DNA of 64,000 nt from Trueperaceae bacterium (GTDB lineage Bacteria > Deinococcota > Deinococci > Deinococcales > Trueperaceae), in the NCBI GenBank assembly GCA_965215565.1, contig CBDCDZ010000004.1, positions 1,536,001-1,600,000 on the forward strand. The letters are read 5' to 3'. The notes under the pieces were generated by a model. The model was not told the DNA's origin, searched no databases, and saw nothing but the letters and a program-made list of their open reading frames with translations. This document shows, in pieces, positions 1 to 64,000 of the stretch. Made by a program: the position numbers and the translations under genes. Positions within the stretch are counted from its first letter, which is position 1, and each line of letters opens with the position of its first letter.

Positions 1-596
1 AAGGCGAGCCCGCGCTCCGAGGAGTACTGCGAGATGCCGCCCTTAGGCAGCCCGCCGTCCACCTTGGCTTCAGCGGTGAAAAAGACGTAGTCGTACGGCT
101 CGCCCTCAAAAGGGATGTCGGCGGCGCGGCGCACGGTGCTGTGCGCCCCGTCGGTGCCGACGAGGTAATGTGCCGAGACCGTTTCTTCCTGAGCGTTGGG
201 ATGCTCGAGCCTCGCTACCACCCCGTCGCCTCGCTCTTCTAAGTGCTCCTCTAAAAGCCGTTCGCTCTCGTTTTGAGGAATAACCAAGATAAAGGGGAAG
301 CGGCTATCCAGGCGGTGCATCTCGGCGCGAATCGGTTTCTCGGAGTCGGAGCCTAAGTCGATACCGGGAGCTTCGTAGCCCTCTTTAACGAAACGCTCCG
401 CGACGCCCATGAGGTCGAGCGTTTCTAAGGTGCGGGCGTGCATGACAAGCGCGTTGGAGTGTTGCGCCCTCGGTTTTTTGTCCACGATACGGAAGTTCAC
501 GTCGCGCCGGGCAAGTTCGATTGCCGTTGTAAGTCCAGTGGGTCCTGCGCCGACAATGAGAACGTCAGGGTAGTCCAGCTTCTTCTGATTTTTCAT
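1..596 (-). CDS. FAD-dependent monooxygenase (runs off window start)
   Basis: Not in the ORF track. Manual translation from ATG at 596 (SD AGGAGAGG) gives MKNQKKLDYPDVLIVGAGPTGLTTAIELARR... with a GxGxxG FAD motif and a later DGAHS motif. Confidence 0.85.
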   Translation of the reverse strand, partial: MKNQKKLDYPDVLIVGAGPTGLTTAIELARRDVNFRIVDKKPRAQHSNALVMHARTLETLDLMGVAERFVKEGYEAPGIDLGSDSEKPIRAEMHRLDSRFPFILVIPQNESERLLEEHLEERGDGVVARLEHPNAQEETVSAHYLVGTDGAHSTVRRAADIPFEGEPYDYVFFTAEAKVDGGLPKGGISQYSSERGLA

Positions 597-858
597 CGTT
601 CCTCTCCTTGTAAACTAAAAAACTTGCATTGGTTTTATAGTTTATAGAGTAGACGATGATCTACTACGTTGTCAAATGGAAAGGATCATAATATGCCTTT
701 TCTAAGCTTTGTCTCTCCGAAGAAGCGACGATGAGCCTATTCAACTCAGCAATGAAAGGGATGGGCACGCCGGGGTCTTGTGCGAGAGATGCGCGCGTTT
801 GCTGCACAAAACTCTCTAGGGCAGCCCCTTCGGTTCAAACACTATTTAACGGTGTACG

Positions 859-1989
859 CTACTCCAGCCTCTCCAACTCGAAGCTGTACCTCACTAAGCT
901 CGTCCCCTGAGTGCCCGCTCCCACTACCCGGATGAGATAATCCCCGTCCCCCTGCGGCGTGAAGTCGATCTCGGGGAGCGCACCGAAGGTACCGTATAAG
1001 GGGGAGGTCTCTATCGGCTCTTCCTGTCCTACCCGGTAGAACTCGACCCGGTAGGTGCCGTTGTAGCGGTTGTCTTCGTTGTCGTAGCTGAAGCTCAAGA
1101 GGATAGGTTCGTTAAAAGAGCCCGTGAAGCGGTATACGTCATAGGAGCCTGTTGTTACGGCTCCCGTCGCCGTGTCGCCGTAGTCGATGACCGTGGGCGT
1201 CTGTCTCTCCTCGGGCGGTCCGCTCAGGTACTGCGCCCTGACCCGGTAGTCCACCACGTTGTTCTCACCCCGGATGCGCAGGACATAGCCTCCGTCCTCA
1301 GGTGGGGAAAAGCCGATCAAGGGGGCTCGCCCGAAGGTGCCCAAGACGCTGCTGCTGTAGAGCGGTTCTTCCAAGTCGTCGGTGTCGAAGATAAGGATGC
1401 GGTAGTTACCCTGGTTTTCCTCCCCTGTCCCGGTGAAGTCGAAGGTCAGGGGGACGTTGACTTGTCCTACGAAGGTGTAGTCGTCGAAGGCGTTCTCGGC
1501 GACGAGCCCTTCTCTGGCTGTACCCGGCGCAATACTTCCCTCTTCGACCGACCCGACCGAGGTGTAGGTCACCTCGACTGTGGTCGTTTCGTCCTCGGTG
1601 ACGTCTACGGTCGTCTCGCTCTGATTATTCCCCTCGAACGCGCCGCTATAGGTGGCGTCTCTATACTCGACGCTCTCGACCTCGAGGGTGTAGGAGCCGG
1701 TCCTGAGGTCTTGTAAGGTTTGACTGCCTGTTATGGTAGTGCTGTAGTCTTGAGGACCTGCAACGAGGACGCTCGCGTCTGCGCCGTTCGGTAGACCTTC
1801 TACCGTGAATTGCAAACTACCCGTAGGTTCACCTGGCGGAACCTCGATAGGACCGGAAGGGTTCTCAGGCGTGGTGGTCGTTTCGCCACAAGCGACGAGT
1901 AAGCTCAGTAGGAGCAAGCTCAGCAAGACGCTGTACCTCAAAACGACAACGGTGGGTTTTGCATAGGTTCTACGGCTCGAGCGGTTCAT
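859..1989 (-). CDS. Lipoprotein with two repeated PPC-like beta domains
   Basis: Lipobox LLVAC and two similar ~110-aa units (D.Y.F.G...P...LGTFG..P.I.F.P..DG.Y..R). ATG at 1989 has an AAGGAG SD. Confidence 0.7.
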   Translation of the reverse strand: MNRSSRRTYAKPTVVVLRYSVLLSLLLLSLLVACGETTTTPENPSGPIEVPPGEPTGSLQFTVEGLPNGADASVLVAGPQDYSTTITGSQTLQDLRTGSYTLEVESVEYRDATYSGAFEGNNQSETTVDVTEDETTTVEVTYTSVGSVEEGSIAPGTAREGLVAENAFDDYTFVGQVNVPLTFDFTGTGEENQGNYRILIFDTDDLEEPLYSSSVLGTFGRAPLIGFSPPEDGGYVLRIRGENNVVDYRVRAQYLSGPPEERQTPTVIDYGDTATGAVTTGSYDVYRFTGSFNEPILLSFSYDNEDNRYNGTYRVEFYRVGQEEPIETSPLYGTFGALPEIDFTPQGDGDYLIRVVGAGTQGTSLVRYSFELERLE

Positions 1990-2017
1990 CTTTATCTCCT
2001 TTTCCAACGAAGTGTGT

Positions 2018-2317
2018 TCACGTACCTAATAGCTGCGCTAGGTCCATCCTGAAGTCCACGAACAAGATGCCTAAGATGCAAAACCCGCCGAGGAGGGCAA
2101 GTATCAGCCAGAAGAAGCGGCTGTGCAGGAGGTCACCTAAGTTATCGAAGTGCTCTTTTGTTTCCTTCCTGATATCTTTCAGCTCCTGCCGCACGTCCTC
2201 GTGGCGCAGAGCCATGCGGTAGAGCTGCTTGGCGAGCCGGTCTTGTTCGCGCTCAAGTTCGTCTAGTCGGTACTCACGGGCACTAGCTCTATTTCTGTTG
2301 CGAGTCGCTTCGCTCAT
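2018..2317 (-). CDS. Small coiled-coil protein with C-terminal TM helix
   Basis: ORF overlaps the upstream stop codon; hydrophobic C-terminus. Confidence 0.55.
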   Translation of the reverse strand: MSEATRNRNRASAREYRLDELEREQDRLAKQLYRMALRHEDVRQELKDIRKETKEHFDNLGDLLHSRFFWLILALLGGFCILGILFVDFRMDLAQLLGT

Positions 2318-2862
2318 ACCGCGAGCTGCGCCGCGTCCCCGGCGAAGTAGGCGAGGACGAGTTCGGTGTTTCTCTCTACCCCGAGCTTCTCGCGGGCATG
2401 CCTGAGGTGCTCACCTGCCGTATAGGGGATGATACCTAAGGATTCGGCTAACATCTCGACGCTCTCCCCGTACACCGTGCGGCGCAGCACCTCGCGTTCT
2501 CTCGGAGTGAGCGGGCTCTTGGCCGGTGGTGGTCCTTCGTAGAAATGCTCGCCGATAGCAACGCGGGAGAGGTAGAAGGCTAGGGCTCGAGCTGGTGGCA
2601 GGCTCGAGGTGACCAACAACCCCTGCGGCTTCAGATCGAGTAAATCTAACAAGTAGTGGATGGAGCGGTTGGCAGTCACGAGGAGCACGGGCAGAGGTAG
2701 CCCAAGTGCGCTCAATACCTTTAGGGCGTAGCCGGGGCGGTCATCGAGTACTAAGCTCACCGGCACGTCGAAGTCGAGCGTGCTCAGACGCTCGGCAACC
2801 GCATCCTTCATGCGCCCCGAAGCGGCGTGGATACTCAGATGACTCTGAAGCTGAGTTGACAC
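2314..2862 (-). CDS. LuxR/NarL-family HTH regulator with degenerate receiver-like N-terminus
   Basis: LTPREREVL...LAESLGI...H.R.KLGV LuxR motif; GGAGG SD. Confidence 0.8.
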   Translation of the reverse strand: MSTQLQSHLSIHAASGRMKDAVAERLSTLDFDVPVSLVLDDRPGYALKVLSALGLPLPVLLVTANRSIHYLLDLLDLKPQGLLVTSSLPPARALAFYLSRVAIGEHFYEGPPPAKSPLTPREREVLRRTVYGESVEMLAESLGIIPYTAGEHLRHAREKLGVERNTELVLAYFAGDAAQLAV

Positions 2863-2888
2863 AAGCTCCTCCCCCTTAATGTGCCGCG

Positions 2889-3701
2889 TTAGGGTGCCCC
2901 ACCACTGACCCCGATGCCTATAGGTGTCTGCGGCAGGTCCAACGTCTCGGTCGTCGTGAGGAGCATCTCTCCACCCGCTAAACTGGCTGCGCCCGAGACC
3001 TCGAGCAGATTGAGCCCCGCTTGTAAGTCCAGGTCGGTCGTCACCTGCGACCCCTCGCCCGAACAGTAGCCGCTGCCTGCGACCCGGAAGGGCTCAAGTG
3101 CGTAGAGAAGCCCGAGTAAGGTGCGCAACTCGTAGTCGAAGAGCCCGCCCTGCTCGGCGGTGAGGTCTACGATGCCCCAGAACTGCCCATCGGCATAGAG
3201 GGCGAGTTTGAGCAGAACCATCTGGGCACCCGGTGGTGATAGGGAGGGGGCGACCTCGGGGCAGAGTTGGAAGTCGTCCAAACTCGCCTCCTGGTAGAAG
3301 CGCCTGGCGCCCCTCGGTAGCTCTTCGAGCAAGCGGTAGGTCACTTCGCCTATCTCGCTCACCGGGAAGCTGAACACGGTCGTGAGGTTCTCCTCGCTAT
3401 AGTCCTCCGAGGTGACGTCCGCTACGGCGACGGCGTGCACCTCTCCCTCAGCGCCCGAGGGCCAGCCCTCAGGCGGCCACGGGGTCAAGCGGGTGGTTAG
3501 CTCGAGTTGGGCATAAGTGATAGGCGACACTGCCAACAAACATATGAAACTTAGTAGGGCAAGTTTTGAAACAGTACAACGATCCGCCCAAGTTTTTTCA
3601 CGCCTCTCCCTATACGAGCAACTACTAGAAACGCCGAATAACACAATTGACCCCTCTTCTGCAGTACGTGGTGCACGACAAGAAAATTTCTTACGAGTCA
3701 T
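2889..3701 (-). CDS. Hypothetical secreted protein (true start probably downstream of 3701)
   Basis: Internal signal-peptide-like segment KLALLSFICLLAVSPITYAQ. Confidence 0.55.
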   Translation of the reverse strand: MTRKKFSCRAPRTAEEGSIVLFGVSSSCSYRERREKTWADRCTVSKLALLSFICLLAVSPITYAQLELTTRLTPWPPEGWPSGAEGEVHAVAVADVTSEDYSEENLTTVFSFPVSEIGEVTYRLLEELPRGARRFYQEASLDDFQLCPEVAPSLSPPGAQMVLLKLALYADGQFWGIVDLTAEQGGLFDYELRTLLGLLYALEPFRVAGSGYCSGEGSQVTTDLDLQAGLNLLEVSGAASLAGGEMLLTTTETLDLPQTPIGIGVSGGAP

Positions 3702-3778
3702 ACCCTAGCATAATTCTCATTAGTATGAGACCCTTACAATGAGTCGCATGTGACGAACTGAGAACGAATGATGATAAT

Positions 3779-4042
3779 GTGTTCAGACCCGATAGTGAGG
3801 AGCTTTCACGTGCTGCGTTCGCCTATAGGAAGCGTGTCGGCAAACACCTCATGAGGCTGCGTAAGCAGAAAGGGTTGAACCAAGACGAATTTGCTTTCAA
3901 CGCAGGGCTTCATCGCTCCCATGTCGGTAAGATTGAGAACGCTACTCTGAACGTCACCCTCGAGTCGCTCTACAAGTACGCGCACGGGCTCGAGATGGAT
4001 GTCTGGGAGATGTTGCGAATCGTCAGCGAGGATGAATTTTAA
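3779..4042 (+). CDS. XRE-family HTH regulator (R-M controller-protein-like)
   Basis: LRKQKGLNQDEFAFNAGLHRSHVGKIEN...NVTLESL HTH_3 pattern, upstream of hsdM. Confidence 0.85.
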   Translation: MFRPDSEELSRAAFAYRKRVGKHLMRLRKQKGLNQDEFAFNAGLHRSHVGKIENATLNVTLESLYKYAHGLEMDVWEMLRIVSEDEF

Positions 4043-4534
4043 TCCACCTCAGAGACGCATTAGCACCCCTCAAAATGCATGACGTTACAAGGGTAACTAC
4101 GCCGATTTGGGAAAGGCTTCGGAAGAAGAGAAGAGGGCTGAGATAGTGTGTGAGCAAGATTCCAACCCTTGAAAAGATTGTACAAGCGGCTAAAGGTCTA
4201 AGTCTAAGAAAGCAGAGGAAAGCTCTACAAGAATGCAAACCCATGTTTTCAAACAGCTTTATCATCACCTTGGTGGTGTACTAGAAGTTGGCGGGCTTTT
4301 GCTACCTACGCCTAGAAGATGTTGGAAGTCGCGGTATTCTTCGGCGTCACTGTTCCTGCACCTTCAACCTACCCAAGATTACGATATTCACCGCTTTTAA
4401 GAATATTTTAGCGGTACTTTGGCTCCGCATTTATGGCGCTGAGTCATCAATTCTCAGCGCTTCATCTTGCGGGCGCGAGGTTAAGCTGAAAGCACATAAT
4501 TTCAGCCGCCGAAAGGACGCACCTAGACCTCGAT

Positions 4535-7215
4535 ATGACGACCCAACGCGATAAACTCACGCTCGCCCAACTCGAGACCTTCCTCCTCCAAGCCGCCGAC
4601 ATCCTGCGCGGCAAGATGGACGCCAACGACTTCAAAGAGTACATCTTCGGGATGCTCTTCTTGAAGCGCATCCCGACCAGTTCGCTGCCAAGCAGGAAGA
4701 GATGAGGCAAGTTTACAGCCATCTTTCCGAAGAGCTAGTGGACGAACTGCTGACGGAGAAGACAACCTACGGCGAGGCGTTCTTTGTTCCAGAAGAGGCT
4801 CGCTGGAATAGGATCAGAGATTTTCAGCACAATATCGGTGAGCAGTTGAACGTCGCCGTTTCTGCCCTTGAAGAGGCTAACGACACGTTTGAGGGTGTTC
4901 TCAAAGACAAGATCAACTTCAACGCGGCGAGTGGCGGCAAGCGTCTCGTGTCAGACGGACGGCTCAAAGACCTCATCAACCACTTCAATACCATCGTTCT
5001 CACTAACGGCAACTTCGAGTTCCCCGACCTCTTGGGCGCAGCCTACGAGTACCTCATCAAGTTCTTCGCTGACAGCGCTGGTAAAAAGGGCGGCGAGTTC
5101 TACACGCCTGCCGAAGTGGTTCGCCTTATGGTGCAACTCGTCAAGCCCAAACAAGATATGTCCGTGTACGATCCGACCATTGGCTCGGGAGGAATGCTCA
5201 TCCAGTCGGCGCAGTACGTCGAGGAGCAGGGGGAAGACCCTATCAAGCTGAACCTCTTCGGGCAAGAATCCAACCCGGCGACCTGGGCGATCAGCGTGAT
5301 GAACATGATTTTGCACAACCTCGCCTCCGCGAGCATCGAGTACGGCGACACGTTAGAGGAACCCCTACACGTTAGGGACGGGCGTCTGCGGCAGTTCGAC
5401 CGCGTTCTAGCCAACCCACCCTTCTCCCAAAACTACACCCGCGCCAACATGGACTTCACCAACTGCTTCCCCTACGGCTTCGCGCCGGAGACGGGCAAGA
5501 AAGCCGACCTCATGTTCGTCCAGCACATGATCGCCAGCCTCAAGGACACCGGCGTCATGGCGACGGTCATGCCGCACGGCGTGCTCTTTCGGGGCGGCAA
5601 AGAGAAGCAGATTCGCGAGGGGTTCGTCAAAGCGGGCATCGTCGAGGCGATTATCAGCCTACCCCCCTCGCTCTTCTACGGCACGGGCATCCCTGCCTGC
5701 ATTCTCGTCATCAACAAGAACAAGCCCGACGGCTTGCGCAACAAGGTGCTCTTCATCAACGCCGACGCAGAGTACGCCGAGGGCAAGAAGCAGAACAAGC
5801 TGCGCCCCGAGGACATCGAGAAGATCGACTGGGTCTACACCCACAAGCACGAAGCGCCCAAATACTCGCGCCTGGTAGACATAGAAGAGATCAGAGACAA
5901 CGACTACAACCTCAACATCTGCCGCTACGTGGACAACACCCCGCCCCCCGAACCCGAGGACGTGCGGGCGCACCTGGTCGGCGGCGTACCTAAACAAGAG
6001 GTGCAAGCGCAGCAGAAACAGCTCGACAAATTCGACATTATGCCCCTGCTCGTCTTCCAGGAGCGCGACGCCGAGTATTACGACTTTCGGGACGAGATCG
6101 GGAGCCGTGACGACCTCAAGCGCATCATCGAAGAGGACCAGAACGTCAGGGCGACCTACCGCCGCATGATCGAGCGGCTCGAAGGTTGGTGGGTAAAAGC
6201 CCGCGACACCTTCGCCCGCCTCGCCCCGCCGAACGGCGCGGACTACCCACAAGCTAAGCTCCCCGACGTTCGCGCCGACCTGCTCGCCTCACTCAAGGCG
6301 ACGCTACAAGAAGAGCGCGTGCTCGACGACTTCCAGGCGGGCGGCGTCTTCGCCAACTGGTGGGACGCCATCAAGTACGACCTCAAAACTATCGTAGCGA
6401 ACGGTTGGCACCATACCCTCATCCCGGACGAATACCTGATACGCGCCTTTTTTCAAGCCGACCAGGACGCGCTCGACATCCTCGCTAACACGCTCAGTGA
6501 CCAAGAGGCGCAGCTCGACGAGGCGGTGCAAGAGGTAGAATACGAGCCCGAGGAAGACGAGAAGGTCACACCCGCCGTGGTCAAGAACCACCTGACCAGC
6601 GAGATCAAGTCCCTCAAAGAGGACGGCGGTCCGCTGCTTTCCGGGGCGGAAGATGAGTTAGCAGGTTACGAGGCGCAGCTTGGGGCGATTAAGGATGCAG
6701 AAGGCGCGATCAAGAAGACCAAAGCCAAGATCAAAGAGCGTGAGGTGCAGCTCGCTGAGAAGCTGCTGCTGAAGCGCTACGGGGTAGAAGAGGTCACGGC
6801 GGACCTGAATGCTCGGCTCAGGCAGGTGCAAAAAGAGGTCGAGGCGTGGGAGGCGAAGCCGGGCGGTGATGCGAAAGAGGAGAAAGCGCGGAAGAGTGAG
6901 GTGAATAAGCTGGGTAAAGATGTGAAGGCGCTTGAGGGGCAGAGGGAGCGGGCGGAAGGGTTGTTTGGGCAGGTTGGGGGGGTGCTTACGGAGGAGGAAG
7001 CGAAGAATCTCATTCTGCAAAAACACCACGACCTTGTTAGAAGCACGCTTGAACGCTATATGGATCAAGAAAGGCGCATTCTACTCAGTAGTTTCAACAA
7101 CCTGAATGAGAAATACTCTACTTCAGCCTATGAATTAGAGGCTGATCGAGAGGACACAATGACTCAGCTTCAGGTAATCATGAAACAGCTAAATTATACC
7201 GAGGCGGTAGCGTGA
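4535..7215 (+). pseudogene. hsdM: Type I R-M methyltransferase subunit, 1-nt frameshift near 4673
   Basis: N-terminus [46 protein letters not shown] starts at 4535 in a different frame from the 4702 ORF, which carries GEFYTP, DPTIGSGG and NPPF motifs. Confidence 0.85.
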
Positions 7216-8549
7216 GAGGTTGGAAAAGGCAAAAGATAGGGCAGTTATTCGAGTACACAATTCCAGGAGATTGGGGCGGAACTCCTTCTACGAATAGCTC
7301 TGTGCCCGTAGTTCGTTCGACTAACTTTAGGAACGATGGCAGGCTAGATTTGAGCGACATCGTGTACAGAAGTGTTAGTCCCAAAAGCCTGAGTGTGCGT
7401 GAAGTAAATCAAGGAGACGTGCTCATTGAAAAATCAGGAGGTAGCCCAAACCAGCCCGCAGGTAGAGTTGTTTTCTGCGATCAAGAGTTTGGAGGCACGT
7501 GTTCCAACTTTATAGAAGTTGCCAAGATCAAACAAGGTTTCGACAACAGGTTTATTTTCTACCTCTTGTATTTCCTTTACCAGACAGGTCTCGTACTTAA
7601 ATACCAGCAGCAAACAACTGGGATAATTAACTTTAAGCTCAATCAGTACATGGATGAGTTTGTGGAAGTGCCTGGTTCAAAACAAGAGCAAAAAGAGATA
7701 GCTGATGTATTAACAAATATAGACACCGCCATCACTCAAACCGAGGCGCTTATCGCCAAGTACCAGCGTGTCCGCACCGGGCTCATGCAGGACTTGCTGA
7801 CGAAAGGCGTTGACAAAGAGGGGCGCATCCGCTCCGAGGAGACGCACGAGTTTAAGGACTCGCCGCTGGGGAGGATTCCGGTGGAGTGGGATATGGCATC
7901 TATAGCTGATACTGCTAGCAAAAGCCAGGGCTCAACTTCAATTGGACCATTCGGTAGCGATTTACTTGCTAGCGACTATAGGGACCAAGGAGTTCCGGTC
8001 GTTTTTGTTCGAGATATTAAAAGCGATGGTTTCATTTGGAAAAGCGAAGTATACCTGGATCAAGAAAAAGCGGAGAAGCTCGCTGCACACTCCGTACTTC
8101 CGGGTGATGTAATCGCCACAAAAATGGGATTACCGCCCTGTATCTCATGCGTTTACCCGTTAAATATGCCTCCCGGCATCATTACCGCTGATGTAATTCG
8201 ACTTCGTCCAAACTTGGAGATAGCCAATGCTGAATGGCTTGCTCAGTATCTAAATTTTACACCCGTGCGGAATCAGGTTAAAGCAATTACAGGAGGTGTG
8301 ACGCGACCAAAGGTTACGCTTAGAGACTTCAGAAATTTACTCATTGCTCTTCCTAGAATTAGCGAGCAATCTCAAATCCTAAGTATTTTGCGCAAAAATC
8401 AGCAACGAGTTGAGTGCGAAGAGGAGTACGTAAGTAAGCTTAATCATCTGAAAAGTGGTCTCATGCAAGACCTCTTAACAGGTAAAGTTTCCGTTGACGC
8501 GCTTCTTAACCAAACTGAGTCTCAAACACCGGAGGTTGTCGCCTCATGA
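7212..8549 (+). CDS. hsdS: Type I R-M specificity subunit
   Basis: Two AT-rich TRDs with conserved EQ..IA..L / GLMQDLLT repeats, between hsdM and hsdR. Confidence 0.92.
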   Translation: MRGWKRQKIGQLFEYTIPGDWGGTPSTNSSVPVVRSTNFRNDGRLDLSDIVYRSVSPKSLSVREVNQGDVLIEKSGGSPNQPAGRVVFCDQEFGGTCSNFIEVAKIKQGFDNRFIFYLLYFLYQTGLVLKYQQQTTGIINFKLNQYMDEFVEVPGSKQEQKEIADVLTNIDTAITQTEALIAKYQRVRTGLMQDLLTKGVDKEGRIRSEETHEFKDSPLGRIPVEWDMASIADTASKSQGSTSIGPFGSDLLASDYRDQGVPVVFVRDIKSDGFIWKSEVYLDQEKAEKLAAHSVLPGDVIATKMGLPPCISCVYPLNMPPGIITADVIRLRPNLEIANAEWLAQYLNFTPVRNQVKAITGGVTRPKVTLRDFRNLLIALPRISEQSQILSILRKNQQRVECEEEYVSKLNHLKSGLMQDLLTGKVSVDALLNQTESQTPEVVAS

Positions 8550-11500
8550 TCAAGCCGGATAAGAAGGTCACGCCTAAGCGTCAGAGTGAGCGGCGGAGCG
8601 TTGAGTTGCCGCTGCTAGAGCAGCTCAGGGGCTTGGGCTGGGAGGTGCTGGACCTGGAGATGAAGCAGGAGCCCGCCGACTCGTACCGGGAGAGCTTCAC
8701 GCAGGTCATCCTGGAGCCTCGGCTGCGCGAGGCGCTGCTGCGTATCAATCCTTGGTTGGAGAGCAGTCAGATTACGGAGTTGGTGCGGCGCATCACGCCC
8801 ACGACGGGGAGCCTCTTCGAGAACAACCAGCATATTTTAGACCTGCTCTTAGACGGCACGCCGCTGGACAAGAACCACCAGACGGGCGACCAGAGCCCGA
8901 CGGCTCGCTACGTGGACTTCGACCACATCGAGAACAACGACTTCTTAGCGGTCTGTCAGTTCAAGGTGCGTATCCTCGGCACGGAGAAGCACATCATCCC
9001 GGATGTGGTGTGCTTTTTGAACGGGTTGCCTATCGCCGTCATCGAGTGCAAGTCGCCCAAAGCGCAAGACCCGATTCCCGAAGCGATTGACCAGATGCTG
9101 CGCTACAGCGAACAGCGCGATGAGGGGAGCGAGGGCAACAAGACGCTCTTCTACTACAACCAGTTTTTAGTCGCCACTTGCCGTAACGAGGCGAAGTTTG
9201 GCACGATCAGCAGCCGCAGCGCCAAGCACTACTTCCGCTGGGCTGACCCCTACCCGCGCGAGCTTGACGACATCCGCGAGGGGCAGGCGAGCCCGAACGA
9301 CCAGTTGCGTCTCGTGGCGGGGATGTTTGACCGCCGTAACCTCTTGGACCTCATCCGCGTCTTCACCCTCTTCGTGGAGGATGATAAGGGTAAGCGCATC
9401 AAGGTCGTGGGGCGTTACCAGCAGTTTAGAGCGGTCAAGAAGGCGGCGCGGCGGCTTTTAGATGGCAATAACAAACTACAGCGCGGCGGCATCATCTGGC
9501 ATACGCAGGGCTCCGGCAAGTCGCTCACGATGGTCTTTTTGGTGCGGGAGATGTACCTGCAAGACACGCTCAAGAGTTGGAAGGTCGTCTTCGTCACGGA
9601 CCGGACGCAGCTTCAGGACCAGCTCACGAGTACGACCAAAGCCATCGGCAAGACGGTGCAGGTGGCGGACAGCATCAACAAGCTCAAGGCGCTGTTGCCC
9701 ACCGACTCCTCGGACCTCGTGATGGCGATGATCCATAAGTTTCAGGAGCGGGAGTTGAAGACGAGCGTCTTTGAAGAGATGAACCCAAGTACGAACATCC
9801 TCGTGCTGACGGACGAGGCGCACCGCTCGCAGTACAGCTTGCTGGCGGGGAATCTGAACCGAGCACTGCCCAACGCCACGGAGATCGGCTTTACGGGCAC
9901 GCCCATCGACAAAACCGAGCAGAAGTACGGCGACTACATCGATAAGTACACCATGCGGCAGTCTATCGAGGACGGGGTGACGCTCGAGATCGTCTACGAA
10001 GGACGCACCAACAACGCCGAAGTGGACGATCAAGGCAAAGCGAACGAGTTGTTTGAGGATGTGTTCAGCGAGTACGACTTGGGCGAGCGGCTGCAAGTGT
10101 TGGGCTACGGTGGCAAAGACGCTTTCTTGGAGGCGCAAGAGGTCATCAACGCGAAAGCGCTCGACATGGTCAGGCACTACGCCGAGCATGTGTTTCCCAA
10201 CGGCTTTAAGGCGCAGGTGGTGGCGACCTCTCGCGAAGCCGCGCACCGCTACGGGCTAGCGCTCAAAGACGCCCTCTCAAGAGTCCACGCCGAACTGGAG
10301 CAGAATAACCCGCTCAACGTCGATCTGAAGAGGTTACAGCAACTTGAGGTCGCGGTGGTCATTTCTGGCGGCAGTCATAACGACAAGCCTTATCTCAAGA
10401 AGCACGCCGACGCTACGAGCACAGGAAGGACATCGCCGGCTTCAAGCTCGCCTTCGGCAGCGAAAACGAGGACGGTGTAGAGGGTAACGTCGGTTTTCTC
10501 GTCGTGAACAACATGCTACTAACTGGGTTCGACGCGCCCATCGAGCAGGTCATGTATCTGGACAAGGTCAGCGTGGCGCACAACTTGCTACAAGCTATCG
10601 CCCGCGTGAACCGCGTCGGACCGGATGGGAAGGACAAGGGCTTTGTGGTGGATTATGTGGGCGTCGGTCATCACCTGAAACGAGCCCTAGATGACTATCA
10701 TGAGCGCGAGCAGAAGGAGATTCTCGAGTCGCTGAGCGACCCAGCGCAGGAGTTAGAAGACCTCAGACAGGCGCGTGATGCGGTCTGGGCACTCCTGGAG
10801 CGGTCGGGCGTCCACGACCTGCACGACTACGACGCCTTCTATGACCTCTTCTACGACGAGGAGACGCGCTTCGAGTACATCTTGGCGTTCCGTAAGTTCA
10901 CTAAGGCGTTCAACCTCGTGCTCCCCCGCAAGGAGGCGCTCGACTACCTGGAGGAGTATCTGCAATTCGCCGAGATCAACGTCAAGGCGATGCAGCACCT
11001 GCGCGACAGCCGCCTCAGCATGAAAGGTATCCCCGAGAAGCTGCGCAAGATTACTGACGCCCACCTCAAATCTCAGGACATCGAGCAGAAGGTCGCGCCC
11101 ATTTCAATTATGGATGACGATTTCTTACAGCATGTCGGTAAGAAAAAGCGCACCAAAACCAAAGCCGCCGAGATCGAGCACGGCATCCGGCACCATATCG
11201 ACACGCACCTTGACGAGGACCCTGAACTCTACGCCTCGTTTGCCGAAGCGCTCCAGGAGATCATCAAGACTTTTAAGGACAACTGGCAGAAGATTTACGA
11301 GGAATTGGAAAAGCTCCGGCAACGCATGAAGAACGCGGCGAAAGAGCCAACCTATGGTCTGCACCGCAAGAAGCAGATGCCCCTCTTTCGCATTTTGCAT
11401 AAGGAGATTTACGATGACCAGCCACTAGACAGCGACAACATCTCGTCGCTCGTACCCCTCACGCAGGAGATCACACTCATCTTGGAACGTGAATTGCAGC

Positions 11501-11679
11501 TCTCAGGCTTCTGGGACAACGTGATCGCCCGCAACAGGCTTAAGGGCGAACTTCAGAAAACCCTTCTCTCACCTGAAAACGCTAAACTACCTAATGTGGT
11601 CAAGAAGCGTAACGAGGTCATCACGCGGGTCATGGAGGTGGCGGAGCGCAACCACGACGCCATCCTCTACGCGGCGTAG
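8546..11679 (+). pseudogene. hsdR: Type I R-M restriction subunit, frameshift near 10412
   Basis: IECK nuclease motif, HTQGSGKS, DEAH, GFTGTP. The second frame continues EHRKDIAGFK...VVNNMLLTGFDAP...QAIARVNR. Confidence 0.88.
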
Positions 11680-11685
11680 GTCGCT

Positions 11686-12366
11686 ATGAAACTTAACTAC
11701 AGCGTCGTCTACTCTGACCGCCGGAAGACGGTGGGCATCACCGTCGAGCGTGACCGTTCAGTCGTGGTGCGAGCCCCCCGCCGCGCCACGGCGGACCAGA
11801 TCGAGCGCGTGGTGCAGCAGAAGAAGCTGTGGATTTATGAAAAGCTACGCCATCCGCAGAAGTATAACCTCGCCGAAGCGAAGCCTAAAGAGTTCGTTTC
11901 TGGCGAGTCTATCCTCTACTTGGGGCGCAACTACCGCCTGGAGATCGTCGATGACGACTTTGCAGGCGTGCGCTTCGAGAACGGCTTTTGCCTATCGCGA
12001 CAGTCTCAGCCGGACGCGCAAGTGTTCTTGGAGGCGTGGTTCAAGGAGCGGGCGGCGGAGAAGATCACGCCTCTAGTGCGAGAGGTCGCAGAGAATTTAG
12101 GGGTAGCCTATAACCGCATCATGATCTCTGACTTGCAGTACCGCTGGGGCTCGTGTACGCCTAATGACAACCTCAACTTCAACTGGCGGCTGATCCGAGC
12201 CCCGATGTTTGTTATTAGGTACGTCGTCGCGCACGAGCTGACGCATCTTTTAGAGCCAAACCACACACCTCGGTTCTGGAACATCGTTCATGTACAGGTG
12301 CCGCGCTACGCTAGGGCTAAAGCGTGGCTGAAAGCGCATGGACTGACATTATACAAAGGGGTCTAG
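11686..12366 (+). CDS. YgjP/M48-like metallopeptidase (DUF45), typical hsdR neighbour
   Basis: RWGSC...LNFNW...YVVAHELTHL..NH motif. Confidence 0.88.
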   Translation: MKLNYSVVYSDRRKTVGITVERDRSVVVRAPRRATADQIERVVQQKKLWIYEKLRHPQKYNLAEAKPKEFVSGESILYLGRNYRLEIVDDDFAGVRFENGFCLSRQSQPDAQVFLEAWFKERAAEKITPLVREVAENLGVAYNRIMISDLQYRWGSCTPNDNLNFNWRLIRAPMFVIRYVVAHELTHLLEPNHTPRFWNIVHVQVPRYARAKAWLKAHGLTLYKGV

Positions 12367-12420
12367 CATGTGCTCCTTCACCGCAAGGATGCTTGGATCG
12401 TCCTGATGGTTTAACTCAGC

Positions 12421-12762
12421 TCATAGCGGTCTAACAACATCATTCTCTTTCATTGTGACTATATGGTCGATGTTTTTGAAGTTTTGGGCGTTCGAAAAAT
12501 CTGCTGTGGGGTCTCGTTTTGCGAGCCGATATAGCATCAGTCTGAGAAAAAGAGCTCGCCAGTCTTTATTCTGCTGCTTGCCTATTTTCTTAGTCTTGGC
12601 AACCGATTGAGGAAACGCTCGCCAGAGTACGCCCCAGGTAAATTCGCAATCAAAGTAGGCTTTTCTGTAACGATAGTGAGTTGTTCGGCTAACTTTCCAA
12701 CGGCTACACACCCTGTCAATAGAGCGAGAATTGTAGTGCTGATCAAACAGAATCAAGGCCAT
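12421..12762 (-). CDS. Putative HTH DNA-binding protein divergent from tnsA (start uncertain)
   Basis: SIDRVCSRWKVSRTTHYRYRK HTH-like segment. Confidence 0.5.
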   Translation of the reverse strand: MALILFDQHYNSRSIDRVCSRWKVSRTTHYRYRKAYFDCEFTWGVLWRAFPQSVAKTKKIGKQQNKDWRALFLRLMLYRLAKRDPTADFSNAQNFKNIDHIVTMKENDVVRPL

Positions 12763-12885
12763 AAGCGGCTTATTGAGCTTGAGAGGACGACCTCGCCCGT
12801 CGAGTTCAAAGATTTTAGATATAGTGCTTGGATTCCCTCGTTTGTAGTTAGTTGACTGATTTTTTGACGCAAGGCTGCCACAGGG

Positions 12886-13575
12886 GTGATGGCATTGGCG
12901 GAGCCAGTTCGGAAAATTGATTCTAGTTGGGTGACGACCACCGCGCTGATACGCTGTTGCGGCAGATCGGTGTGGACGGAAGGTCCTACAGCCATGAGGT
13001 TTGTGGAAACTCTCCGTATGCACTCTTATGTTCGGAATGTTGTTGAGGAACCTTGTCAGATAACGTACAAAGATGGCGCTGGAAAGACTCGCCGTTACAC
13101 TCCCGATTTCCTCGTCGTATACGAATTGCCGGAGGAATATAGCTACTCCTCCACTGTCCTCTATGAGATTAAGTGGTCTGGCGACTTACGTGAGAACTAC
13201 GAAAAATACGAGGAACGCTTTGCGGCGGCATATAAGTATGCCGCTGAGCGTGGCTGGCGCTTTCGTGTAATTACCGAGAAGCGCATAGACCGTTATCATC
13301 GCTCCGCCACGCTTTTACATCGCTTCCTGCGCCGCAAACTCGAATACGAACACGTGAGATACGTTCTCGATACTGTCACGTTAGAGCCGGGCATCACAGC
13401 TCACGATTTTCTAGATGCGGAGTTGAGCCCCGTCGATCCCTTTAACTTGCTTACGACTATCTGGACGTTACTCGCGCGTGAGCAGATCAGCGCGGAGTTA
13501 GAGGGCGGCATAACAAATCGGACACCCTTATTCCCGGCTCGCGCCGGAAATCCTTGGGCTAGACCTGTCCTATGA
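12886..13575 (+). CDS. tnsA: TnsA endonuclease
   Basis: PVRKI N-terminus, EEP..I.Y...RRYTPDFLV, YEIK, A...GWRFRVITE. Confidence 0.9.
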   Translation: MMALAEPVRKIDSSWVTTTALIRCCGRSVWTEGPTAMRFVETLRMHSYVRNVVEEPCQITYKDGAGKTRRYTPDFLVVYELPEEYSYSSTVLYEIKWSGDLRENYEKYEERFAAAYKYAAERGWRFRVITEKRIDRYHRSATLLHRFLRRKLEYEHVRYVLDTVTLEPGITAHDFLDAELSPVDPFNLLTTIWTLLAREQISAELEGGITNRTPLFPARAGNPWARPVL

Positions 13576-14437
13576 GCCGTTTAAGACTGTTGGCGCGCAC
13601 CAAAGTGTCTTACGCAGGCTATGACTGGGAGATCGTAACAGTAGATAACAGACAGAAGCTTACATCTCTAAAGCGCGAAAATGGAATCACTTGCCTCGCG
13701 CCGACTTCGGAACTCGGTTCACCTGGTCGACATAAAATACCTGTTCCAAGCGAATACGAAGCGCTGCCTGAAAACATAAAGAATCTTTACGGTGATCTAG
13801 TAGCCTTAGACCGAACCGCAAAGGACAAGGAGCGCTTAGCCAAAAAAAACAGCTGTAGTAGGTCCACCGTCTACCGCCAACTCGAGAAGGCAAGAAGAGG
13901 TCCTGAAGAACTCAAGCGGAAACGGCGTGCGGACTTCGGAAACTCCAGCTTCGAGACGAGAGTCAAAGATATTATTGAGGCCGAAGTCAAAAGGGCACCT
14001 GCGTTTAGGAGCAACAGGGAAATCGCCAAACGTGCATTGAACGAGATGCACAAGCCGGACAAGGACGACAAGTACATAGAGAAAATTCCGAGCAAGTCGA
14101 CAGTACTTCGGTATGTGAGTCGGGAGCGCGGCAAGGTGCCTTACGATCCTTCCAAAGACGCACCCCATGTCAAACCGATACACCCCTTTGATGAACTCGA
14201 GATGGATTCGACTCAGGCAGATACCTATGTCGTATATGACGACTATAAGGAGGGTCGCCCCTGGCTTACATCAGTCGTTGAGGTTCTAACCGGTCTGCGG
14301 TGGATACTTGTCACGCGCGAAGAACCTAGCTCGCGTATAACAGGGTTGCTTATCATCATGGTCGTATTCGGTTTGGACCTCCCGCACGTTAAAAACAAAC
14401 CTCCGAACGGTTTATTTGAAAAGCTGTTGGTAGTGGC

Positions 14438-14933
14438 TCACCTCAGACTGCCAACCTTAACCTCCAGGTTGTAGCTAACGAGGAACATATGCAGGCAGAT
14501 CAGGCAGATAAGGTGCATGTGCTGGGCTTTAGAGAAGGACAAGGTCTTTCTGACAAAGCGGGCGAGGCGCTGACGAATTGTGTTGTTGAAACGTTCAACG
14601 TGAGCCGTAAGTCCAGTTTCTTTGCCGACAGCCTGATGTTGCTCGTCGGGGATAACAGCTTGATAAGCTTCCCAAAAGTCACTGAAGACGAGACCTTTTT
14701 TGTAGGCGTTAGGTACGTTGCCCCAAAGCTTCTTGCACGTAGCGCTACCGCGTCCTCCTATGACGCAAGCAACGACTTGCCTGGTCTGTTTGCAAAGAGC
14801 CAGCCATATCCAGAGCTTTTTAGCTTTGCAGCTTACAAACGACCACATTTCGTCGAGTTCAAGCTCTACAGCTCCAGGTACTTTAGGAGCTATGAGTGTA
14901 TCGCTAAGGGGAGGCGTTATCTTGGCTTTTTTT
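14438..14933 (-). CDS. insB: IS1 InsB catalytic part, expressed via -1 frameshift
   Basis: ELDEMWSFV, SDFWEAY, HVERFNNTIRQRL..F.RKTLSFSK. Confidence 0.88.
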
Positions 14934-15179
14934 GAGCCAGGCGTCCAGTGTGTTACGTGATATCCCAAACGTTCTAGCGACACCGCGCATACTAGAGCGC
15001 TCTTGATAAGCTTTAAGAATCTCTTCCTTTCTCTCTTTACTGTAGCCGTAATTTGGGTTCTCTAAACTCGCTCGGTTGCATTCCTTACAGTGGTAGCGCT
15101 GTTTGCCATTAGGGGCTTTGCCGTTCTTCTTTACGTTCTCGCTGCCGCAGTGATAACACTGTACTGTCTGAGTAACCAT
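14904..15179 (-). CDS. insA: IS1 InsA (zinc ribbon plus HTH)
   Basis: CYHCGS...KNGK...GKQRYHCKEC; ends at an A7 slippery run (14927-14933). Confidence 0.9.
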   Translation of the reverse strand: MVTQTVQCYHCGSENVKKNGKAPNGKQRYHCKECNRASLENPNYGYSKERKEEILKAYQERSSMRGVARTFGISRNTLDAWLKKSQDNASP

Positions 15180-16084
15180 CCCTTAGCTTAGCAGTTCGTG
15201 TTGAGCCACTACCAAGCTGTTCACAGATAGCGGCAAAGCGCTGAAAAACCTGAGTACAGAATCGCTGAATGAGAAGCATGATCTAACACTAAAATACCGT
15301 CCAAAGGGAAAATCCTGGTATGGCGGCACGGTAGAGACACTGTTCAATAACGACAGCGAATTCGTGAAAGAGTTTATGGGAGCTGTGGTCGATAGCGACG
15401 GCAGCGGTCGCAAGCGGAAATCAGGCAAAGCTGAGTACACCTTTGAGGAGTATAAGCGCTTGGTAGAGGGATACACTTACGATCATCTCAATATGACTCC
15501 TCGGACCGGCGAGGAGTTGTCTCCACTCGACAAGTTTTATGTGCTCCTTGTAGACCCTCCCGGCGGGGCAGGCTTAGGTAGCCTCGACCAGGTTCCGAAA
15601 GAGGAACACCAGCAGTTCAAACTCGACTGTATGCCGTTCATCACGAGAACAGTATCAAAGGATGGCGTTCGAGATGATTACACTATCTATAAGAGCGGTG
15701 CGCAAAGACGACTTATCGGCAAAAAGGTGGTTGCACGCTATGACCCGTCGGGCTATACCGATGTTATGCATGTCTGGGACGAGGAGAGCGCAGCCTATAT
15801 CGAATTTAGACCGAACTACGAAAGTCTTCCCAAGATGACACGGAAGGATCGCAAACGGGTTGTCAAAACTTTGAATAAGCTAGGTGTTGAACCTAGCATG
15901 GAAAGCATTGCTGAGAAGTATCGTGAGCTTGTAGAACAGGAGGCAGTCGAAGCCACGCAGCGAGCACCCGCCGAACTCACTTCTACTGAGGACGACACTC
16001 CCCACCCCCGCCATATTCGGGCATACGAGCTAGAAGACGACCTCGGCGACGAGATGCCCTACATTAGCCACAGGGACGGCTGAG

Positions 16085-17053
16085 ATGCGTAGGTCTGCTC
16101 TCGCAACTCACTACCTGGATGCACCTCTCGAGAAACGTATCGAACTTGTGGAGAACCATCCCTTCGTCGGCTGGCCTGCTGCTCACGACTTCTTTAAGCG
16201 AATAGATAGGATGCTTCTTGCTCGCCGGAAACGGTACCAAAAGCACCCAAATATGCACCTATACGGAAGAGCACACCACGGTAAAACAGAATGCTTGCGT
16301 GAGCTCCAGAAGCGTTATCCAAGAGGCGAGTTTAAGGGCGGATACGAACAGAGACCCGTCGTGTACCTACAGGCGGAGAGTGGAGACCGACCCGAAGACC
16401 TGTACAAGCGTTTGCTGGAGGAACTGAACCTGATGCTAGCCGCAACGACCAAAGATGAGGTTAGGAAACAGCTTATGGTACTCGTTCCCGCAATGGGCGT
16501 GAGGGTGCTGGCGGTCGATGAAATGCAAGATTTGGATGCAGGCGAAGGAAGCCGGTTCAAGCCAGTGATCAATCACCTCAAGGCGAGGAGCAACGACCTC
16601 GGGTTAGTTGTTGTTACAGCAGGGGTCGAGGGCTCGAGCGACGTCGTGCGGAATTCGGATCAACTGAAGAGTAGGTTCAAAGAGTTTAAACTACCTACCT
16701 GGCAGGTAAGAAAATTGTCGGACGAGACCAAGAAAAAGATGCCCGAAAAAGAGCTAGAGGAGATCAAAGGAGAGATTAGGGGGTATAGGCTATGGCTTAG
16801 AGGTATGGAATCGCATATGCCCTTGCCAGAGGCATCGAAGCTCGAAGATTTGTGGGAAAGCATTATCTTCCTAGCCGAATTCATGAGTCAGAACAGTAGT
16901 AAGACCCCTAAAGAATTTAAAGAGAAGCCGAAGCGCGGAGCACCGATAGGCTACGTCCGCGACCTCATTGTGGGTGCGTGTGTTCTGGCAATGGAGCAGG
17001 ACTGCTCAAAAATCATTCCAGATCACCTAGAAACCGTGGCGAGCAAATGGTAA
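16085..17053 (+). CDS. tnsC: TnsC/TniB AAA+ ATPase
   Basis: Walker A GRAHHGKT, Walker B LAVDEMQ, QLKSRF arginine finger; directly follows tnsB. Confidence 0.92.
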   Translation: MRRSALATHYLDAPLEKRIELVENHPFVGWPAAHDFFKRIDRMLLARRKRYQKHPNMHLYGRAHHGKTECLRELQKRYPRGEFKGGYEQRPVVYLQAESGDRPEDLYKRLLEELNLMLAATTKDEVRKQLMVLVPAMGVRVLAVDEMQDLDAGEGSRFKPVINHLKARSNDLGLVVVTAGVEGSSDVVRNSDQLKSRFKEFKLPTWQVRKLSDETKKKMPEKELEEIKGEIRGYRLWLRGMESHMPLPEASKLEDLWESIIFLAEFMSQNSSKTPKEFKEKPKRGAPIGYVRDLIVGACVLAMEQDCSKIIPDHLETVASKW

Positions 17054-18744
17054 CTTTCGATCTCCGTAAGGATGGCTGGATACCTGTGCTAGACGGCGAC
17101 ACTTGGCGGCTCGTCGGTATACGCGAAGCTTTCGCAAAAGGCGACGAACTACAGCTTGCCTGTGCAGACCCATTGGAAGAGGTCGTTATCGTCAGGCTGC
17201 TCGGGGAAGTCGTGAGAGGAGCCGCTGGGGGATGCGTAACCGAAGCCTCGCCCAGCTACGAAAGGATAAGCCGCTACCTCACACGCTATCCGCTCTACTT
17301 CATTCACCCTACGCATCCCTTCTACCAGATATGGGACCTTACGTGCAATACAAGCTGGATAACGCTCCATCCTTCCAAGAACAGTATGGACACGCGGGTC
17401 GTCCACGACCATAGTCGCGTCGACAGGCCCCCTCCCCTCACGGAAGACGAGGCGGTGAGACTCCACCTGCAGGCTCAATCGTTCGCGCCGACCGCCTTAC
17501 GCAGGGGAGGCTATGGCTACACAGTCAATGGGCCGCTCCTTAATCTCGTTGTGACACACGTTCTAGGTCCTAACCTTACAAGCACGATATTTGCAAATTC
17601 ACCGCGGTGAGAACGCGAGGTTAAACCCATATGGCGAACGAAGATAAACACGATTGCGTCTGTTCTCGCCGCCCGCGACAACAAAGTTGTGTTGAGCCCA
17701 TACACGCCTCTCACACGGATGCTTCGTTTCGAGCAAGATGGCTACACGTTCAAAATCGGGCACGCGCACGGGCTTCGCCCTAACCGCTTAAATGACCCGA
17801 TGCTCTCATTCACTGAGCGGGGCAAACCTCTACCTTGGAAGGCGTGCCACGATAGCCTCGCTTACCTGCAAAGAGTCCACCGCATTGGTGGCGTAACTCC
17901 ACTCGTAACATCGCGGGCGAGGCAAGCCGTTGAGAACCCCAACGACTATCGTGTTGCCGTCACCTACATGGTCGCCGATAAAGCTAAGCCTGTGACAGTG
18001 AAGAGGTTTACCCTTCCTCTGGTAGTCCCAACAGGCGAGTTCGCGAACAGAGTTTGTGATTCTTTAGAGGTAGCGCTCAAGGATTTGAAGAGGCGTTTGC
18101 GGTACTTAGGTATACGTGAAGAACAAATCGAAGACGCAAGCCGGACTCTAAGGACGCGCCTAGCCGACACATTACCCCAGCATTTAAGATCAGGAAGCGA
18201 GGCGTTGTGGAAGGAGGAAGTGAGGACAACTATGACCGAGGTTGAGCAGCATATCAATGTTCTAGCATGGCCCAAACCTCAACCAGCAAAGCGACGAGAG
18301 CCAAGTTCACGCGATGAAAGCTTCATTCGATGGTTGACTGTATTGTCCCAACCCGAACGCAGGGCGTTTAAGACTTTACCCGAGTCGCCGCGCTACCCGA
18401 CTTACCGATTTAGGCGTTTTCTGTACGAGAGAGATGGCCCTGAAGTCTTGCGCGCCTTTTCACTCGTCGCGCACTTGTACGCGAACAATGGCGGCTCCGG
18501 CGACATGCCACTCGCCGAGCGACTCGCGACGGACGCCTTAGATATTCCGCTCGCGCATCTCTCAGCAGCCGACACCTGGGAGGTTCTCTCCAGCATCTTA
18601 CGTAGCACTATAGGCGACCTCAAAGAACCGCCCGACTGGGTATATCTCCTCTACGACCTGAGGCGCTGGAATGGCCCAACAGGTCAAGTCGTAAAAGCAT
18701 GGAAATCAGATTATAAGCGTACGTTTCAGAGGAGGCACGCATGA
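17047..18744 (+). pseudogene. cas8e: Cas8e (Cse1/CasA) fused to Cas11 (Cse2/CasB), with in-frame TGA at 17608-17610
   Basis: MVTFDLRKDGWIPV start, HPFYQ, GPNL..TI.AN. The two track ORFs share one frame. The C-terminus has a Cse2-like PDW..LLYDLRRW...VVKAWKSDY. Confidence 0.82.
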
Positions 18745-19850
18745 GAGTCGAGATTCATACTCTGAGGATGTTGGGGCCAAGCTCTGTCAATAATGGGAAA
18801 GACAGACTGCCCAAACACTGCACCTACGGTGGGGTTCGGCGCACTCGCGTAAGTGCGGAGGCGCAGAGGCACGTGATCAGACAAGCGTTCAGAAAGTCGC
18901 TGGAGAGTTCCGCACCGTCCACGCGGATGCTTCTCGGCGAGCTTAGAGGCGCGCTTAAAGCTCGCAAGGAGTTACAACCGCCTAACGGGGTGCGGATCGA
19001 CCTTCTGGCCAGGAAGACGCTCGCGTTTCTCAAGCTAGAGGCCGACGAACACGGAGTGAGCAGGGTCCAGGTGAGATATGCTGAGGGAGCGTTCGCCCGG
19101 CTCGCCGAGGTCGTAGCGACCCACCGAGAGACCATCTTAACCAAGGAGAAAGTCACAAAGAGGCTGGAATGGGAGCTAGCAAACGCCCTTTTCGGTCCGA
19201 CGAATACCGAACTTCACGTGTTTGGCCGTTACCTCGCCGCCTTCCCGGATGTCGAAATCTTCTTATGTCTCGATGTCGCTAGCGCAGTATGCGTCAGCGC
19301 TTCGCCTCTGGAGGAAAACTTCTTCTCCTCAATCGATGACATTGCGAGTAAAGACCCTAACTCGCCCTACGGCATTGCTCACACCAACACCAACTACTTC
19401 AGCTCGCCAAATTTCTACGGATTCACTTCTATCGACTTGGCGCAACTCTGCGCGAACCACGGCAAGGAGGGTGTCGAACAGATCGTTAAGACACTCATCG
19501 ACCTTGTCGTCTATCAGTTTCCCAAAGCTAAGCATACGTCGTCAGCACCGTACGCGGTTCCTTACCTCGTGACGCTTGCAGCGGGTGAGGGGGCATGTTC
19601 GCATTCGGCATTGCAGGCGTTCGACGAGCCAGTAAGGTCCAGTGGGGGTATTAGAAAGCGGGCAGTGAAACGCTTCCATGAGCACTGGGAACGAAGCCAC
19701 AGCACATTCGCGCCCGCTCGCTATGCGACGCTCGCCACTGCGAGCTTAATCGACATACCCGAAAACAGTGTTCTTAACCCAATGTCTTATAACAACGCGA
19801 AAGAGGAGGTGATGGCGTGGACAACCCAATCGCTTACACGCTGCTCCTAG
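18741..19850 (+). CDS. cas7e: Type I-E Cas7 (Cse4/CasC), divergent
   Basis: VEIH.L...PSSVN...PK...YGGVRRTRVS, FGR.LA, FFSSIDD, F.S..FY.F..IDL.QL. Confidence 0.9.
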   Translation: MRVEIHTLRMLGPSSVNNGKDRLPKHCTYGGVRRTRVSAEAQRHVIRQAFRKSLESSAPSTRMLLGELRGALKARKELQPPNGVRIDLLARKTLAFLKLEADEHGVSRVQVRYAEGAFARLAEVVATHRETILTKEKVTKRLEWELANALFGPTNTELHVFGRYLAAFPDVEIFLCLDVASAVCVSASPLEENFFSSIDDIASKDPNSPYGIAHTNTNYFSSPNFYGFTSIDLAQLCANHGKEGVEQIVKTLIDLVVYQFPKAKHTSSAPYAVPYLVTLAAGEGACSHSALQAFDEPVRSSGGIRKRAVKRFHEHWERSHSTFAPARYATLATASLIDIPENSVLNPMSYNNAKEEVMAWTTQSLTRCS

Positions 19851-20449
19851 TCCTATCTGGCCCAATGCAGTCGTGGGGCGGGCGCACCTACACCGAGCGG
19901 ACAACCAACCTCACTCCAACTAAAAGCGGTGTCGTCGGGCTCATAGCCGCAGTACTAGGACGACGTCGAGATGAGGATATAAGTGACCTCGCCACTTTAA
20001 GAATGGGCGTACGCGTGGACCGGGCAGGGCTCCTCGAGACGGAATTCATCACCGGCCAAAATATCATCTCGGCGGACGGCACGAAGGTCCATGCCAGCTC
20101 GTCAACCGTAAAGCACTACCTAGCGGATGCTGTTTTTCTGGTCGGACTTGAGGGTGCACGGTGGACGCTCGAGTCTATTCGCGAGACGGTTGAGATGCCA
20201 CGCTTCCCTCTTTACCTCGGGCGACGTGGGTACGTTGCAGACAGACCTATTTATCTCAGCGACGGATTTCAACAAACGAACCTCGAGAGTTCGCTTAGAG
20301 AGTACGAACTCGTTGGACCTCGACGAACGGACGCATTTGAGGTCGAAGTTGAGGTAACTTCGGGCGGTGATTTGGTCTTCGACCAACCTATAGGACCTCG
20401 GCGCTTCGGTCCGCGGCGCGTAAAACGGTACAGGCTATGGCGGTTGTGA
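19817..20449 (+). CDS. cas5e: Type I-E Cas5 (CasD)
   Basis: LSGPMQSWG...PTKSGVVGLIAAVLGRRR...HYLADAVF...PLYLGRR. Confidence 0.95.
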   Translation: MDNPIAYTLLLVLSGPMQSWGGRTYTERTTNLTPTKSGVVGLIAAVLGRRRDEDISDLATLRMGVRVDRAGLLETEFITGQNIISADGTKVHASSSTVKHYLADAVFLVGLEGARWTLESIRETVEMPRFPLYLGRRGYVADRPIYLSDGFQQTNLESSLREYELVGPRRTDAFEVEVEVTSGGDLVFDQPIGPRRFGPRRVKRYRLWRL

Positions 20450-21039
20450 TACTGACAGAATTCGATCTCAATCTATCCAATCCCAACGTGAGCCGTGACG
20501 TTTTCGACAGATACAGTGCACATCAAACGATGAAGCGGCTGACGGAAAGTTCTATTGGACGTGCGCTCTGGCTCCTGCGCGCGAGAGAGAGTTCGGCGCG
20601 GCTCGTGGTACAGACCGAAACGCCCATCTCTGAGGAAACTGTCAACGCTCTTATCAAGTCAGGTTACGCTTTGCGGGTACGTCAGCAGGCGCTGATTCTT
20701 GAGTACCCGCGCGATGCTGTGCTTTACTTCTATCTCGAGGCGAACGCGGTGCGCCGTGGAAAGATCGTCCGGCCTGCTATTGAGCGAGAAGAGAGGTTGA
20801 GTTGGCTAGAAGAGAGGCTAAAAGGCGCCGGAACCAAACTCATCGATGTTGAGGTGTTAAGAAGTCACACATGTGACGTTGTTCCAAAGGACTACAAGCT
20901 CTATACGGTAACCTATCACGGTTTGATATGCGTCAAGAACCCAAAGGAGGCTTCAAGGTCGTTGCGCAAAGGCATAGGACGCTCTAAGCACCTCGGATGC
21001 GGTCTGCTTCTTACGAAGGCAGTAGACTTAGGGGTATAA
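20437..21039 (+). CDS. cas6e: Type I-E Cas6 (Cse3/CasE)
   Basis: D.Y..HQ histidine motif and C-terminal GIGRSKHLGCGLL glycine loop. Confidence 0.92.
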   Translation: MAVVILTEFDLNLSNPNVSRDVFDRYSAHQTMKRLTESSIGRALWLLRARESSARLVVQTETPISEETVNALIKSGYALRVRQQALILEYPRDAVLYFYLEANAVRRGKIVRPAIEREERLSWLEERLKGAGTKLIDVEVLRSHTCDVVPKDYKLYTVTYHGLICVKNPKEASRSLRKGIGRSKHLGCGLLLTKAVDLGV

Positions 21040-21066
21040 AATTTTCGCGAATTCCATCATAATAGA

Positions 21067-21157
21067 GTTGTTTCCGCACGCGCGGGGGTGAACGGCCCAG
21101 GTTGGCCAGACCGGGATCCAGTCCCAATATATTCCCCGTGCGAGTGGAGACGGAACA
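21067..21157 (+). CRISPR. Type I-E mini-array: repeat 21067-21095, 33-nt spacer 21096-21128, degenerate repeat 21129-21157
   Basis: GTTGTTTCCGCACGCGCGGGGGTGAACGG has the 29-nt I-E layout (5 nt, 6-bp stem, 4-nt loop, 8-nt handle). Second copy is ATATTCCCCGTGCGAGTGGAGACGGAACA. Starts 27 nt after the cas6 stop. Confidence 0.88.
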
Positions 21158-21163
21158 AAAATA

Positions 21164-21922
21164 TCAGCGAGATAAATAATACAACCACTCAAACGCTGTC
21201 AAGCGCCAGTACCGATCTTTTAGATTAAAGCCAAAGCTGTGACCCGCGCTCTGGGATTCGATCATCTTCTGAAGCCTCTTATTATAACGCAAGTTGTCCA
21301 GCAACTGCCTAGACTTAAAATGAATCGTATTGCGAGGCGAAGAGATAACTGCTTCAATAAGAGCGTCGTGAAAGTGGTAAAGGTCATCATCAATCCATCC
21401 GACGGGTTCGGTAGGCGCGTCTGCTAAATCATCACCACAGCAGTAACAGTAGCATTCAGAGTTCCACCGTTGCTCGTGACGGGCGTAGATATCAACTTGA
21501 GCACCACACTCCGCACAATCATCTCGAAGAAGACAGCGATGAATGCTGCACACTTCAACGACATCAACGTACCAAACTTTTCGAAACCACCTGAACTCGA
21601 AACAGCAGAGCGGGCAGAAGCGCGGCGTTTTCCGAATCACTCGCGACGCCGAACCAGAACAACCCAGTTCTCCTACTCGCCTCGGAATCAGGGCGTCCAA
21701 GATGATTGACTCATCGGCCTGAACTCCATCGGCTAGGACGGAATAAAGATTCGACCGCTTTGCTTTGATGATGTCAGGTGCGTTAGAAATACCATAAACC
21801 CTATGAGATTTCTTCAACCGAGCTATGAATCGTTCGACTGAAAGACCGTTGCCGTAACTCAGTCTGGCAAGGTAGGAAGTAAAGGCTTCGCCTTCATCGG
21901 GTTTGTCTCTAAACGCCCACAC
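21164..21922 (-). CDS. tniQ: TniQ target-selector
   Basis: P..GEAFTSYLARLS..NG, RFCPLC...W...C.IH...L.D.C..CG zinc motifs. Confidence 0.92.
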   Translation of the reverse strand: MWAFRDKPDEGEAFTSYLARLSYGNGLSVERFIARLKKSHRVYGISNAPDIIKAKRSNLYSVLADGVQADESIILDALIPRRVGELGCSGSASRVIRKTPRFCPLCCFEFRWFRKVWYVDVVEVCSIHRCLLRDDCAECGAQVDIYARHEQRWNSECYCYCCGDDLADAPTEPVGWIDDDLYHFHDALIEAVISSPRNTIHFKSRQLLDNLRYNKRLQKMIESQSAGHSFGFNLKDRYWRLTAFEWLYYLSR

Positions 21923-21971
21923 TACATATCATGTCATTAGTGTAGACTGCAAAGGTGAGTTTCAAGTACTG

Positions 21972-22017
21972 TTCGCAAATAACTCGATTCAATTCGCAAA
22001 TAGCGTGATTTTTGACA
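21972..22017. repeat. Transposon end with two putative TnsB-binding repeats and terminal TGT/ACA
   Basis: TTCGCAAATAACTCGATT (21972-21989) and TTCGCAAATAGCGTGATT (21993-22010), 15/18 identical, then TTTGACA. The minus strand reads TGTCAAAAATC... Confidence 0.78.
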
Positions 22018-22530
22018 AGAGCCAACCCCAAACGCCAAGAAACCCTCATCGTCGTCGGACTTGACCCCGGCTTAGCCAACTTGGGCCTGGGCGCGATTCG
22101 CGAAACGGGCAAAGAGGTCACGCATTTAGGCAGCACGCTGGTACGTACAAACAGCCGCACGGATCAAGCGGAGCGTTTGGCGGCGATTTACACCGAGATG
22201 ACCGACTTCTTGAAGGCGCATCGCCCCGACGTGCTCGCCATCGAAGGGCAGTATTTTCACCGCCAGCGCGACGTGGCGTTTAAGGTAGGGCAGGCTTTGG
22301 GCGTGTGCCTTTTAGCCGCGCAGCAACAGGGCGTCGAGACCGTTGAGTACGGACCGATGCAGGTCAAGCAGGCGCTCGTGGGCACGGGGCGCGCGAGCAA
22401 GGCCCAGGTGGGCTACATGGTTCGCGCCATGTTAGGTCTCACCCAGACCCCCGAGAGCCACCACGTCGCCGACGCGCTCGCGCTCGCGCTGACGCATCTG
22501 AGCGCGCGGCAACTGCAGTCGCTGGGTTAA
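22012..22530 (+). CDS. ruvC: Holliday junction resolvase RuvC
   Basis: VGLDPGLANLG, LAIEGQYF, EYGPMQVKQALVGTGRASKAQV, DALALALTH. Confidence 0.95.
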   Translation: MTRANPKRQETLIVVGLDPGLANLGLGAIRETGKEVTHLGSTLVRTNSRTDQAERLAAIYTEMTDFLKAHRPDVLAIEGQYFHRQRDVAFKVGQALGVCLLAAQQQGVETVEYGPMQVKQALVGTGRASKAQVGYMVRAMLGLTQTPESHHVADALALALTHLSARQLQSLG

Positions 22531-25500
22531 TCGGACGAAGAGGTTGCGGTCTCCTCTCTCGTTTCGGCTGATTCAGGCTTGTCCGAGCCTTCTTCCTTCT
22601 TAGTCTTCGCACCGGTTTTCTCCGTAGTTGTTTTCTTCGCCGTGGTCTGCTTAGTTGCGGTCTTTTTCGCCTCTACCTTCTCAGCGTGGGCTTTTTCGCC
22701 GGCGGATTTTTTTGCGCCATTCTTCGTTTCTGCCTTTTTCGTCCCTGCCTTTTTTGCTGTAGACTTCTTGGCGGACGCTTTCGCCGTCTTCTTCACTTTG
22801 GACTTAGGCTTGTCCTCTTCTAAAAGTCCATCGACTCTGTACTCCGAACGCGCTTCCGCCGCCGCGAAGTCTTTGAGCCCCTGGTGAATCTTTTTCAGCC
22901 CCGCGTCAATCTCTTTCGCTTTCAGCACGCTCAAGTTGAGAATGGCGACGCAGGCGAGGCGCGCGGTGAGTTCGCGGTAGGATTCTTTGTTGAAGTAGCG
23001 CACCCCTTCGTGCGCGTTGACGCCTAAGAAGGTCTGCGCCTCTTCGTCATCCATAAGGAGTTCGAGCAGTTTTTCAGCGGGCTTTCGGTCCTCGTCTTCT
23101 AGCTCGTACCAGTTCTTGTAGCGCACCAGGAGTTTAACGAGACGTAACACGCGCTCAGCGTTTAAGCCTAAATCGCCAAAGACATTCTCGATAACTCTAT
23201 CCAAACGCCAGCGATAAATCGCGGTGAGGCTCGCCTCGTTCGAACCGTCGCCCGTGAGGTGTCCGAGCGCGTGCACGCTAAGCCAGGCGTAGAGGCTGCC
23301 GCTCATCTCTGGGGTGAGGTTATCGGAGAGGATGGACTCGACTTCTCCACCCTTCTTGAACTTGGGCGCGAGGGTATTCAGGGAAGGGAGCGGCAGCAGT
23401 TGCCCGAGTTCGGTGGTGAAGCGCTCCAAAAGAGGTTGTGTGTCGCCCGTCCGCGCCTCCTCAGGAATGAAGTTTAGAGTCGCCTCTAAAAACGCTCCGT
23501 AATGTTCCGGCAAGGTTGCTTGCGCTTTGCTCTGACCCCTCTCGCTCTGCACCCGGCTGCGCAAACCGAGGATAACCTCTTTGCTGAGCACGTTGCTAAA
23601 AGCATCGTGGAGCGGTTGTAAGCGTAAGAACGCAATCTCTTCTTCGATGCTCGGCACGCCGCGGCCGCCGAGTTGGTCGTGAATTTTGGCGTAGGTGCCG
23701 TCATGATCGTGGGCTTCGCGAAAGTCTAAGAATACCTGGTACTTGAAAGCTTCTAATTCCAGATAGAACCCGTTCGCCAAATCCGTGCTTCGGCGGATGA
23801 ACTCCAAGTTCGACACCTGATCGCGGAAAATCGTGAAGTCGTTTCCGTGCGCCCGGAGACCGAGCCCAGCTTTGAGGTCACGCGAGGGCTGCATCCCGCC
23901 CTCTTTGGTGGCGTGCGGCGCGGCGTCTTTGATCCAGCCCTTAGCCTGTGAAAATTTGTTGTTAAAAACGACCAAAGAGGCTCTGTCACCCACGCGGTTC
24001 GAGTAGGCGTACACGTCCTCGTTGACGCCACCTCCTTGCGTATGCACGTCGTAGAGGAGGAAGTTCTCTACCTCGGCGAACTGCTCGCGGCGGTGCATCA
24101 GCGGGAAGACCTCGCGGTAGTGGCGGTCGATGAGCCAGCCGCTCGGGTTCTCTTCGCGCTTGGCGCGCTTGAATTCCATGCCGTACTTCTCTTCGAAGCC
24201 TTCGACCTGACCGTGACCAAACATCGGCAGTCCGGGCATCGTCACCATCACGGTGCAGACGCCAAAGTACTTGTCGTCTTGTCCAAACTGCGCAATCGCC
24301 GTTTCTTCGTCGGGGTTGCTCATGAAGTTGACGTAGCGCTTCAAGATGTTGGGCTCGAACTCCAAGACGTTTTTGATGGAGCGGCGGTACTTGGCGTTGT
24401 CCTCGTCTTTGAACATGTGCATAAAGGCGCTGTTGTAAACGCGGTGCATCCCGAGCGTGCGAACGAAGTAGCCTTCCATCATCCAGAACGCTTCGGCTAA
24501 GAGGAGTGTGTCGGGCACCTCTTCGGCGACGCGGTCCACGACTTCACGCCAGAACTCTTCGGGGATGGCGGCGTTAAAGTCGTCCGTGGTCAGGGTGCCG
24601 TACTGCGCCCGCGACGCAATCGCGCCGCCCGAGCCGGGCTCGGGGAACCAGAGCCTTTGGATGTGGCGCTTGGCGAGCGTCATCGCCGCGTCGAAGCGGA
24701 TGATGGGCGAGAGCCTCGCAACGTGCAAGATGGTCTGGATGATGGCTTCGCGCGCCTCGGCGTTCAGGTAGTTGAGCTGCGCCGTATCGTTCCAGGGCAT
24801 CGAGGTGCCGTCGTTGCCGTGATAGATGTAACGCTCGTTTCCAGTGTGGTAGTCCACGCGCTTAAAGACGACGGCGGCATCTGAGGAGTCGTAGTAGTGG
24901 TCCTCCAAAAAGATGCCGACGCGCTCATCGTTGGATAAATCAGGTCCGTTAAAGGTGTAGCTCGGGTAGGGCGAGTGGTCTAACTGCAAGAACCAGTCCG
25001 GGTGCTCCACCACCCAGCGTCCGTCGATGCCGACGTGGTTGGGGACCATGTCCGACGCCATGCGGACGCCGCGCTCCCAGGCGCGCCACTTGAGGTTGTC
25101 GTACGCCTCTTGTCCGCCCAAGTCCGAGGCGATCTGGTAGTCGTATAAGGAGTACGCCGACGCCACCGCGTCGGGGTTGCCGCGCATGTTCTTAACCTTT
25201 TTAGAGGCTGCCGAACGCTCCCATAAGCCGATGAGCCAAAGGCCCGTAAAGCCGCGCCGCGCGAGTTCGTCCAGTTCTTCGTCGGGCACTTGGTCAAGTC
25301 GGGAGATGTCGCGGTTATAGAACCTCGAGAGCTGTCCCAGCCATACAAACGTGCTTTTGGCGAGCATGACCACGCGGGGCATCCACGACGAGTCGGGCGA
25401 GAAGCGCTCGTACTCAATCTGCTCGAACGCACCAACCGAACCGTACTCAGCGCGTGGGTCGATGACCTGCGCCGGACCCGGACCCCCGCCGAAGCGCTCG

Positions 25501-26297
25501 CGGCGCTCCTCTTGAATCGTACCTAAAGTCTGCATCAAGCGGCGCATCAAGCCTTCGAACCGCCCCTCGCTCAAGGCGGGCCACTGAGCGCGCAAGAACT
25601 CCAACTGCCCATCTAAAGAGGTCGGATGCGAACGAAGCGGTCCGCGCAGCACGTCTAGGAGTTTCTTGCCGCCGAAACCAGGCTCGTCTTCGAAAAAGGC
25701 TTCCAGCGTCTCGATCATCTGCTTGTACGCCGTGTGCTGCTCTAGGTCCTCGTCGTCAAACAACTCGACGAAGCGCTCCATCGCCGGGTTCTCGTTCGCC
25801 ATGCGCAGGAGCAGAAGTTCTTCGAAGACTATTTGGCGGTGCGGAATGCTCTTGGAACTGCCCGCGAGGTATTCCTTGACCGTTCTTTTGTTCGTATAGA
25901 CAACCTTAGCGGGGAAGTCTTGAGCGTAGCGCTCTAAGGTGTTCTCTAACTCGTCGCCCAATGATTCTTCCAAATGCGCGTACGCCCGCTCGATCGCCGC
26001 GCCGTCCGTCTCTTGCAAGTAGAGCGAGACCAAAAGCCGCAGCAGTTCCTGAACGAGCCCCGCCGCGTAGAGTTCGCCCGCCGAAATCGCGGACTGCGGG
26101 TAACGCTTGGTGTCGCGAACGTCGTTGATCTGCTGCGCGACGCGCTGCGCCGCTGCAAAGTCGGTCAGGACTAGGTTGCCGTGCTCGGAAAAGAGGTCAG
26201 CAGCGAATCCGTAGCGCGCTCTCGCTTTCTTAGAAACGGGAATCTCTAAGCTGTCGTCCTCTTTTAACTGCTGAAAATAGTACGTGCGTAGTGCCAT
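22527..26297 (-). CDS. Large GH13 alpha-amylase-family glycosidase with Lys/Ala-rich tail
   Basis: DMVPNH, RFDAAM, LAEAFW and NPDE conserved regions. Confidence 0.85.
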   Translation of the reverse strand: MALRTYYFQQLKEDDSLEIPVSKKARARYGFAADLFSEHGNLVLTDFAAAQRVAQQINDVRDTKRYPQSAISAGELYAAGLVQELLRLLVSLYLQETDGAAIERAYAHLEESLGDELENTLERYAQDFPAKVVYTNKRTVKEYLAGSSKSIPHRQIVFEELLLLRMANENPAMERFVELFDDEDLEQHTAYKQMIETLEAFFEDEPGFGGKKLLDVLRGPLRSHPTSLDGQLEFLRAQWPALSEGRFEGLMRRLMQTLGTIQEERRERFGGGPGPAQVIDPRAEYGSVGAFEQIEYERFSPDSSWMPRVVMLAKSTFVWLGQLSRFYNRDISRLDQVPDEELDELARRGFTGLWLIGLWERSAASKKVKNMRGNPDAVASAYSLYDYQIASDLGGQEAYDNLKWRAWERGVRMASDMVPNHVGIDGRWVVEHPDWFLQLDHSPYPSYTFNGPDLSNDERVGIFLEDHYYDSSDAAVVFKRVDYHTGNERYIYHGNDGTSMPWNDTAQLNYLNAEAREAIIQTILHVARLSPIIRFDAAMTLAKRHIQRLWFPEPGSGGAIASRAQYGTLTTDDFNAAIPEEFWREVVDRVAEEVPDTLLLAEAFWMMEGYFVRTLGMHRVYNSAFMHMFKDEDNAKYRRSIKNVLEFEPNILKRYVNFMSNPDEETAIAQFGQDDKYFGVCTVMVTMPGLPMFGHGQVEGFEEKYGMEFKRAKREENPSGWLIDRHYREVFPLMHRREQFAEVENFLLYDVHTQGGGVNEDVYAYSNRVGDRASLVVFNNKFSQAKGWIKDAAPHATKEGGMQPSRDLKAGLGLRAHGNDFTIFRDQVSNLEFIRRSTDLANGFYLELEAFKYQVFLDFREAHDHDGTYAKIHDQLGGRGVPSIEEEIAFLRLQPLHDAFSNVLSKEVILGLRSRVQSERGQSKAQATLPEHYGAFLEATLNFIPEEARTGDTQPLLERFTTELGQLLPLPSLNTLAPKFKKGGEVESILSDNLTPEMSGSLYAWLSVHALGHLTGDGSNEASLTAIYRWRLDRVIENVFGDLGLNAERVLRLVKLLVRYKNWYELEDEDRKPAEKLLELLMDDEEAQTFLGVNAHEGVRYFNKESYRELTARLACVAILNLSVLKAKEIDAGLKKIHQGLKDFAAAEARSEYRVDGLLEEDKPKSKVKKTAKASAKKSTAKKAGTKKAETKNGAKKSAGEKAHAEKVEAKKTATKQTTAKKTTTEKTGAKTKKEEGSDKPESAETREETATSSSD

Positions 26298-26447
26298 GTG
26301 CGTCCTCTCGTCAGGTGTTTACATGATAAAGATGCGGGCTTGCCCGCTGCGTTTGTCTAGCAGCTTAGCACGCATAAAGCACCTCTTCCCTGCTGGAGAG
26401 GCTACGGTTCGGGCGGTGCCTTGCGGTTCGTAATGACGCTGATGTCA

Positions 26448-26473
26448 GAGCAAGGGGTTTCAACCCCTTGTTC
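26448..26473. repeat. REP-like palindrome, copy 1
   Basis: CAAGGGGTTTCAACCCCTTG; near-identical copy at 34020-34043. Confidence 0.6.
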
Positions 26474-26602
26474 ACCTCCCTGTTCAGTGTGCAGAAATAG
26501 CAAGGAGCACATGGCAGCGTTTGGCTCAGCCATCACTACACTCAGGTGTGACCACGCCCGCGCAAAAGAGCGCAGCTTCACGCGCCGAAACTCGCGCGAC
26601 GT

Positions 26603-27802
26603 TTAGGGAAAAACCTCGCCCACCCACTTGAGCGGGTCTGTCGAAACGGTGTTCACGCGCATCTCCCAGTGCAGGTGCGGTCCCGTCGAGAGCCCCGTCG
26701 AGCCTACTTCACCGATCTTCTGACCGCGCTCGACCTCTTCGCCAGCCGACACCCCTATCTGCGACTGATGGAGATAAAAGCTGTAGACGCCCGCGCCGTG
26801 GTCCAGCACGACGAGGCCGCCTTTGATGGGGTAGAAGTCCGCGATGAGCACTCTGCCGTTGTTGGTAGCTAGAATCGGCGTGCCGGTGGGCGCGGCAATA
26901 TCTGCACCGTGATGGTACGAGACGCGCCCACCCGGAGCGTAGCGGCGCGGCGTGCCGTAGCCGCTCGTGCTGCGTCCCTGGATAGGCAGCAAGAAGGGTT
27001 CGTCCCAGAGTGGATTGCCGCCCAGCGAAGCGTTAAACGCCGCTGCGACGGCTTGCGCCTCCAACTCCTTATTCTCCGGGGTGGACGAGCTAAGCGCGCT
27101 CGCGGGGATGCGCAACTCTTGCACGGGGCGCGGGTCGCTCTGCACGTTCAGGGTGCGCTCGACGGTGACTTCGCGTCCGTATTGATCTAAGAGGGAGACT
27201 TGGAGCCCCTCCCCCGCCGCCTCAGCGCCTAGAGGCACACTCGTCAGCGCGACTGCTTCGTTCTCTGTATAAAAGACAGGTAACGCCTCACCGTTTAACG
27301 TTACCCTAACCTCTTCAACGCCTAGACTCTCCGGCGGCAGCGCAACGCGCACACTTACAGGATCGCCGGGAATCACCGAATCTGTGACCTGAACTTGCGG
27401 TTGCAGTTCGGGCAAGCCGAAGAGGGTGTAGCTGTACGTACTTGCGTTATTCGCCGCGTCCGTTGCGGTAATCTCTAAAACTTCTTTTCCCGCAATGACA
27501 GGTAATGCGAGGTCCACGTTCTGCCCGACCTCTTGAAGTTGTGTGTCGCCGTAGTTCACCTCGTAGGTGACGGGTTCGCTCGAGCTTAACGTCAGTTGGA
27601 GCGGTTGCCCCACCGGAAGCTGCCCCTCAGAGAAGTCTTCACCCGCTTGCAAGACGAAGACCTCGGGCGGCGTTCTGTCGAGCCAGCCTTGCGCGGCGGC
27701 GAGCGCAAAGGTCATCGCAACGAGCAGAAGAAGCGCGAGGATACGGCGGCGGTTGCGCACGGACAGCTTGAAAGAAAGAGGTGACGAAGGCATCTGCATC
27801 AC
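26603..27802 (-). CDS. M23 family peptidase
   Basis: HHGADIAAPTGTP, YLHQS, GLSTGPHLHWE. Confidence 0.9.
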   Translation of the reverse strand: MMQMPSSPLSFKLSVRNRRRILALLLLVAMTFALAAAQGWLDRTPPEVFVLQAGEDFSEGQLPVGQPLQLTLSSSEPVTYEVNYGDTQLQEVGQNVDLALPVIAGKEVLEITATDAANNASTYSYTLFGLPELQPQVQVTDSVIPGDPVSVRVALPPESLGVEEVRVTLNGEALPVFYTENEAVALTSVPLGAEAAGEGLQVSLLDQYGREVTVERTLNVQSDPRPVQELRIPASALSSSTPENKELEAQAVAAAFNASLGGNPLWDEPFLLPIQGRSTSGYGTPRRYAPGGRVSYHHGADIAAPTGTPILATNNGRVLIADFYPIKGGLVVLDHGAGVYSFYLHQSQIGVSAGEEVERGQKIGEVGSTGLSTGPHLHWEMRVNTVSTDPLKWVGEVFP

Positions 27803-28341
27803 TCGTCGCTCTGGCTCGTCACGAAAGGGAGATTGCGGTAGACGTGGGAGATGTCCAAGCCGTAGCCGTAGACAAAGGCATCATCAATTTCGAAGCCTAG
27901 ATAGTCCACAGGCACCTCGACCATCCTGCGCGAAGGTTTGGAGAGGAGCGTCGCCACCTTAACCGAAAGAGGTCCGCGCCCCGTGAGGTAACTCAAGAGG
28001 TACTGCATGGTGAGCCCCGTGTCCACGATGTCCTCGACTAAGAGCACGTGCTTATTTTTTAATGACTGCTCCAAGTCCTTGATGAGCCGCACTTCGCCTG
28101 AGGTTTCGGTGCGAGAGCCATACGACGACACCGACAAAAAGTCCATCGTTAAGGGCGCGTCAATCGCCCGCACTAGGTCCGCCATAAAGATAAACGCGCC
28201 GTTCAAGACGCAGATGAGGTGAAGCGGTTTGCCCTGGTAGTCTTCGGTGATGCGCTTGCCGAGTTCGTCAACGCGCTCGGTAATCTCGGTTTGGCTGAGT
28301 TGCACACTGCCTTCGCCGTACTCAAAAATCGTTTTACTCAC
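27799..28341 (-). CDS. hpt: Hypoxanthine phosphoribosyltransferase
   Basis: VLLVEDIVDTGLT, FVYGYGLD...YRNLP. Confidence 0.95.
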   Translation of the reverse strand: MSKTIFEYGEGSVQLSQTEITERVDELGKRITEDYQGKPLHLICVLNGAFIFMADLVRAIDAPLTMDFLSVSSYGSRTETSGEVRLIKDLEQSLKNKHVLLVEDIVDTGLTMQYLLSYLTGRGPLSVKVATLLSKPSRRMVEVPVDYLGFEIDDAFVYGYGLDISHVYRNLPFVTSQSDE

Positions 28342-29171
28342 GGTTTGCGCCCGGCTTTGTTGGGTGATTTTTTAGGGCTCGACCTCTTGCTTTCTGACTT
28401 CTTAGCCTCTGACCTCTTGCTGTTTGACCTCTTATCATGCCCTCGAGTATAGCCGAGTCGCGCGACCTCTTTCGCCTCCAAAAGACGATACTCGCCACTT
28501 TTTAGCCCGTCTAATCTCAAGCCGCCGACGCGCGTGCGCTTTAAGCGCGTCACGCGGAGCCGAAACGCCGCGAGCATCCGCCGCACCTGATGATTGCGCC
28601 CCTCACCCAAGATGAGGACGCAGCCGCCCTCGGCGCGGTGGGCGCGAACCGCTCTAGCGGGTCCGTCCTCTAAGGTGACACCTCGCTCGAGCCTTTGCAG
28701 CACCTCGCCCGGCACAGGTCTGTCACACCACACGCGGTACTCCTTTTCGTGTTCAAAACGCGGATGCGTGAGTTGCAAGGTGAGTTCGCCATCTGTCGTC
28801 AGCAACAAAAGTCCTTCCGACTCCAAATCCAAACGCCCCACCGGATGCAGTCCGGGCACATCGGGCAAGAAGTCCATCACTGTTTTGCGCCCTCTGTCGT
28901 CCGAAGAGGAGGAGAGAACGCCGACGGGTTTGTAAAAGGCGTAGGTCACGTCATCCTTAGCCTTTTTACGCCCAACAAGCTCACCCGCAACGCGCACCTC
29001 GTCCTGTGGAGACACGCGCATCCCGAGTTCGGCGCGTTGTCCGTTGACCGTGACCTCGCCACTTGTAATGAGGTCTTCGGACTTGCGGCGGCTCGCGACG
29101 CCCGCTTGAGCCAACACCTTTTGTAAACGCTCGCCGTTGTTTGTGTTTGCGTTTTGCAATTGGTTCACCAC
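28338..29171 (-). CDS. rluB: RsuA/RluB-family pseudouridine synthase
   Basis: S4 domain ERLQKVLAQAGVASRR, GRLD..SEGLLLLT, EGRNHQVRRM. Confidence 0.85.
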   Translation of the reverse strand: MVNQLQNANTNNGERLQKVLAQAGVASRRKSEDLITSGEVTVNGQRAELGMRVSPQDEVRVAGELVGRKKAKDDVTYAFYKPVGVLSSSSDDRGRKTVMDFLPDVPGLHPVGRLDLESEGLLLLTTDGELTLQLTHPRFEHEKEYRVWCDRPVPGEVLQRLERGVTLEDGPARAVRAHRAEGGCVLILGEGRNHQVRRMLAAFRLRVTRLKRTRVGGLRLDGLKSGEYRLLEAKEVARLGYTRGHDKRSNSKRSEAKKSESKRSSPKKSPNKAGRKP

Positions 29172-29315
29172 CTATGAACAGTCACGTGTTGAAGCTGTTA
29201 GCGGTTAGCCATAAGCTTTTAGCTTTTGACTTCGCTAATAGCCAACAGCTAATACCTAAAAGCCCCGTATTACGAAAGTACGCTCCAAAGTAGCAGAGAC
29301 CTCTTACCAACTGAG

Positions 29316-30197
29316 CTACAGATAAAGTGCCCCTTCGCCGACTAAAACGGCCGAGCCGCCTACGTAAACTTCGACGCCTTCCTCACGCCGCTCGAGCGTC
29401 ACCAACACCTCACTCGGCCTGCCCATCTCCACCCCTTGGTGGCTTATGAGCGAAGCTCTATCGTCCGAAAATCTAAGTTGATCATGTTCTGCCAAGTACC
29501 AGCCGAGCGGTCCGTGGGCGCTGCCCGTCGCGGGGTCTTCCGCGACGCCCACCGCCGCGCCGAACATGCGGCAGCGCACGTCCACGCCGCGCACCTCATT
29601 GGTGAAGACGAACGCGCCGACGCTCTCTTGGTCTCCTAAAACTCGTTTGAGTGCGGAAGCGTTGAGCTTGACCTGAGCGAGCGCGTCCAAAGAGGTTACG
29701 GGAACGATGAGAAAGGGATTGCCAGCGCTGACAATCTGTGCGGGTAAGTCTGAGAAGTCGCCCTCTTCTAACCCTAATGCTTCGGCGAAAACCGTTGCAT
29801 CTGAATACGTTTCTACAAGTTTGGGCACACCCTGATTCATCCACACCCGCTTGAGCTTGTCGCCGCTCCGCTCCAAACCCATGCGCACGACGCCGATGGG
29901 AAGCTCGAGCCCCATCATCACCTCGTCCGTAATCTCGCCAAGCTGATGCAGCGCGTACACGCTCCCCACACTCGGATGACCCGCCATCGGCAGCTCCCTA
30001 GTCGGCGTAAAGTACCGCGCTCTCGCGTCTGCCTTTTTGGACGGTAGCAAAAAGCTCGTCTCGGAGAGGTTGAACTCTTTGGCGATTCCCTGCATCTGCG
30101 CGTCAGAGAGCTTGGCGGCGTCCGGTACGACAGCGAGCGGGTTGCCCGCTAAGGCTTTTTTGGTAAAGACATCCCAGAGTTGATAGGCGAGTTGCAT
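29316..30197 (-). CDS. PhzF-family epimerase/isomerase
   Basis: DVFT...GNPLAVV, NLSET, EDPATGSA. Confidence 0.92.
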   Translation of the reverse strand: MQLAYQLWDVFTKKALAGNPLAVVPDAAKLSDAQMQGIAKEFNLSETSFLLPSKKADARARYFTPTRELPMAGHPSVGSVYALHQLGEITDEVMMGLELPIGVVRMGLERSGDKLKRVWMNQGVPKLVETYSDATVFAEALGLEEGDFSDLPAQIVSAGNPFLIVPVTSLDALAQVKLNASALKRVLGDQESVGAFVFTNEVRGVDVRCRMFGAAVGVAEDPATGSAHGPLGWYLAEHDQLRFSDDRASLISHQGVEMGRPSEVLVTLERREEGVEVYVGGSAVLVGEGALYL

Positions 30198-30317
30198 AAG
30201 ACAGTGTAACGCGCGGCAGCTTAATTAGTGAGTTGAAAGAGGGTTCAGGTGTTGGAAGTTGAAAGCAATGAGGCTAAAGGGTTTCACTCATTGCTCAGAA
30301 TTCATTGCTGATATACC

Positions 30318-30587
30318 TCAGCGCTTCTTACGGCTCCGAGACGAAATAGCCGTGGCATCTAGCTCGAGGCTCTTCGCTTCATCATCGTACTGATAGGTGG
30401 GGACGCCCGCCGCACCAATCTGTTCCGCCAAGTCCTCATCTTTGACCACCGCGTAGTTTTTGCCCTTCACGCTGACCGCTTGCACCTTGCCCTCATCCGC
30501 CGCCCACTTCCACAGTTCCATCAAACTTGGGTTTTTGAGCAGCACGTTACCCGTGACCTCTTTAGCGTCGAACGCGGGATAGACCAT
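30318..30587 (-). CDS. Hypothetical protein
   Basis: Clean ORF with TAAACT -10 box 5 nt before the ATG. Confidence 0.65.
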   Translation of the reverse strand: MVYPAFDAKEVTGNVLLKNPSLMELWKWAADEGKVQAVSVKGKNYAVVKDEDLAEQIGAAGVPTYQYDDEAKSLELDATAISSRSRKKR

Positions 30588-30624
30588 AGTGCAGTTTACG
30601 CTTAAACGGCAGTGTTTTTAGCGC

Positions 30625-31773
30625 TCACGACTTCAAAAGGATAGCGGGAATTTCGTAACGCGGACCCGTGAGCGGCAAATGAACACTCACAGTTGTCCCC
30701 TCGCCGAGTTCTGACTCGACGGTCATCTCGCCCCCTAGCGCCGACACGTACTCGTCCGTGCCGACGAGCCCGAAGTGATCTTCGCGGGCCAATGCACCAT
30801 AGGAGTTAGGAACTTCAAAGCCACGTCCGTTGTCTCGAATTTGCAACTCGGCTTCATCCGCATCGTCATCAAAAGAGAGCGTTACGCTGATTTTCGAGGC
30901 CTGCGCGTGCGTGGCGGCGTTGCGCAGTGCCTCTTGGGTAGCGCGAAATAAGCAGAGCGAGAGCTGCTGCGCGGTCTTGTCGTCTTTAGGCAAGTAGCCG
31001 TTGCTTTCGGCTAGCTCGAGCCTAATCTCCGGCACGTCGCCGCCCCTCTCTTTGGTAAAGTTCTCTACGTAGTTCTCAATCGCGGCGCTGAGCCCGAGTT
31101 CGGCGAGTCCGGCGGGGCGCAGCCCGCGGATCACGCCGCGCAGTCTCTTTGACACCTCGAGCACCTCTTGTTGGTAGCCCTTAAAGGTCTCAGAGGCGCT
31201 ACGACCGCATGTGTCACACGTTTTCGCCTCTTTGCTCTCCTGCGCCAGCTTGTACGATAGCCCGATGAGCCCCTGCACCGCGTCGTCGTGGAGTTCGCGC
31301 GCTAGGGACAGACGTTCGCGTTCGCGCATCTGGGCGAGCCTGAGGCGGGCTTGCTCGAGTTGCGACTGCACCTCCCTAAGCTCGGTGATATCCGAGAAGG
31401 TGAAGATTGCACACGCTTCGCCTCTAAGGTCAATGGGTTTTGCCAACATAATAACGCGCTTTTTGTCACCGGATTTCGTCTCGAGGTTCATCTCGGTTTG
31501 CCGAATGGTTCTGTTCTGCCGCAACTCGGTGAGCACCCGCTCGAATTCGGACGTCGTGTCGTAAGGCTGCACCTCGTAAAACGTACGCTCTAATAAATCC
31601 GCTTTTTCATACCCTAGAACGTCTAAAAACCCGTCGTTCACCGCTACGTGCTGCACGTTGCTGAGCCGCACGATGACTGACGGAGCGGGCGTCGTCTCAA
31701 ATACGACAGAAAAACACTCTTCAGCTTTTGCCTGCGTCACCCTCGCTTCACTTTCACCGTTTCGCTCTGCCAT
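30625..31773 (-). CDS. PAS-domain HisKA_3 sensor histidine kinase (no adjacent response regulator)
   Basis: ARELHDD, QEALRNA..HA, DNGRGF, FGL.G. Confidence 0.9.
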   Translation of the reverse strand: MAERNGESEARVTQAKAEECFSVVFETTPAPSVIVRLSNVQHVAVNDGFLDVLGYEKADLLERTFYEVQPYDTTSEFERVLTELRQNRTIRQTEMNLETKSGDKKRVIMLAKPIDLRGEACAIFTFSDITELREVQSQLEQARLRLAQMRERERLSLARELHDDAVQGLIGLSYKLAQESKEAKTCDTCGRSASETFKGYQQEVLEVSKRLRGVIRGLRPAGLAELGLSAAIENYVENFTKERGGDVPEIRLELAESNGYLPKDDKTAQQLSLCLFRATQEALRNAATHAQASKISVTLSFDDDADEAELQIRDNGRGFEVPNSYGALAREDHFGLVGTDEYVSALGGEMTVESELGEGTTVSVHLPLTGPRYEIPAILLKS

Positions 31774-32109
31774 ATGTCGCGTCCTCGCGTTTGCTATAGA
31801 TTGCTGCCGCCATTTGGTAGCCTTAGTATCTCATGAAGTGCTCGGTGCTGACAAGGGAAAAGGAACACTTTAGCGCGTCAGGAAAACCCAACTAGCCGAA
31901 ATGCTTCTTTTCGCCCGCCCCGCCTTTACGGCCACCCCAGCTTGTGATAGACTCACCTTTGGTTTTGTGCCACGGCAGACCCCCGACCATCCTGCACGGT
32001 CACAAAGAGCTATAGAGCAAGATATCAATTCCCCGCAATTTCCTGTTTGCTCCGTTTGGTAGGACGCGGCAAACTCCAGAGAGTAGAACCCAGTTAGAGG
32101 ACGTGAATT

Positions 32110-32535
32110 GTGAAGACGTATTTCCCTAAAACCCCCGGCAGTGACTGGATAGTCGTAGACGCCGAAGGGCAGACCGTGGGGCGCATCGCCACCCAAATCG
32201 CCAGCCTGCTGCGCGGCAAGCACAAGCCCGACTTTACCCCCAACCAGCTCTGCGGCGACTTCGTCGTGGTCATCAACGCCGACAAGGTGATCTTTACAGG
32301 CAAGAAGATGGACCAGAAGGTCTACACCCGCTACAGCGGCTATCAGGGCGGCTTGAAAGTCACCAACGCCCGCACCGTCTTGAACCGCCACCCCGAGCGC
32401 ATCATCGAGCACGCGGTCTGGGGAATGCTCCCCAAGACCCGCTTAGGTCGCAAGATGATCCGCCGCCTCAAGGTCTACCCCGGCACGGCGCACCCCCACA
32501 GCGCCCAGCAGCCCAAAGAGATGGAGCTTCGCTAA
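32110..32535 (+). CDS. rplM: 50S ribosomal protein L13
   Basis: [11 protein letters not shown]...GDFVVVINA...GMLPK. Confidence 0.98.
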
Positions 32536-32927
32536 TGGCACTCGAACAGTATTACGGCACAGGTCGCCGCAAAACGTCCGTCGCCCGCGTCTTTTTGCGC
32601 CCCGGACAGGGCCGCATCATCGTGAACGGCAAGGACTTTCAAACCTACTTTCGCGGTATCTTTGTGGGCGTACAAGCTTTAGAACCCCTCAAAGTCACCG
32701 GCACCGCCGGACGCTACGACGCGCTCATCACCGTCAAGGGTGGCGGCCCGAGTGGTCAGGCGGACGCAATTAAGCTGGGCGTCGCCCGCGCTTTAGTCAA
32801 AGTCAACCCGGACTTTCGCGCCAAGCTCAAGCCCGGCGGCTACTTGACCCGCGACGCACGCGAGGTCGAGCGCAAGAAGTACGGTCTACGCAAGGCACGC
32901 CGCGCCCCGCAGTACAGCAAGCGCTAA
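32535..32927 (+). CDS. rpsI: 30S ribosomal protein S9
   Basis: YGTGRRK...[19 protein letters not shown]. Confidence 0.98.
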
Positions 32928-32945
32928 AAGACAAGTTCTAAAGAG

Positions 32946-32997
32946 AAAAGGACTGAGGGAAAAGAGGTTAGAGCCTTCCTTCAGTCTTTTTCTTTTT
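32946..32997 (+). terminator. Intrinsic terminator after rpsI
   Basis: AAAAGGACTGAGGGA...TCCTTCAGTCTTTTT stem followed by a T tract. Confidence 0.7.
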
Positions 32998-33135
32998 GAG
33001 GTTGGGGCGTACGTACAGGCTTCTTAGACGAAAAGGCTGTATTATTTCGTTTGTATGGGGCTCGAGCCCCAATCTTGACTTCCCATGACATACGTCAGGT
33101 ATATCTCACATAGCTTATCTATCTAAGGACCCTCT

Positions 33136-34011
33136 ATGACCACCTTTCAAGCCATTATCTTAGGCATCGTCCAGGGGCTCACCGAGTTCTTGCCGATCTC
33201 GAGCAGCGCCCACCTCCGCATCGTCCCTGCGCTCTTAGGTTGGGAGGACCCCGGCGCAGCTTTTACCGCCGTGACGCAAATCGGTACCGAAGCCGCTGTG
33301 ATCATCTTTTTCTGGCGTGACATCTGGCGTATCGGCAAGACGTGGATTCAGGCGCTTTATACGCCCGAGCTGCGCGGCACCATCGACGCTCGGATGGGCT
33401 GGTACGTAATTTTAGGGACCTTTCCGATTGCGATTTTGGGGCTCTTATTCGAAGACCAGATCGACACGGTGGCGCGGGACTTACGGCTCATCTCCACCAC
33501 GCTCATTGTGCTGGGGATCGTACTCTGGATTGCGGACAGGCAGGCGCGTACCGAGAAGGCGCTGGATAATCTTAATCTCTTCGACGGTCTTGTGTACGGC
33601 TTCGCGCAGGCGTTGGCGCTTGTGCCCGGCGTATCGCGCTCGGGCGCGACGATCAGCGCGGGGCTCTTTCTAGGCTATGAGAGGGCGGCGGCGGCGCGCT
33701 ATGCGTTTCTTCTAGCGATTCCGGCGGTGGTGGCGTCGGGGCTCTACAAATTGCCGGACGCGCTCGCAGGCGACGGTCCGGGTTGGGCACTCACGCTTAC
33801 CTCGACGGCGTTCGCCTTTATCTTCGGCTACGCCTCGATTGCCTGGCTCCTGCGCTATGTGAGTAAGAACTCGTATCTGCCTTTCGTGATTTACCGGATT
33901 GGTTTAGGAACGCTCGTCGCGTTGCTGCTGGCGTTCGGGGTGCTCGAGCCCAGAGATGCCCCTGCCACAGAAGAGATAACGAGCGTAACAACACAAGAGG
34001 TCAGCCGCTGA
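33136..34011 (+). CDS. uppP: Undecaprenyl-diphosphatase
   Basis: [27 protein letters not shown]. Confidence 0.95.
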
Positions 34012-34019
34012 GATTATGA

Positions 34020-34043
34020 AACAAGGGGTTGCAACCCCTTGTT
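34020..34043. repeat. REP-like palindrome, copy 2
   Basis: AACAAGGGGTTGCAACCCCTTGTT, a perfect palindrome just after the uppP stop. Confidence 0.6.
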
Positions 34044-34332
34044 CAAGACCTCGAGTTCTCCAACTACGCCAAAACAACAAAGGTAATTTTTTAGCTGAGC
34101 TAGACTAGAGTTTATAGCAGGTCTCAGCCGCTAGGCTAGCGGAACCTCATCTGGTTCGGGCCAATCTGATGAGGAAAAACACATTTTAGCACGTACGTCA
34201 ATCGATGAGACCCGCGTAGTATAAACTCAGTGACTTTGGAAAACCCTTTACTTAGCTCGTATCTAAAGTTACATCAACGTTATAAACGAAGCAGGCAAAG
34301 CAGCGAATGAACCATTATCAGGAGGTCTCTCC

Positions 34333-35868
34333 ATGTCCATAAAAACCCGCATCGCGCCCTCACCCACCGGCGACCCGCACGTCGGCACGGCTTACGTGGG
34401 GCTTTTCAACTATGTTTTTACCAAGCAGCAGGGCGGCAGCTTTATTTTGCGCATCGAAGATACCGACCAAGCTCGCTACAACGAGACGAGCGAGCGCCGT
34501 ATTTTGGAGATGATGGGGTGGCTCGGGCTAAACCCTGACGAGGGTCCCCACGCAGGCGGACCGAGCGAGCCGTACCGCCAGAGCGAGCGCAAAGCTATCT
34601 ACAAGAAGTACGCGGATGAACTGCTCGAGCAGGGCGCGCTCTACCGCGCCTTTGAGACATCCGAGGAATTGGCGAGCATCCGCGAAGTAAAAGGCGGCTA
34701 CGACGGGCGAGCGAGAGATATTCCTAAAGAGGAATCCGACAAACGCGCAGAGGACGGCGAACCGTTCGTCCTCCGCTTGAGAACGCCCGATGAGGGCGAA
34801 ACGAGCTTTCATGACGAATTGCGCGGCGTCGTGCGCGTGCCGAACAGCGAGCTGCGCGACGCGGTGATGGTGAAAAGCGACGGCTTTCCGACCTATCACT
34901 TCGCCGTGGTGGTGGATGACCACCTCATGGGCGTTACGCACGTCGTTCGCGGTGAGGACTGGATCGTCAGCACGCCCTTACACGTGACGCTTTATGAGGC
35001 GTTCGGCTGGGACGCGCCCAAGTTCGCGCACTTGCCGCTTCTGCGCAACGCCGACAAAACGCGGCTCAGCAAGCGTAAGAACGACACGAGCGTGGACTCT
35101 TACCGCGAACAAGGTATCCTGCCCGAAGCTTTGCTGAATTACCTCGGCACGATGGGCTGGAGTATGCCCGACGGACACGAGTTCTTTGATTTAGAGGACA
35201 TGATCGACAATTTCTCCTTCAACCGCGTTTCACTAGGCGGACCTGTTTTCGACCTCAAGAAGTTGCGCTTTTTCAACGCGAAATACCTCCGCGATATCTT
35301 GAGCTTAGAAGAGGTAGCGGAGCGCGTGGAGCCGCTTTTGAAAGAAAAGAGGCTCACGTGGGAGGACGAAGACTACCTCTTGGATGTCATCGACGTGTTG
35401 AGGCCGAGGGCTGAAACGCTCATGGACTTCACCGCGCACGACTACTTCTTTCGCGACGACTTCACCTACAGCCCCGACGCGAAGAAAAAAATCGCAGGTG
35501 GACAAACCTACTTGCAGGATATGGAGGGCGAATTCGCCCGCTTGGACTCGTACGATGTGGATTCGGTGGACGACACGATTCGCGACTACGTGCAGTCGCA
35601 GAGCGTCGGTATGGGCAAGGTGATGCAGCCTTTACGGGCGGCGCTCACAGGCAAAACGAACGCGCCCAGCGTGACAGACTTAGTCTCTGTGTTGGGACGC
35701 CAGCGCGTGATGGCGCGCATCGGGCGGGCGCTCACAACGGTCACAGACGATCTGCCAGACGACAAACCAGAGAAACCTCAAAAGGACGAAAAGAAGGATG
35801 ATGAGAAGAAAGAGAAAAGGGAAAAGAGAAAAGATGACGGTGGCGCAGAAGGGAACGAGGCAGCTTAA
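34333..35868 (+). CDS. gltX: Glutamate--tRNA ligase
   Basis: RIAPSPTGDPHVG, LRIEDTD, LSKRK. Confidence 0.96.
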   Translation: MSIKTRIAPSPTGDPHVGTAYVGLFNYVFTKQQGGSFILRIEDTDQARYNETSERRILEMMGWLGLNPDEGPHAGGPSEPYRQSERKAIYKKYADELLEQGALYRAFETSEELASIREVKGGYDGRARDIPKEESDKRAEDGEPFVLRLRTPDEGETSFHDELRGVVRVPNSELRDAVMVKSDGFPTYHFAVVVDDHLMGVTHVVRGEDWIVSTPLHVTLYEAFGWDAPKFAHLPLLRNADKTRLSKRKNDTSVDSYREQGILPEALLNYLGTMGWSMPDGHEFFDLEDMIDNFSFNRVSLGGPVFDLKKLRFFNAKYLRDILSLEEVAERVEPLLKEKRLTWEDEDYLLDVIDVLRPRAETLMDFTAHDYFFRDDFTYSPDAKKKIAGGQTYLQDMEGEFARLDSYDVDSVDDTIRDYVQSQSVGMGKVMQPLRAALTGKTNAPSVTDLVSVLGRQRVMARIGRALTTVTDDLPDDKPEKPQKDEKKDDEKKEKREKRKDDGGAEGNEAA

Positions 35869-36812
35869 TGGCGTGGTTTGACAGACTCAAGCAGGGACTC
35901 AGCAAGACGCGGGACGTGCTCACGACAGACGTGCGCGACCTCAGCCGCAGTTGGGAGATGGAGTGGGATGACTTGGAGTTCGCCCTCATCGGCGCGGACA
36001 CGGGCGCGAGAATCGCCGCGGAAGTCGTCGAAGAGGCGAAGCGCGAGCGCGAGCGCGGCTCGACCTTCAAGGAGGCGCTGGAAAAAGCGCTCATGGACCA
36101 GCTCGAGCCCGACCAGATGCGCCAGAAGCTGCGCCGCGTCGGGTTCAACTTAGATGTGTCGCGCAACGTCGTCGAGGTCAAGAGTAAAGTTGTGATGGTG
36201 GTGGGCGTCAACGGCGTCGGTAAAACCACCACCATCGCTAAACTCGGACAGTACTACCAAAATAGCGGCAGAAAGGTCATGTTCGCCGCGGGCGACACCT
36301 TCCGCGCCGCCGCCACCGCGCAACTTTCGGTGTGGGGGGACCGTCTAAATATCCCTACCGTCACCGGACCCGACGGAAGTGACCCCGGCGCAGTCGCCTT
36401 CGACGGGGCGCAGCAGCGCCGCGCGAAGGGGTACGACCTCTTATTCGTGGACACCGCCGGACGTCTCCACACGAAGCACAACCTCATGGAAGAGCTTAAA
36501 AAGGTCAAGCGGGTCATCGGCAAAGCGGACCCCAATGAACCCAAAGAGGTGTGGCTCGTCCTCGACGCGGTGACGGGGCAAAACGGACTCGCGCAGGCGA
36601 AGAAGTTTCACGAGGCAGTGGGCGTGACGGGTGTCGTCGTCACGAAGCTAGACGGCACCGCGAAAGGCGGGATTCTCTTGCCTATTGCTAAAGAGTTGAA
36701 CTTGCCGATCAAGTTCATCGGCGTGGGCGAGAGCGCCCAAGACTTGCAACCTTACGACGCGGCGGCGTACGTGCAGGCGCTTTTAGATATTCCGCAGGCG
36801 GCGAAGGTGTAG
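35868..36812 (+). CDS. ftsY: SRP receptor FtsY
   Basis: GVNGVGKTTTIAKL, DTFRAAA, DTAGRL, TKLDGTAKGG. Confidence 0.97.
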   Translation: MAWFDRLKQGLSKTRDVLTTDVRDLSRSWEMEWDDLEFALIGADTGARIAAEVVEEAKRERERGSTFKEALEKALMDQLEPDQMRQKLRRVGFNLDVSRNVVEVKSKVVMVVGVNGVGKTTTIAKLGQYYQNSGRKVMFAAGDTFRAAATAQLSVWGDRLNIPTVTGPDGSDPGAVAFDGAQQRRAKGYDLLFVDTAGRLHTKHNLMEELKKVKRVIGKADPNEPKEVWLVLDAVTGQNGLAQAKKFHEAVGVTGVVVTKLDGTAKGGILLPIAKELNLPIKFIGVGESAQDLQPYDAAAYVQALLDIPQAAKV

Positions 36813-36851
36813 CTTTTTGGGTCGAACGCTGAAACGTTCGATCCTTTTCTC

Positions 36852-37535
36852 ATGTGCAAATCTCTTACGTATAAATCTCTCATGTACGAATTCGCCTTCG
36901 AATTCTGGCGACTCCTCGGGACAGAAGAGGTGAAAGTCGGTAGTTCAGTCGTTCTCGCTAACGAAAGCGTTCCCTTGCTTCTCAGCAACGCCGCGTGGTT
37001 TTCTGATGCGAGTGACCTGCCGAGCATTGCTACCTGGTATACAGAACGAGGTATCGTTCCTGCGCTTACCATTCCAGCCGTGCGAAGTGAAGCATTTGAA
37101 GAGGTGCTAAGGGGAAGCGCGTTCACCCTCGAGCGCTCCTTCACCTTCCGCGCATTAGAGGAACCTCTCGAGAAGAGTAACGACCTCTTGACCGAGCAAG
37201 TGAGTTGGGCGCAGGGGCGCATCCTGGGTGAGCATTTAGCGGCGCATTACGGTTTTCCTGCTTACGGCGCGGCACTCGGCGCAGCGATTACCGCCGCGAT
37301 GCAGCGCTCGCCTGACATCGTCAGCTTCGCCGCTTATAGCGCAGACGAGGTTGCGGGCGCACTCGTCGCTTTTGCACAGAAAGGCTCACTCAGCGCGATG
37401 ATGATCTCTGGCGCTTTAGAAGCGAGGCTTTATCAAGAGGCGGAGAGTCGCGACCTCGGGGCGTTCGTTTTTGAACTTCCTGAAGGGATAGCGGTCAAGG
37501 ATGAGGCTAGCCTCGAGCGCTGGAGCATTCGCTGA
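36852..37535 (+). CDS. Hypothetical protein (start may be 36882)
   Basis: Long ORF between ftsY and mqnB; no motif recognised. Confidence 0.65.
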   Translation: MCKSLTYKSLMYEFAFEFWRLLGTEEVKVGSSVVLANESVPLLLSNAAWFSDASDLPSIATWYTERGIVPALTIPAVRSEAFEEVLRGSAFTLERSFTFRALEEPLEKSNDLLTEQVSWAQGRILGEHLAAHYGFPAYGAALGAAITAAMQRSPDIVSFAAYSADEVAGALVAFAQKGSLSAMMISGALEARLYQEAESRDLGAFVFELPEGIAVKDEASLERWSIR

Positions 37536-37567
37536 CGGCGAGGCCTCGTAAACGTTACTCTAATCCG

Positions 37568-38251
37568 GTGATCTTACTCATGACTGCAACCAGCGCCGAA
37601 GGCAAACTTTTAAGGGAATCTCTGGACAACCTAGAAGAGCTTTCTTTCCCGCTCGGTCAGCTCTATTCGGGAACCTTAGCAGGGCGACCTCTTCATCTCG
37701 CGCATTTAGGTGTAGCCAAAGTCAATACGGCAGCCGGCTTAGCGCTCGCCGTCCACACCTTAGAGCCGGAGCACGTGATTCAGTTTGGTATCGGCGGCGC
37801 GTACGTCGGCTCGTTCTTGAGTGTCGGGATGGTGGCGGTAGCGGAAAGGGAGGTGCACCTCGACACGGGCGTCGTCACTGACGAGGGTTGGTTAGGGATG
37901 ATTGATGTCGGCTTTCCGCTGCTGGAAGGGCGTTACAACGTCTTCCCCACTGATGAGGGGTTGACTCGAGACCTGGAGAGACTCACAGGCGCGGTGCCGG
38001 GCGTTTTCGGCACCTCCGAAACGGTCACAGGCACCTTTGACGAGGCGGAAACGTTGCAGCGGCGTTTTGACCTCTCCGTGGAGTCGATGGAAGGCGCGGC
38101 GGCGGCGCAGGTTTGTCTCGCCTTGGAGACGCCCTTCGCCGAAATTCGCGGCGTCAGCAACATCGTCGGCGAGCGGGATAAACGCGCTTGGAACATCCCT
38201 TTGGCGGTGCGCTCGGTCAACAAAGCGCTGCTCGGCTTTCTGAAATCCTGA
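37568..38251 (+). CDS. mqnB: Futalosine hydrolase
   Basis: PNP/UDP fold: GVAKVN, GIGGAY, ESMEGAAAA, EIRGVSNIVGERD..AWNI. Confidence 0.85.
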   Translation: MILLMTATSAEGKLLRESLDNLEELSFPLGQLYSGTLAGRPLHLAHLGVAKVNTAAGLALAVHTLEPEHVIQFGIGGAYVGSFLSVGMVAVAEREVHLDTGVVTDEGWLGMIDVGFPLLEGRYNVFPTDEGLTRDLERLTGAVPGVFGTSETVTGTFDEAETLQRRFDLSVESMEGAAAAQVCLALETPFAEIRGVSNIVGERDKRAWNIPLAVRSVNKALLGFLKS

Positions 38252-38282
38252 GATATCTCGCTTGACTACAGGGTTTTCAAGG

Positions 38283-39212
38283 CTAGCGCCACTCCTCCAA
38301 CGCGATGACCTCTAAAAACGCGCTGACGACCTCTTCGGGATAGTGCTTGCCCGCGAGCCGGTTGATGCGCTGGATTGCAGCCTCCCTGGGCAGCGCATTC
38401 CTATAGGGTCTATCCGTTGTCATCGCGTCGAAAGCGTCGGTGATAGCGACGATATGCGCCTCGAGTAAAATCTCGTCTCCCCGGAGCCCCTGTGGGTAGC
38501 CCGAGCCGTCGGGACGTTCGTGGTGCTGCTCGACGATGGGTCCAGCCTCCGCGATGAGGGTATCTTCTAACATCTCGCGCCCGAAGGTAGGGTGGCACTT
38601 GATGATTCGCCACTCGGAAGGCGTGAGCGGGCTGGGCTTTTGCAACACCTCGACGGGCACCCTAACCTTACCCACGTCGTGCAAAAACGCCGCCACGTCT
38701 AAGAGATAGAGTCGCTCTTGCGACAAGCCGAGCTGTTTGCCGACCGCGAGCGCCAAGCGCTGCAAACGGTGACAGTGCTCGGCGGTGTAGCCGTCTTTCT
38801 TTTCGATAGAAACCGCTAAATTCATCAGTTCGCGGAGCGTCTGTGAGACGCTCCAGAAGGTGGGGACGCTCGAGACATATAGGAGCCGCGCCGACGCTTC
38901 AGCCCGCAGGGTGAGGGGCGCGTCAGGCGTGCGGCTCAGCAAGCAGTCGCCGACAGCTAAGCGCACGTTCGCGCCGACGAGCACCCCTTTGAGCATGTAG
39001 TAGCTCTCCTGCACCCCTTCGCGGGGTGCGACGGTGAGCGTCTCGCCGCGCCGCAGCGACAGCTCGTGCAACTCGACGCCACCCGGCTGCGTCACCAAAA
39101 GACGCCGCTGCAACGCGCCTTCGCTGATCGTCTCGATGCCGCCGCTCTGCTGAATGAGTTCGAAGCCTCTGGGTAGCTGCGCGCTCGACGTTTCATGTGA
39201 CTTAGACCCTAT
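38283..39212 (-). CDS. HD-GYP phosphodiesterase with cupin-like N-terminus
   Basis: HDVGK, HHERPDGSGYP, DAFDAMT.DRPY. The frame stays open upstream to an ATA at 39212 preceded by an AAAGGAG SD. Confidence 0.88.
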   Translation of the reverse strand: MGSKSHETSSAQLPRGFELIQQSGGIETISEGALQRRLLVTQPGGVELHELSLRRGETLTVAPREGVQESYYMLKGVLVGANVRLAVGDCLLSRTPDAPLTLRAEASARLLYVSSVPTFWSVSQTLRELMNLAVSIEKKDGYTAEHCHRLQRLALAVGKQLGLSQERLYLLDVAAFLHDVGKVRVPVEVLQKPSPLTPSEWRIIKCHPTFGREMLEDTLIAEAGPIVEQHHERPDGSGYPQGLRGDEILLEAHIVAITDAFDAMTTDRPYRNALPREAAIQRINRLAGKHYPEEVVSAFLEVIALEEWR

Positions 39213-39601
39213 GGCTCGGTGCTCCTTTCGGCGGTTATGACCTCAGTCAGGGCTCGCGACGAATTGCGGTGTGTTTGCGGTACATCTGCGGTGCGTTCGC
39301 CCTATAGGTTGTATCATTTCTAGCGATATTAGGCAAAATACACACATCACTGCATGTACACATAAGCTCACTTACCTATCCACTCAGGTATAACTTATGC
39401 ACAAAGCGTCTGCGGGCAACTATACTTGAGTCGAGGAACCCCGTCATGAGTCGCTAAGCACTTCAGCTTCAATAATCTAAACTATCTCGAGGAAGTTTTT
39501 GCGCTCAGAACGGACTTCGTTGACATTTTCTAATTTAGACTATTTCAACGCACCTACTTAGTCCACGCAATGCTCGCCTCTTTTTGTGTATAGTATTGCA
39601 C

Positions 39602-42019
39602 ATGTGGCTCTCAAAAAGGTTGGCGCAACTTAAAGGTGCACGCATCGTTACCTTACCGCATCGCCCCGACTTGGGCGTGCAACGTCTCCTTAATGCGTTC
39701 AAGACAGAAGCGAAACCGCTCATGGTCATGGAGCTTGACGAAGCCGACGCTTGTGACGCGCAGGCGCAAGCGCTTAAATTCTCCGACGCGGTGACGAGCG
39801 CACTAGGTGTAACGCTCGTCGCGCCGGGGCTACCCGTCGTCGCCGGTCTCAGAATTTTGGCGGCGTTCGAGGAGATTCACGGCAGACCCACCTATCTACT
39901 TTTCGGCGCTGAGCACGCGCCAGAGCTTGTCGACTTGCTCAGGGGTTCAGACGCCGAGCGCCTCATTCTCGTTTCCAAAACGCCGCTCGAGGTTCCCAAA
40001 GCGGCTCATTTGGACGAAGCTGCGCTCAAGCTCACCGAAGAGGAAGCGTGCGCGCTCGCAGGTGGAATGCTCAGCCGCGAAGAGGTCAGCGTTTTACTTC
40101 AAGAGGCGAACTACGCTTACGAAACCTTTAACCTGGCGCTGCACGATAAAGTAGGGCTGCCTTCACCCCTCATGCCCACCCTATGGGGACCGCAACTCCC
40201 CCCCGGCACGGAGATCGCAGTGTCGCCGGACGAGTTATTAGAAGTGCTCGTCGAGCGTGAGGAGTGGGGACGTGCCCTCGCGCTCGTGGTGCGGCATTTG
40301 CCCGAACGAGCCTCCACCATCCTCTCAGAAGCCGGTCCTCACTTCATCAATCAAGGCTTACACGGACGGCTCTGGCACTATTTGGACCTTCTACCCGCTG
40401 AGTATGAAGACGACACCGTGCTCTTTTGGAAACTCTCTGCGGGCATTCGGCTCAACCGCTACGAGGAGCTTGGGGAGCGCATCCAGGCTCATCTTCAGCG
40501 CCACGAAGCGCCCGAGTTGAGGGCGCTCTACGCGGGCATCTTCCTCACGCATGAAGAAGCGTACGCCGAAGTGCAGCGGGCTGCGCTTTTAGAAACGCCC
40601 TTTACGTTACACATGCAGGGATTTTTTGAAGATGATATCGCAAAGGGCATAAGCTTCCTCAAACGGGCGGTGCGACTTGCCGAGCGTAAAGGGCGAACTG
40701 ATGACGCTGTGCGCAGCGCAGGAACACTCTCTTTACGACTGATGGACGCCGGTTGTTACCGTGAAGCGCTGCACTGGAGCGGTTGGAGTTTAGACCTCTT
40801 CGAGAAGAGCGGCATGAAAGACCTTTCGCGCAAACTCCTGCTCATCAACGACTATGCGTTCGCACGTGTTCTTACAGGTGAAGTGAGCGGGCTAGGTAGT
40901 CTATTAAGCGAGAGCGAGCGCGCTATTGCGGGCATCTTTGATATTTGTGCGGAATTTCTCAGGGAGACTTTAGGTGATTATTATGTCGCCACTGGAGAGG
41001 TCGCAAAAGCTTTGCCCCTCTACCGTCTCATCTACGAAAATGCGTCTCGCGAGGAACTAGGTAGGGGCGGACTCTCTCTCGTCAAAGCGCTGCTGGACCT
41101 AGCGAAGTACGACGAAGCGGCCAGAATAGCAGAACGTATGTATCATCTAACTGAAGACTTAGCACCTATTTATCATCAGCCAGCCGTGCTCGCGCAAGGG
41201 ATGGTTTTATGTTTTACGCATCCGCACAAGAGTAGCAAGATTTTAGGGGAGCTTTTAGAAAATGTTCAACTTCCCGCCTATCTAGAAGCTCGCGCGAGGC
41301 TCTACAGAGCCTACGCGCTTATGGAACTTAACGACGAAGCGTCGGCGCGTACTCAGCTTATGCACGCTTCGCTGAGCGACTTAGCCGAAAGTGGTCTCAG
41401 GTTTTTGTCCGGCCCTGAAGAGCATTTTCGTAACCTCTGGGACACCGTCTTAGGTGAGGTTACTCTGGAGCTTCGCTTTTTGGGGCACCGCGACGTTTGG
41501 CTAGAGGGGAAGCGGCTCGACTTACCTCTCCAGTCGCTCGAGCTTCTAGCTATCTTGGCGCAGTATCCGATGGGCATCAGCTCGGAAAAGCTCGCGCTCG
41601 AGCTTTACGGCGAACGGGGAAACACGAACGCACTATACGTCGCGATCAAAAAGCTGCGTGGGTGGATTCCTGTATCGAACCCACCCTACAGACTCGAGTA
41701 TGAAGTCCGCGCCGACTTTCTCGAGTTTGAAAGGTTCTCGCTTAGTGGAAAGCTCAAGGAGGCAATGACGCTTTATAGAGGCCCACTTTTAGAGGAGGCG
41801 CAAGCTCCCGCAATTGAACATTTACGCGAACATCTCGACGCACAGATATACGAAGCTATGCTCGTTTCGAATGATGTGGATGCGCTGAGCGCTTACAGCG
41901 AGTACGTTGATGACGATCTTGCTGTCTGGGAACGTCTCTTAGAAGTTCTTCCCGCTGGAGACCCACGTACACTTCCAGCGCGCACTAAAGTCAAAGCACT
42001 AGCTCTCGAGTACAGCTAG
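39602..42019 (+). CDS. Large transcriptional regulator: degenerate MalT-like N-terminus, helical (TPR-like) middle, C-terminal wHTH/BTAD-like region
   Basis: LKLTEEEA..L segment; C-terminal LRFLG...LELLAILA..P.G.S.E.L..ELY...LYRGPLL. TATAGT lies 7 nt before the ATG at 39602. Confidence 0.75.
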   Translation: MWLSKRLAQLKGARIVTLPHRPDLGVQRLLNAFKTEAKPLMVMELDEADACDAQAQALKFSDAVTSALGVTLVAPGLPVVAGLRILAAFEEIHGRPTYLLFGAEHAPELVDLLRGSDAERLILVSKTPLEVPKAAHLDEAALKLTEEEACALAGGMLSREEVSVLLQEANYAYETFNLALHDKVGLPSPLMPTLWGPQLPPGTEIAVSPDELLEVLVEREEWGRALALVVRHLPERASTILSEAGPHFINQGLHGRLWHYLDLLPAEYEDDTVLFWKLSAGIRLNRYEELGERIQAHLQRHEAPELRALYAGIFLTHEEAYAEVQRAALLETPFTLHMQGFFEDDIAKGISFLKRAVRLAERKGRTDDAVRSAGTLSLRLMDAGCYREALHWSGWSLDLFEKSGMKDLSRKLLLINDYAFARVLTGEVSGLGSLLSESERAIAGIFDICAEFLRETLGDYYVATGEVAKALPLYRLIYENASREELGRGGLSLVKALLDLAKYDEAARIAERMYHLTEDLAPIYHQPAVLAQGMVLCFTHPHKSSKILGELLENVQLPAYLEARARLYRAYALMELNDEASARTQLMHASLSDLAESGLRFLSGPEEHFRNLWDTVLGEVTLELRFLGHRDVWLEGKRLDLPLQSLELLAILAQYPMGISSEKLALELYGERGNTNALYVAIKKLRGWIPVSNPPYRLEYEVRADFLEFERFSLSGKLKEAMTLYRGPLLEEAQAPAIEHLREHLDAQIYEAMLVSNDVDALSAYSEYVDDDLAVWERLLEVLPAGDPRTLPARTKVKALALEYS

Positions 42020-42035
42020 ATATACAGCACACATT

Positions 42036-42069
42036 AAAAAAGGACTCGGTTTTACATGACCGAGCCCTT
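42036..42069 (-). terminator. Intrinsic terminator for the minus-strand peptide gene
   Basis: AAGG-CTCGGT...ACCGAG-CCTT stem, with T6 on the minus strand. Confidence 0.6.
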
Positions 42070-42081
42070 CGCAAAAACAGT

Positions 42082-42198
42082 TTATCGGCTTGTCGTTTGG
42101 TTTGTACCCGTACTAAAAGCTACTCTACCTGGTCCTGCCAGCGCAACACTGCTAAAAAATAACCCTATCGTCACTGTAGCCACTAAAACTTTACGCAT
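42082..42198 (-). CDS. Unannotated 38-aa secreted peptide MRKVLVATVTIGLFFSSVALAGPGRVAFSTGTNQTTSR
   Basis: GGAGG SD, Sec-type signal peptide with A-L-A cleavage site, downstream terminator. Confidence 0.7.
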   Translation of the reverse strand: MRKVLVATVTIGLFFSSVALAGPGRVAFSTGTNQTTSR

Positions 42199-42414
42199 GA
42201 CATCCTCCCAGATGTGAACTCTGTTTCCGACCTCTTCGGAAAGCTTTCTTAAAATCTAGTTTAATGAAGAGGTCTTAATTCAACCTTAGCGAAGCTGCTA
42301 AGGCGTTACTAAGACAGAAACGTACCTGGAGGTCCTCGAGCTTAGCCGCACGACTAAGCTACTGCTAAGACACCGCAAAGTGGGTACTCCTATACTTGAT
42401 AACAGGAGGACGTT

Positions 42415-42582
42415 ATGAACCAAAACAAGGTTTATCTGGATGAATTTCCCGTCAACGAAGAGGGTCTTTTACTCGTCAACGATTTAGCTCTTATCGAAGC
42501 GCTGCGCCGCCGCGCTGAGCGCCAGAAAGCGGTTAGGAAGACGCAAACCGACGAAAACACGCTGAGCACCAAACCGTCCTAA
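42415..42582 (+). CDS. Unannotated 55-aa protein MNQNKVYLDEFPVNEEG...
   Basis: AGGAGGA SD and TATACT -10 at 42391-42396. Confidence 0.65.
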   Translation: MNQNKVYLDEFPVNEEGLLLVNDLALIEALRRRAERQKAVRKTQTDENTLSTKPS

Positions 42583-42804
42583 GCTCACCCAACCCTAAGC
42601 TCACCTAAGTAGCCCGGCGAAGCGCGATTTTCTTTTGCGCTATCTTGCTGACAACATATTGAAGTAGCCGTTTCACAACGTACCGAGACAGAGCGTCGCT
42701 TTTTGAAAGCCGACGAAGACGAACGTTTTGCCTTCCCTTCGGGAAACTTCGCAAACGAAGGAACCTGCTATGGCCACGCTGACGGTACGAGGGTAAGGCG
42801 CGAT

Positions 42805-43146
42805 TTACGGCGGAGGGTCTAAATCATGATCGCTTGACCTATCATCCGTGGCGTCCTCGTCGGGCGCGAGCACGTAGTAAGCGATGTTGACCGAGAGCAA
42901 GATGAAGGAGAAGAGCCAGAGCGTCGTCGCGACGACGGCGACAACGGTGAGCATCGGCGAGAGCGCCATCTCGCTAGAGAGCCCCGCGACGAACACCGTG
43001 ACGATGCCAGCTAATGCGCCCACGTGAATGACGCTAAGCCCGACAACGACAGCGCGTTTTTCTTTTTTGTCCTCGCCAAGCTCGAGCATCCCCACAGCGC
43101 AACCCTCCACGTCCAGTTTAACCTCTCTTTTTTCGTCTGAATGCAT
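42805..43146 (-). CDS. Small two-TM membrane protein
   Basis: Two hydrophobic segments. Confidence 0.55.
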   Translation of the reverse strand: MHSDEKREVKLDVEGCAVGMLELGEDKKEKRAVVVGLSVIHVGALAGIVTVFVAGLSSEMALSPMLTVVAVVATTLWLFSFILLSVNIAYYVLAPDEDATDDRSSDHDLDPPP

Positions 43147-43244
43147 ATGCGCTCCGGTGTCGAAACGTCATGCCAGAGCGCGTCTCGAGCTGCGAAACGC
43201 GCGGTCAATTTCCAGCACGTTCGCGCGCGTGCTACCATCTAGCT

Positions 43245-44300
43245 ATGAAACGCACGACGCTCTACGACGAACACGTGAAACACGGCGCGCGCATGGTGGA
43301 TTTCGCGGGCTGGGAAATGCCTATCCAGTACCTTACGGGCATCAACCAGGAGCACCTCGCCGTGCGCGAAAGCGTCGGGCTCTTCGACGTGAGCCACATG
43401 GGGGAGGTCCGCATCACGGGTGAGGAAGCCACCGATTTTTTGAGCTACGCGACGCTCAATAATCCCGCCAAGCTCCGCCCAGGTAGGGCGCAGTACTCGA
43501 TGCTCCCCAACGACCAGGGCGGCTTAATCGACGACCTCTACATCTACTGCGAAGGCGAAAGCGAATACCTCGTCGTCTGCAACGCCTCGAACGTGGACGA
43601 GGTCGTACCTCATTTAGAGCAACTTGCTGGAGACTACAACGTAAAGGTCCATAACGAGTCCGAGCGCTGGGGGCTCATGGCGCTGCAAGGTCCGGGCGCG
43701 GCGCTCCTGATGAGCCGCTTGACCGATGAAGACATCACGAGCTTCAAAAAGAACCGCACGCTCAAGACGACGTTGGTGGGTAGAGAGGTCATGCTCGCCC
43801 GCACGGGCTACACGGGCGAGGACGGCTTCGAGATTTTCTGCGAAGCGCAGGATGCGCCGCAGGTGTGGCGGACGCTTACGGACGCAGGCGCGACGCCTTG
43901 CGGGTTGGGCGCGCGCGACACGCTGAGGCTCGAGGCGGGCTTCCCTCTGTTCGGTCACGAGTTTACCGGGTCCACCAACCCGCTCTGCTCCTCTTACGCC
44001 TGGGTGGTCAAAGACAAGCCTTTCTATGGGCGCGAGGCGATGTGGGACCCTGACTGCAAGCGCCAGCTCGTCGGGCTGCGGCTCTTGCAGCGCGGCGTGG
44101 CGCGCCAGGGTTATCACGTGCTTCATGAGGGAGAGATTGTCGGCGAGGTCACGTCGGGCACGATCTCGCCGCTGACCCGCGAGGGCATCGCGGTGGCGTG
44201 GGTGGACGCTGAGCACTGCGAACTCGGCACCACGCTAGCGGTTGAAGTGCGCGGTCAAGGCGTGGACGCTACTGTGGTGAAACCTGCGTTCTACCCCTAG
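43245..44300 (+). CDS. gcvT: Glycine cleavage aminomethyltransferase
   Basis: MKRTTLY..H, FDVSHMGE, RTGYTGEDGFE, GLGARDTLRLEAG. Confidence 0.96.
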   Translation: MKRTTLYDEHVKHGARMVDFAGWEMPIQYLTGINQEHLAVRESVGLFDVSHMGEVRITGEEATDFLSYATLNNPAKLRPGRAQYSMLPNDQGGLIDDLYIYCEGESEYLVVCNASNVDEVVPHLEQLAGDYNVKVHNESERWGLMALQGPGAALLMSRLTDEDITSFKKNRTLKTTLVGREVMLARTGYTGEDGFEIFCEAQDAPQVWRTLTDAGATPCGLGARDTLRLEAGFPLFGHEFTGSTNPLCSSYAWVVKDKPFYGREAMWDPDCKRQLVGLRLLQRGVARQGYHVLHEGEIVGEVTSGTISPLTREGIAVAWVDAEHCELGTTLAVEVRGQGVDATVVKPAFYP

Positions 44301-44491
44301 CCTCTGGACCTCGCACGCGACGGTTCAGTGAAGCGCGAAAATCCACAAACACGCCTTTTGTTACTGCGTATTCACCGATTAAGCATTAGAATTAGGTGTA
44401 TTGATTTTTCTTGTGGAAGCCGCCTCAGGCTTTATGTTCAATATTCACAGTCTCAAAGTACGTATCGGCGCGAGCAAGCGAAGGAGTCAGC

Positions 44492-44872
44492 ATGGAAACC
44501 CCGAAAACTTTGAAGTATAGCGCGACGCACGAGTGGTCCAAGGTGGAGGGTGACACCGTCACGGTGGGCATCACCGACTTCGCGCAAGACCAGCTAGGTG
44601 ATGTGGTGTTCGTGGAGTTGCCCGAGACGGGTAAAACCTTTAGCGCGGGCGACGCGGCAGCCGTCGTCGAGTCGGTCAAGACCGCCTCGGACATTTACGC
44701 GCCCGTCTCCGGCGAGGTGATCGAGGTCAACGAGGGGCTCGAGGATGCCCCCGAAAAGCTCAACGAATCGCCCTACGAAGGCGGCTGGCTCTTCAAACTG
44801 CGCATGTCGGACGAGAGCGAGACCGAGAGTCTGTTAAGCGCCGAAGACTACGAAGCGAAAGCGGAGGAGTAG
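44492..44872 (+). CDS. gcvH: Glycine cleavage H protein
   Basis: [25 protein letters not shown] before the ATG at 44492. Confidence 0.96.
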
Positions 44873-44873
44873 C

Positions 44874-46217
44874 GTGAATTATATCCCCCATACGCAAGAG
44901 GACGTCGAACGCGCTCTGCAAGTCATCGGCGTGGCAAGCGTAGACGACCTCTTCGCCGACATCCCCGCAGAACTCCAAAACCCCGATATCAACTTGCCTA
45001 CAGGTTTGGACGAGGTTTCACTGCTGCGCCACCTGAGCAACCTTGCCGCTAAAAATAAGACGGACGGACCCACCTTCTTAGGCGGCGGTCCCCAGGCGCA
45101 CTTCATCCCCTCGGTTACGCCGCACCTCGCCATGCAGAGCGAGTTTGTCACCTCATACACGCCCTACCAGGCGGAGGTGGCGCAGGGGCTCTTGCAAGCC
45201 ACCTTCGAATATCAGACGATGATGAGCGAACTCACGGGCTTGCCGATTTCCAACGCCTCGATGTACGACGGGTCATCGACCGTGGCAGAGGCAGCGCTTT
45301 TAGCAGTGCGGCAAACCAAGCGCGAAAAGGTTGTGGTGAGTCAAGGCGTACACCCTGAGTCCAGAGAAGTGCTCGCGACTTACCTGAAGCCTTTAGGCAT
45401 TGAAATCGAGGAGGTCGCGCTAGACGACCTCGTCACACCGGGCGTCCAAGTCGCGGAGGACGCCGCTTGTCTTATCGCACAAAACCCGAACTTCTTGGGC
45501 TATTTAGAAGCGATGCCCGCCCTCGCTGAAAAGGCCCACGCCGCAGGCGCACTCTTCATCGCCGTGTGTGACCCGCTCTCTCTGGCAGTGCTCAAAGCGC
45601 CGGGCGAGTACGGCGCGGACATGGCGGTGGGCGACGGGCAGACCCTCGGCAACCCGGTCAATTTTGGCGGACCGAACTTCGGCTATATGGTGGTGACGGA
45701 AAAACTGCTGCGCCAGATGCCAGGGCGCTTGGTTGGGCAAACCACGGATGTCGACGGCAAACGCGCCTTCGTACTGACCTTGCAAGCACGCGAGCAACAC
45801 ATCCGCCGCTCGAAAGCGAAGTCGAATATCTGCTCGAACCATCAACTCGCGGCGCTCATGGCGGCGGTGAATATGGCAGCGCTCGGTCCGCAAGGGCTTA
45901 CCGAAGTGGCAACGAAGAGCGTTCAGAACGCGCACGCCTTAGCGGACAAGCTCGCGGAAGTTGGGGTAGAGGTTCTTCCCGGCACCTTCTTCAACGAATT
46001 TGCGGTGCGCTCTCCCCTACCCGCTGCCGAACTCCGCCACCAACTCGCCCAAAGAGGTATCCACGCAGGCGTGCCCGTACCAGAGCATTACGGTTTGGGA
46101 AATGCGGTGCTCTTCTCGGCGACGGAGTTGACCCAGACCGAAGATATAGACGCCCTCATGAACGCTTTACAAACTGTTCTCAAAGATACCCGCCCGCTGG
46201 AGGCCGCCCATGATTAA
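44874..46217 (+). CDS. gcvPA: Glycine dehydrogenase subunit 1
   Basis: YTPYQAEVAQG, NASMYDG, REQHIRR.KA.SNIC. Confidence 0.96.
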   Translation: MNYIPHTQEDVERALQVIGVASVDDLFADIPAELQNPDINLPTGLDEVSLLRHLSNLAAKNKTDGPTFLGGGPQAHFIPSVTPHLAMQSEFVTSYTPYQAEVAQGLLQATFEYQTMMSELTGLPISNASMYDGSSTVAEAALLAVRQTKREKVVVSQGVHPESREVLATYLKPLGIEIEEVALDDLVTPGVQVAEDAACLIAQNPNFLGYLEAMPALAEKAHAAGALFIAVCDPLSLAVLKAPGEYGADMAVGDGQTLGNPVNFGGPNFGYMVVTEKLLRQMPGRLVGQTTDVDGKRAFVLTLQAREQHIRRSKAKSNICSNHQLAALMAAVNMAALGPQGLTEVATKSVQNAHALADKLAEVGVEVLPGTFFNEFAVRSPLPAAELRHQLAQRGIHAGVPVPEHYGLGNAVLFSATELTQTEDIDALMNALQTVLKDTRPLEAAHD

Positions 46218-47685
46218 AGAACGCCCCGCCCCACCTGCCCTTCAGACAGGCGGCGACTTCCCCCTCATCTTCGAACGCTCCAAAGAGGGACGCCGCGCCG
46301 CGCGTCCGCCTGAGCCCGAGGGAGCAACCCTGACGGACCTCATCGGCAGCGAGCACCTACGAGACGCACCGCCTAAGCTCCCCGAAGTCTCCGAGTTGGA
46401 CCTCGTGCGGCACTACACCCAACTCGCGCACCGCCAATTCTCGATTGACGGCAACGTCTACCCGCTCGGCTCCTGTACGATGAAGTACAACCCCAAAGTC
46501 AATGAGGAGACCGCGAAGCTCTTTTCTGAACTGCACCCTTACGCGGACCCCGACTCGGTGCAGGGCGCATTGGAACTGCTCTACAACTTGCAGAATGACC
46601 TCTCGAGCATCACCGGCATGGACGCCATCTCGCTGCAACCCGCCGCCGGAGCGCACGGCGAACTCACGGGTATCCTCATCATCCGCGCCTACCACGAGGC
46701 GAACGGCGAAGGCGAACAGCGCCGCACCGTTATCGTCCCGGACGGCGCACACGGCACGAACCCCGCTACTGCCAAGATGGTGGGCTACGACGTCGTAGAG
46801 GTGCCCACAGGCGAAGACGGCGAGGTGGACTTAGCTGCGTTCAAAGAGGCGCTCGGTCCCGACACCGCCGCCGTGATGCTCACCAACCCCAATACCTTGG
46901 GGCTCTTCGAGACGAACATCTTAGAAATCAGCCGCGCCGCGCACGAAGCGGGCGCACAGCTCTACTACGACGGCGCGAACACGAACGCGATTGTGGGACG
47001 CGCGCGCCCCGGCGACATGGGCTTCGACGTGGTACACCTCAATCTGCACAAGACCTTTACGACGCCGCACGGCGGCGGTGGTCCCGGCACGGGTCCGGTG
47101 GGCGTGAAGGCGCACCTGCGCGACTTCTTGCCTGCGCCGCTCATTAAAAAAGAAGGTGAACGGTTTGACTTCGAGTACGACCTGCCCCAGTCCATTGGGC
47201 GGATGCGTTCGTTCTATGGCAACTTCGGCAACTTGGTGCGGGCGTACACCTACATCCGGGCACTCGGCAAAGAGGGCTTGGAGCAGGTCTCGGGCATGGC
47301 AGTCTTAAACGCCAACTACCTCCGCGTCAAGATGCAAAAGGCGGGCTTTAAGACCGCCTTCGAGCGCATCAATATGCACGAGTTCGTGTCGCAGCCGCCC
47401 GGCGAGTTGAAGACGATGGATATTGCCAAAGCGCTCTTAGATTACGGCGTGCACCCGATGACGGTGTACTTCCCGCTGGTGGTCAAAGAGGCGATGATGG
47501 TGGAGCCCACCGAGACGGAGTCGTTGGAGACGCTCGACGCTTACGCGGACATCCTAGCCGAAGTTTTAGGGCGCGCCGAGGAAGACCCCGAGTTTTTAGA
47601 GCACGCGCCCTACCACACGCCCGTACGTAGGCTCGATGAGGTCACGGCGGCGCGCAAACCCGTGTTGCGGCACACGTTTGAGTAG
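46210..47685 (+). CDS. gcvPB: Glycine dehydrogenase subunit 2
   Basis: PLGSCTMKYNPK, HLNLHKTFTTPHGGGGPG, EPTETE. Confidence 0.96.
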   Translation: MIKERPAPPALQTGGDFPLIFERSKEGRRAARPPEPEGATLTDLIGSEHLRDAPPKLPEVSELDLVRHYTQLAHRQFSIDGNVYPLGSCTMKYNPKVNEETAKLFSELHPYADPDSVQGALELLYNLQNDLSSITGMDAISLQPAAGAHGELTGILIIRAYHEANGEGEQRRTVIVPDGAHGTNPATAKMVGYDVVEVPTGEDGEVDLAAFKEALGPDTAAVMLTNPNTLGLFETNILEISRAAHEAGAQLYYDGANTNAIVGRARPGDMGFDVVHLNLHKTFTTPHGGGGPGTGPVGVKAHLRDFLPAPLIKKEGERFDFEYDLPQSIGRMRSFYGNFGNLVRAYTYIRALGKEGLEQVSGMAVLNANYLRVKMQKAGFKTAFERINMHEFVSQPPGELKTMDIAKALLDYGVHPMTVYFPLVVKEAMMVEPTETESLETLDAYADILAEVLGRAEEDPEFLEHAPYHTPVRRLDEVTAARKPVLRHTFE

Positions 47686-48476
47686 TGCTACCTCTTATCG
47701 TAGCAGTCATGTTTAACGCATGGCTGCTTCCTTTTGAAAATAGATTCGTCTACGTTCCGACGCGCACGCTCACCAAAACGCCGGCAGATTATAACTTGCC
47801 CTTCGAACGCTTGGAGCTGACGACCGCTGACAACACCCGAATCATGGCGTGGGCGCTGCCTCAAGAGAATGAGAACGCCCCTTGGCTCGTGTATTTTCAC
47901 GGCAACGGCGAGAACGTCTCCTCGTATCTGTCCTTTACCTCGCAGATTTACGCGATGGGCGTCAACGTGCTCATGCCCGAGTACCGGGGCTACGGCGAGA
48001 GCGGGGGGCAGCCGAGCGAGGCGGGGCTCTACGAGGACGCGGACGCGAGCTACCACTATCTTATTGATAAAGGCGTGGCACCAGAAAATATCATTCTCTA
48101 CGGCTTCTCACTGGGCTCCGGCGTTGCAACGGACCTTGCGAGTCGCCAAGAGGTGGGCGGGCTCATCCTCGAGGCTGCCTTCACCTCCCTCTTAGACGCC
48201 GCCCGAGCGATTTACCGCTTCGTACCGAACGGCATCATGAGCAACCGCTTCGACTCGTTGGAGAAGATAAGCGATGTAGACGCGCCCACACTCTTTCTGC
48301 ACTCACGCGGCGACTTCACCATCCCCTTCTCGCAAGGGCGCACGCTCTTTGAGGCGGCGAACGAGCCCAAGTTTTTTACTGAGATTCAAGGTGGACATAT
48401 TGCAATGGTGGATGGGACGGTGGACCCGAAAGGGCTCGAGGCGATCGAGGAGTTTTTAGGGCAGTACACGAAGTAG
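47685..48476 (+). CDS. Alpha/beta hydrolase
   Basis: YFHGNGE, YRGYGES, GFSLG. Confidence 0.9.
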   Translation: MLPLIVAVMFNAWLLPFENRFVYVPTRTLTKTPADYNLPFERLELTTADNTRIMAWALPQENENAPWLVYFHGNGENVSSYLSFTSQIYAMGVNVLMPEYRGYGESGGQPSEAGLYEDADASYHYLIDKGVAPENIILYGFSLGSGVATDLASRQEVGGLILEAAFTSLLDAARAIYRFVPNGIMSNRFDSLEKISDVDAPTLFLHSRGDFTIPFSQGRTLFEAANEPKFFTEIQGGHIAMVDGTVDPKGLEAIEEFLGQYTK

Positions 48477-48534
48477 AGAAGAGTGCAAAAGAGCTGTAGA
48501 GGTAGTTCACCTCTGCCTTACTCCAAACCCTGTC

Positions 48535-51500
48535 CTACGCCGCTTTCTGCTCAACACCTTCTACCATCTCGCCCCTTTCCATCTCCCTGACGATCTTCAC
48601 CGTCTCCACGCTCACCATGCAGACCCGTTTCAAGAGGTCAATGACCTCTTCCTTATAGTCCGCAAACCGATACGTATTGAACTTCTCGCGGATGGTGGGG
48701 TCACGCGGCTTTTTCTCTTTGTAGCGGTCTAGGACCCACTCGAGCGCCGAGCGGTTTCCCAACTTGTACTCCCACGCCTCAGACGGCACACCAGAGAGCA
48801 CCGTTTGAGAATCCAGCACAATCAGCCCCGCCTCCTTGTCCGCCTTGAGTTTCGCCTTGGGGTTCTTGACACTCTTTGCGTCGCTACGCTTCAAGGGATA
48901 AGGCAGAGCGGTTTCGTAGTTCAGGTGCAGACTCATCAACCTCTCGCCCCACGCGGCCCACTGCGCGAAGTCCTCGTAAAAGGGGATATGCGGGAACTCG
49001 CGCTTGAGGTTGAGTTCGTACTTTTTGCGGTATAGCGGGTTGTGCAAGACGCCGTAGGTGTAACAGAAGATAGCGGCGTTCTCCTTGACGTTGAGGAGTT
49101 GCGCTTTCAGAGTCGAGAGCTGATGCTCTAACCGGATTTTTTCACCGTTTCCGTCCTCGAGCCTCAACCTCTCGGCGACCTCTTCGATTTTTGCCTCGAG
49201 CGCTGCGTAATGTTCTTGCACGACTTTGAGTTTGGGTAGCTCGAGTTCTTCAGCAAAATCGTCGCCGTAGTGTTCCCGAAATCTCTTCAGTCCCCAGCCC
49301 GTGATGTTGTCTAGGCGGTTGCCTTTATTGTCGTAGCGGTAGAGAGGGAGGCATTGAGTTTTCTCGAGCAAATCAAGACTGCATACCTCATTCGTCACCA
49401 AAGCAGAAAAGGGTTTGGAAGAACTGATACCCGAAAATGCAATGACCAAATTTTCACCTTCAAAGATTGACGGCATTTGGTACTGTCTTTCATTAAACTC
49501 AGAAGCGAAATACAACTTTTGCTTGAGATAAGGTCTATACAAACACGTTTTAACATTCTGCCGTTCGAAGCTATATTTTTCACCTCTAAGCAGGTTCTTT
49601 TTAAGGTCCTCTGCCCATTTTATCGAGTAATCGACCTTATCACTTATTGTTTGCATACTGACTTTGCCGTGAAGACGCTCAACATCTTTGTTATAAACGT
49701 CGAAGAAAAAGCGCACTTTGGTTTCTAAATGCTCTAGCGAAAAATCGTATGCCCAATCGTCGCGATTAGTCGAAACCCCTAGAGAATAAAGTTTGAAGAT
49801 AGCTTGTTCTTCACTGCTGCTTTTGGCAGATTTGGTTTCTTTTGTCGCAACCGGAAGAAGACTATCCCAGTCGTTTTTCGTTTGGTTTATCCAAATAGAG
49901 TATTTATCTGGCGTGACGTGCTTGAATGGAATTTGCCTAAAGTTTGTAGCATTTACCCACTGCAACTTCTCTCTTGCTGTTTCCATTTCAGGGCGGCGCA
50001 TGTAGTACACGTTGGCTTCGCCCTCTTGCGCTTCTCGCTTGACGAAAAAGACGATGGCTACCCCTGTTTGAATGCCGAAAACATTGTGTGTAGTGCCGGA
50101 AAGTTTCGGATTAGCGCGAACGTCTCCGCCTAAATCTACGATGTAAATAACTCTGAACTCTTCCGCCACAACTTTTCTAAAACCATCAAAGATGCGTGAG
50201 TCTATAAATGAGCGGTTGACAATATAAGCAACAACGCCGTTTTCACCTACGCGGTCACTCGCCCAGCGTATAAAGCGCGAGTACATGTCATAAATCTTCG
50301 TCAAGTTTTGCGCCTTGCTGTGTTTGACATATGTATCTTTTATGCGCTCGTCAATAAACGGATAGGGGCGGTTCTTATTATTCTCGTTTTCGTTGAGCTG
50401 ACTCGAGTTATACGGCGGATTCCCAATAATCACCGAAATCTTGTTCTTGTTCTGCCGCTTGATGCGCTCCAAGTTCTCAGCGGTCAACTCGAACATGCTG
50501 AACTGACCTTCCGAGCCGACGTAGTTGAGGTTTTCCAGGGTGTCTACAAAGGCGATGTTTTCAAACTCGGCGTAGTGGCTCATCTTCTGCTGATAGGTGT
50601 ATTCGATGTTGAGGTTCGCGGTGTAGTAGGGCAGCAGCGCGACCTCATTGCAGAAGAGTTCGTGGGCGTACTTGTGTTTGAGCTGGTGCTTGGGCAGATA
50701 TTCGATAATCTCGGTGATGAACGTGCCGGTTCCGGTGGCGGGGTCTAAGATGTTCACGCCTTCGTCGCCTAAAAACTTGCCGAAGTGCTTGTGGGTGAGG
50801 TGGTCGGCGGCTTCGATCATGAAGCGGACGATTTCGTTGGGCGTGTAGACGATGCCCAAGCGGTCAGCAGCGGCGGGGTTGTAGGCTTTGTAGAAGTTTT
50901 CGTAAACGACCTTTAAGAACTTCTGCTTTTCGTGGTGGTTGGCGATGTTCGCCGCCGCCGCTTTAATCACGTTGTAGTAGGGCTCGACTTTGAGGAGCGC
51001 GTTGCGGCGCAGGGCTCCGGTAAAAAAGGTCTCGGTGACTTTGTAAAGCTCGCGGGCGATGTTGTTCTCACGGTGGAAGTGGCTGTCGTTAAAGGCCGAG
51101 GTGAAGATGCCTTCGGTCAGGATGTGCTGAATGACCATCTCGCGCACGTCTTCTAAACCCAAATGCGGGTTGATAGCTTTTTGCGTGAGGTCTAGCAAGC
51201 GGTTGCGCTGGGTGATAAAGTCGCTGTTCGCTGACGCTTGATCTTCAATCACCTTGCGAAGTTCGCCCAGCAGGTCAGGTATGTCGAGCTTGAACTTCTC
51301 AATCGCGTCGCGGAAGGTCTTAACGCTCGGCGGCTCGTAGCTGACGAACTGGCTCAGGAGCGCGTTTAAGGTCTCGGCGTCTTCAACGACGGCGAGCCCG
51401 ACCTCTTGTCCGTTTTGATAGAGAAGGACCTGCTGCGTATCATCGAAGAGGATATTGGTGTTGGGGTAGCCCTTCTGAAACTTCTTATCGACCTCTTCGT

Positions 51501-51759
51501 ACAGATCATCGTACTGGTCTTTGCTCTCCCAGTAGCCGCGGTCTTGGCGCAAGGCATCCTTGAGCGTGCCATCGGGGTAGACAGCGACGCCGCCCGCGCG
51601 GTACTCGAGTTCGGCAATCAACTCTAAGCTCTGCGTGCGGGCGTAGCCTTCTAAGAGTTGATAAAAAGCGTTGCGAAGGCTTTGTTCGTTGCGCGAGCCG
51701 CCGTACTGGATGTAGCGCTCGACTTTGCTGCGGTATTGGTTGATAAGTTGCAGGGACAC
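48535..51759 (-). CDS. Single-chain restriction-modification enzyme (N6-adenine MTase plus type ISP-like specificity C-terminus, no helicase)
   Basis: N-terminal YPDG...WESKD nuclease-like motif, GIVYTP, LDPATGTGTF, GNPPY, C-terminal ELNLKREFP.IP / GNRSALEWV. Confidence 0.85.
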   Translation of the reverse strand: MSLQLINQYRSKVERYIQYGGSRNEQSLRNAFYQLLEGYARTQSLELIAELEYRAGGVAVYPDGTLKDALRQDRGYWESKDQYDDLYEEVDKKFQKGYPNTNILFDDTQQVLLYQNGQEVGLAVVEDAETLNALLSQFVSYEPPSVKTFRDAIEKFKLDIPDLLGELRKVIEDQASANSDFITQRNRLLDLTQKAINPHLGLEDVREMVIQHILTEGIFTSAFNDSHFHRENNIARELYKVTETFFTGALRRNALLKVEPYYNVIKAAAANIANHHEKQKFLKVVYENFYKAYNPAAADRLGIVYTPNEIVRFMIEAADHLTHKHFGKFLGDEGVNILDPATGTGTFITEIIEYLPKHQLKHKYAHELFCNEVALLPYYTANLNIEYTYQQKMSHYAEFENIAFVDTLENLNYVGSEGQFSMFELTAENLERIKRQNKNKISVIIGNPPYNSSQLNENENNKNRPYPFIDERIKDTYVKHSKAQNLTKIYDMYSRFIRWASDRVGENGVVAYIVNRSFIDSRIFDGFRKVVAEEFRVIYIVDLGGDVRANPKLSGTTHNVFGIQTGVAIVFFVKREAQEGEANVYYMRRPEMETAREKLQWVNATNFRQIPFKHVTPDKYSIWINQTKNDWDSLLPVATKETKSAKSSSEEQAIFKLYSLGVSTNRDDWAYDFSLEHLETKVRFFFDVYNKDVERLHGKVSMQTISDKVDYSIKWAEDLKKNLLRGEKYSFERQNVKTCLYRPYLKQKLYFASEFNERQYQMPSIFEGENLVIAFSGISSSKPFSALVTNEVCSLDLLEKTQCLPLYRYDNKGNRLDNITGWGLKRFREHYGDDFAEELELPKLKVVQEHYAALEAKIEEVAERLRLEDGNGEKIRLEHQLSTLKAQLLNVKENAAIFCYTYGVLHNPLYRKKYELNLKREFPHIPFYEDFAQWAAWGERLMSLHLNYETALPYPLKRSDAKSVKNPKAKLKADKEAGLIVLDSQTVLSGVPSEAWEYKLGNRSALEWVLDRYKEKKPRDPTIREKFNTYRFADYKEEVIDLLKRVCMVSVETVKIVREMERGEMVEGVEQKAA

Positions 51760-51939
51760 AAAGTTATGCTATTTATGAACCCTGTATTAAGCAGAGAGAT
51801 TTTTCGCGGGTAGTAAATTATCTTTCCTCTTTTTTCGCTCAAGTCGTATTATTTACACTCGCATTGTTCATATGCAGTCCTGATCATCGCCCTATCTTTT
51901 CGCTCTGCCGCGTTTGTAAACTTACTAGCTACGCGGTCT

Positions 51940-52722
51940 CTAAGTCACATCTTTTTCAGAACGCCTAGACGAAAACAGCAACATATATCCCAGGCGGGCG
52001 AGGATAACGATGAGCAAAATGGTCACTAAAATGGATGTCGAAACCATCCAAATCACGTAATACTTGATGAGCCGAAACGCTGTAGGGAAAGCGTCCGCAA
52101 CCGTGTCTACTACACCTGAGCCAACTTGTACCGGGACGTGCTGCGTTACTCTGTTCATAACAGCGCGGCGGACGCTGTCGAGCACCCCCGTCGCCACCTC
52201 TAGCTCTGGCACTGGTAGAGGTACGGGCTCGAGCCGCTCAGGTGCGCCTGAACTATCCGTCTCTTGCGCTGGCTCGGTGAGGTTGGTCGCGGGCACATTC
52301 TGGACGATATTAGACGCTCTATCTGTCCACTGCTGCAAACAACGCGCCGACGCGGGCGCGACCTCTTTTACGCCTTGCCAGCCTTTTGTGACACTCGAGG
52401 CCGCACCCGACGCCAGGGCGCTTGCACCTTCGCGCCACTCGAGCGCTCTGACGCGGTTCGCCTGTTCTCCAAGCGACTGCACCGCTTTACCGGGTTGAAT
52501 TTTAGAGAGGTCTCTCAGTTTGGGGGTCTCGAGTTCGCTTAGATTGCGGTTAAGCCTCTGCGCATCCTTTTGAAATGCTTGCGCCGTGCCGCCGACACTT
52601 TGACGAAGCTCTGCAGCGCTGAAGTCAGGGCACGCTTCAGCAGGCGTTTCCGCTTGCGCTGCGCCCACCCCCGTGTAGAGCAACAGGCTGAGCAGGAGCA
52701 GCGTGCGGGTTAGCTTGACCAT
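51940..52722 (-). CDS. Hypothetical exported protein with C-terminal TM anchor
   Basis: Signal peptide and C-terminal hydrophobic helix. Confidence 0.65.
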   Translation of the reverse strand: MVKLTRTLLLLSLLLYTGVGAAQAETPAEACPDFSAAELRQSVGGTAQAFQKDAQRLNRNLSELETPKLRDLSKIQPGKAVQSLGEQANRVRALEWREGASALASGAASSVTKGWQGVKEVAPASARCLQQWTDRASNIVQNVPATNLTEPAQETDSSGAPERLEPVPLPVPELEVATGVLDSVRRAVMNRVTQHVPVQVGSGVVDTVADAFPTAFRLIKYYVIWMVSTSILVTILLIVILARLGYMLLFSSRRSEKDVT

Positions 52723-52872
52723 AGTGATTTAACTGTACACCTTGGGAGATGGGTTGAAGGTTGGGTGGCTCGAGCTTCAACCTCTTAGGCGCTCGGACAA
52801 GTCAAATCAGAACCGCCTAGAAGCCCCCGCACACCACATAGCATAGCGGCGGATACAGGTCATAATATAGAT

Positions 52873-54537
52873 ATGCAATCTACGAATGAGCAGGCTCAAA
52901 AAGCCGTTATCATTGGCTCGGGCATCGGCGGTTTGGCGCTCGGAATTCGCTTGCAAAGCTTGGGATTCGAGACGACGATTCTGGAGAAGCTCGACGGTCC
53001 CGGTGGACGCGCCTACGTGAAGCGCGCGGAGGGCTTCACCTTCGACATGGGACCGACGGTCTTGACGGTGCCACACTTTATCGAGGAGTTATTCGCCCTA
53101 GAGCGCGGCGCGGCGGCGCTCAGCGAGCCCGACTTTCCGCCGCACACCCTCGCCGGCGAGCGCATCAAAGAAGGCGTCAGCGGCGGACCCGCTACCTCAC
53201 AGTACGCCCAAATCGTCCCCATACTCCCCTTCTACCGCATCTACTTCGACGACGGCACCTTCTTCGACTACGACGGCGACCCGGAGGGGACGCGGCGGCA
53301 GATCAAGGAGCTTGCGCCAGAAGATTTAGAGGGCTATGAGAGGTTCCACGAGGCGGCGAAGGCGATCTTCGAGCGAGGCTTTTTGGAGCTTGGCTACACC
53401 TATTTCGGCAACATCCCCTCGATGCTGCGCGTCGTGCCCGACTTGCTGCGCTTAGACGCGGTGCGCCCGCTCTTTTCGCTCGTCAAGAAGTACTTCAAAT
53501 CGGACAAGATGCGTCAGGTCTTCTCCTTCGAACCCCTTCTCGTCGGCGGCAACCCGCTTAAAGTCCCGGCAATTTACGCGATGATTCACTTTGTCGAGAA
53601 GACCTGGGGTATTCACTTCGCAATGGGCGGCACGGGCGCGTTGGTGGAAGGGTTTGTCAAAAAGTTCGAGGAGTTGGGCGGCGAAATCCGTTTTGATAGT
53701 GAAGTGGCGCGCATCGACGTGGTCAAAGAGGGCAAGAAGAAGGTGGCGAAGGGCGTGACGCTCGCAAGTGGCGAGAAGTTGGACGCTGACCTCGTCGTCT
53801 CTAACGGCGACTACGCCAGCACCTATTTGAACCTCATTGATAAGGAGCACCGCTTCTGGAACCGCGACATGGTGGTCAAAGCGCGCAAGCAGTCGATGTC
53901 TTTGTTCGTCATTTACTTCGGCTTCGAGGCTCCACCAGAACTCGATTTGCAGCACCACAACATCATCTTAGGTCCGCGTTACGAGGAACTCTTGACCGAC
54001 ATCTTCGACCGCAAGATTTTGGCGGAGGACTTCTCGCAGTACCTCCACATCCCGACGCTCACCGACCCCAGCCTTGCGCCGCCGGGACATCACGCGGCAT
54101 ATACGCTTGTCCCTGTACCGCATAAGGGCAGTGGTTTGGATTGGGACGCGCTCGGCGAGCCCTTCGCGGATAAGATTTTAAGTTTTTTAGATGAGCGGGG
54201 CTATGTTCCTGGTCTAAAAGAGCGGCTCGTCTATCAGAGCTTCGTCACGCCCGACTACTTCGAGGGAACGCTCAACTCTTACATGGGCAACGGCTTCGGC
54301 GTCGAGCCGGTGCTCGTGCAGTCCGCCTTTTTCCGTCCTCACAACCGCAGCGAAGACGTGAGCAACCTCTACTTAGTAGGCGCGAACGCGCAGCCGGGCG
54401 GCGGGACGCCCTCGGTGATGATGTCGGCGAAGATGACAGCCAGGGTTATCGCAAAAGATTTCGACGTGCCAGAAGAGGTCATGAGCGGTGTAGGGAAGCT
54501 CGAGCCCTCGAACCGCAAAGAGATGGTGGAGGCGTAA
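52873..54537 (+). CDS. crtI: Phytoene desaturase
   Basis: [44 protein letters not shown]. Confidence 0.9.
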
Positions 54538-54782
54538 TACGGTTTCCGGGTGATTCTTACGGGAATTACCCCGAGCAAAGAGTCTTCAACAGCAGGTAGC
54601 ATCTGGTCATAGACGCAGTGCGTTAATAACGGCATGACACGCCCTGTTGAAGACTCCTAAGCGAGTTGAAAAGACTATGGATTCCGATGACTGTGGAATC
54701 AACTCCAGCGATAGCGAAGCACGCAGTGTCGGAGTTTATGTAGTAATCAATTGGAATCCGTGGGTTTAGGGGCGGGCTCGAG

Positions 54783-55712
54783 TCAAACCCCTTCCCTCCG
54801 AAGTTCCGCCACTACATCCCCCACACCCGAGCGAAACGACGGATAGCGCGGCTCCCAACCTAAAACCGTCTTAGCTTTCTCGTTCGAGACGCGAAACGAC
54901 GTGGTGAGCGACGCGACGACGGGACCGCCGATCATCAAGGCGATGAGCCAGGGCGGGATGCTGCCGACGTGCTTGTGCCCCGTCGCCTCGGTCAGCGCGT
55001 CTACCAATTCGCGCAAGCGGATGGGTTCGTCGTCCACAACGTTGAAGTTCTCGCCGTAAGCGCTCGAGGAGAGGGCTCCCAAAAAGCTCTGCGCCAAGTC
55101 GTCCACGTGAACCGTACTCCAGAAGTTCTCCCCCGCGCCGAACACGCGGAGCTGATTTTTCGTCAAGGTGTCGTAAAACGCTGACTTGAACAACCCGCCG
55201 GGACCGTAGACGAATCCCGCCGTGAGGATGATGACTTTGAGGTTCTTCCGGGTATGAAGGTCAGCCAGGTAGCGTACCATCGCGGCATGTCCTAAACCCA
55301 TCGGTGAAGGATCGAGCGGCGTCTCCTCGGTAATCCACTCGTCGCTGTGGTCGCCGTAACCGAAGCAGCCGTTGGTGTAGATAAGGTGTTTGTCATGCTC
55401 CAAGCAAGCCTCCGCCAGCGCAGAGGTCATCACCTCATCGGCGTGGTTGATCTGCGCGACTTTCCTCTGCGTCATGCGACCCGAGACGCCCAGTTGCGCG
55501 GCTTGGACCACGGCGTCGACCTCTCCGACTAAAGAGGTGTAGGTGCTGGGCTCCAACATCTCCCCCACCGCTACGCGCATCCCGGCGTCTTGCAGCGGTT
55601 CCGCTTTAGCCGGATTTCTGACCAATCCGGTCACGGTATGTCCTGCATTCAACAGAGCCTCGGCGGTAGCACTGCCCACGAACCCTGTTGCGCCTGTTAC
55701 GAGTACGTGCAT
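54783..55712 (-). CDS. NAD-dependent epimerase/dehydratase family protein
   Basis: VLVTGATGFVG, VHVDDLA. Confidence 0.88.
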   Translation of the reverse strand: MHVLVTGATGFVGSATAEALLNAGHTVTGLVRNPAKAEPLQDAGMRVAVGEMLEPSTYTSLVGEVDAVVQAAQLGVSGRMTQRKVAQINHADEVMTSALAEACLEHDKHLIYTNGCFGYGDHSDEWITEETPLDPSPMGLGHAAMVRYLADLHTRKNLKVIILTAGFVYGPGGLFKSAFYDTLTKNQLRVFGAGENFWSTVHVDDLAQSFLGALSSSAYGENFNVVDDEPIRLRELVDALTEATGHKHVGSIPPWLIALMIGGPVVASLTTSFRVSNEKAKTVLGWEPRYPSFRSGVGDVVAELRREGV

Positions 55713-55737
55713 AGGAGACCTCCCGCTGCTTGTATAC

Positions 55738-56952
55738 CTAATCCAACGTCACCTGGTCAAGCTCCTGCTGCCGCGCCGCTTCGCGCTCGAGCTGCTCGTC
55801 GCTCTTGAGCCACTGCGCCAGCCACGTCGTCACCTCGTCGTAGTAGCGAAACACCAAGCTACCGATGATGACCATCACGATGACGTAAAGCGAGGTCATC
55901 CCGGTGAGCGCCGCTCTCGTGCTTTCGGGTAGCATCGTCACGCCACCCGCGAGCCCGACGATCACGAGCGAAAACTCGCCTCTCGGCAAGAGCATGAGCC
56001 CGTGCCCGATGCTGCCGCGCTGACTCAAGCCGCTGAGCCGCCCTGAGACGTAAGCCGTGAACATATTGACAACTATAGTGACGGCGACTAAAAGGAGCGC
56101 CGCGGGCAGTTGACTCAACGCGCTCACGACATTCACGTGCAGGCCGAAGTCGAGGAAAAAAGCGGCGGCGGCGACGTCGTACCAAGGGTGAAGGGTCTCT
56201 TCCAAGCGGTCTTTGAAGGGCGAGTCCGCGATAAGCATCCCTAAAAGAAAGGCGGCGACGGCTTCGGGAAAGCCTAAGCTCTTCGCGCCGATGGAGAAGA
56301 GCACAACGAGCGCGAGCGCTAAGAGTACCAGCGATTCCCCTTCACGGCTAAAAAGTCGCTCTAAAACCGGACGCCCGAAGCGCAGCAGCAAGAGGTAGAG
56401 CACGAGGAAGATACCGACGCCTGCAAAGTCCGCGAGCCCGCCGCCCGCCGTGATAATTCCTAAGCCGCCCAAGATGATAACCATCGCCAAATCTTCATAG
56501 ACGAGCACGCCCAAAGTCCGCTCCGCTTCGGGGTAGGCGATGAGGTTGCGCTCGGCTAAAAGTTTGGCGATAACGCCTGAGGACGAGATATAGACGATGC
56601 CGCCCAAAAAGAGCGCCGCCAGCCAGCCGAAGCCGAAAAGAAGCCCGAGAGAAAAGCCCGCCGCGAAGTTGAGCAGGTCTATGCTGCCCGCGAGCGTCAT
56701 CGACTTGCCGCCCTCTAAAAAGCGGGGCAAGGAGAACTCGAGCCCCATGTAAAAGAGCAGCAAGATGATCCCGAGTTCGGCGAGCATCGCCGTGATTTCC
56801 GTAGTTTCGTAGACGGTCACGACGCCATAAGGACCCAAGAGCAGCCCGAGCACGATGTAACCGACGATGCTGGACAAACCGATCTTTTGACTGATCCAAT
56901 GGGCAACGTAAAGCCCTACCGCGATAAAACCTAACTCTAAAATAGGGGTCAA
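55738..56952 (-). CDS. khtU: CPA2 cation:proton antiporter (KhtU-like)
   Basis: LLFYMGLEFS, LVYEDL, LPRGEFSLVI. Confidence 0.82.
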   Translation of the reverse strand: MTPILELGFIAVGLYVAHWISQKIGLSSIVGYIVLGLLLGPYGVVTVYETTEITAMLAELGIILLLFYMGLEFSLPRFLEGGKSMTLAGSIDLLNFAAGFSLGLLFGFGWLAALFLGGIVYISSSGVIAKLLAERNLIAYPEAERTLGVLVYEDLAMVIILGGLGIITAGGGLADFAGVGIFLVLYLLLLRFGRPVLERLFSREGESLVLLALALVVLFSIGAKSLGFPEAVAAFLLGMLIADSPFKDRLEETLHPWYDVAAAAFFLDFGLHVNVVSALSQLPAALLLVAVTIVVNMFTAYVSGRLSGLSQRGSIGHGLMLLPRGEFSLVIVGLAGGVTMLPESTRAALTGMTSLYVIVMVIIGSLVFRYYDEVTTWLAQWLKSDEQLEREAARQQELDQVTLD

Positions 56953-57267
56953 TGGAACCTCTTTTCGGTTGTGACAAAAGGGTAACGAAGGACGCTACAC
57001 CTCTTCTTACCTTTACTTAGAAGAGGTCAGCGTATCCCTGTTCGCCGTTCTCAAGGCTCAACAACTTATACGGAATTGCACAACTCACTTATCCTTGCTG
57101 AGAGCGTTGCTTCGCCCAGCGGGAGCAGAGCGACTTTACTTCGTGCATAGAGCTTTTCAGCGACTCAGCTTTAGCTAGCGGACCGGGCAGAGTTTACGTC
57201 CCATCCGTGAAGGGCGTGACTTAGTTTTGCAAACCAAGTCACGCAACCTCGTATTACCAGCCTGGAA

Positions 57268-57777
57268 CTACTCGCTTTCGATAAGCTCGCGAGCCGCGCC
57301 GGTTTGAGCGTGTGAGCCGATGAGCAGTACCGTGTCGTGCACCTCGAATTCCGTGTCCACATCGGGGTTGGGGATGGCTTGCTCGCTACGCATAATCGCG
57401 ACGATGGACGCGCCCGTTTCGGTGCGCAGCGGGAAGTTGTTGAGCGTGCGCCCGACGAGGGGTGAACCGGACTTGAGTTCGACCCACTCGATCTCCATCT
57501 CGCCCAGGGCGAGTTCTAACTTCTCTAAGTCGGGCGCGGTGACCATCGGTCTACCTAAGAGGTTGGAAATCTGCTGCGCCTCCTCGTCGTCCACTTTGAT
57601 GACGTCGCAGGGGCGGTCTTCGTCCTCTAGAAAGTGGTACATCTGCCGCTCGCCGTCCGGCTTGATGATGACCGCCAAGTTGCCGCCCGTACGCAGGGGC
57701 ATGACGTACTTCTTGCCGACGCCCGGCAGGGTGGCTTCGCGGATGTGGATGTCTTCTTGGGTGGTAACTTTTGCCAT
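57268..57777 (-). CDS. khtT: K+/H+ antiporter regulatory subunit with TrkA-C/RCK domain
   Basis: IREATLPGVGKKY...LRTETGASIVAI.R...PNP. Confidence 0.85.
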   Translation of the reverse strand: MAKVTTQEDIHIREATLPGVGKKYVMPLRTGGNLAVIIKPDGERQMYHFLEDEDRPCDVIKVDDEEAQQISNLLGRPMVTAPDLEKLELALGEMEIEWVELKSGSPLVGRTLNNFPLRTETGASIVAIMRSEQAIPNPDVDTEFEVHDTVLLIGSHAQTGAARELIESE

Positions 57778-57893
57778 ACCTCTATTGTAGAGGTTCTGAA
57801 GCGCTGTGACCTTACATCCGACTTACACAGAAGCAGCAATCCAGTCAAGCTGGTGTACGTCAGTCCTCGCGTAGTGAACGAACGGTGAGTTGC

Positions 57894-57947
57894 GAGCAAC
57901 GAGCAATGAGTGAAAAGCCTTTGAATTTCACTCATTGCTCGTTGCTC
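57894..57947. repeat. 22-bp perfect inverted repeat built from heptamers
   Basis: GAGCAACGAGCAATGAGTGAAA-N10-TTTCACTCATTGCTCGTTGCTC. Confidence 0.75.
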
Positions 57948-58062
57948 ATTGCTTTCAACTATCCTAGCCTCCCCCGTGTGCGCAGCGTCACGCCCTGGGT
58001 AAAAAACTTTACTCACACCAGGTGAAGTTTTCCAGTTAAAAGGGTGAAGACTACGTGCTACA

Positions 58063-58554
58063 TTGCCCATTATGCTGTTAAGACCCAACTTTATCGTCGA
58101 CAAGGTCTCGGAGGTGACGCCTGGATTCTTGCGCGAGCGGGGCATCCGGGCGGTCATGGTGGACCTGGACGACACGCTCGTCGCAGGGGGCGCTACCACT
58201 TTGGACCCTACTTTCACCTCTTGGTTGCACGCCCTCAAAGCGGCGCGTCTACCTGTCCTTATCTTGAGCAACGGCTCCAGGGCGCGCGTTGCGCAGTGGT
58301 CCCAGAACTTGGGTGTCTTAGGTCTATCCCTCGTCGGCAAGCCCTTCACCTTCGCCTTTCGGCGCGGACTGCGGCGCTTGGGCAGCCAGGCAAGCGAGAC
58401 GGCGATGATCGGTGACCAGCTCTTCACCGACGTTTTAGGCGCGAACTTGATAGGGATGACCTCGATTTTAGTGACGCCACTCTCGCCGGGAAAACTCTTG
58501 CACACCAGACTGCTTAGACACTTAGAAACGCGCATCTTGAGAGGAGACGCCTGA
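58063..58554 (+). CDS. YqeG-family HAD IIIA phosphatase
   Basis: DLDDTL, ILSN, MIGDQLFTDVLGAN. Confidence 0.9.
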   Translation: MPIMLLRPNFIVDKVSEVTPGFLRERGIRAVMVDLDDTLVAGGATTLDPTFTSWLHALKAARLPVLILSNGSRARVAQWSQNLGVLGLSLVGKPFTFAFRRGLRRLGSQASETAMIGDQLFTDVLGANLIGMTSILVTPLSPGKLLHTRLLRHLETRILRGDA

Positions 58555-61211
58555 TGGCTGTTTTGTCCATTGGTGATAAGCGCTTGGGCGCGGTTCTCTT
58601 AGACCGGGGCTACGTCAGCGACGACAACTTGCAAGACGCCATCGGCAAACACGCCGAAGTCGGCGGGCGGCTCTCCGACATTTTAGTCAACATCGGCGTG
58701 ATTTCGGAGCAGCGTATCGCGCGGGCGATCGAGGAAGCCATCGGCATCCCGCTCGTGGCGCTCCCTCGCATCGATATCTCGGCGGACGCTTTGGCAAAAG
58801 TCCCCGCCGACTTAGCGCTGGAGATGGGCGCGCTCCCCTTCGGTTTGGAGGGCAACCGCTTGCGCGTCGCCTTCGCTGACCCCTTAGACGCCTTGTCCAT
58901 CGAAGAGATCGAGGACGAGTCGGACTGCATCGTCGAGCCTTACAAGGCGCTCAGCAAGGAACTCGAGTGGGCCTTGGCGACGCACTATCCCGAACTCGGA
59001 CTCACGCCCCCCGCCGACATGGGCAGCGACCCTGGGCAGCGCATGGGCAATTTGGCGCTCGAGCAGGGGCTCATCACCGAAGACCAGCTCAAAGAAGCGA
59101 ACGAGAAGCAGACTCGTACAGGCGGCCTTTTGGGGCGCATTTTAGTCGAGATGGGCGCACTGAGCGAGCCTCTGTTGGCGCAGCTTTTAGCCCAGCAAGC
59201 GGGCATTCCTTACGCAGAAAATTTGGACGACGCCGAAGTCAGCGAGAAGCTCTCGTCTTACCTCTTGCGCTTAGACGCGCTCCAATTCAACGCTGTTCCG
59301 TACAAAGATGAGGGTGATCACCTCGTCGTCGCGCTCGCTGACCCGCGCAAGATTTCTGAGATCGAAGCGATTATTCAAAAGCCGCTCCAGTTCATCTGCG
59401 CCCCGCAAACCGAGGTGCAAAATCTCATCGACTTGCTCTACGCAGGCGACAAGGGGCGTTTGGGCGAGACTCTCCTGCAAAACAACAAGATCAAGCGCGA
59501 GCAACTTCGCAAGGCACTAGAGGAGCAGAACAAGCTCGGGCGCGTCAAGCCGCTCGGTGAAATCCTGACCGACTTGGGCTACGTCAATCAGGACGACGTG
59601 GACACGGCGCTGAGCCGTCAACGTGCGGGCGGCGGACGCTTAGAAGACACGCTCGTCCAGTCCGGCAAGATCAGCCCGGAGATGCTCGCGCGCAGCTTGG
59701 CGATGCAGCTCGGCTACGAGTTCGTCGAGGAGAATAACGTCCAGGTGGACCCCTACGCGGTTACGCTCGTTCCTGAGGGTACCATCCGGCGCTACACCGT
59801 GATGCCGATTTCGGTCAGTGGCAACACGCTAACTGTCGCCATGAAAGACCCGCGCCACGTCTTCGCGCTAGACGACATCAAGCTGATTACGGGCAAGGAG
59901 ATTCAGCCCGCCGTCGCCACCGAAGAGACGCTAACCGCGCTCATCAACCGCTTCTACCGGGGCGGCGACGACATGGACGAACTCGCCAAGGCGGTCATGG
60001 AAGAGGTTGGCTCGCAGCAAGACGTTGAAGAGTCGGACAGCGGCATCGACGACAACGCGCTCGTCAAGGTGGTGAACAACATCATCCGCGAGTCGGTCCT
60101 AAACGATATTTCGGACATCCACATCGAGCCGCGCCCGACGGAGGTCATCATCCGTGTGCGCAAAGACGGCTCGCTGCGCGAGTACATGACTATGCCCAAA
60201 GCCACCGCGGGCGCGATGGCGGCGCGCATCAAGATTATGGGCGGGCTCAATATCGCCGAGCGGCGCGTACCCCAAGACGGGCGCGTCCGCTTCAAGGATA
60301 AGACGATGGAGGTTGACCTCCGTCTGTCCACACTGCCCACCGTTTACGGCGAGAAATCCGTCATGCGTATCCTCAAAAAAGCCTCCTCAATTCCTGAGAT
60401 CGAGCAGTTGGGCTTCGCGGAGTACAACTTCACGCGCTTTAGCGACGTGATTCAGAAACCCTATGGGATTTTCCTCATCACCGGACCCACCGGTTCAGGT
60501 AAGTCGTTCTCGACCTTCTCCATTTTGAAGCGTGTCGCGGTTCCCGAAGTGAACGTCACGACAGTCGAAGACCCGGTGGAATATGAAATCCCTGGGATCA
60601 ACCAGACGCAGGTGAATAACAAAGCGGGGCTCACCTTCGCCTCAGCGCTCCGCTCCTTCTTGCGTCAAGACCCGGACATCATCATGATCGGTGAGATTCG
60701 CGACACGGAAACGGCGAAGATCGCAGTTGAGGCGGCCTTAACAGGTCACTTGGTCATCGCCACCTTGCACACGAACGACGCGGCTGGCGCGGTGACAAGA
60801 CTTGAAGAGATGGGCGTCGAACCCTTCAACATCTCCGCGTCCCTTCTCGGCGTGTTGGCGCAGCGCCTGGTGCGCAAAGTCTGTAAAGACTGCCGCGTCG
60901 AGTACACGCCCGACCCCGAGATTCTGCGGCGCATGGGGCTCTCTGAAAATGAGATTAAAGGGCAGACGCTCTACCGGGGCGTCGGCTGCGAGAAGTGCAG
61001 CGGTAGCGGCTATAACGGACGCGCCGCCATCCACGAACTCCTGACGGTGGAAGACGAAATCGAAGCGGCCATCGTGCAGGGCAAGTCGTCCTCAGAAATC
61101 AAAGATGTCGCCGTGGACATCGGGATGAAGACCTTGCGCGACGACGGCGTATTCAAGGCGTTTCAGGGAATTACGACACTCGAGGAAGTCCTAGCCCGCA
61201 CCACAGACTAG
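58554..61211 (+). CDS. pilB: Type IV pilus assembly ATPase with repeated RLGxxL (MshEN-like) domains
   Basis: SDIHIEP, ERRVPQDGR, GPTGSGKS, LRQDPD, TGHLV..TLHTN, CxxC zinc motifs. Confidence 0.95.
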   Translation: MAVLSIGDKRLGAVLLDRGYVSDDNLQDAIGKHAEVGGRLSDILVNIGVISEQRIARAIEEAIGIPLVALPRIDISADALAKVPADLALEMGALPFGLEGNRLRVAFADPLDALSIEEIEDESDCIVEPYKALSKELEWALATHYPELGLTPPADMGSDPGQRMGNLALEQGLITEDQLKEANEKQTRTGGLLGRILVEMGALSEPLLAQLLAQQAGIPYAENLDDAEVSEKLSSYLLRLDALQFNAVPYKDEGDHLVVALADPRKISEIEAIIQKPLQFICAPQTEVQNLIDLLYAGDKGRLGETLLQNNKIKREQLRKALEEQNKLGRVKPLGEILTDLGYVNQDDVDTALSRQRAGGGRLEDTLVQSGKISPEMLARSLAMQLGYEFVEENNVQVDPYAVTLVPEGTIRRYTVMPISVSGNTLTVAMKDPRHVFALDDIKLITGKEIQPAVATEETLTALINRFYRGGDDMDELAKAVMEEVGSQQDVEESDSGIDDNALVKVVNNIIRESVLNDISDIHIEPRPTEVIIRVRKDGSLREYMTMPKATAGAMAARIKIMGGLNIAERRVPQDGRVRFKDKTMEVDLRLSTLPTVYGEKSVMRILKKASSIPEIEQLGFAEYNFTRFSDVIQKPYGIFLITGPTGSGKSFSTFSILKRVAVPEVNVTTVEDPVEYEIPGINQTQVNNKAGLTFASALRSFLRQDPDIIMIGEIRDTETAKIAVEAALTGHLVIATLHTNDAAGAVTRLEEMGVEPFNISASLLGVLAQRLVRKVCKDCRVEYTPDPEILRRMGLSENEIKGQTLYRGVGCEKCSGSGYNGRAAIHELLTVEDEIEAAIVQGKSSSEIKDVAVDIGMKTLRDDGVFKAFQGITTLEEVLARTTD

Positions 61212-61443
61212 GCGGTGGTCCACGTTTTGCGCACGGCGTTGCATGAAGCCTGTGAAAACAGCAAGCGAACACCTACGGCGGCGCAAAATGGGACACCTTA
61301 CAAATTCACCGACGAAATCACGTTGATTAGCGTCACATGGGGAAAAAGAGCCGCAGGTATCATCCCCGAGCGTGCATCGCGAACAGCGCTAAATTACAGT
61401 GAGGGTTTCTCAAACCAGATGATACCTGCTAAAGGACGGAACT

Positions 61444-62640
61444 ATGGCAGACCAACTTAAAAGTACCCAAATCCAAGCCGACATCGTCGACCTCTTGCGC
61501 TTGTCGATGGACCGGGGCGCGTCGGACTTGATTCTTACGAACGGGCTCCCGCCGATGCTCCGGCTCGACGGCGAGTGGCAGCCTACCGAATACGACCCTT
61601 TGGACCCCAACATGACGCGCCGCCTGATGTACTCGATGATGGACGAGAAAAAGCAGCGCAACTTCGAAGAGAACCGCGAGTTGGACTTCTCCTTTGCGCT
61701 TTCGGGTGCCGGGCGTTTCCGCGTCAACGTCTTTTTTCAGCGCGGCGCGGTTGGCGGCGTCTTGCGGATGATCTCCGAGGAGATTCTCAGCTTTGAATTT
61801 ATGGGCTTGCCGCAAGTGGTCGCGGACGTCGCCAAGCAGCCGCGCGGCTTGGTTCTGGTGACGGGTCCGACGGGCTCGGGTAAGTCCACCACCTTGGCGG
61901 CGATGATCGACAAGATCAACACCGATTTCGCCAAGCACATCGTCACCATCGAAGACCCCGTCGAGTTTTTCCACACCCATAAACGCTCGGTGGTCAATCA
62001 GCGCGAAATTGGCGAGGACACCAAAGGCTTCGACAAGGCGCTCAAGTCGGTTTTGCGCCAAGCGCCCGACGTGATTTTGGTGGGTGAGATGCGCGACCAC
62101 GAGACGATCGGCGCGGCTGTAACCGCCGCCGAAACGGGTCACTTGGTGATGGGCACCTTGCACACCAACTCCGCGCCCGAAGCCGTCGACCGCATCATCG
62201 ACGTCTTCCCCGAAGCGCAGCAAGAGCAGGTGCGCGTGCAGCTTGCGAACAACTTGCAAGCCATCCTGACGCAGCAACTCGTCCCCAAACAGGGCGGCGG
62301 GCGCGCCCTCGCGTATGAGTTTATGATCGGCACGCCCGCCATTCGCAACCTCATCCGCGAGGGGAAAACGCACCAGATTCTCTCCGCGATCCAGATGGGT
62401 GGACGCGAGGGTATGATCACGATGGACGCCTGCCTAGCTGAGATGCACCTCAGCCGCAAGATTTCTTATGACGTGGGTCTTTCGCGCTCGGTTGACTCCA
62501 AAGAGTTCGCCCGTTTAGTCGAGTCGGGCGGCGCGGGTGGCGGCGCAAGTAGCGGCTCGAGCGCCCAAGCACAGCCGACACGTCCAGAAGCAGAACCCTC
62601 AGGCTCTATGTCGTTTGGACGAGGTGGGCGCAACGGTTAG
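61444..62640 (+). CDS. pilT: Twitching motility retraction ATPase
   Basis: GPTGSGKSTTLA, AAETGHLV, AIRNLIRE. Confidence 0.96.
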   Translation: MADQLKSTQIQADIVDLLRLSMDRGASDLILTNGLPPMLRLDGEWQPTEYDPLDPNMTRRLMYSMMDEKKQRNFEENRELDFSFALSGAGRFRVNVFFQRGAVGGVLRMISEEILSFEFMGLPQVVADVAKQPRGLVLVTGPTGSGKSTTLAAMIDKINTDFAKHIVTIEDPVEFFHTHKRSVVNQREIGEDTKGFDKALKSVLRQAPDVILVGEMRDHETIGAAVTAAETGHLVMGTLHTNSAPEAVDRIIDVFPEAQQEQVRVQLANNLQAILTQQLVPKQGGGRALAYEFMIGTPAIRNLIREGKTHQILSAIQMGGREGMITMDACLAEMHLSRKISYDVGLSRSVDSKEFARLVESGGAGGGASSGSSAQAQPTRPEAEPSGSMSFGRGGRNG

Positions 62641-62707
62641 GGTTTTTCTGTTTTGAGTTTTTTGAAGAGGTCTCGAGCTTAACTCGAGACCTCTTCCATT
62701 TTGCCTA

Positions 62708-62896
62708 CTACCGATATTTCTTCAAAAGGTACGCTTTGTAGTCCTTCTCGTCTACATCAGCGTTCTTGAGAAGGCCGTAGAGGGCTCGAGTCATTGGTGG
62801 AAGCTCGCGGACCTCTTCTAAAGGTTGCTCTTTAGCTGGCTTTGGATGTGGCTCGAGATGCTTATCAGTCGCAGGTTTTGACGGTTTTTCGCTCAT
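62708..62896 (-). CDS. Small hypothetical protein
   Basis: GGAG SD; C-terminus DEKDYKAYLLKKYR. Confidence 0.5.
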   Translation of the reverse strand: MSEKPSKPATDKHLEPHPKPAKEQPLEEVRELPPMTRALYGLLKNADVDEKDYKAYLLKKYR

Positions 62897-62996
62897 GAAT
62901 CTCCAAAAGTAACTTTGGCGGAGGCTCAGGTATTCAGAGTTGGTAACAAAGGAAGCTCGAGCCCGAACGTTTAGAGGTTAGGCTCGAGCCAAAATT

Positions 62997-63938
62997 CTAA
63001 GCCTCTACCCCCGCCTTCTCCATCGCCTCCACCATCGCCGAGCCCATATCCGTAGGCGTCGGCGCAACGACTACGCCCGCATCTTCTAAAGCAGCAATCT
63101 TATCCTCAGCCGTCCCTTTCCCCCCGGAAATAATCGCCCCCGCGTGCCCCATGCGCTTCCCTGGCGGCGCAGTCGTTCCGGCGATAAAACCCGCGACGGG
63201 TTTGGTCATGTTGTCCTTGACCCACGCCGCCGCTTCCTCTTCCGCCGTCCCGCCGATTTCGCCGATCATGATGACCCCTTCGGTCTCGGGGTCCTCGTTG
63301 AAGAGCTTCAAAACGTCCAAGAAGTTCGTGCCGTTCACGGGGTCCCCGCCGATGCCGACGGCGGTGGTCTGCCCAAGCCCATTGTTCGTAAGCTGATGCA
63401 CCGCTTCGTACGTCAACGTCCCGGAACGGCTCACCACACCGATTTTGCCACCCTTATGGATGTAGCCGGGCATGATGCCAATTTTGCACTCATGGGGCGT
63501 GATGACGCCGGGGCAGTTCGGACCGACGAGGCGCGAAGGTCTGCCTTCCATATAGCGCCGCGCTTTAACCATGTCCTCAATCGGGATGCCTTCGGTGATG
63601 GTGATAATGAGCGTAATGTCGGCGCTCGCCGCTTCCATAATGGCGTCGGCGGCAAAAGCAGGCGGTACATAAATCACCGAAGCGTTTGCGCCCGTTTTTG
63701 CAACGGCTTCTCTCACGGTGTTGAAGCTAGGAACGTCCACGCTGTAGGTATCGTTACGTCCAGGTACGCCGCTATGGTCCGTCTCACCCTCGAAGTGAAC
63801 GGTCTGCCCGCCTTTGCCGGGGCGAACTGCGCCGACGATTTGTGTACCGTAAGCGATCGCTTTATCCGTATGAAACTTGCCCGCGTCACCGAGTCCTTGT
63901 ACGATGACCTTCGTATTTTTATCGACTAAAATGCTCAC
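62997..63938 (-). CDS. sucD: Succinyl-CoA synthetase alpha subunit
   Basis: [21 protein letters not shown]. Confidence 0.97.
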
Positions 63939-64000
63939 TGCGCCAACTCCACAATTTTGCGTGCGCCGTCCTTCATGTCGTCGGCGCTGACCACACCTTC
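63935..64000 (-). CDS. sucC: Succinyl-CoA synthetase beta subunit, C-terminal end only
   Basis: [21 protein letters not shown], stop overlapping the sucD start. Confidence 0.75.

What the first reader, a model, noticed from the sequence alone, without database searches (positions are those of the whole stretch)
12886..22088. Tn7-like CRISPR-associated transposon using a Cas3-less type I-E Cascade
Seen: tnsA, tnsB, tnsC, cas8e-cas11, cas7e, cas5e and cas6e form one chain of overlapping or abutting ORFs (13572/13575, 16083/16085, 17047/17053, 18741/18744, 19817/19850, 20437/20449). They are followed by a I-E mini-array, tniQ and a transposon end, with no cas3/cas1/cas2 in the window. Known: well-characterised Tn7-like CASTs use I-F3, I-B, I-D or V-K effectors. 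As far as I recall, I-E-linked elements have been reported only in special contexts such as Streptomyces telomere-associated transposons. Inference: an independent capture of I-E Cascade by a TnsABC+TniQ element in Deinococcota, possibly undescribed.
Basis: partly seen in the sequence, partly recalled or inferred. Interest (0 to 1): 0.97.

Follow-up and report, generated by a model that had tools for sequence, protein, structure and literature searches.

The report
Transposon steered by type I-E CRISPR
This is a now-broken bacterial jumping element that carries a stripped-down type I-E CRISPR complex and a guide pointing at its own landing site; relatives, at least one intact-looking, follow the same rule at other genes, suggesting a further kind of programmable DNA inserter.

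Summary
Confirmed and strengthened. The window holds tnsA-tnsB-tnsC-cas8e/cas11-cas7e-cas5e-cas6e, a one-spacer array, a short convergent tniQ and a Tn7-like end, with no cas3 or cas1 nearby. The spacer matches the adjacent host ruvC (24/32, best non-self site in the genome, 5' AGG PAM, six of eight mismatches synonymous). The end lies 36 bp PAM-distal, and 44 bp in an allele seen in another sample. Three relatives of the same layout (G282 intact, 49 kb, both ends; G018 and G001 decayed) each sit 42-44 bp from the target of their own last spacer (arginase, pilT, a DNA methyltransferase; PAM AAG). A second Tn7 lineage with I-E Cascade shows the same pattern in 4 of 6 arrays. This copy is dead: IS1 in tnsB, a stop in cas8e, a lost TnsA glutamate and no second end found. 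It works like an I-F3-type RNA-homing CAST but is not the described telomeric I-E5 (TnsBC, Cas3, no TniQ). I found no description in nine literature searches, although one review lists 'I-E' among Tn7-like captures and one paper it cites could not be read. Transposition and TniQ-Cascade coupling are inferred, not shown.

The parts
12886..13575 (+). tnsA; a Glu shared by the 7 other TnsA aligned is Ala here (probably nuclease-impaired)
   Evidence: PF08722 E 8e-19; alignment; that this Glu is catalytic is recalled from Tn7 TnsA
13572..16083 (+). tnsB, DDE transposase, split by IS1; reads as one 573-aa frame without the IS, with D212/D288/E324 motifs
   Evidence: 24% identical to intact G282 TnsB over 478 aa; IS-free allele in a contig of run X3
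14429..15213 (-). IS1-family insertion, 785 bp, 8-bp target duplication
   Evidence: PF03400/PF03811; inverted ends; boundaries
16085..17053 (+). tnsC (TniB-type AAA+ ATPase) with Walker A and B motifs
   Evidence: PF05621 E 9e-34; motifs
17047..18744 (+). cas8e-cas11 fusion, 565 codons, one premature TGA at codon 188 (17608-17610)
   Evidence: Cse1 and Cse2 domains; 26% identical over 592 columns to the intact 590-aa fusion of G282
18741..19850 (+). cas7e, highly diverged; no other protein under E 1e-30 among 1.84 billion representatives
   Evidence: 27% to G282 Cas7, 25% to the host's canonical Cas7
19817..20449 (+). cas5e
20437..21039 (+). cas6e
21067..21095 (+). I-E-type repeat 1 (hairpin plus 8-nt handle)
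21096..21127 (+). homing spacer (32 nt, possibly 33); its reverse complement codes LGLDPGLANL, the RuvC N-terminal motif
21129..21157 (+). degenerate (atypical) repeat 2 with a weak hairpin
21164..21922 (-). short tniQ (252 aa), convergent with the operon
   Evidence: PF06527 E 3e-11; conserved Cys pairs in alignment with G282 and G018
21972..22017 (-). Tn7-like end: TG terminus at 22017 and two repeated putative TnsB sites 21 nt apart
   Evidence: in register with the ends of G282 and G001
22054..22085 (-). protospacer in ruvC, 24/32 match
22086..22088 (-). 5' PAM AGG (AAG at 7 other loci, AAA at one)
22012..22530 (+). host ruvC (attachment gene); host sequence begins at 22018. The native ATG is missing in this allele and the only in-frame start is a TTG inside the element end
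   Evidence: PF02075; single copy in the genome; empty alleles in G001 and G002; allele with 8 extra nt including the ATG in run X4
4702..12366 (+). type I restriction-modification operon plus YgjP-like gene; probable cargo
   Evidence: lies inside the ~40 kb interval between ileS and ruvC that is about 1-1.3 kb in G001 and G002; cargo status inferred, as no second end was found
12421..13023 (-). divergent ORF with a weak HTH; role unknown
   Evidence: HTH hits below cut-off

Best explanation
A decayed member of a family of Tn7-like CRISPR-associated transposons that use a Cas3-less type I-E Cascade to home. Steps inferred by analogy with I-F3 CASTs: Cas6e cuts the mini-array; Cascade with the last spacer, which is followed by an atypical repeat, binds a conserved host gene behind an AAG/AGG PAM without cutting; the short TniQ couples the PAM-distal end to TnsC; TnsAB insert the element about 42-44 bp beyond the protospacer, tniQ-side end first, at or just beyond a gene boundary so that the coding sequence is kept. 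Shown in sequence: the gene set, absence of cas3/cas1 nearby, spacer-target-PAM-end geometry at four loci with four different targets, both ends and a tandem second end in G282. Here the target is the 5' end of ruvC. The window copy is inactive (IS1 in tnsB, stop in cas8e, TnsA Glu lost, second end not found), and its 36-bp spacing most likely reflects a later 8-bp loss at the junction.
For: Window: spacer 24/32 at ruvC, the only non-self site at 24 in the 4.49-Mb genome (next 22); skipping every sixth base it is 22/27 against 19 next. End 36 bp away; 44 bp in a contig of run X4. G282: 29/31 to the arginase 3' end, AAG, end at 42 bp; ends at C2:2998118 and 3047102 with an ACCT direct repeat, then a second tandem end. 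G018: 26/32 to the pilT 3' end, AAG, 42-44 bp. G001 (same genus, empty ruvC): 28/31 to a methyltransferase gene 3' end, AAG, 43 bp. So the site follows the spacer, not the protein. Over 7 spacer-target pairs, 27 of 40 mismatches fall at multiples of three and 16 at multiples of six. A second Tn7 lineage (tnsABC-tniQ-cas6-array-cas8-cas7-cas5) has last-spacer hits beside the element in 4 of 6 arrays. No cas3/cas1 in any of 11 test regions, the window's own and ten others. Known CASTs insert 30-50 bp (PMC11656645, section 7 read) or 50-60 bp (10.1101/2021.08.23.457393, passages) from the protospacer.
Against: No transposition or binding was shown. A 24-of-31 match can arise by chance in this genome: G282's first spacer hits it twice at that level, so the window's match rests on position, PAM and codon pattern, not on score alone. 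There is a mismatch at spacer position 5, near the PAM. The second end and target duplication are missing in the window genome and were not found for G018 or G001. The G282 duplication reads as 4 bp rather than the usual 5. 2 of 6 second-lineage arrays gave no adjacent hit (G040, last spacer truncated to 17 nt; G188, contig lacks the flank). G018 has no tnsABC on the 20 kb read, and its Cas7 N-terminus groups with canonical Cas7 on a long branch. G119 has a mini-array and a 24/31 hit about 8 kb away but no tns genes found. All genomes are from one phylum and are not independent.
Confidence: 0.9

Rival explanations
1. Protein-guided homing: TniQ reads the site like TnsD, and Cascade is cargo that silences or marks the neighbouring gene.
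For: Many Deinococcota Tn7-like relatives carry ~600-aa TnsD-like proteins and no Cascade (13 of 13 such loci read). I-B CASTs home by TnsD.
Against: TniQ here is only 252-297 aa. Close TniQ relatives G282 and G001 (supported pair) sit at different genes, each matching its own spacer at 42-43 bp.
Confidence: 0.04
2. Cascade guides the host's Cas3 to cut, and the element inserts at the break, as proposed for telomeric I-E5.
For: The host has a full canonical I-E system with Cas3. Hsieh et al. propose such a route for I-E5 (passages).
Against: Protospacers are kept intact and the spacing is nearly fixed, whereas I-E5 shows lost protospacers and variable distances. Cas7 is only 25% identical to the host's. 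ruvC is reported essential in D. radiodurans (PMC9601230, passages), so cutting there would be costly.
Confidence: 0.04
3. Chance juxtaposition of a degraded Cascade and a transposon, or an assembly artefact.
For: The window copy is broken in several places and has one end.
Against: The same gene order is intact in G282. Contigs from runs of four studies cover parts of the element at high identity, one spanning 15189-21355.
Confidence: 0.02

Closest known systems
Type I-F3 CAST (Tn6677-like)
   Same: TnsA, TnsB, TnsC, single short TniQ, Cas3-less Cascade, mini-array whose homing spacer is followed by an atypical repeat, insertion ~42-44 bp PAM-distal (43-45 bp reported in PMC11300857, passage).
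   Different: The effector is I-E (Cas8e, Cas11, Cas7e, Cas5e, Cas6e) with an AAG-type PAM. The cas genes are in one operon behind tnsC and tniQ is convergent. Hosts are Deinococcota. Targets are ruvC, arginase, pilT and a methyltransferase.
I-E5 telomeric CAST of Streptomyces (Hsieh et al., 10.1101/2024.11.13.623437; PMC12669027)
   Same: Type I-E Cascade co-operonic with transposase genes, no cas1-cas2.
   Different: I-E5 is a TnsBC element without TniQ, keeps active Cas3, has one end plus a telomere and no adjacent protospacers (passages). This element has TnsA and TniQ, no Cas3, two ends (G282) and adjacent protospacers.
Rpn-associated Cas3-less I-E systems (Rybarski et al., 10.1101/2021.08.16.456562)
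   Same: Cas3-less I-E Cascade with self-targeting spacers.
   Different: Described there as non-Tn7, with an Rpn PDDEXK protein (passages); no TnsABC or TniQ.
Type I-B and I-D CASTs
   Same: Tn7-like with a Cas11-containing type I Cascade.
   Different: They carry TniQ plus TnsD and home by protein; here one short TniQ and an RNA homing spacer.

Membership tests
Tn7-like CAST | TnsA/TnsB/TnsC and TniQ genes | tested here: met
   intact set in G282
Tn7-like CAST | CRISPR effector without interference or adaptation genes | tested here: met
   no cas3/cas1 in 11 of 11 test regions, 2 of 2 controls positive; cas2 not searched separately
Tn7-like CAST | TG-terminated ends with repeated TnsB sites and a target duplication | tested here: inconclusive
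   one end in the window; both ends and a 4-bp direct repeat in G282
Tn7-like CAST | spacer matching a protospacer with PAM at a fixed distance from the end | tested here: met
   4 of 4 loci of this layout: 36 (44 in another allele), 42, 42-44 and 43 bp
Tn7-like CAST | RNA-dependent transposition and TniQ-Cascade coupling | not testable with these tools
   needs reconstitution
Type I-E Cascade | Cas8e, Cas11e, Cas7e, Cas5e, Cas6e and a 29-nt hairpin repeat | tested here: met
   Cas8e and Cas11 are fused here and in G282, separate in G018
I-E5 telomeric CAST | TnsBC only, no TniQ | tested here: not met
   TnsA and TniQ present
I-E5 telomeric CAST | Cas3 retained; one end at a telomere | tested here: not met
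   no Cas3; internal chromosomal site, two ends in G282
Type I-F3 CAST | Cas8/5f, Cas7f, Cas6f effector | tested here: not met
   best PADLOC and Pfam models are I-E

The most novel reading that the evidence does not exclude
Type I-E Cascade has been domesticated for TniQ-dependent, RNA-guided homing by two separate Tn7-like lineages in Deinococcota: this one (TniB-type TnsC, Cas8e-Cas11 fusion, about 42-44 bp, tniQ end first) and a second (about 50-53 bp, tnsA end first). Neither is in the current classification, and intact-looking copies exist (G282; the second lineage in G048, G056 and G190).
Probability: 0.7. Interest if true: 0.92.

Novelty: new variant of a known kind. Interest (0 to 1): 0.86.

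Why it matters
The 2025 CRISPR classification lists Tn7 CASTs of I-F, I-B, I-D, I-C and IV-A in class 1, and an I-E form only without TniQ and with Cas3. A TniQ-coupled I-E CAST would add one, probably two, more independent captures and show how TniQ adapts to a new Cascade. I-E is the best-studied Cascade (own knowledge) and has an AAG-type PAM, so it would offer an orthogonal programmable integrase. The intact G282 element, with known ends, PAM, spacer, site and spacing, makes this directly testable. The family also shows homing sites being re-chosen by spacer change within one genus.

Tried and rejected
Word-indexed homologue searches with Cas7 and TnsC returned only the window's own proteins. 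The search for related loci with Cas7 found nothing; with a TniQ alignment it found 4 metagenome loci, none with Cascade, and 1 genome locus duplicating G018. No member outside Deinococcota was found, but these searches are insensitive for such diverged proteins. The second end of the window element was sought by alignment to the first end, empty-site flanks, TSD scan, PWM and a genome-wide pattern: not found. My early reading that the element inserts right after the ruvC ATG and supplies a new TTG start was dropped as the general rule when run X4 showed an allele with the ATG kept; it rests on one contig of depth about 5.6. My early note that all spacer mismatches are synonymous was wrong: 6 of 8 are. 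An early end call for G018 at 23 bp was rejected after comparison with empty pilT alleles. Candidates dropped after reading: G140 (canonical, cas3 and cas1), G032, G026 and G109 (no tns genes seen), G237 (long array, no tns), G177 (3.6-kb contig), G119 (no tns); six further Cas7 loci had cas1 and/or cas3 and 13 further Tn7-like loci had no Cascade; 8 further TniQ loci had no Cascade. Complex prediction of TniQ with Cas6e and Cas7e gave no verdict. No RNA holder was listed. Targets of the first spacers of G282, G018 and G001 were not found among the loci held. The promoter scan was at chance level. No internal start for a separate Cas11 was evident by eye. The N-terminal part of the split comM of G056 was not found in 64 kb. 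Faure 2019 (PMC11165670) and Petassi 2020 (PMC7770071) were not held. Earlier-findings look-ups were all empty.
Full report
Observation. Pfam and PADLOC identify TnsA, the TnsB C-terminus, TniB-type TnsC, Cas8e, Cas11e, Cas7e, Cas5e, Cas6e, TniQ (opposite strand) and RuvC. The host's own Cas3 and Cas1 find no match in 100 kb covering the window and its upstream flank, while both controls hit; Cas2 was not searched separately. The host carries a separate canonical I-E system and three other Tn7-like modules.

State of this copy. tnsB is split by a 785-bp IS1 with an 8-bp duplication; without it the frame is 573 aa with plausible DDE motifs, and a contig of run X3 carries the IS-free allele. cas8e-cas11 is one 565-codon frame with a single stop at codon 188, 26% identical to an intact fusion in G282. 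Run X1 carries the same letters there but may be the source sample, so an error is not excluded independently. TnsA has Ala where the 7 other TnsA aligned have Glu (the catalytic role is recalled). No second end was found, and the native sequence upstream of ruvC seen in G001 and G002 is absent from the genome. The ileS-ruvC interval is about 40 kb here against about 1-1.3 kb in those relatives, with the type I R-M operon as probable cargo.

The key evidence. The single spacer matches the - strand at 22085-22054, inside ruvC, 24 of 32, behind AGG. It is the only non-self site at 24 in the genome (next 22), and 22 of 27 against 19 when every sixth base is skipped. The spacer's reverse complement codes LGLDPGLANL against VGLDPGLANL in RuvC; 6 of 8 mismatches are synonymous, so it was taken from some ruvC. 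A score of 24 alone can be chance, since another element's spacer reaches 24 of 31 twice in this genome. The argument is the position: the TG end with repeated sites lies 36 bp PAM-distal. A contig of run X4 has 8 more bases at this junction, including the ruvC ATG, which puts the end at 44 bp (one contig, depth about 5.6). ruvC is single-copy and reported essential in D. radiodurans (PMC9601230, passages). In the window allele its only in-frame start is a TTG inside the end, and whether it is used is unknown.

Relatives. Database searches found no close protein. I therefore scanned 364 genomes of the phylum for TniB (59 of 364), Cas7e (111 of 364) and a TniQ alignment (42 of 364), and read selected co-located or diverged loci. 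Same layout: G282 is intact, its last spacer matches the arginase 3' end 29 of 31 behind AAG with the end at 42 bp, and it has both ends 49 kb apart with an ACCT direct repeat, followed at once by the end of a second element, as expected of repeated use of one site. G018 has separate cas8e and cas11, a frameshifted cas7 and no tnsABC on the 20 kb read; its last spacer matches the pilT 3' end 26 of 32, AAG, 42-44 bp. G001, same genus and with an empty ruvC, keeps cas6e, array, a broken tniQ and an end; its last spacer matches a methyltransferase gene 28 of 31, AAG, 43 bp. That is 4 of 4 loci, four different targets, each followed by the most diverged repeat.

A second lineage. Six genomes (G040, G048, G056, G180, G188, G190) have tniQ-cas6-array-cas8-(cas11)-cas7-cas5, five of them with tnsABC in front; G188's contig ends first. 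The last spacer matches the gene beside the tnsA end in 4 of 6: NFACT 24/32 AAG, comM 20/27 AAG (weak, shortened spacer), an SLBB/comEA-like gene 26/32 AAG, and an ORF I recognise as RtcB-like (recalled) 29/32 AAA. G040 and G188 gave no hit. Ends are only tentatively placed at about 50-53 bp. FastTree trees separate the two lineages in TnsC (support 100) and place second-lineage TniQ with Cascade-less TnsD-like elements. A quick Cas7 tree gives window+G282(+P0003, P0007) at 95 and the second lineage at 95, joined on long branches, with G018 apart. Two captures are thus likely but not proved; one capture with module exchange remains open. Across 7 pairs (including G119, which lacks tns genes; G056 and G001 not counted), 27 of 40 mismatches fall at multiples of three and 16 at multiples of six, as expected if spacers sit in frame with wobble positions at the unpaired Cascade positions (the sixth-base rule is recalled).

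Mechanism. Shown: composition, lack of cas3/cas1, geometry, ends. Inferred from I-F3 CASTs: crRNA processing, non-cutting target binding, TniQ-TnsC recruitment, TnsAB insertion. With only a homing spacer, this copy may have relied on host I-E crRNAs for spread, as reported for other CASTs (PMC11656645, section 7); this is untested.

Literature. Nine searches (eight on CASTs, one on ruvC) gave no TnsABC+TniQ I-E CAST. PMC12669027 (passages) lists only I-E5, without TniQ and with Cas3. Hsieh et al. (passages) describe that TnsBC telomeric form. Rybarski et al. (passages) report I-E with Rpn, non-Tn7. Faure 2023 (PMC10293859) has no 'I-E' in its main text, and neither has Benler 2021. Against novelty: Koonin and Makarova 2024 (section 7; references) list I-E among captures by Tn7-like transposons, citing Faure 2019, Rybarski 2021 and Faure 2023. 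Faure 2019 was not held; I recall its I-E case as the TnsBC elements, but could not check. Figures, supplements, subscription papers and patents were not seen and may bear on this.

Verdict. A real, decayed, RNA-homing Tn7-like CAST with an I-E effector, member of a small Deinococcota family with an intact representative: a new variant of a known kind, interest 0.86.

Noticed in passing
G282:C2:3006962-3008656 (L019 16963-18657): A tyrosine-recombinase-like gene (564 aa) lies divergent from tnsA in the intact element; resolvase or TnsF-like role untested.
   Followed up: partly
G282:C2:3047102-3047107: Two elements in tandem at the arginase site, separated by 4 bp; a 4-bp duplication would be unusual for Tn7-like elements.
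   Followed up: partly
L022, L025, L026, L028, L029, L035: Second lineage of I-E Cascade-carrying Tn7-like elements with 3-7 spacer arrays between cas6 and cas8; deserves its own study.
   Followed up: partly
L027 4100-9127 (G119:C21): Cas3-less I-E operon with a one-spacer array matching a host gene about 8 kb away (24/31, AAG), IS elements nearby but no tns genes found; possible relic.
   Followed up: partly
L030 6500-11667 (G237:C8): Cas3-less I-E operon with a long array in a plasmid- or ICE-like region, no tns genes in 20 kb.
   Followed up: no
window 12869: Contigs of runs X4 and X6 both break off at this position, next to an end-like motif; possibly another insertion site just upstream of tnsA.
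   Followed up: no
window 17262-18286: One low-depth contig of run X4 skips 1023 bp of cas8e: a separate decay of the same element.
   Followed up: no
window 4702-11679: Type I R-M operon with hsdR broken into two ORFs (8546-10480, 10504-11679) and an apparently frameshifted hsdM start.
   Followed up: no
G000:C4:1518200-1519700: IS5-like element splitting a RloB-like gene (recalled name) right after ileS, where the lost second end would be expected; may have caused the deletion.
   Followed up: partly
G000:C4:828900-835900, 3019000-3024500, 3708900-3713300: Three further Tn7-like modules without Cascade in the same genome.
   Followed up: partly
L034 11209-11240 (G018 first spacer): The spacer resembles the TnsB-site motif of Tn7-like ends, hinting at targeting of other transposons; no strong match found.
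   Followed up: partly
window 21060-21165: The two repeats are predicted to pair with each other into one long hairpin around the spacer (z -4.1), which could affect crRNA processing.
   Followed up: no

Follow-up and report, generated by a model that had tools for sequence, protein, structure and literature searches.

A 33-nt CRISPR spacer in the window (the whole 64,000-nt stretch of DNA analysed here) resembles part of the adjacent host gene ruvC. The locus thereby raises the question, first posed in a sequence-only reading of the DNA, of whether this spacer directs a mobile element to ruvC, and what kind of element would use it. From gene content and geometry compared across relatives, we consider it highly probable that the locus holds a TnsABC-TniQ transposon homing by means of a type I-E Cascade and that several genes, ruvC among them, serve as attachment sites.

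Composition of the element

The gene set of a Tn7-like CAST, consisting of tnsA, tnsB, tnsC and tniQ, is recognized by Pfam both in the window (Table 1) and in a related element of another genome (G267). With the insertion sequence removed, tnsB is open over 573 codons free of stops and is 24% identical to TnsB of G267. Near-identical copies of the inserted IS1 occur at other places in the genome. Alignment of TnsC displays both the Walker A and the Walker B motif, and TniQ is short, without a TnsD-like tail. The Cascade subunits match the type I-E families Cse1, Cse2, CT1975 and PF08798. One in-frame TGA (17608-17610) interrupts the cas8e-cas11 fusion, which, with the stop read as X, can be aligned over its full length with the intact G267 fusion (590 aa) at 28% identity. 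A gene search of the window found no cas3, cas1 or cas2 in the element, and in the five genomes searched Cas3_HD matches occurred only far from the elements. The same genome carries a canonical I-E system with cas1 at C4:4.34 Mb, 2.8 Mb from the element.

Table 1. Features of the element and its target in window coordinates
Feature	Position	Strand	Basis or remark
Probable cargo: XRE-type HTH, type I restriction-modification genes, YgjP-like peptidase	3779..12366	+	
tnsA	12886..13575	+	Pfam Tn7_TnsA-like_N, E 8e-19; 31% identity to G267 TnsA
tnsB (DDE transposase), IS1-interrupted	13572..16083	+	Mu-transpos_C
IS1-family insertion, 8-bp duplication	14429..15213	-	NCBIfam IS1 transposase; boundaries mapped
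tnsC (TniB-type AAA ATPase)	16085..17053	+	Pfam TniB, E 9e-34
cas8e-cas11 (cse1-cse2) fusion	17047..18744	+	Cse1 and Cse2 matches
cas7 (type I-E), highly diverged	18741..19850	+	PF09344; nearest other representative ~27% identity
cas5	19817..20449	+	PF09704
cas6e	20437..21039	+	PF08798
Type I-E-like repeat, predicted source of crRNA 5' handle	21067..21095	+	Sequence; in register with repeats of three relatives
Putative homing spacer against ruvC	21096..21128	+	24/33 to 22053-22085; shuffle test
Atypical terminal repeat	21129..21157	+	Diverged, in register with relatives
tniQ, short (252 aa), antisense to cas operon	21164..21922	-	Pfam TniQ, E 3e-11
Transposon end nearest target	21930..22017	-	Terminal TG; in register with G001, G267 and G018 ends
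Host ruvC, open frame	22012..22530	+	NCBIfam RuvC above cut-off; 94-95% to same-genus RuvC
Protospacer over codons of RuvC N-terminal GLDPG motif	22053..22085	-	Sequence match
PAM AGG	22086..22088	-	AAG at same site in G001 and G002

The transposon end nearest the target contains two repeated motifs resembling TnsB sites, at 21972-21981 and 21993-22002, and a promoter scan of this end returned matches at chance level. The hairpin of the atypical repeat alone is no stronger than those of shuffled sequences. Separately, the two repeats within 21067-21157 are able to base-pair into a single long hairpin (z -4.1), a potential competitor of the local Cas6 hairpins.

Membership of the cargo in the element is uncertain, because the far end was not located. 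The cargo region belongs to the ~40 kb stretch separating ileS from ruvC, which two genomes of the same genus lack at this place. The restriction-modification cargo (window 4500-11700) looks frameshifted, with the first codons of hsdM out of frame and hsdR present as two ORFs. Upstream of the window, past ileS (L040 8214-14218), lie a stop-broken RloB-like gene, an IS5-type transposase, a patatin-like gene and a 976-aa ORF.

The spacer match to ruvC

The reported details of the match were reproduced throughout. The spacer agrees with the minus strand of ruvC at 24 of 33 nt, with mismatches at exactly positions 5, 12, 14, 15, 21, 24, 30, 32 and 33 and AGG flanking the protospacer. The encoded peptides read LGLDPGLANL on the spacer side and VGLDPGLANL in the host, and crRNA positions 6, 12, 18, 24 and 30 all five coincide with third codon positions. 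Six mismatches fall inside GLDPGLANLG, and all are synonymous. Over its first 32 nt the guide likewise matches at 24 positions; only three of the eight mismatches there lie on flipped-out positions, and the one at position 5 falls in the seed.

In a scan of the 4.49 Mb genome, the ruvC site is the top non-self match of the spacer (24, runner-up 23), and with the sixth positions and base 33 excluded it scores 22/27, the next best site reaching 19. Taken alone, a score of 24 is not significant and lies within the range of chance genome-wide best hits: the 14 full-length spacers of the canonical arrays in this genome have chance best matches of 21-24, with two of them reaching 24 (a 15th spacer, only 24 nt long, scored 18). 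It is the position of the match, not its score, that is significant. None of 3000 shuffled spacers reached 24 within 150 nt outside the transposon end, and the observed match lies less than 100 nt outside it on the facing strand, which by position amounts to a chance of ~1e-5.

The sequence-only reading expected spacer matches across the phylum to fall in ruvC, and this is what we found. The guide pattern occurred in 31 of 364 genomes, one of these matches being its own array; 29 of the 30 others were returned as loci and every one of these lies in ruvC, with no match for a reversed control. One of the 29 loci comes from an unpublished genome (G327), on which the claim does not depend. The same reading proposed that the spacer had come from the ruvC of another host. 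The matches do not establish this: the best other ruvC matches at 27/33, no source host was found, and drift after insertion would explain the mismatches equally well as a foreign ruvC. It had also named a better match in a phage or plasmid as evidence against homing to ruvC. No full-length match of this kind was found, as 50,697 phage and 72,556 plasmid records yielded only partial matches of 17-19 nt, and viral contigs contained no exact 26-nt match to the spacer.

These results bear on the possibility that the transposon family is real and the ruvC match a chance look-alike, the element having reached ruvC by some other route. The score within the chance range agrees with this, as do the outlying protospacer-to-end distance of the ruvC copy and the missing far end and native ruvC leader (see below). 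Chance would, however, have to place the best match of the genome so near the transposon end and on the facing strand, restrict six mismatches in a conserved motif to synonymous changes, and yield a pattern that finds ruvC in all fetched loci of the phylum. We regard a chance match as extremely unlikely.

Insertion point and decay of the ruvC copy

In the ruvC copy, 35-36 nt separate the transposon end from the PAM-distal edge of the protospacer. The two same-genus genomes without the element at this place, G001 and G002, have an ileS-ruvC interval of ~1 kb versus ~40 kb in the present genome (G000), and homology to their empty sites begins at 22018 (G002) and 22020 (G001). The insertion point is just past the native start codon of ruvC. 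An in-frame TTG inside the transposon end replaces this start, and the native leader of ruvC is missing in G000. Neither a far end nor a target duplication was detected in G000 with exact and fuzzy scans, a weight matrix derived from the ends and applied to contig C4, and a search with the far end of G267. With IS1 in tnsB, a stop in cas8e-cas11 and no far end found, the G000 copy is decayed, and it is probably no longer autonomous.

We examined all contigs of four other runs. One X3 contig bridges the junction between the end and ruvC, one X4 contig carries the array without changes, and in two further X4 contigs the match starts exactly at 22018. An X3 contig of high depth, whose ruvC is diverged, can be aligned across the junction into the end. 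Judged from the alignment table only, it has 8 additional nucleotides at the junction, which would give a distance of ~44 nt.

Related elements with different target genes

Cas7 was searched for in 364 genomes of the phylum (probably Deinococcota); 109 gave matches, and the top non-self match was G267, whose element is intact and has the identical gene order, with proteins 25-44% identical. A profile built from two TniQ sequences matched 31 of the 364 genomes. Among at least 30 TniQ loci and wider regions fetched, G001 and G018 were found to contain cas genes, a short array, an antisense tniQ and an end. The genomes G267, G001 and G018 belong to the same taxonomic family as G000, and the module of array, tniQ and end is common to all.

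The host gene next to each of the four elements is matched by the last spacer of that element: ruvC at 24/32, arginase at 30/32, a Dam-family methylase at 29/32 and the PilT/PilU ATPase gene pilT at 26/32. For each of these spacers, none of 3000 shuffles reached the observed score, and on the flanks of the other elements they scored 13-17. The PAM is AGG at ruvC and AAG at the other three. All four arrays have one or two spacers and a diverged final repeat. Homing guides of type I-F3 CASTs display wobble phasing, and the same phase is seen in all four guides here (chance 1 in 81). The protospacer-to-end distances are 36, 42, 43 and 44 nt, with the ruvC copy as an outlier, 6-8 nt shorter than the rest; the 44 nt of G018 depend on the chosen end register, which is the one that aligns the four ends. 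The arginase, dam and pilT insertions are located just past the stop codon, and at dam, homology to the empty G000 allele breaks off precisely at the junction. The guide of G267 matches the arginase of an empty relative, G005, better than that of its own host.

The homing reading is therefore supported by an end lying beside the protospacer at the break in empty-site homology, and by three relatives with the same geometry of spacer, PAM and end. Related elements at unrelated sites had been put forward as an observation that would count against homing. Such sites were indeed found, yet they do not refute homing, since the last spacer of each relative matches its own site. Rather, the comparison points to ruvC as one attachment gene of a re-targetable family, with the type of element being the larger finding.

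A different explanation makes the Cascade a cargo or a repressor, with the element placed by TniQ or randomly and the self-matching spacer either repressing the neighbouring gene or acquired later from the flank. Cascades without Cas3 can repress genes, the canonical I-E system of G000 with its cas1 could supply spacers in trans, and four different target genes are unusual for homing. However, three of the four guides hit last codons, which are a poor place for repression, and late acquisition would not yield the same strand, PAM orientation and distance of 42-44 nt at three unrelated genes. The closer fit of the G267 guide to the G005 arginase agrees with arrival together with the element, and the only TniQ present is the short form without the tail. 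Altogether, a cargo or repressor role appears very unlikely.

Homing by the transposon's own Cascade being the preferred explanation, G267 provides its most complete example. Both of its ends were found, 48,985 bp apart (a 49 kb element), with 4 identical bp outside each; beyond the 4-bp repeat lies another copy of the near end. Tn7-like elements are reported to duplicate 5 bp of the target, versus 4 bp in G267. In alignment, its TnsC lacks the Walker B acidic pair. G001 has no tnsB, and neither a far end nor a target duplication was found for it; tnsABC of G018 lie on a separate contig with no proven link to its cas module. The Cas8e-Cas11 fusion is present in two members. A TniQ tree groups G000, G267 and G001 (support 0.96), and a Cas7 tree groups G000 with G267 (0.86). 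The TnsC tree does not resolve the latter two as a clade, and Cas7 and TniQ of G018 are not firmly grouped. G018 may represent a separate capture, and these trees do not establish a single origin of the four elements.

The upstream spacers of G001 and G018 had no match in the five genomes searched for each. The first spacer of G267 (L074 9301-9332, minus strand) matches a gene called coaE-like on the basis of its translation only, at 25/32 in G001 and 24/32 in G000, in frame and with a CTG flank; it is possibly a second homing guide from another host. G267 also carries a 564-aa tyrosine-recombinase-like gene (L074 16963-18657), transcribed away from tnsA.

Orphan ends and wider distribution

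A pattern derived from the ends matched five places in 4 of 128 genomes of the taxonomic family, with no control matches. Two of these are orphan ends lacking cas genes; one adjoins rraA in G000, the other a GNAT-like gene in G002. In each case AAG is found, oriented as expected, at exactly 42 nt, AAG having a base rate of 1.8% per position; the rraA end helped to build the pattern, and only the G002 end was found blind. A degraded copy of the latter is present at the same GNAT-like gene in G000. The rraA locus contains ~9 kb of extra DNA compared with G001 and G002, and a far end was not found there. This orphan end (G000 C4:663688-663723, L205) lies 6 nt before the rraA start, and its predicted protospacer is in wobble phase.

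No members were detected outside the phylum by scans of genome contigs with TnsC and with a sister Cas7 pair or by two viral scans, all of which used short exact peptide patterns and are insensitive. The single metagenome match was a canonical cas3-linked system and was rejected as a member. Protein searches of metagenome assemblies yielded two Cas8e-Cas11 fusions (82% and 62% to G267), one Cas7 (85%) and one TniQ fragment (53%), all as sequences without context. Around other Tn7-like loci, 24 regions of at most 20 kb were examined, and type I-E cas genes were absent from all of them. In G113, canonical-like cas genes lie ~23 kb from tnsC in an adjoining region, and this genome was not counted as a member.

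G000 itself holds two more Tn7-like loci, at C4:3020000-3024500 and C4:3709000-3712400; both have long TniQ frames, and the 20 kb retrieved contains no cas genes. At two loci, L156 (G163:C418) 219-4888 and L159 (G155:C136) 1748-6322, tniQ is directly followed by cas5, cas8c (Csd1) and cas7. Judging by this gene order, both would be CAST-like loci of type I-C, and they come from a different taxonomic family within the same order.

Comparison with known systems

The closest parallel is the type I-F3 CAST (Tn6677-like). The two share TnsABC with one TniQ, a Cascade without Cas3, Cas1 and Cas2, a very short array, a leader-distal homing spacer with an atypical repeat, and a fixed distance from protospacer to insertion (bioRxiv 2021.08.16.456562, PMC11300857, PMC8649781). 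Unlike I-F3, the present family has a type I-E Cascade (Cse1, Cse2, CasC, Cas5, Cas6e) rather than Cas8f/5f, Cas7f and Cas6f, its tniQ is antisense at the element end, its TnsC is TniB-type, and its targets vary from element to element. The distance is 36-44 nt, compared with about 50-60 in I-F3.

The telomeric Streptomyces I-E CAST (I-E5) also combines a transposon with a type I-E Cascade from which cas1 and cas2 are missing. It is a one-ended TnsBC transposon without TniQ, with an active Cas3 and no protospacer beside the end (bioRxiv 2024.11.13.623437, PMC12669027). The present family differs on these points: TnsA and TniQ are present, Cas3 is absent, G267 has two ends, and a protospacer lies next to the end. 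Type I-B, I-C and I-D Tn7-like CASTs are likewise independent captures of type I effectors by Tn7-like elements, with other CRISPR subtypes; I-B and I-D mostly home by TnsD, which is absent here. An atypical I-B system is described with tniQ between the end and a short array and with a self-targeting spacer (bioRxiv 2021.08.16.456562), and the I-D report gives insertion 75 +/- 6 bp from the PAM (PMC9881144), versus 68-76 here. The Rpn-associated type I-E Cascade, a putative non-Tn7 CAST, similarly lies near a putative transposase (bioRxiv 2021.08.16.456562); unlike the present family, it lacks TnsABC and TniQ. A canonical type I-E defence system differs in having cas3, cas1, cas2 and a multi-spacer array.

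The 2025 classification (PMC12669027) lists I-F, I-B, I-D, I-C and IV-A as Tn7-like CASTs and has I-E5, TniQ-less and Cas3-bearing, as its sole I-E CAST. A 2024 review names I-E among Tn7-like captures and cites three papers. The term 'I-E' does not occur in the main text of Faure 2023; the I-E system of the Rybarski preprint is Rpn-associated and non-Tn7; and the I-E mention of Faure 2019 probably refers to the Streptomyces system. Full-text literature searches found no I-E CAST bearing TnsA and TniQ and no term for a Cas8e-Cas11 fusion, though supplements, subscription reviews and patents could hold an earlier mention. Nor did they return ruvC as a Tn7-like attachment site, in line with the earlier suggestion that this site is unreported. 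The family most likely works like an I-F3 CAST while belonging to neither I-F3 nor I-E5, and would constitute a new Tn7-like CAST subtype.

Proposed mechanism and implications

The sequences show the gene set and, in four elements, a minimal array, a last spacer that is followed by an atypical repeat and matches the neighbouring gene, an A[AG]G PAM and a near-fixed distance to the end; the junctions are exact at two sites. We propose that a Tn7-like family with TnsA, TnsB, TnsC and a short TniQ took up a type I-E Cascade whose cas3, cas1 and cas2 were lost. By analogy with known type I CASTs, Cas6e would release the crRNA, and the Cas3-less Cascade would open an R-loop at the host gene and leave the DNA uncut. 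At the PAM-distal end, TniQ would then recruit or load TnsC, and TnsAB would insert the element with its tniQ end facing the target. A contact between TniQ and Cascade is presumed in this scheme; in I-F3, TniQ contacts Cas6 and Cas7 (PMC11656645).

The four guides are in wobble phase and cover conserved coding motifs close to one end of a gene; at ruvC this is the catalytic motif encoded at the 5' end. A guide of this kind allows the site to survive synonymous change and leaves the gene intact. How CASTs acquire and retain homing guides is called unclear in the same source, a 2024 review (PMC11656645). For the present family we lean towards frequent replacement of the homing guide (ruvC, arginase, dam, pilT, probably rraA and the GNAT gene, and possibly coaE), plausibly through the host I-E Cas1-Cas2, with selection keeping wobble-phase guides near gene ends in what would be an undescribed I-E CAST subtype with a Cas8e-Cas11 fusion.

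If this is true, the family represents an independent capture of CRISPR by Tn7-like transposons, by way of type I-E, the best-studied Cascade. The complete 49-kb member in G267 offers a direct route to testing programmable insertion. Several homing genes within one small family form a natural series on how CASTs gain and keep their guides, and the origin of homing spacers in CASTs would thereby become directly testable.
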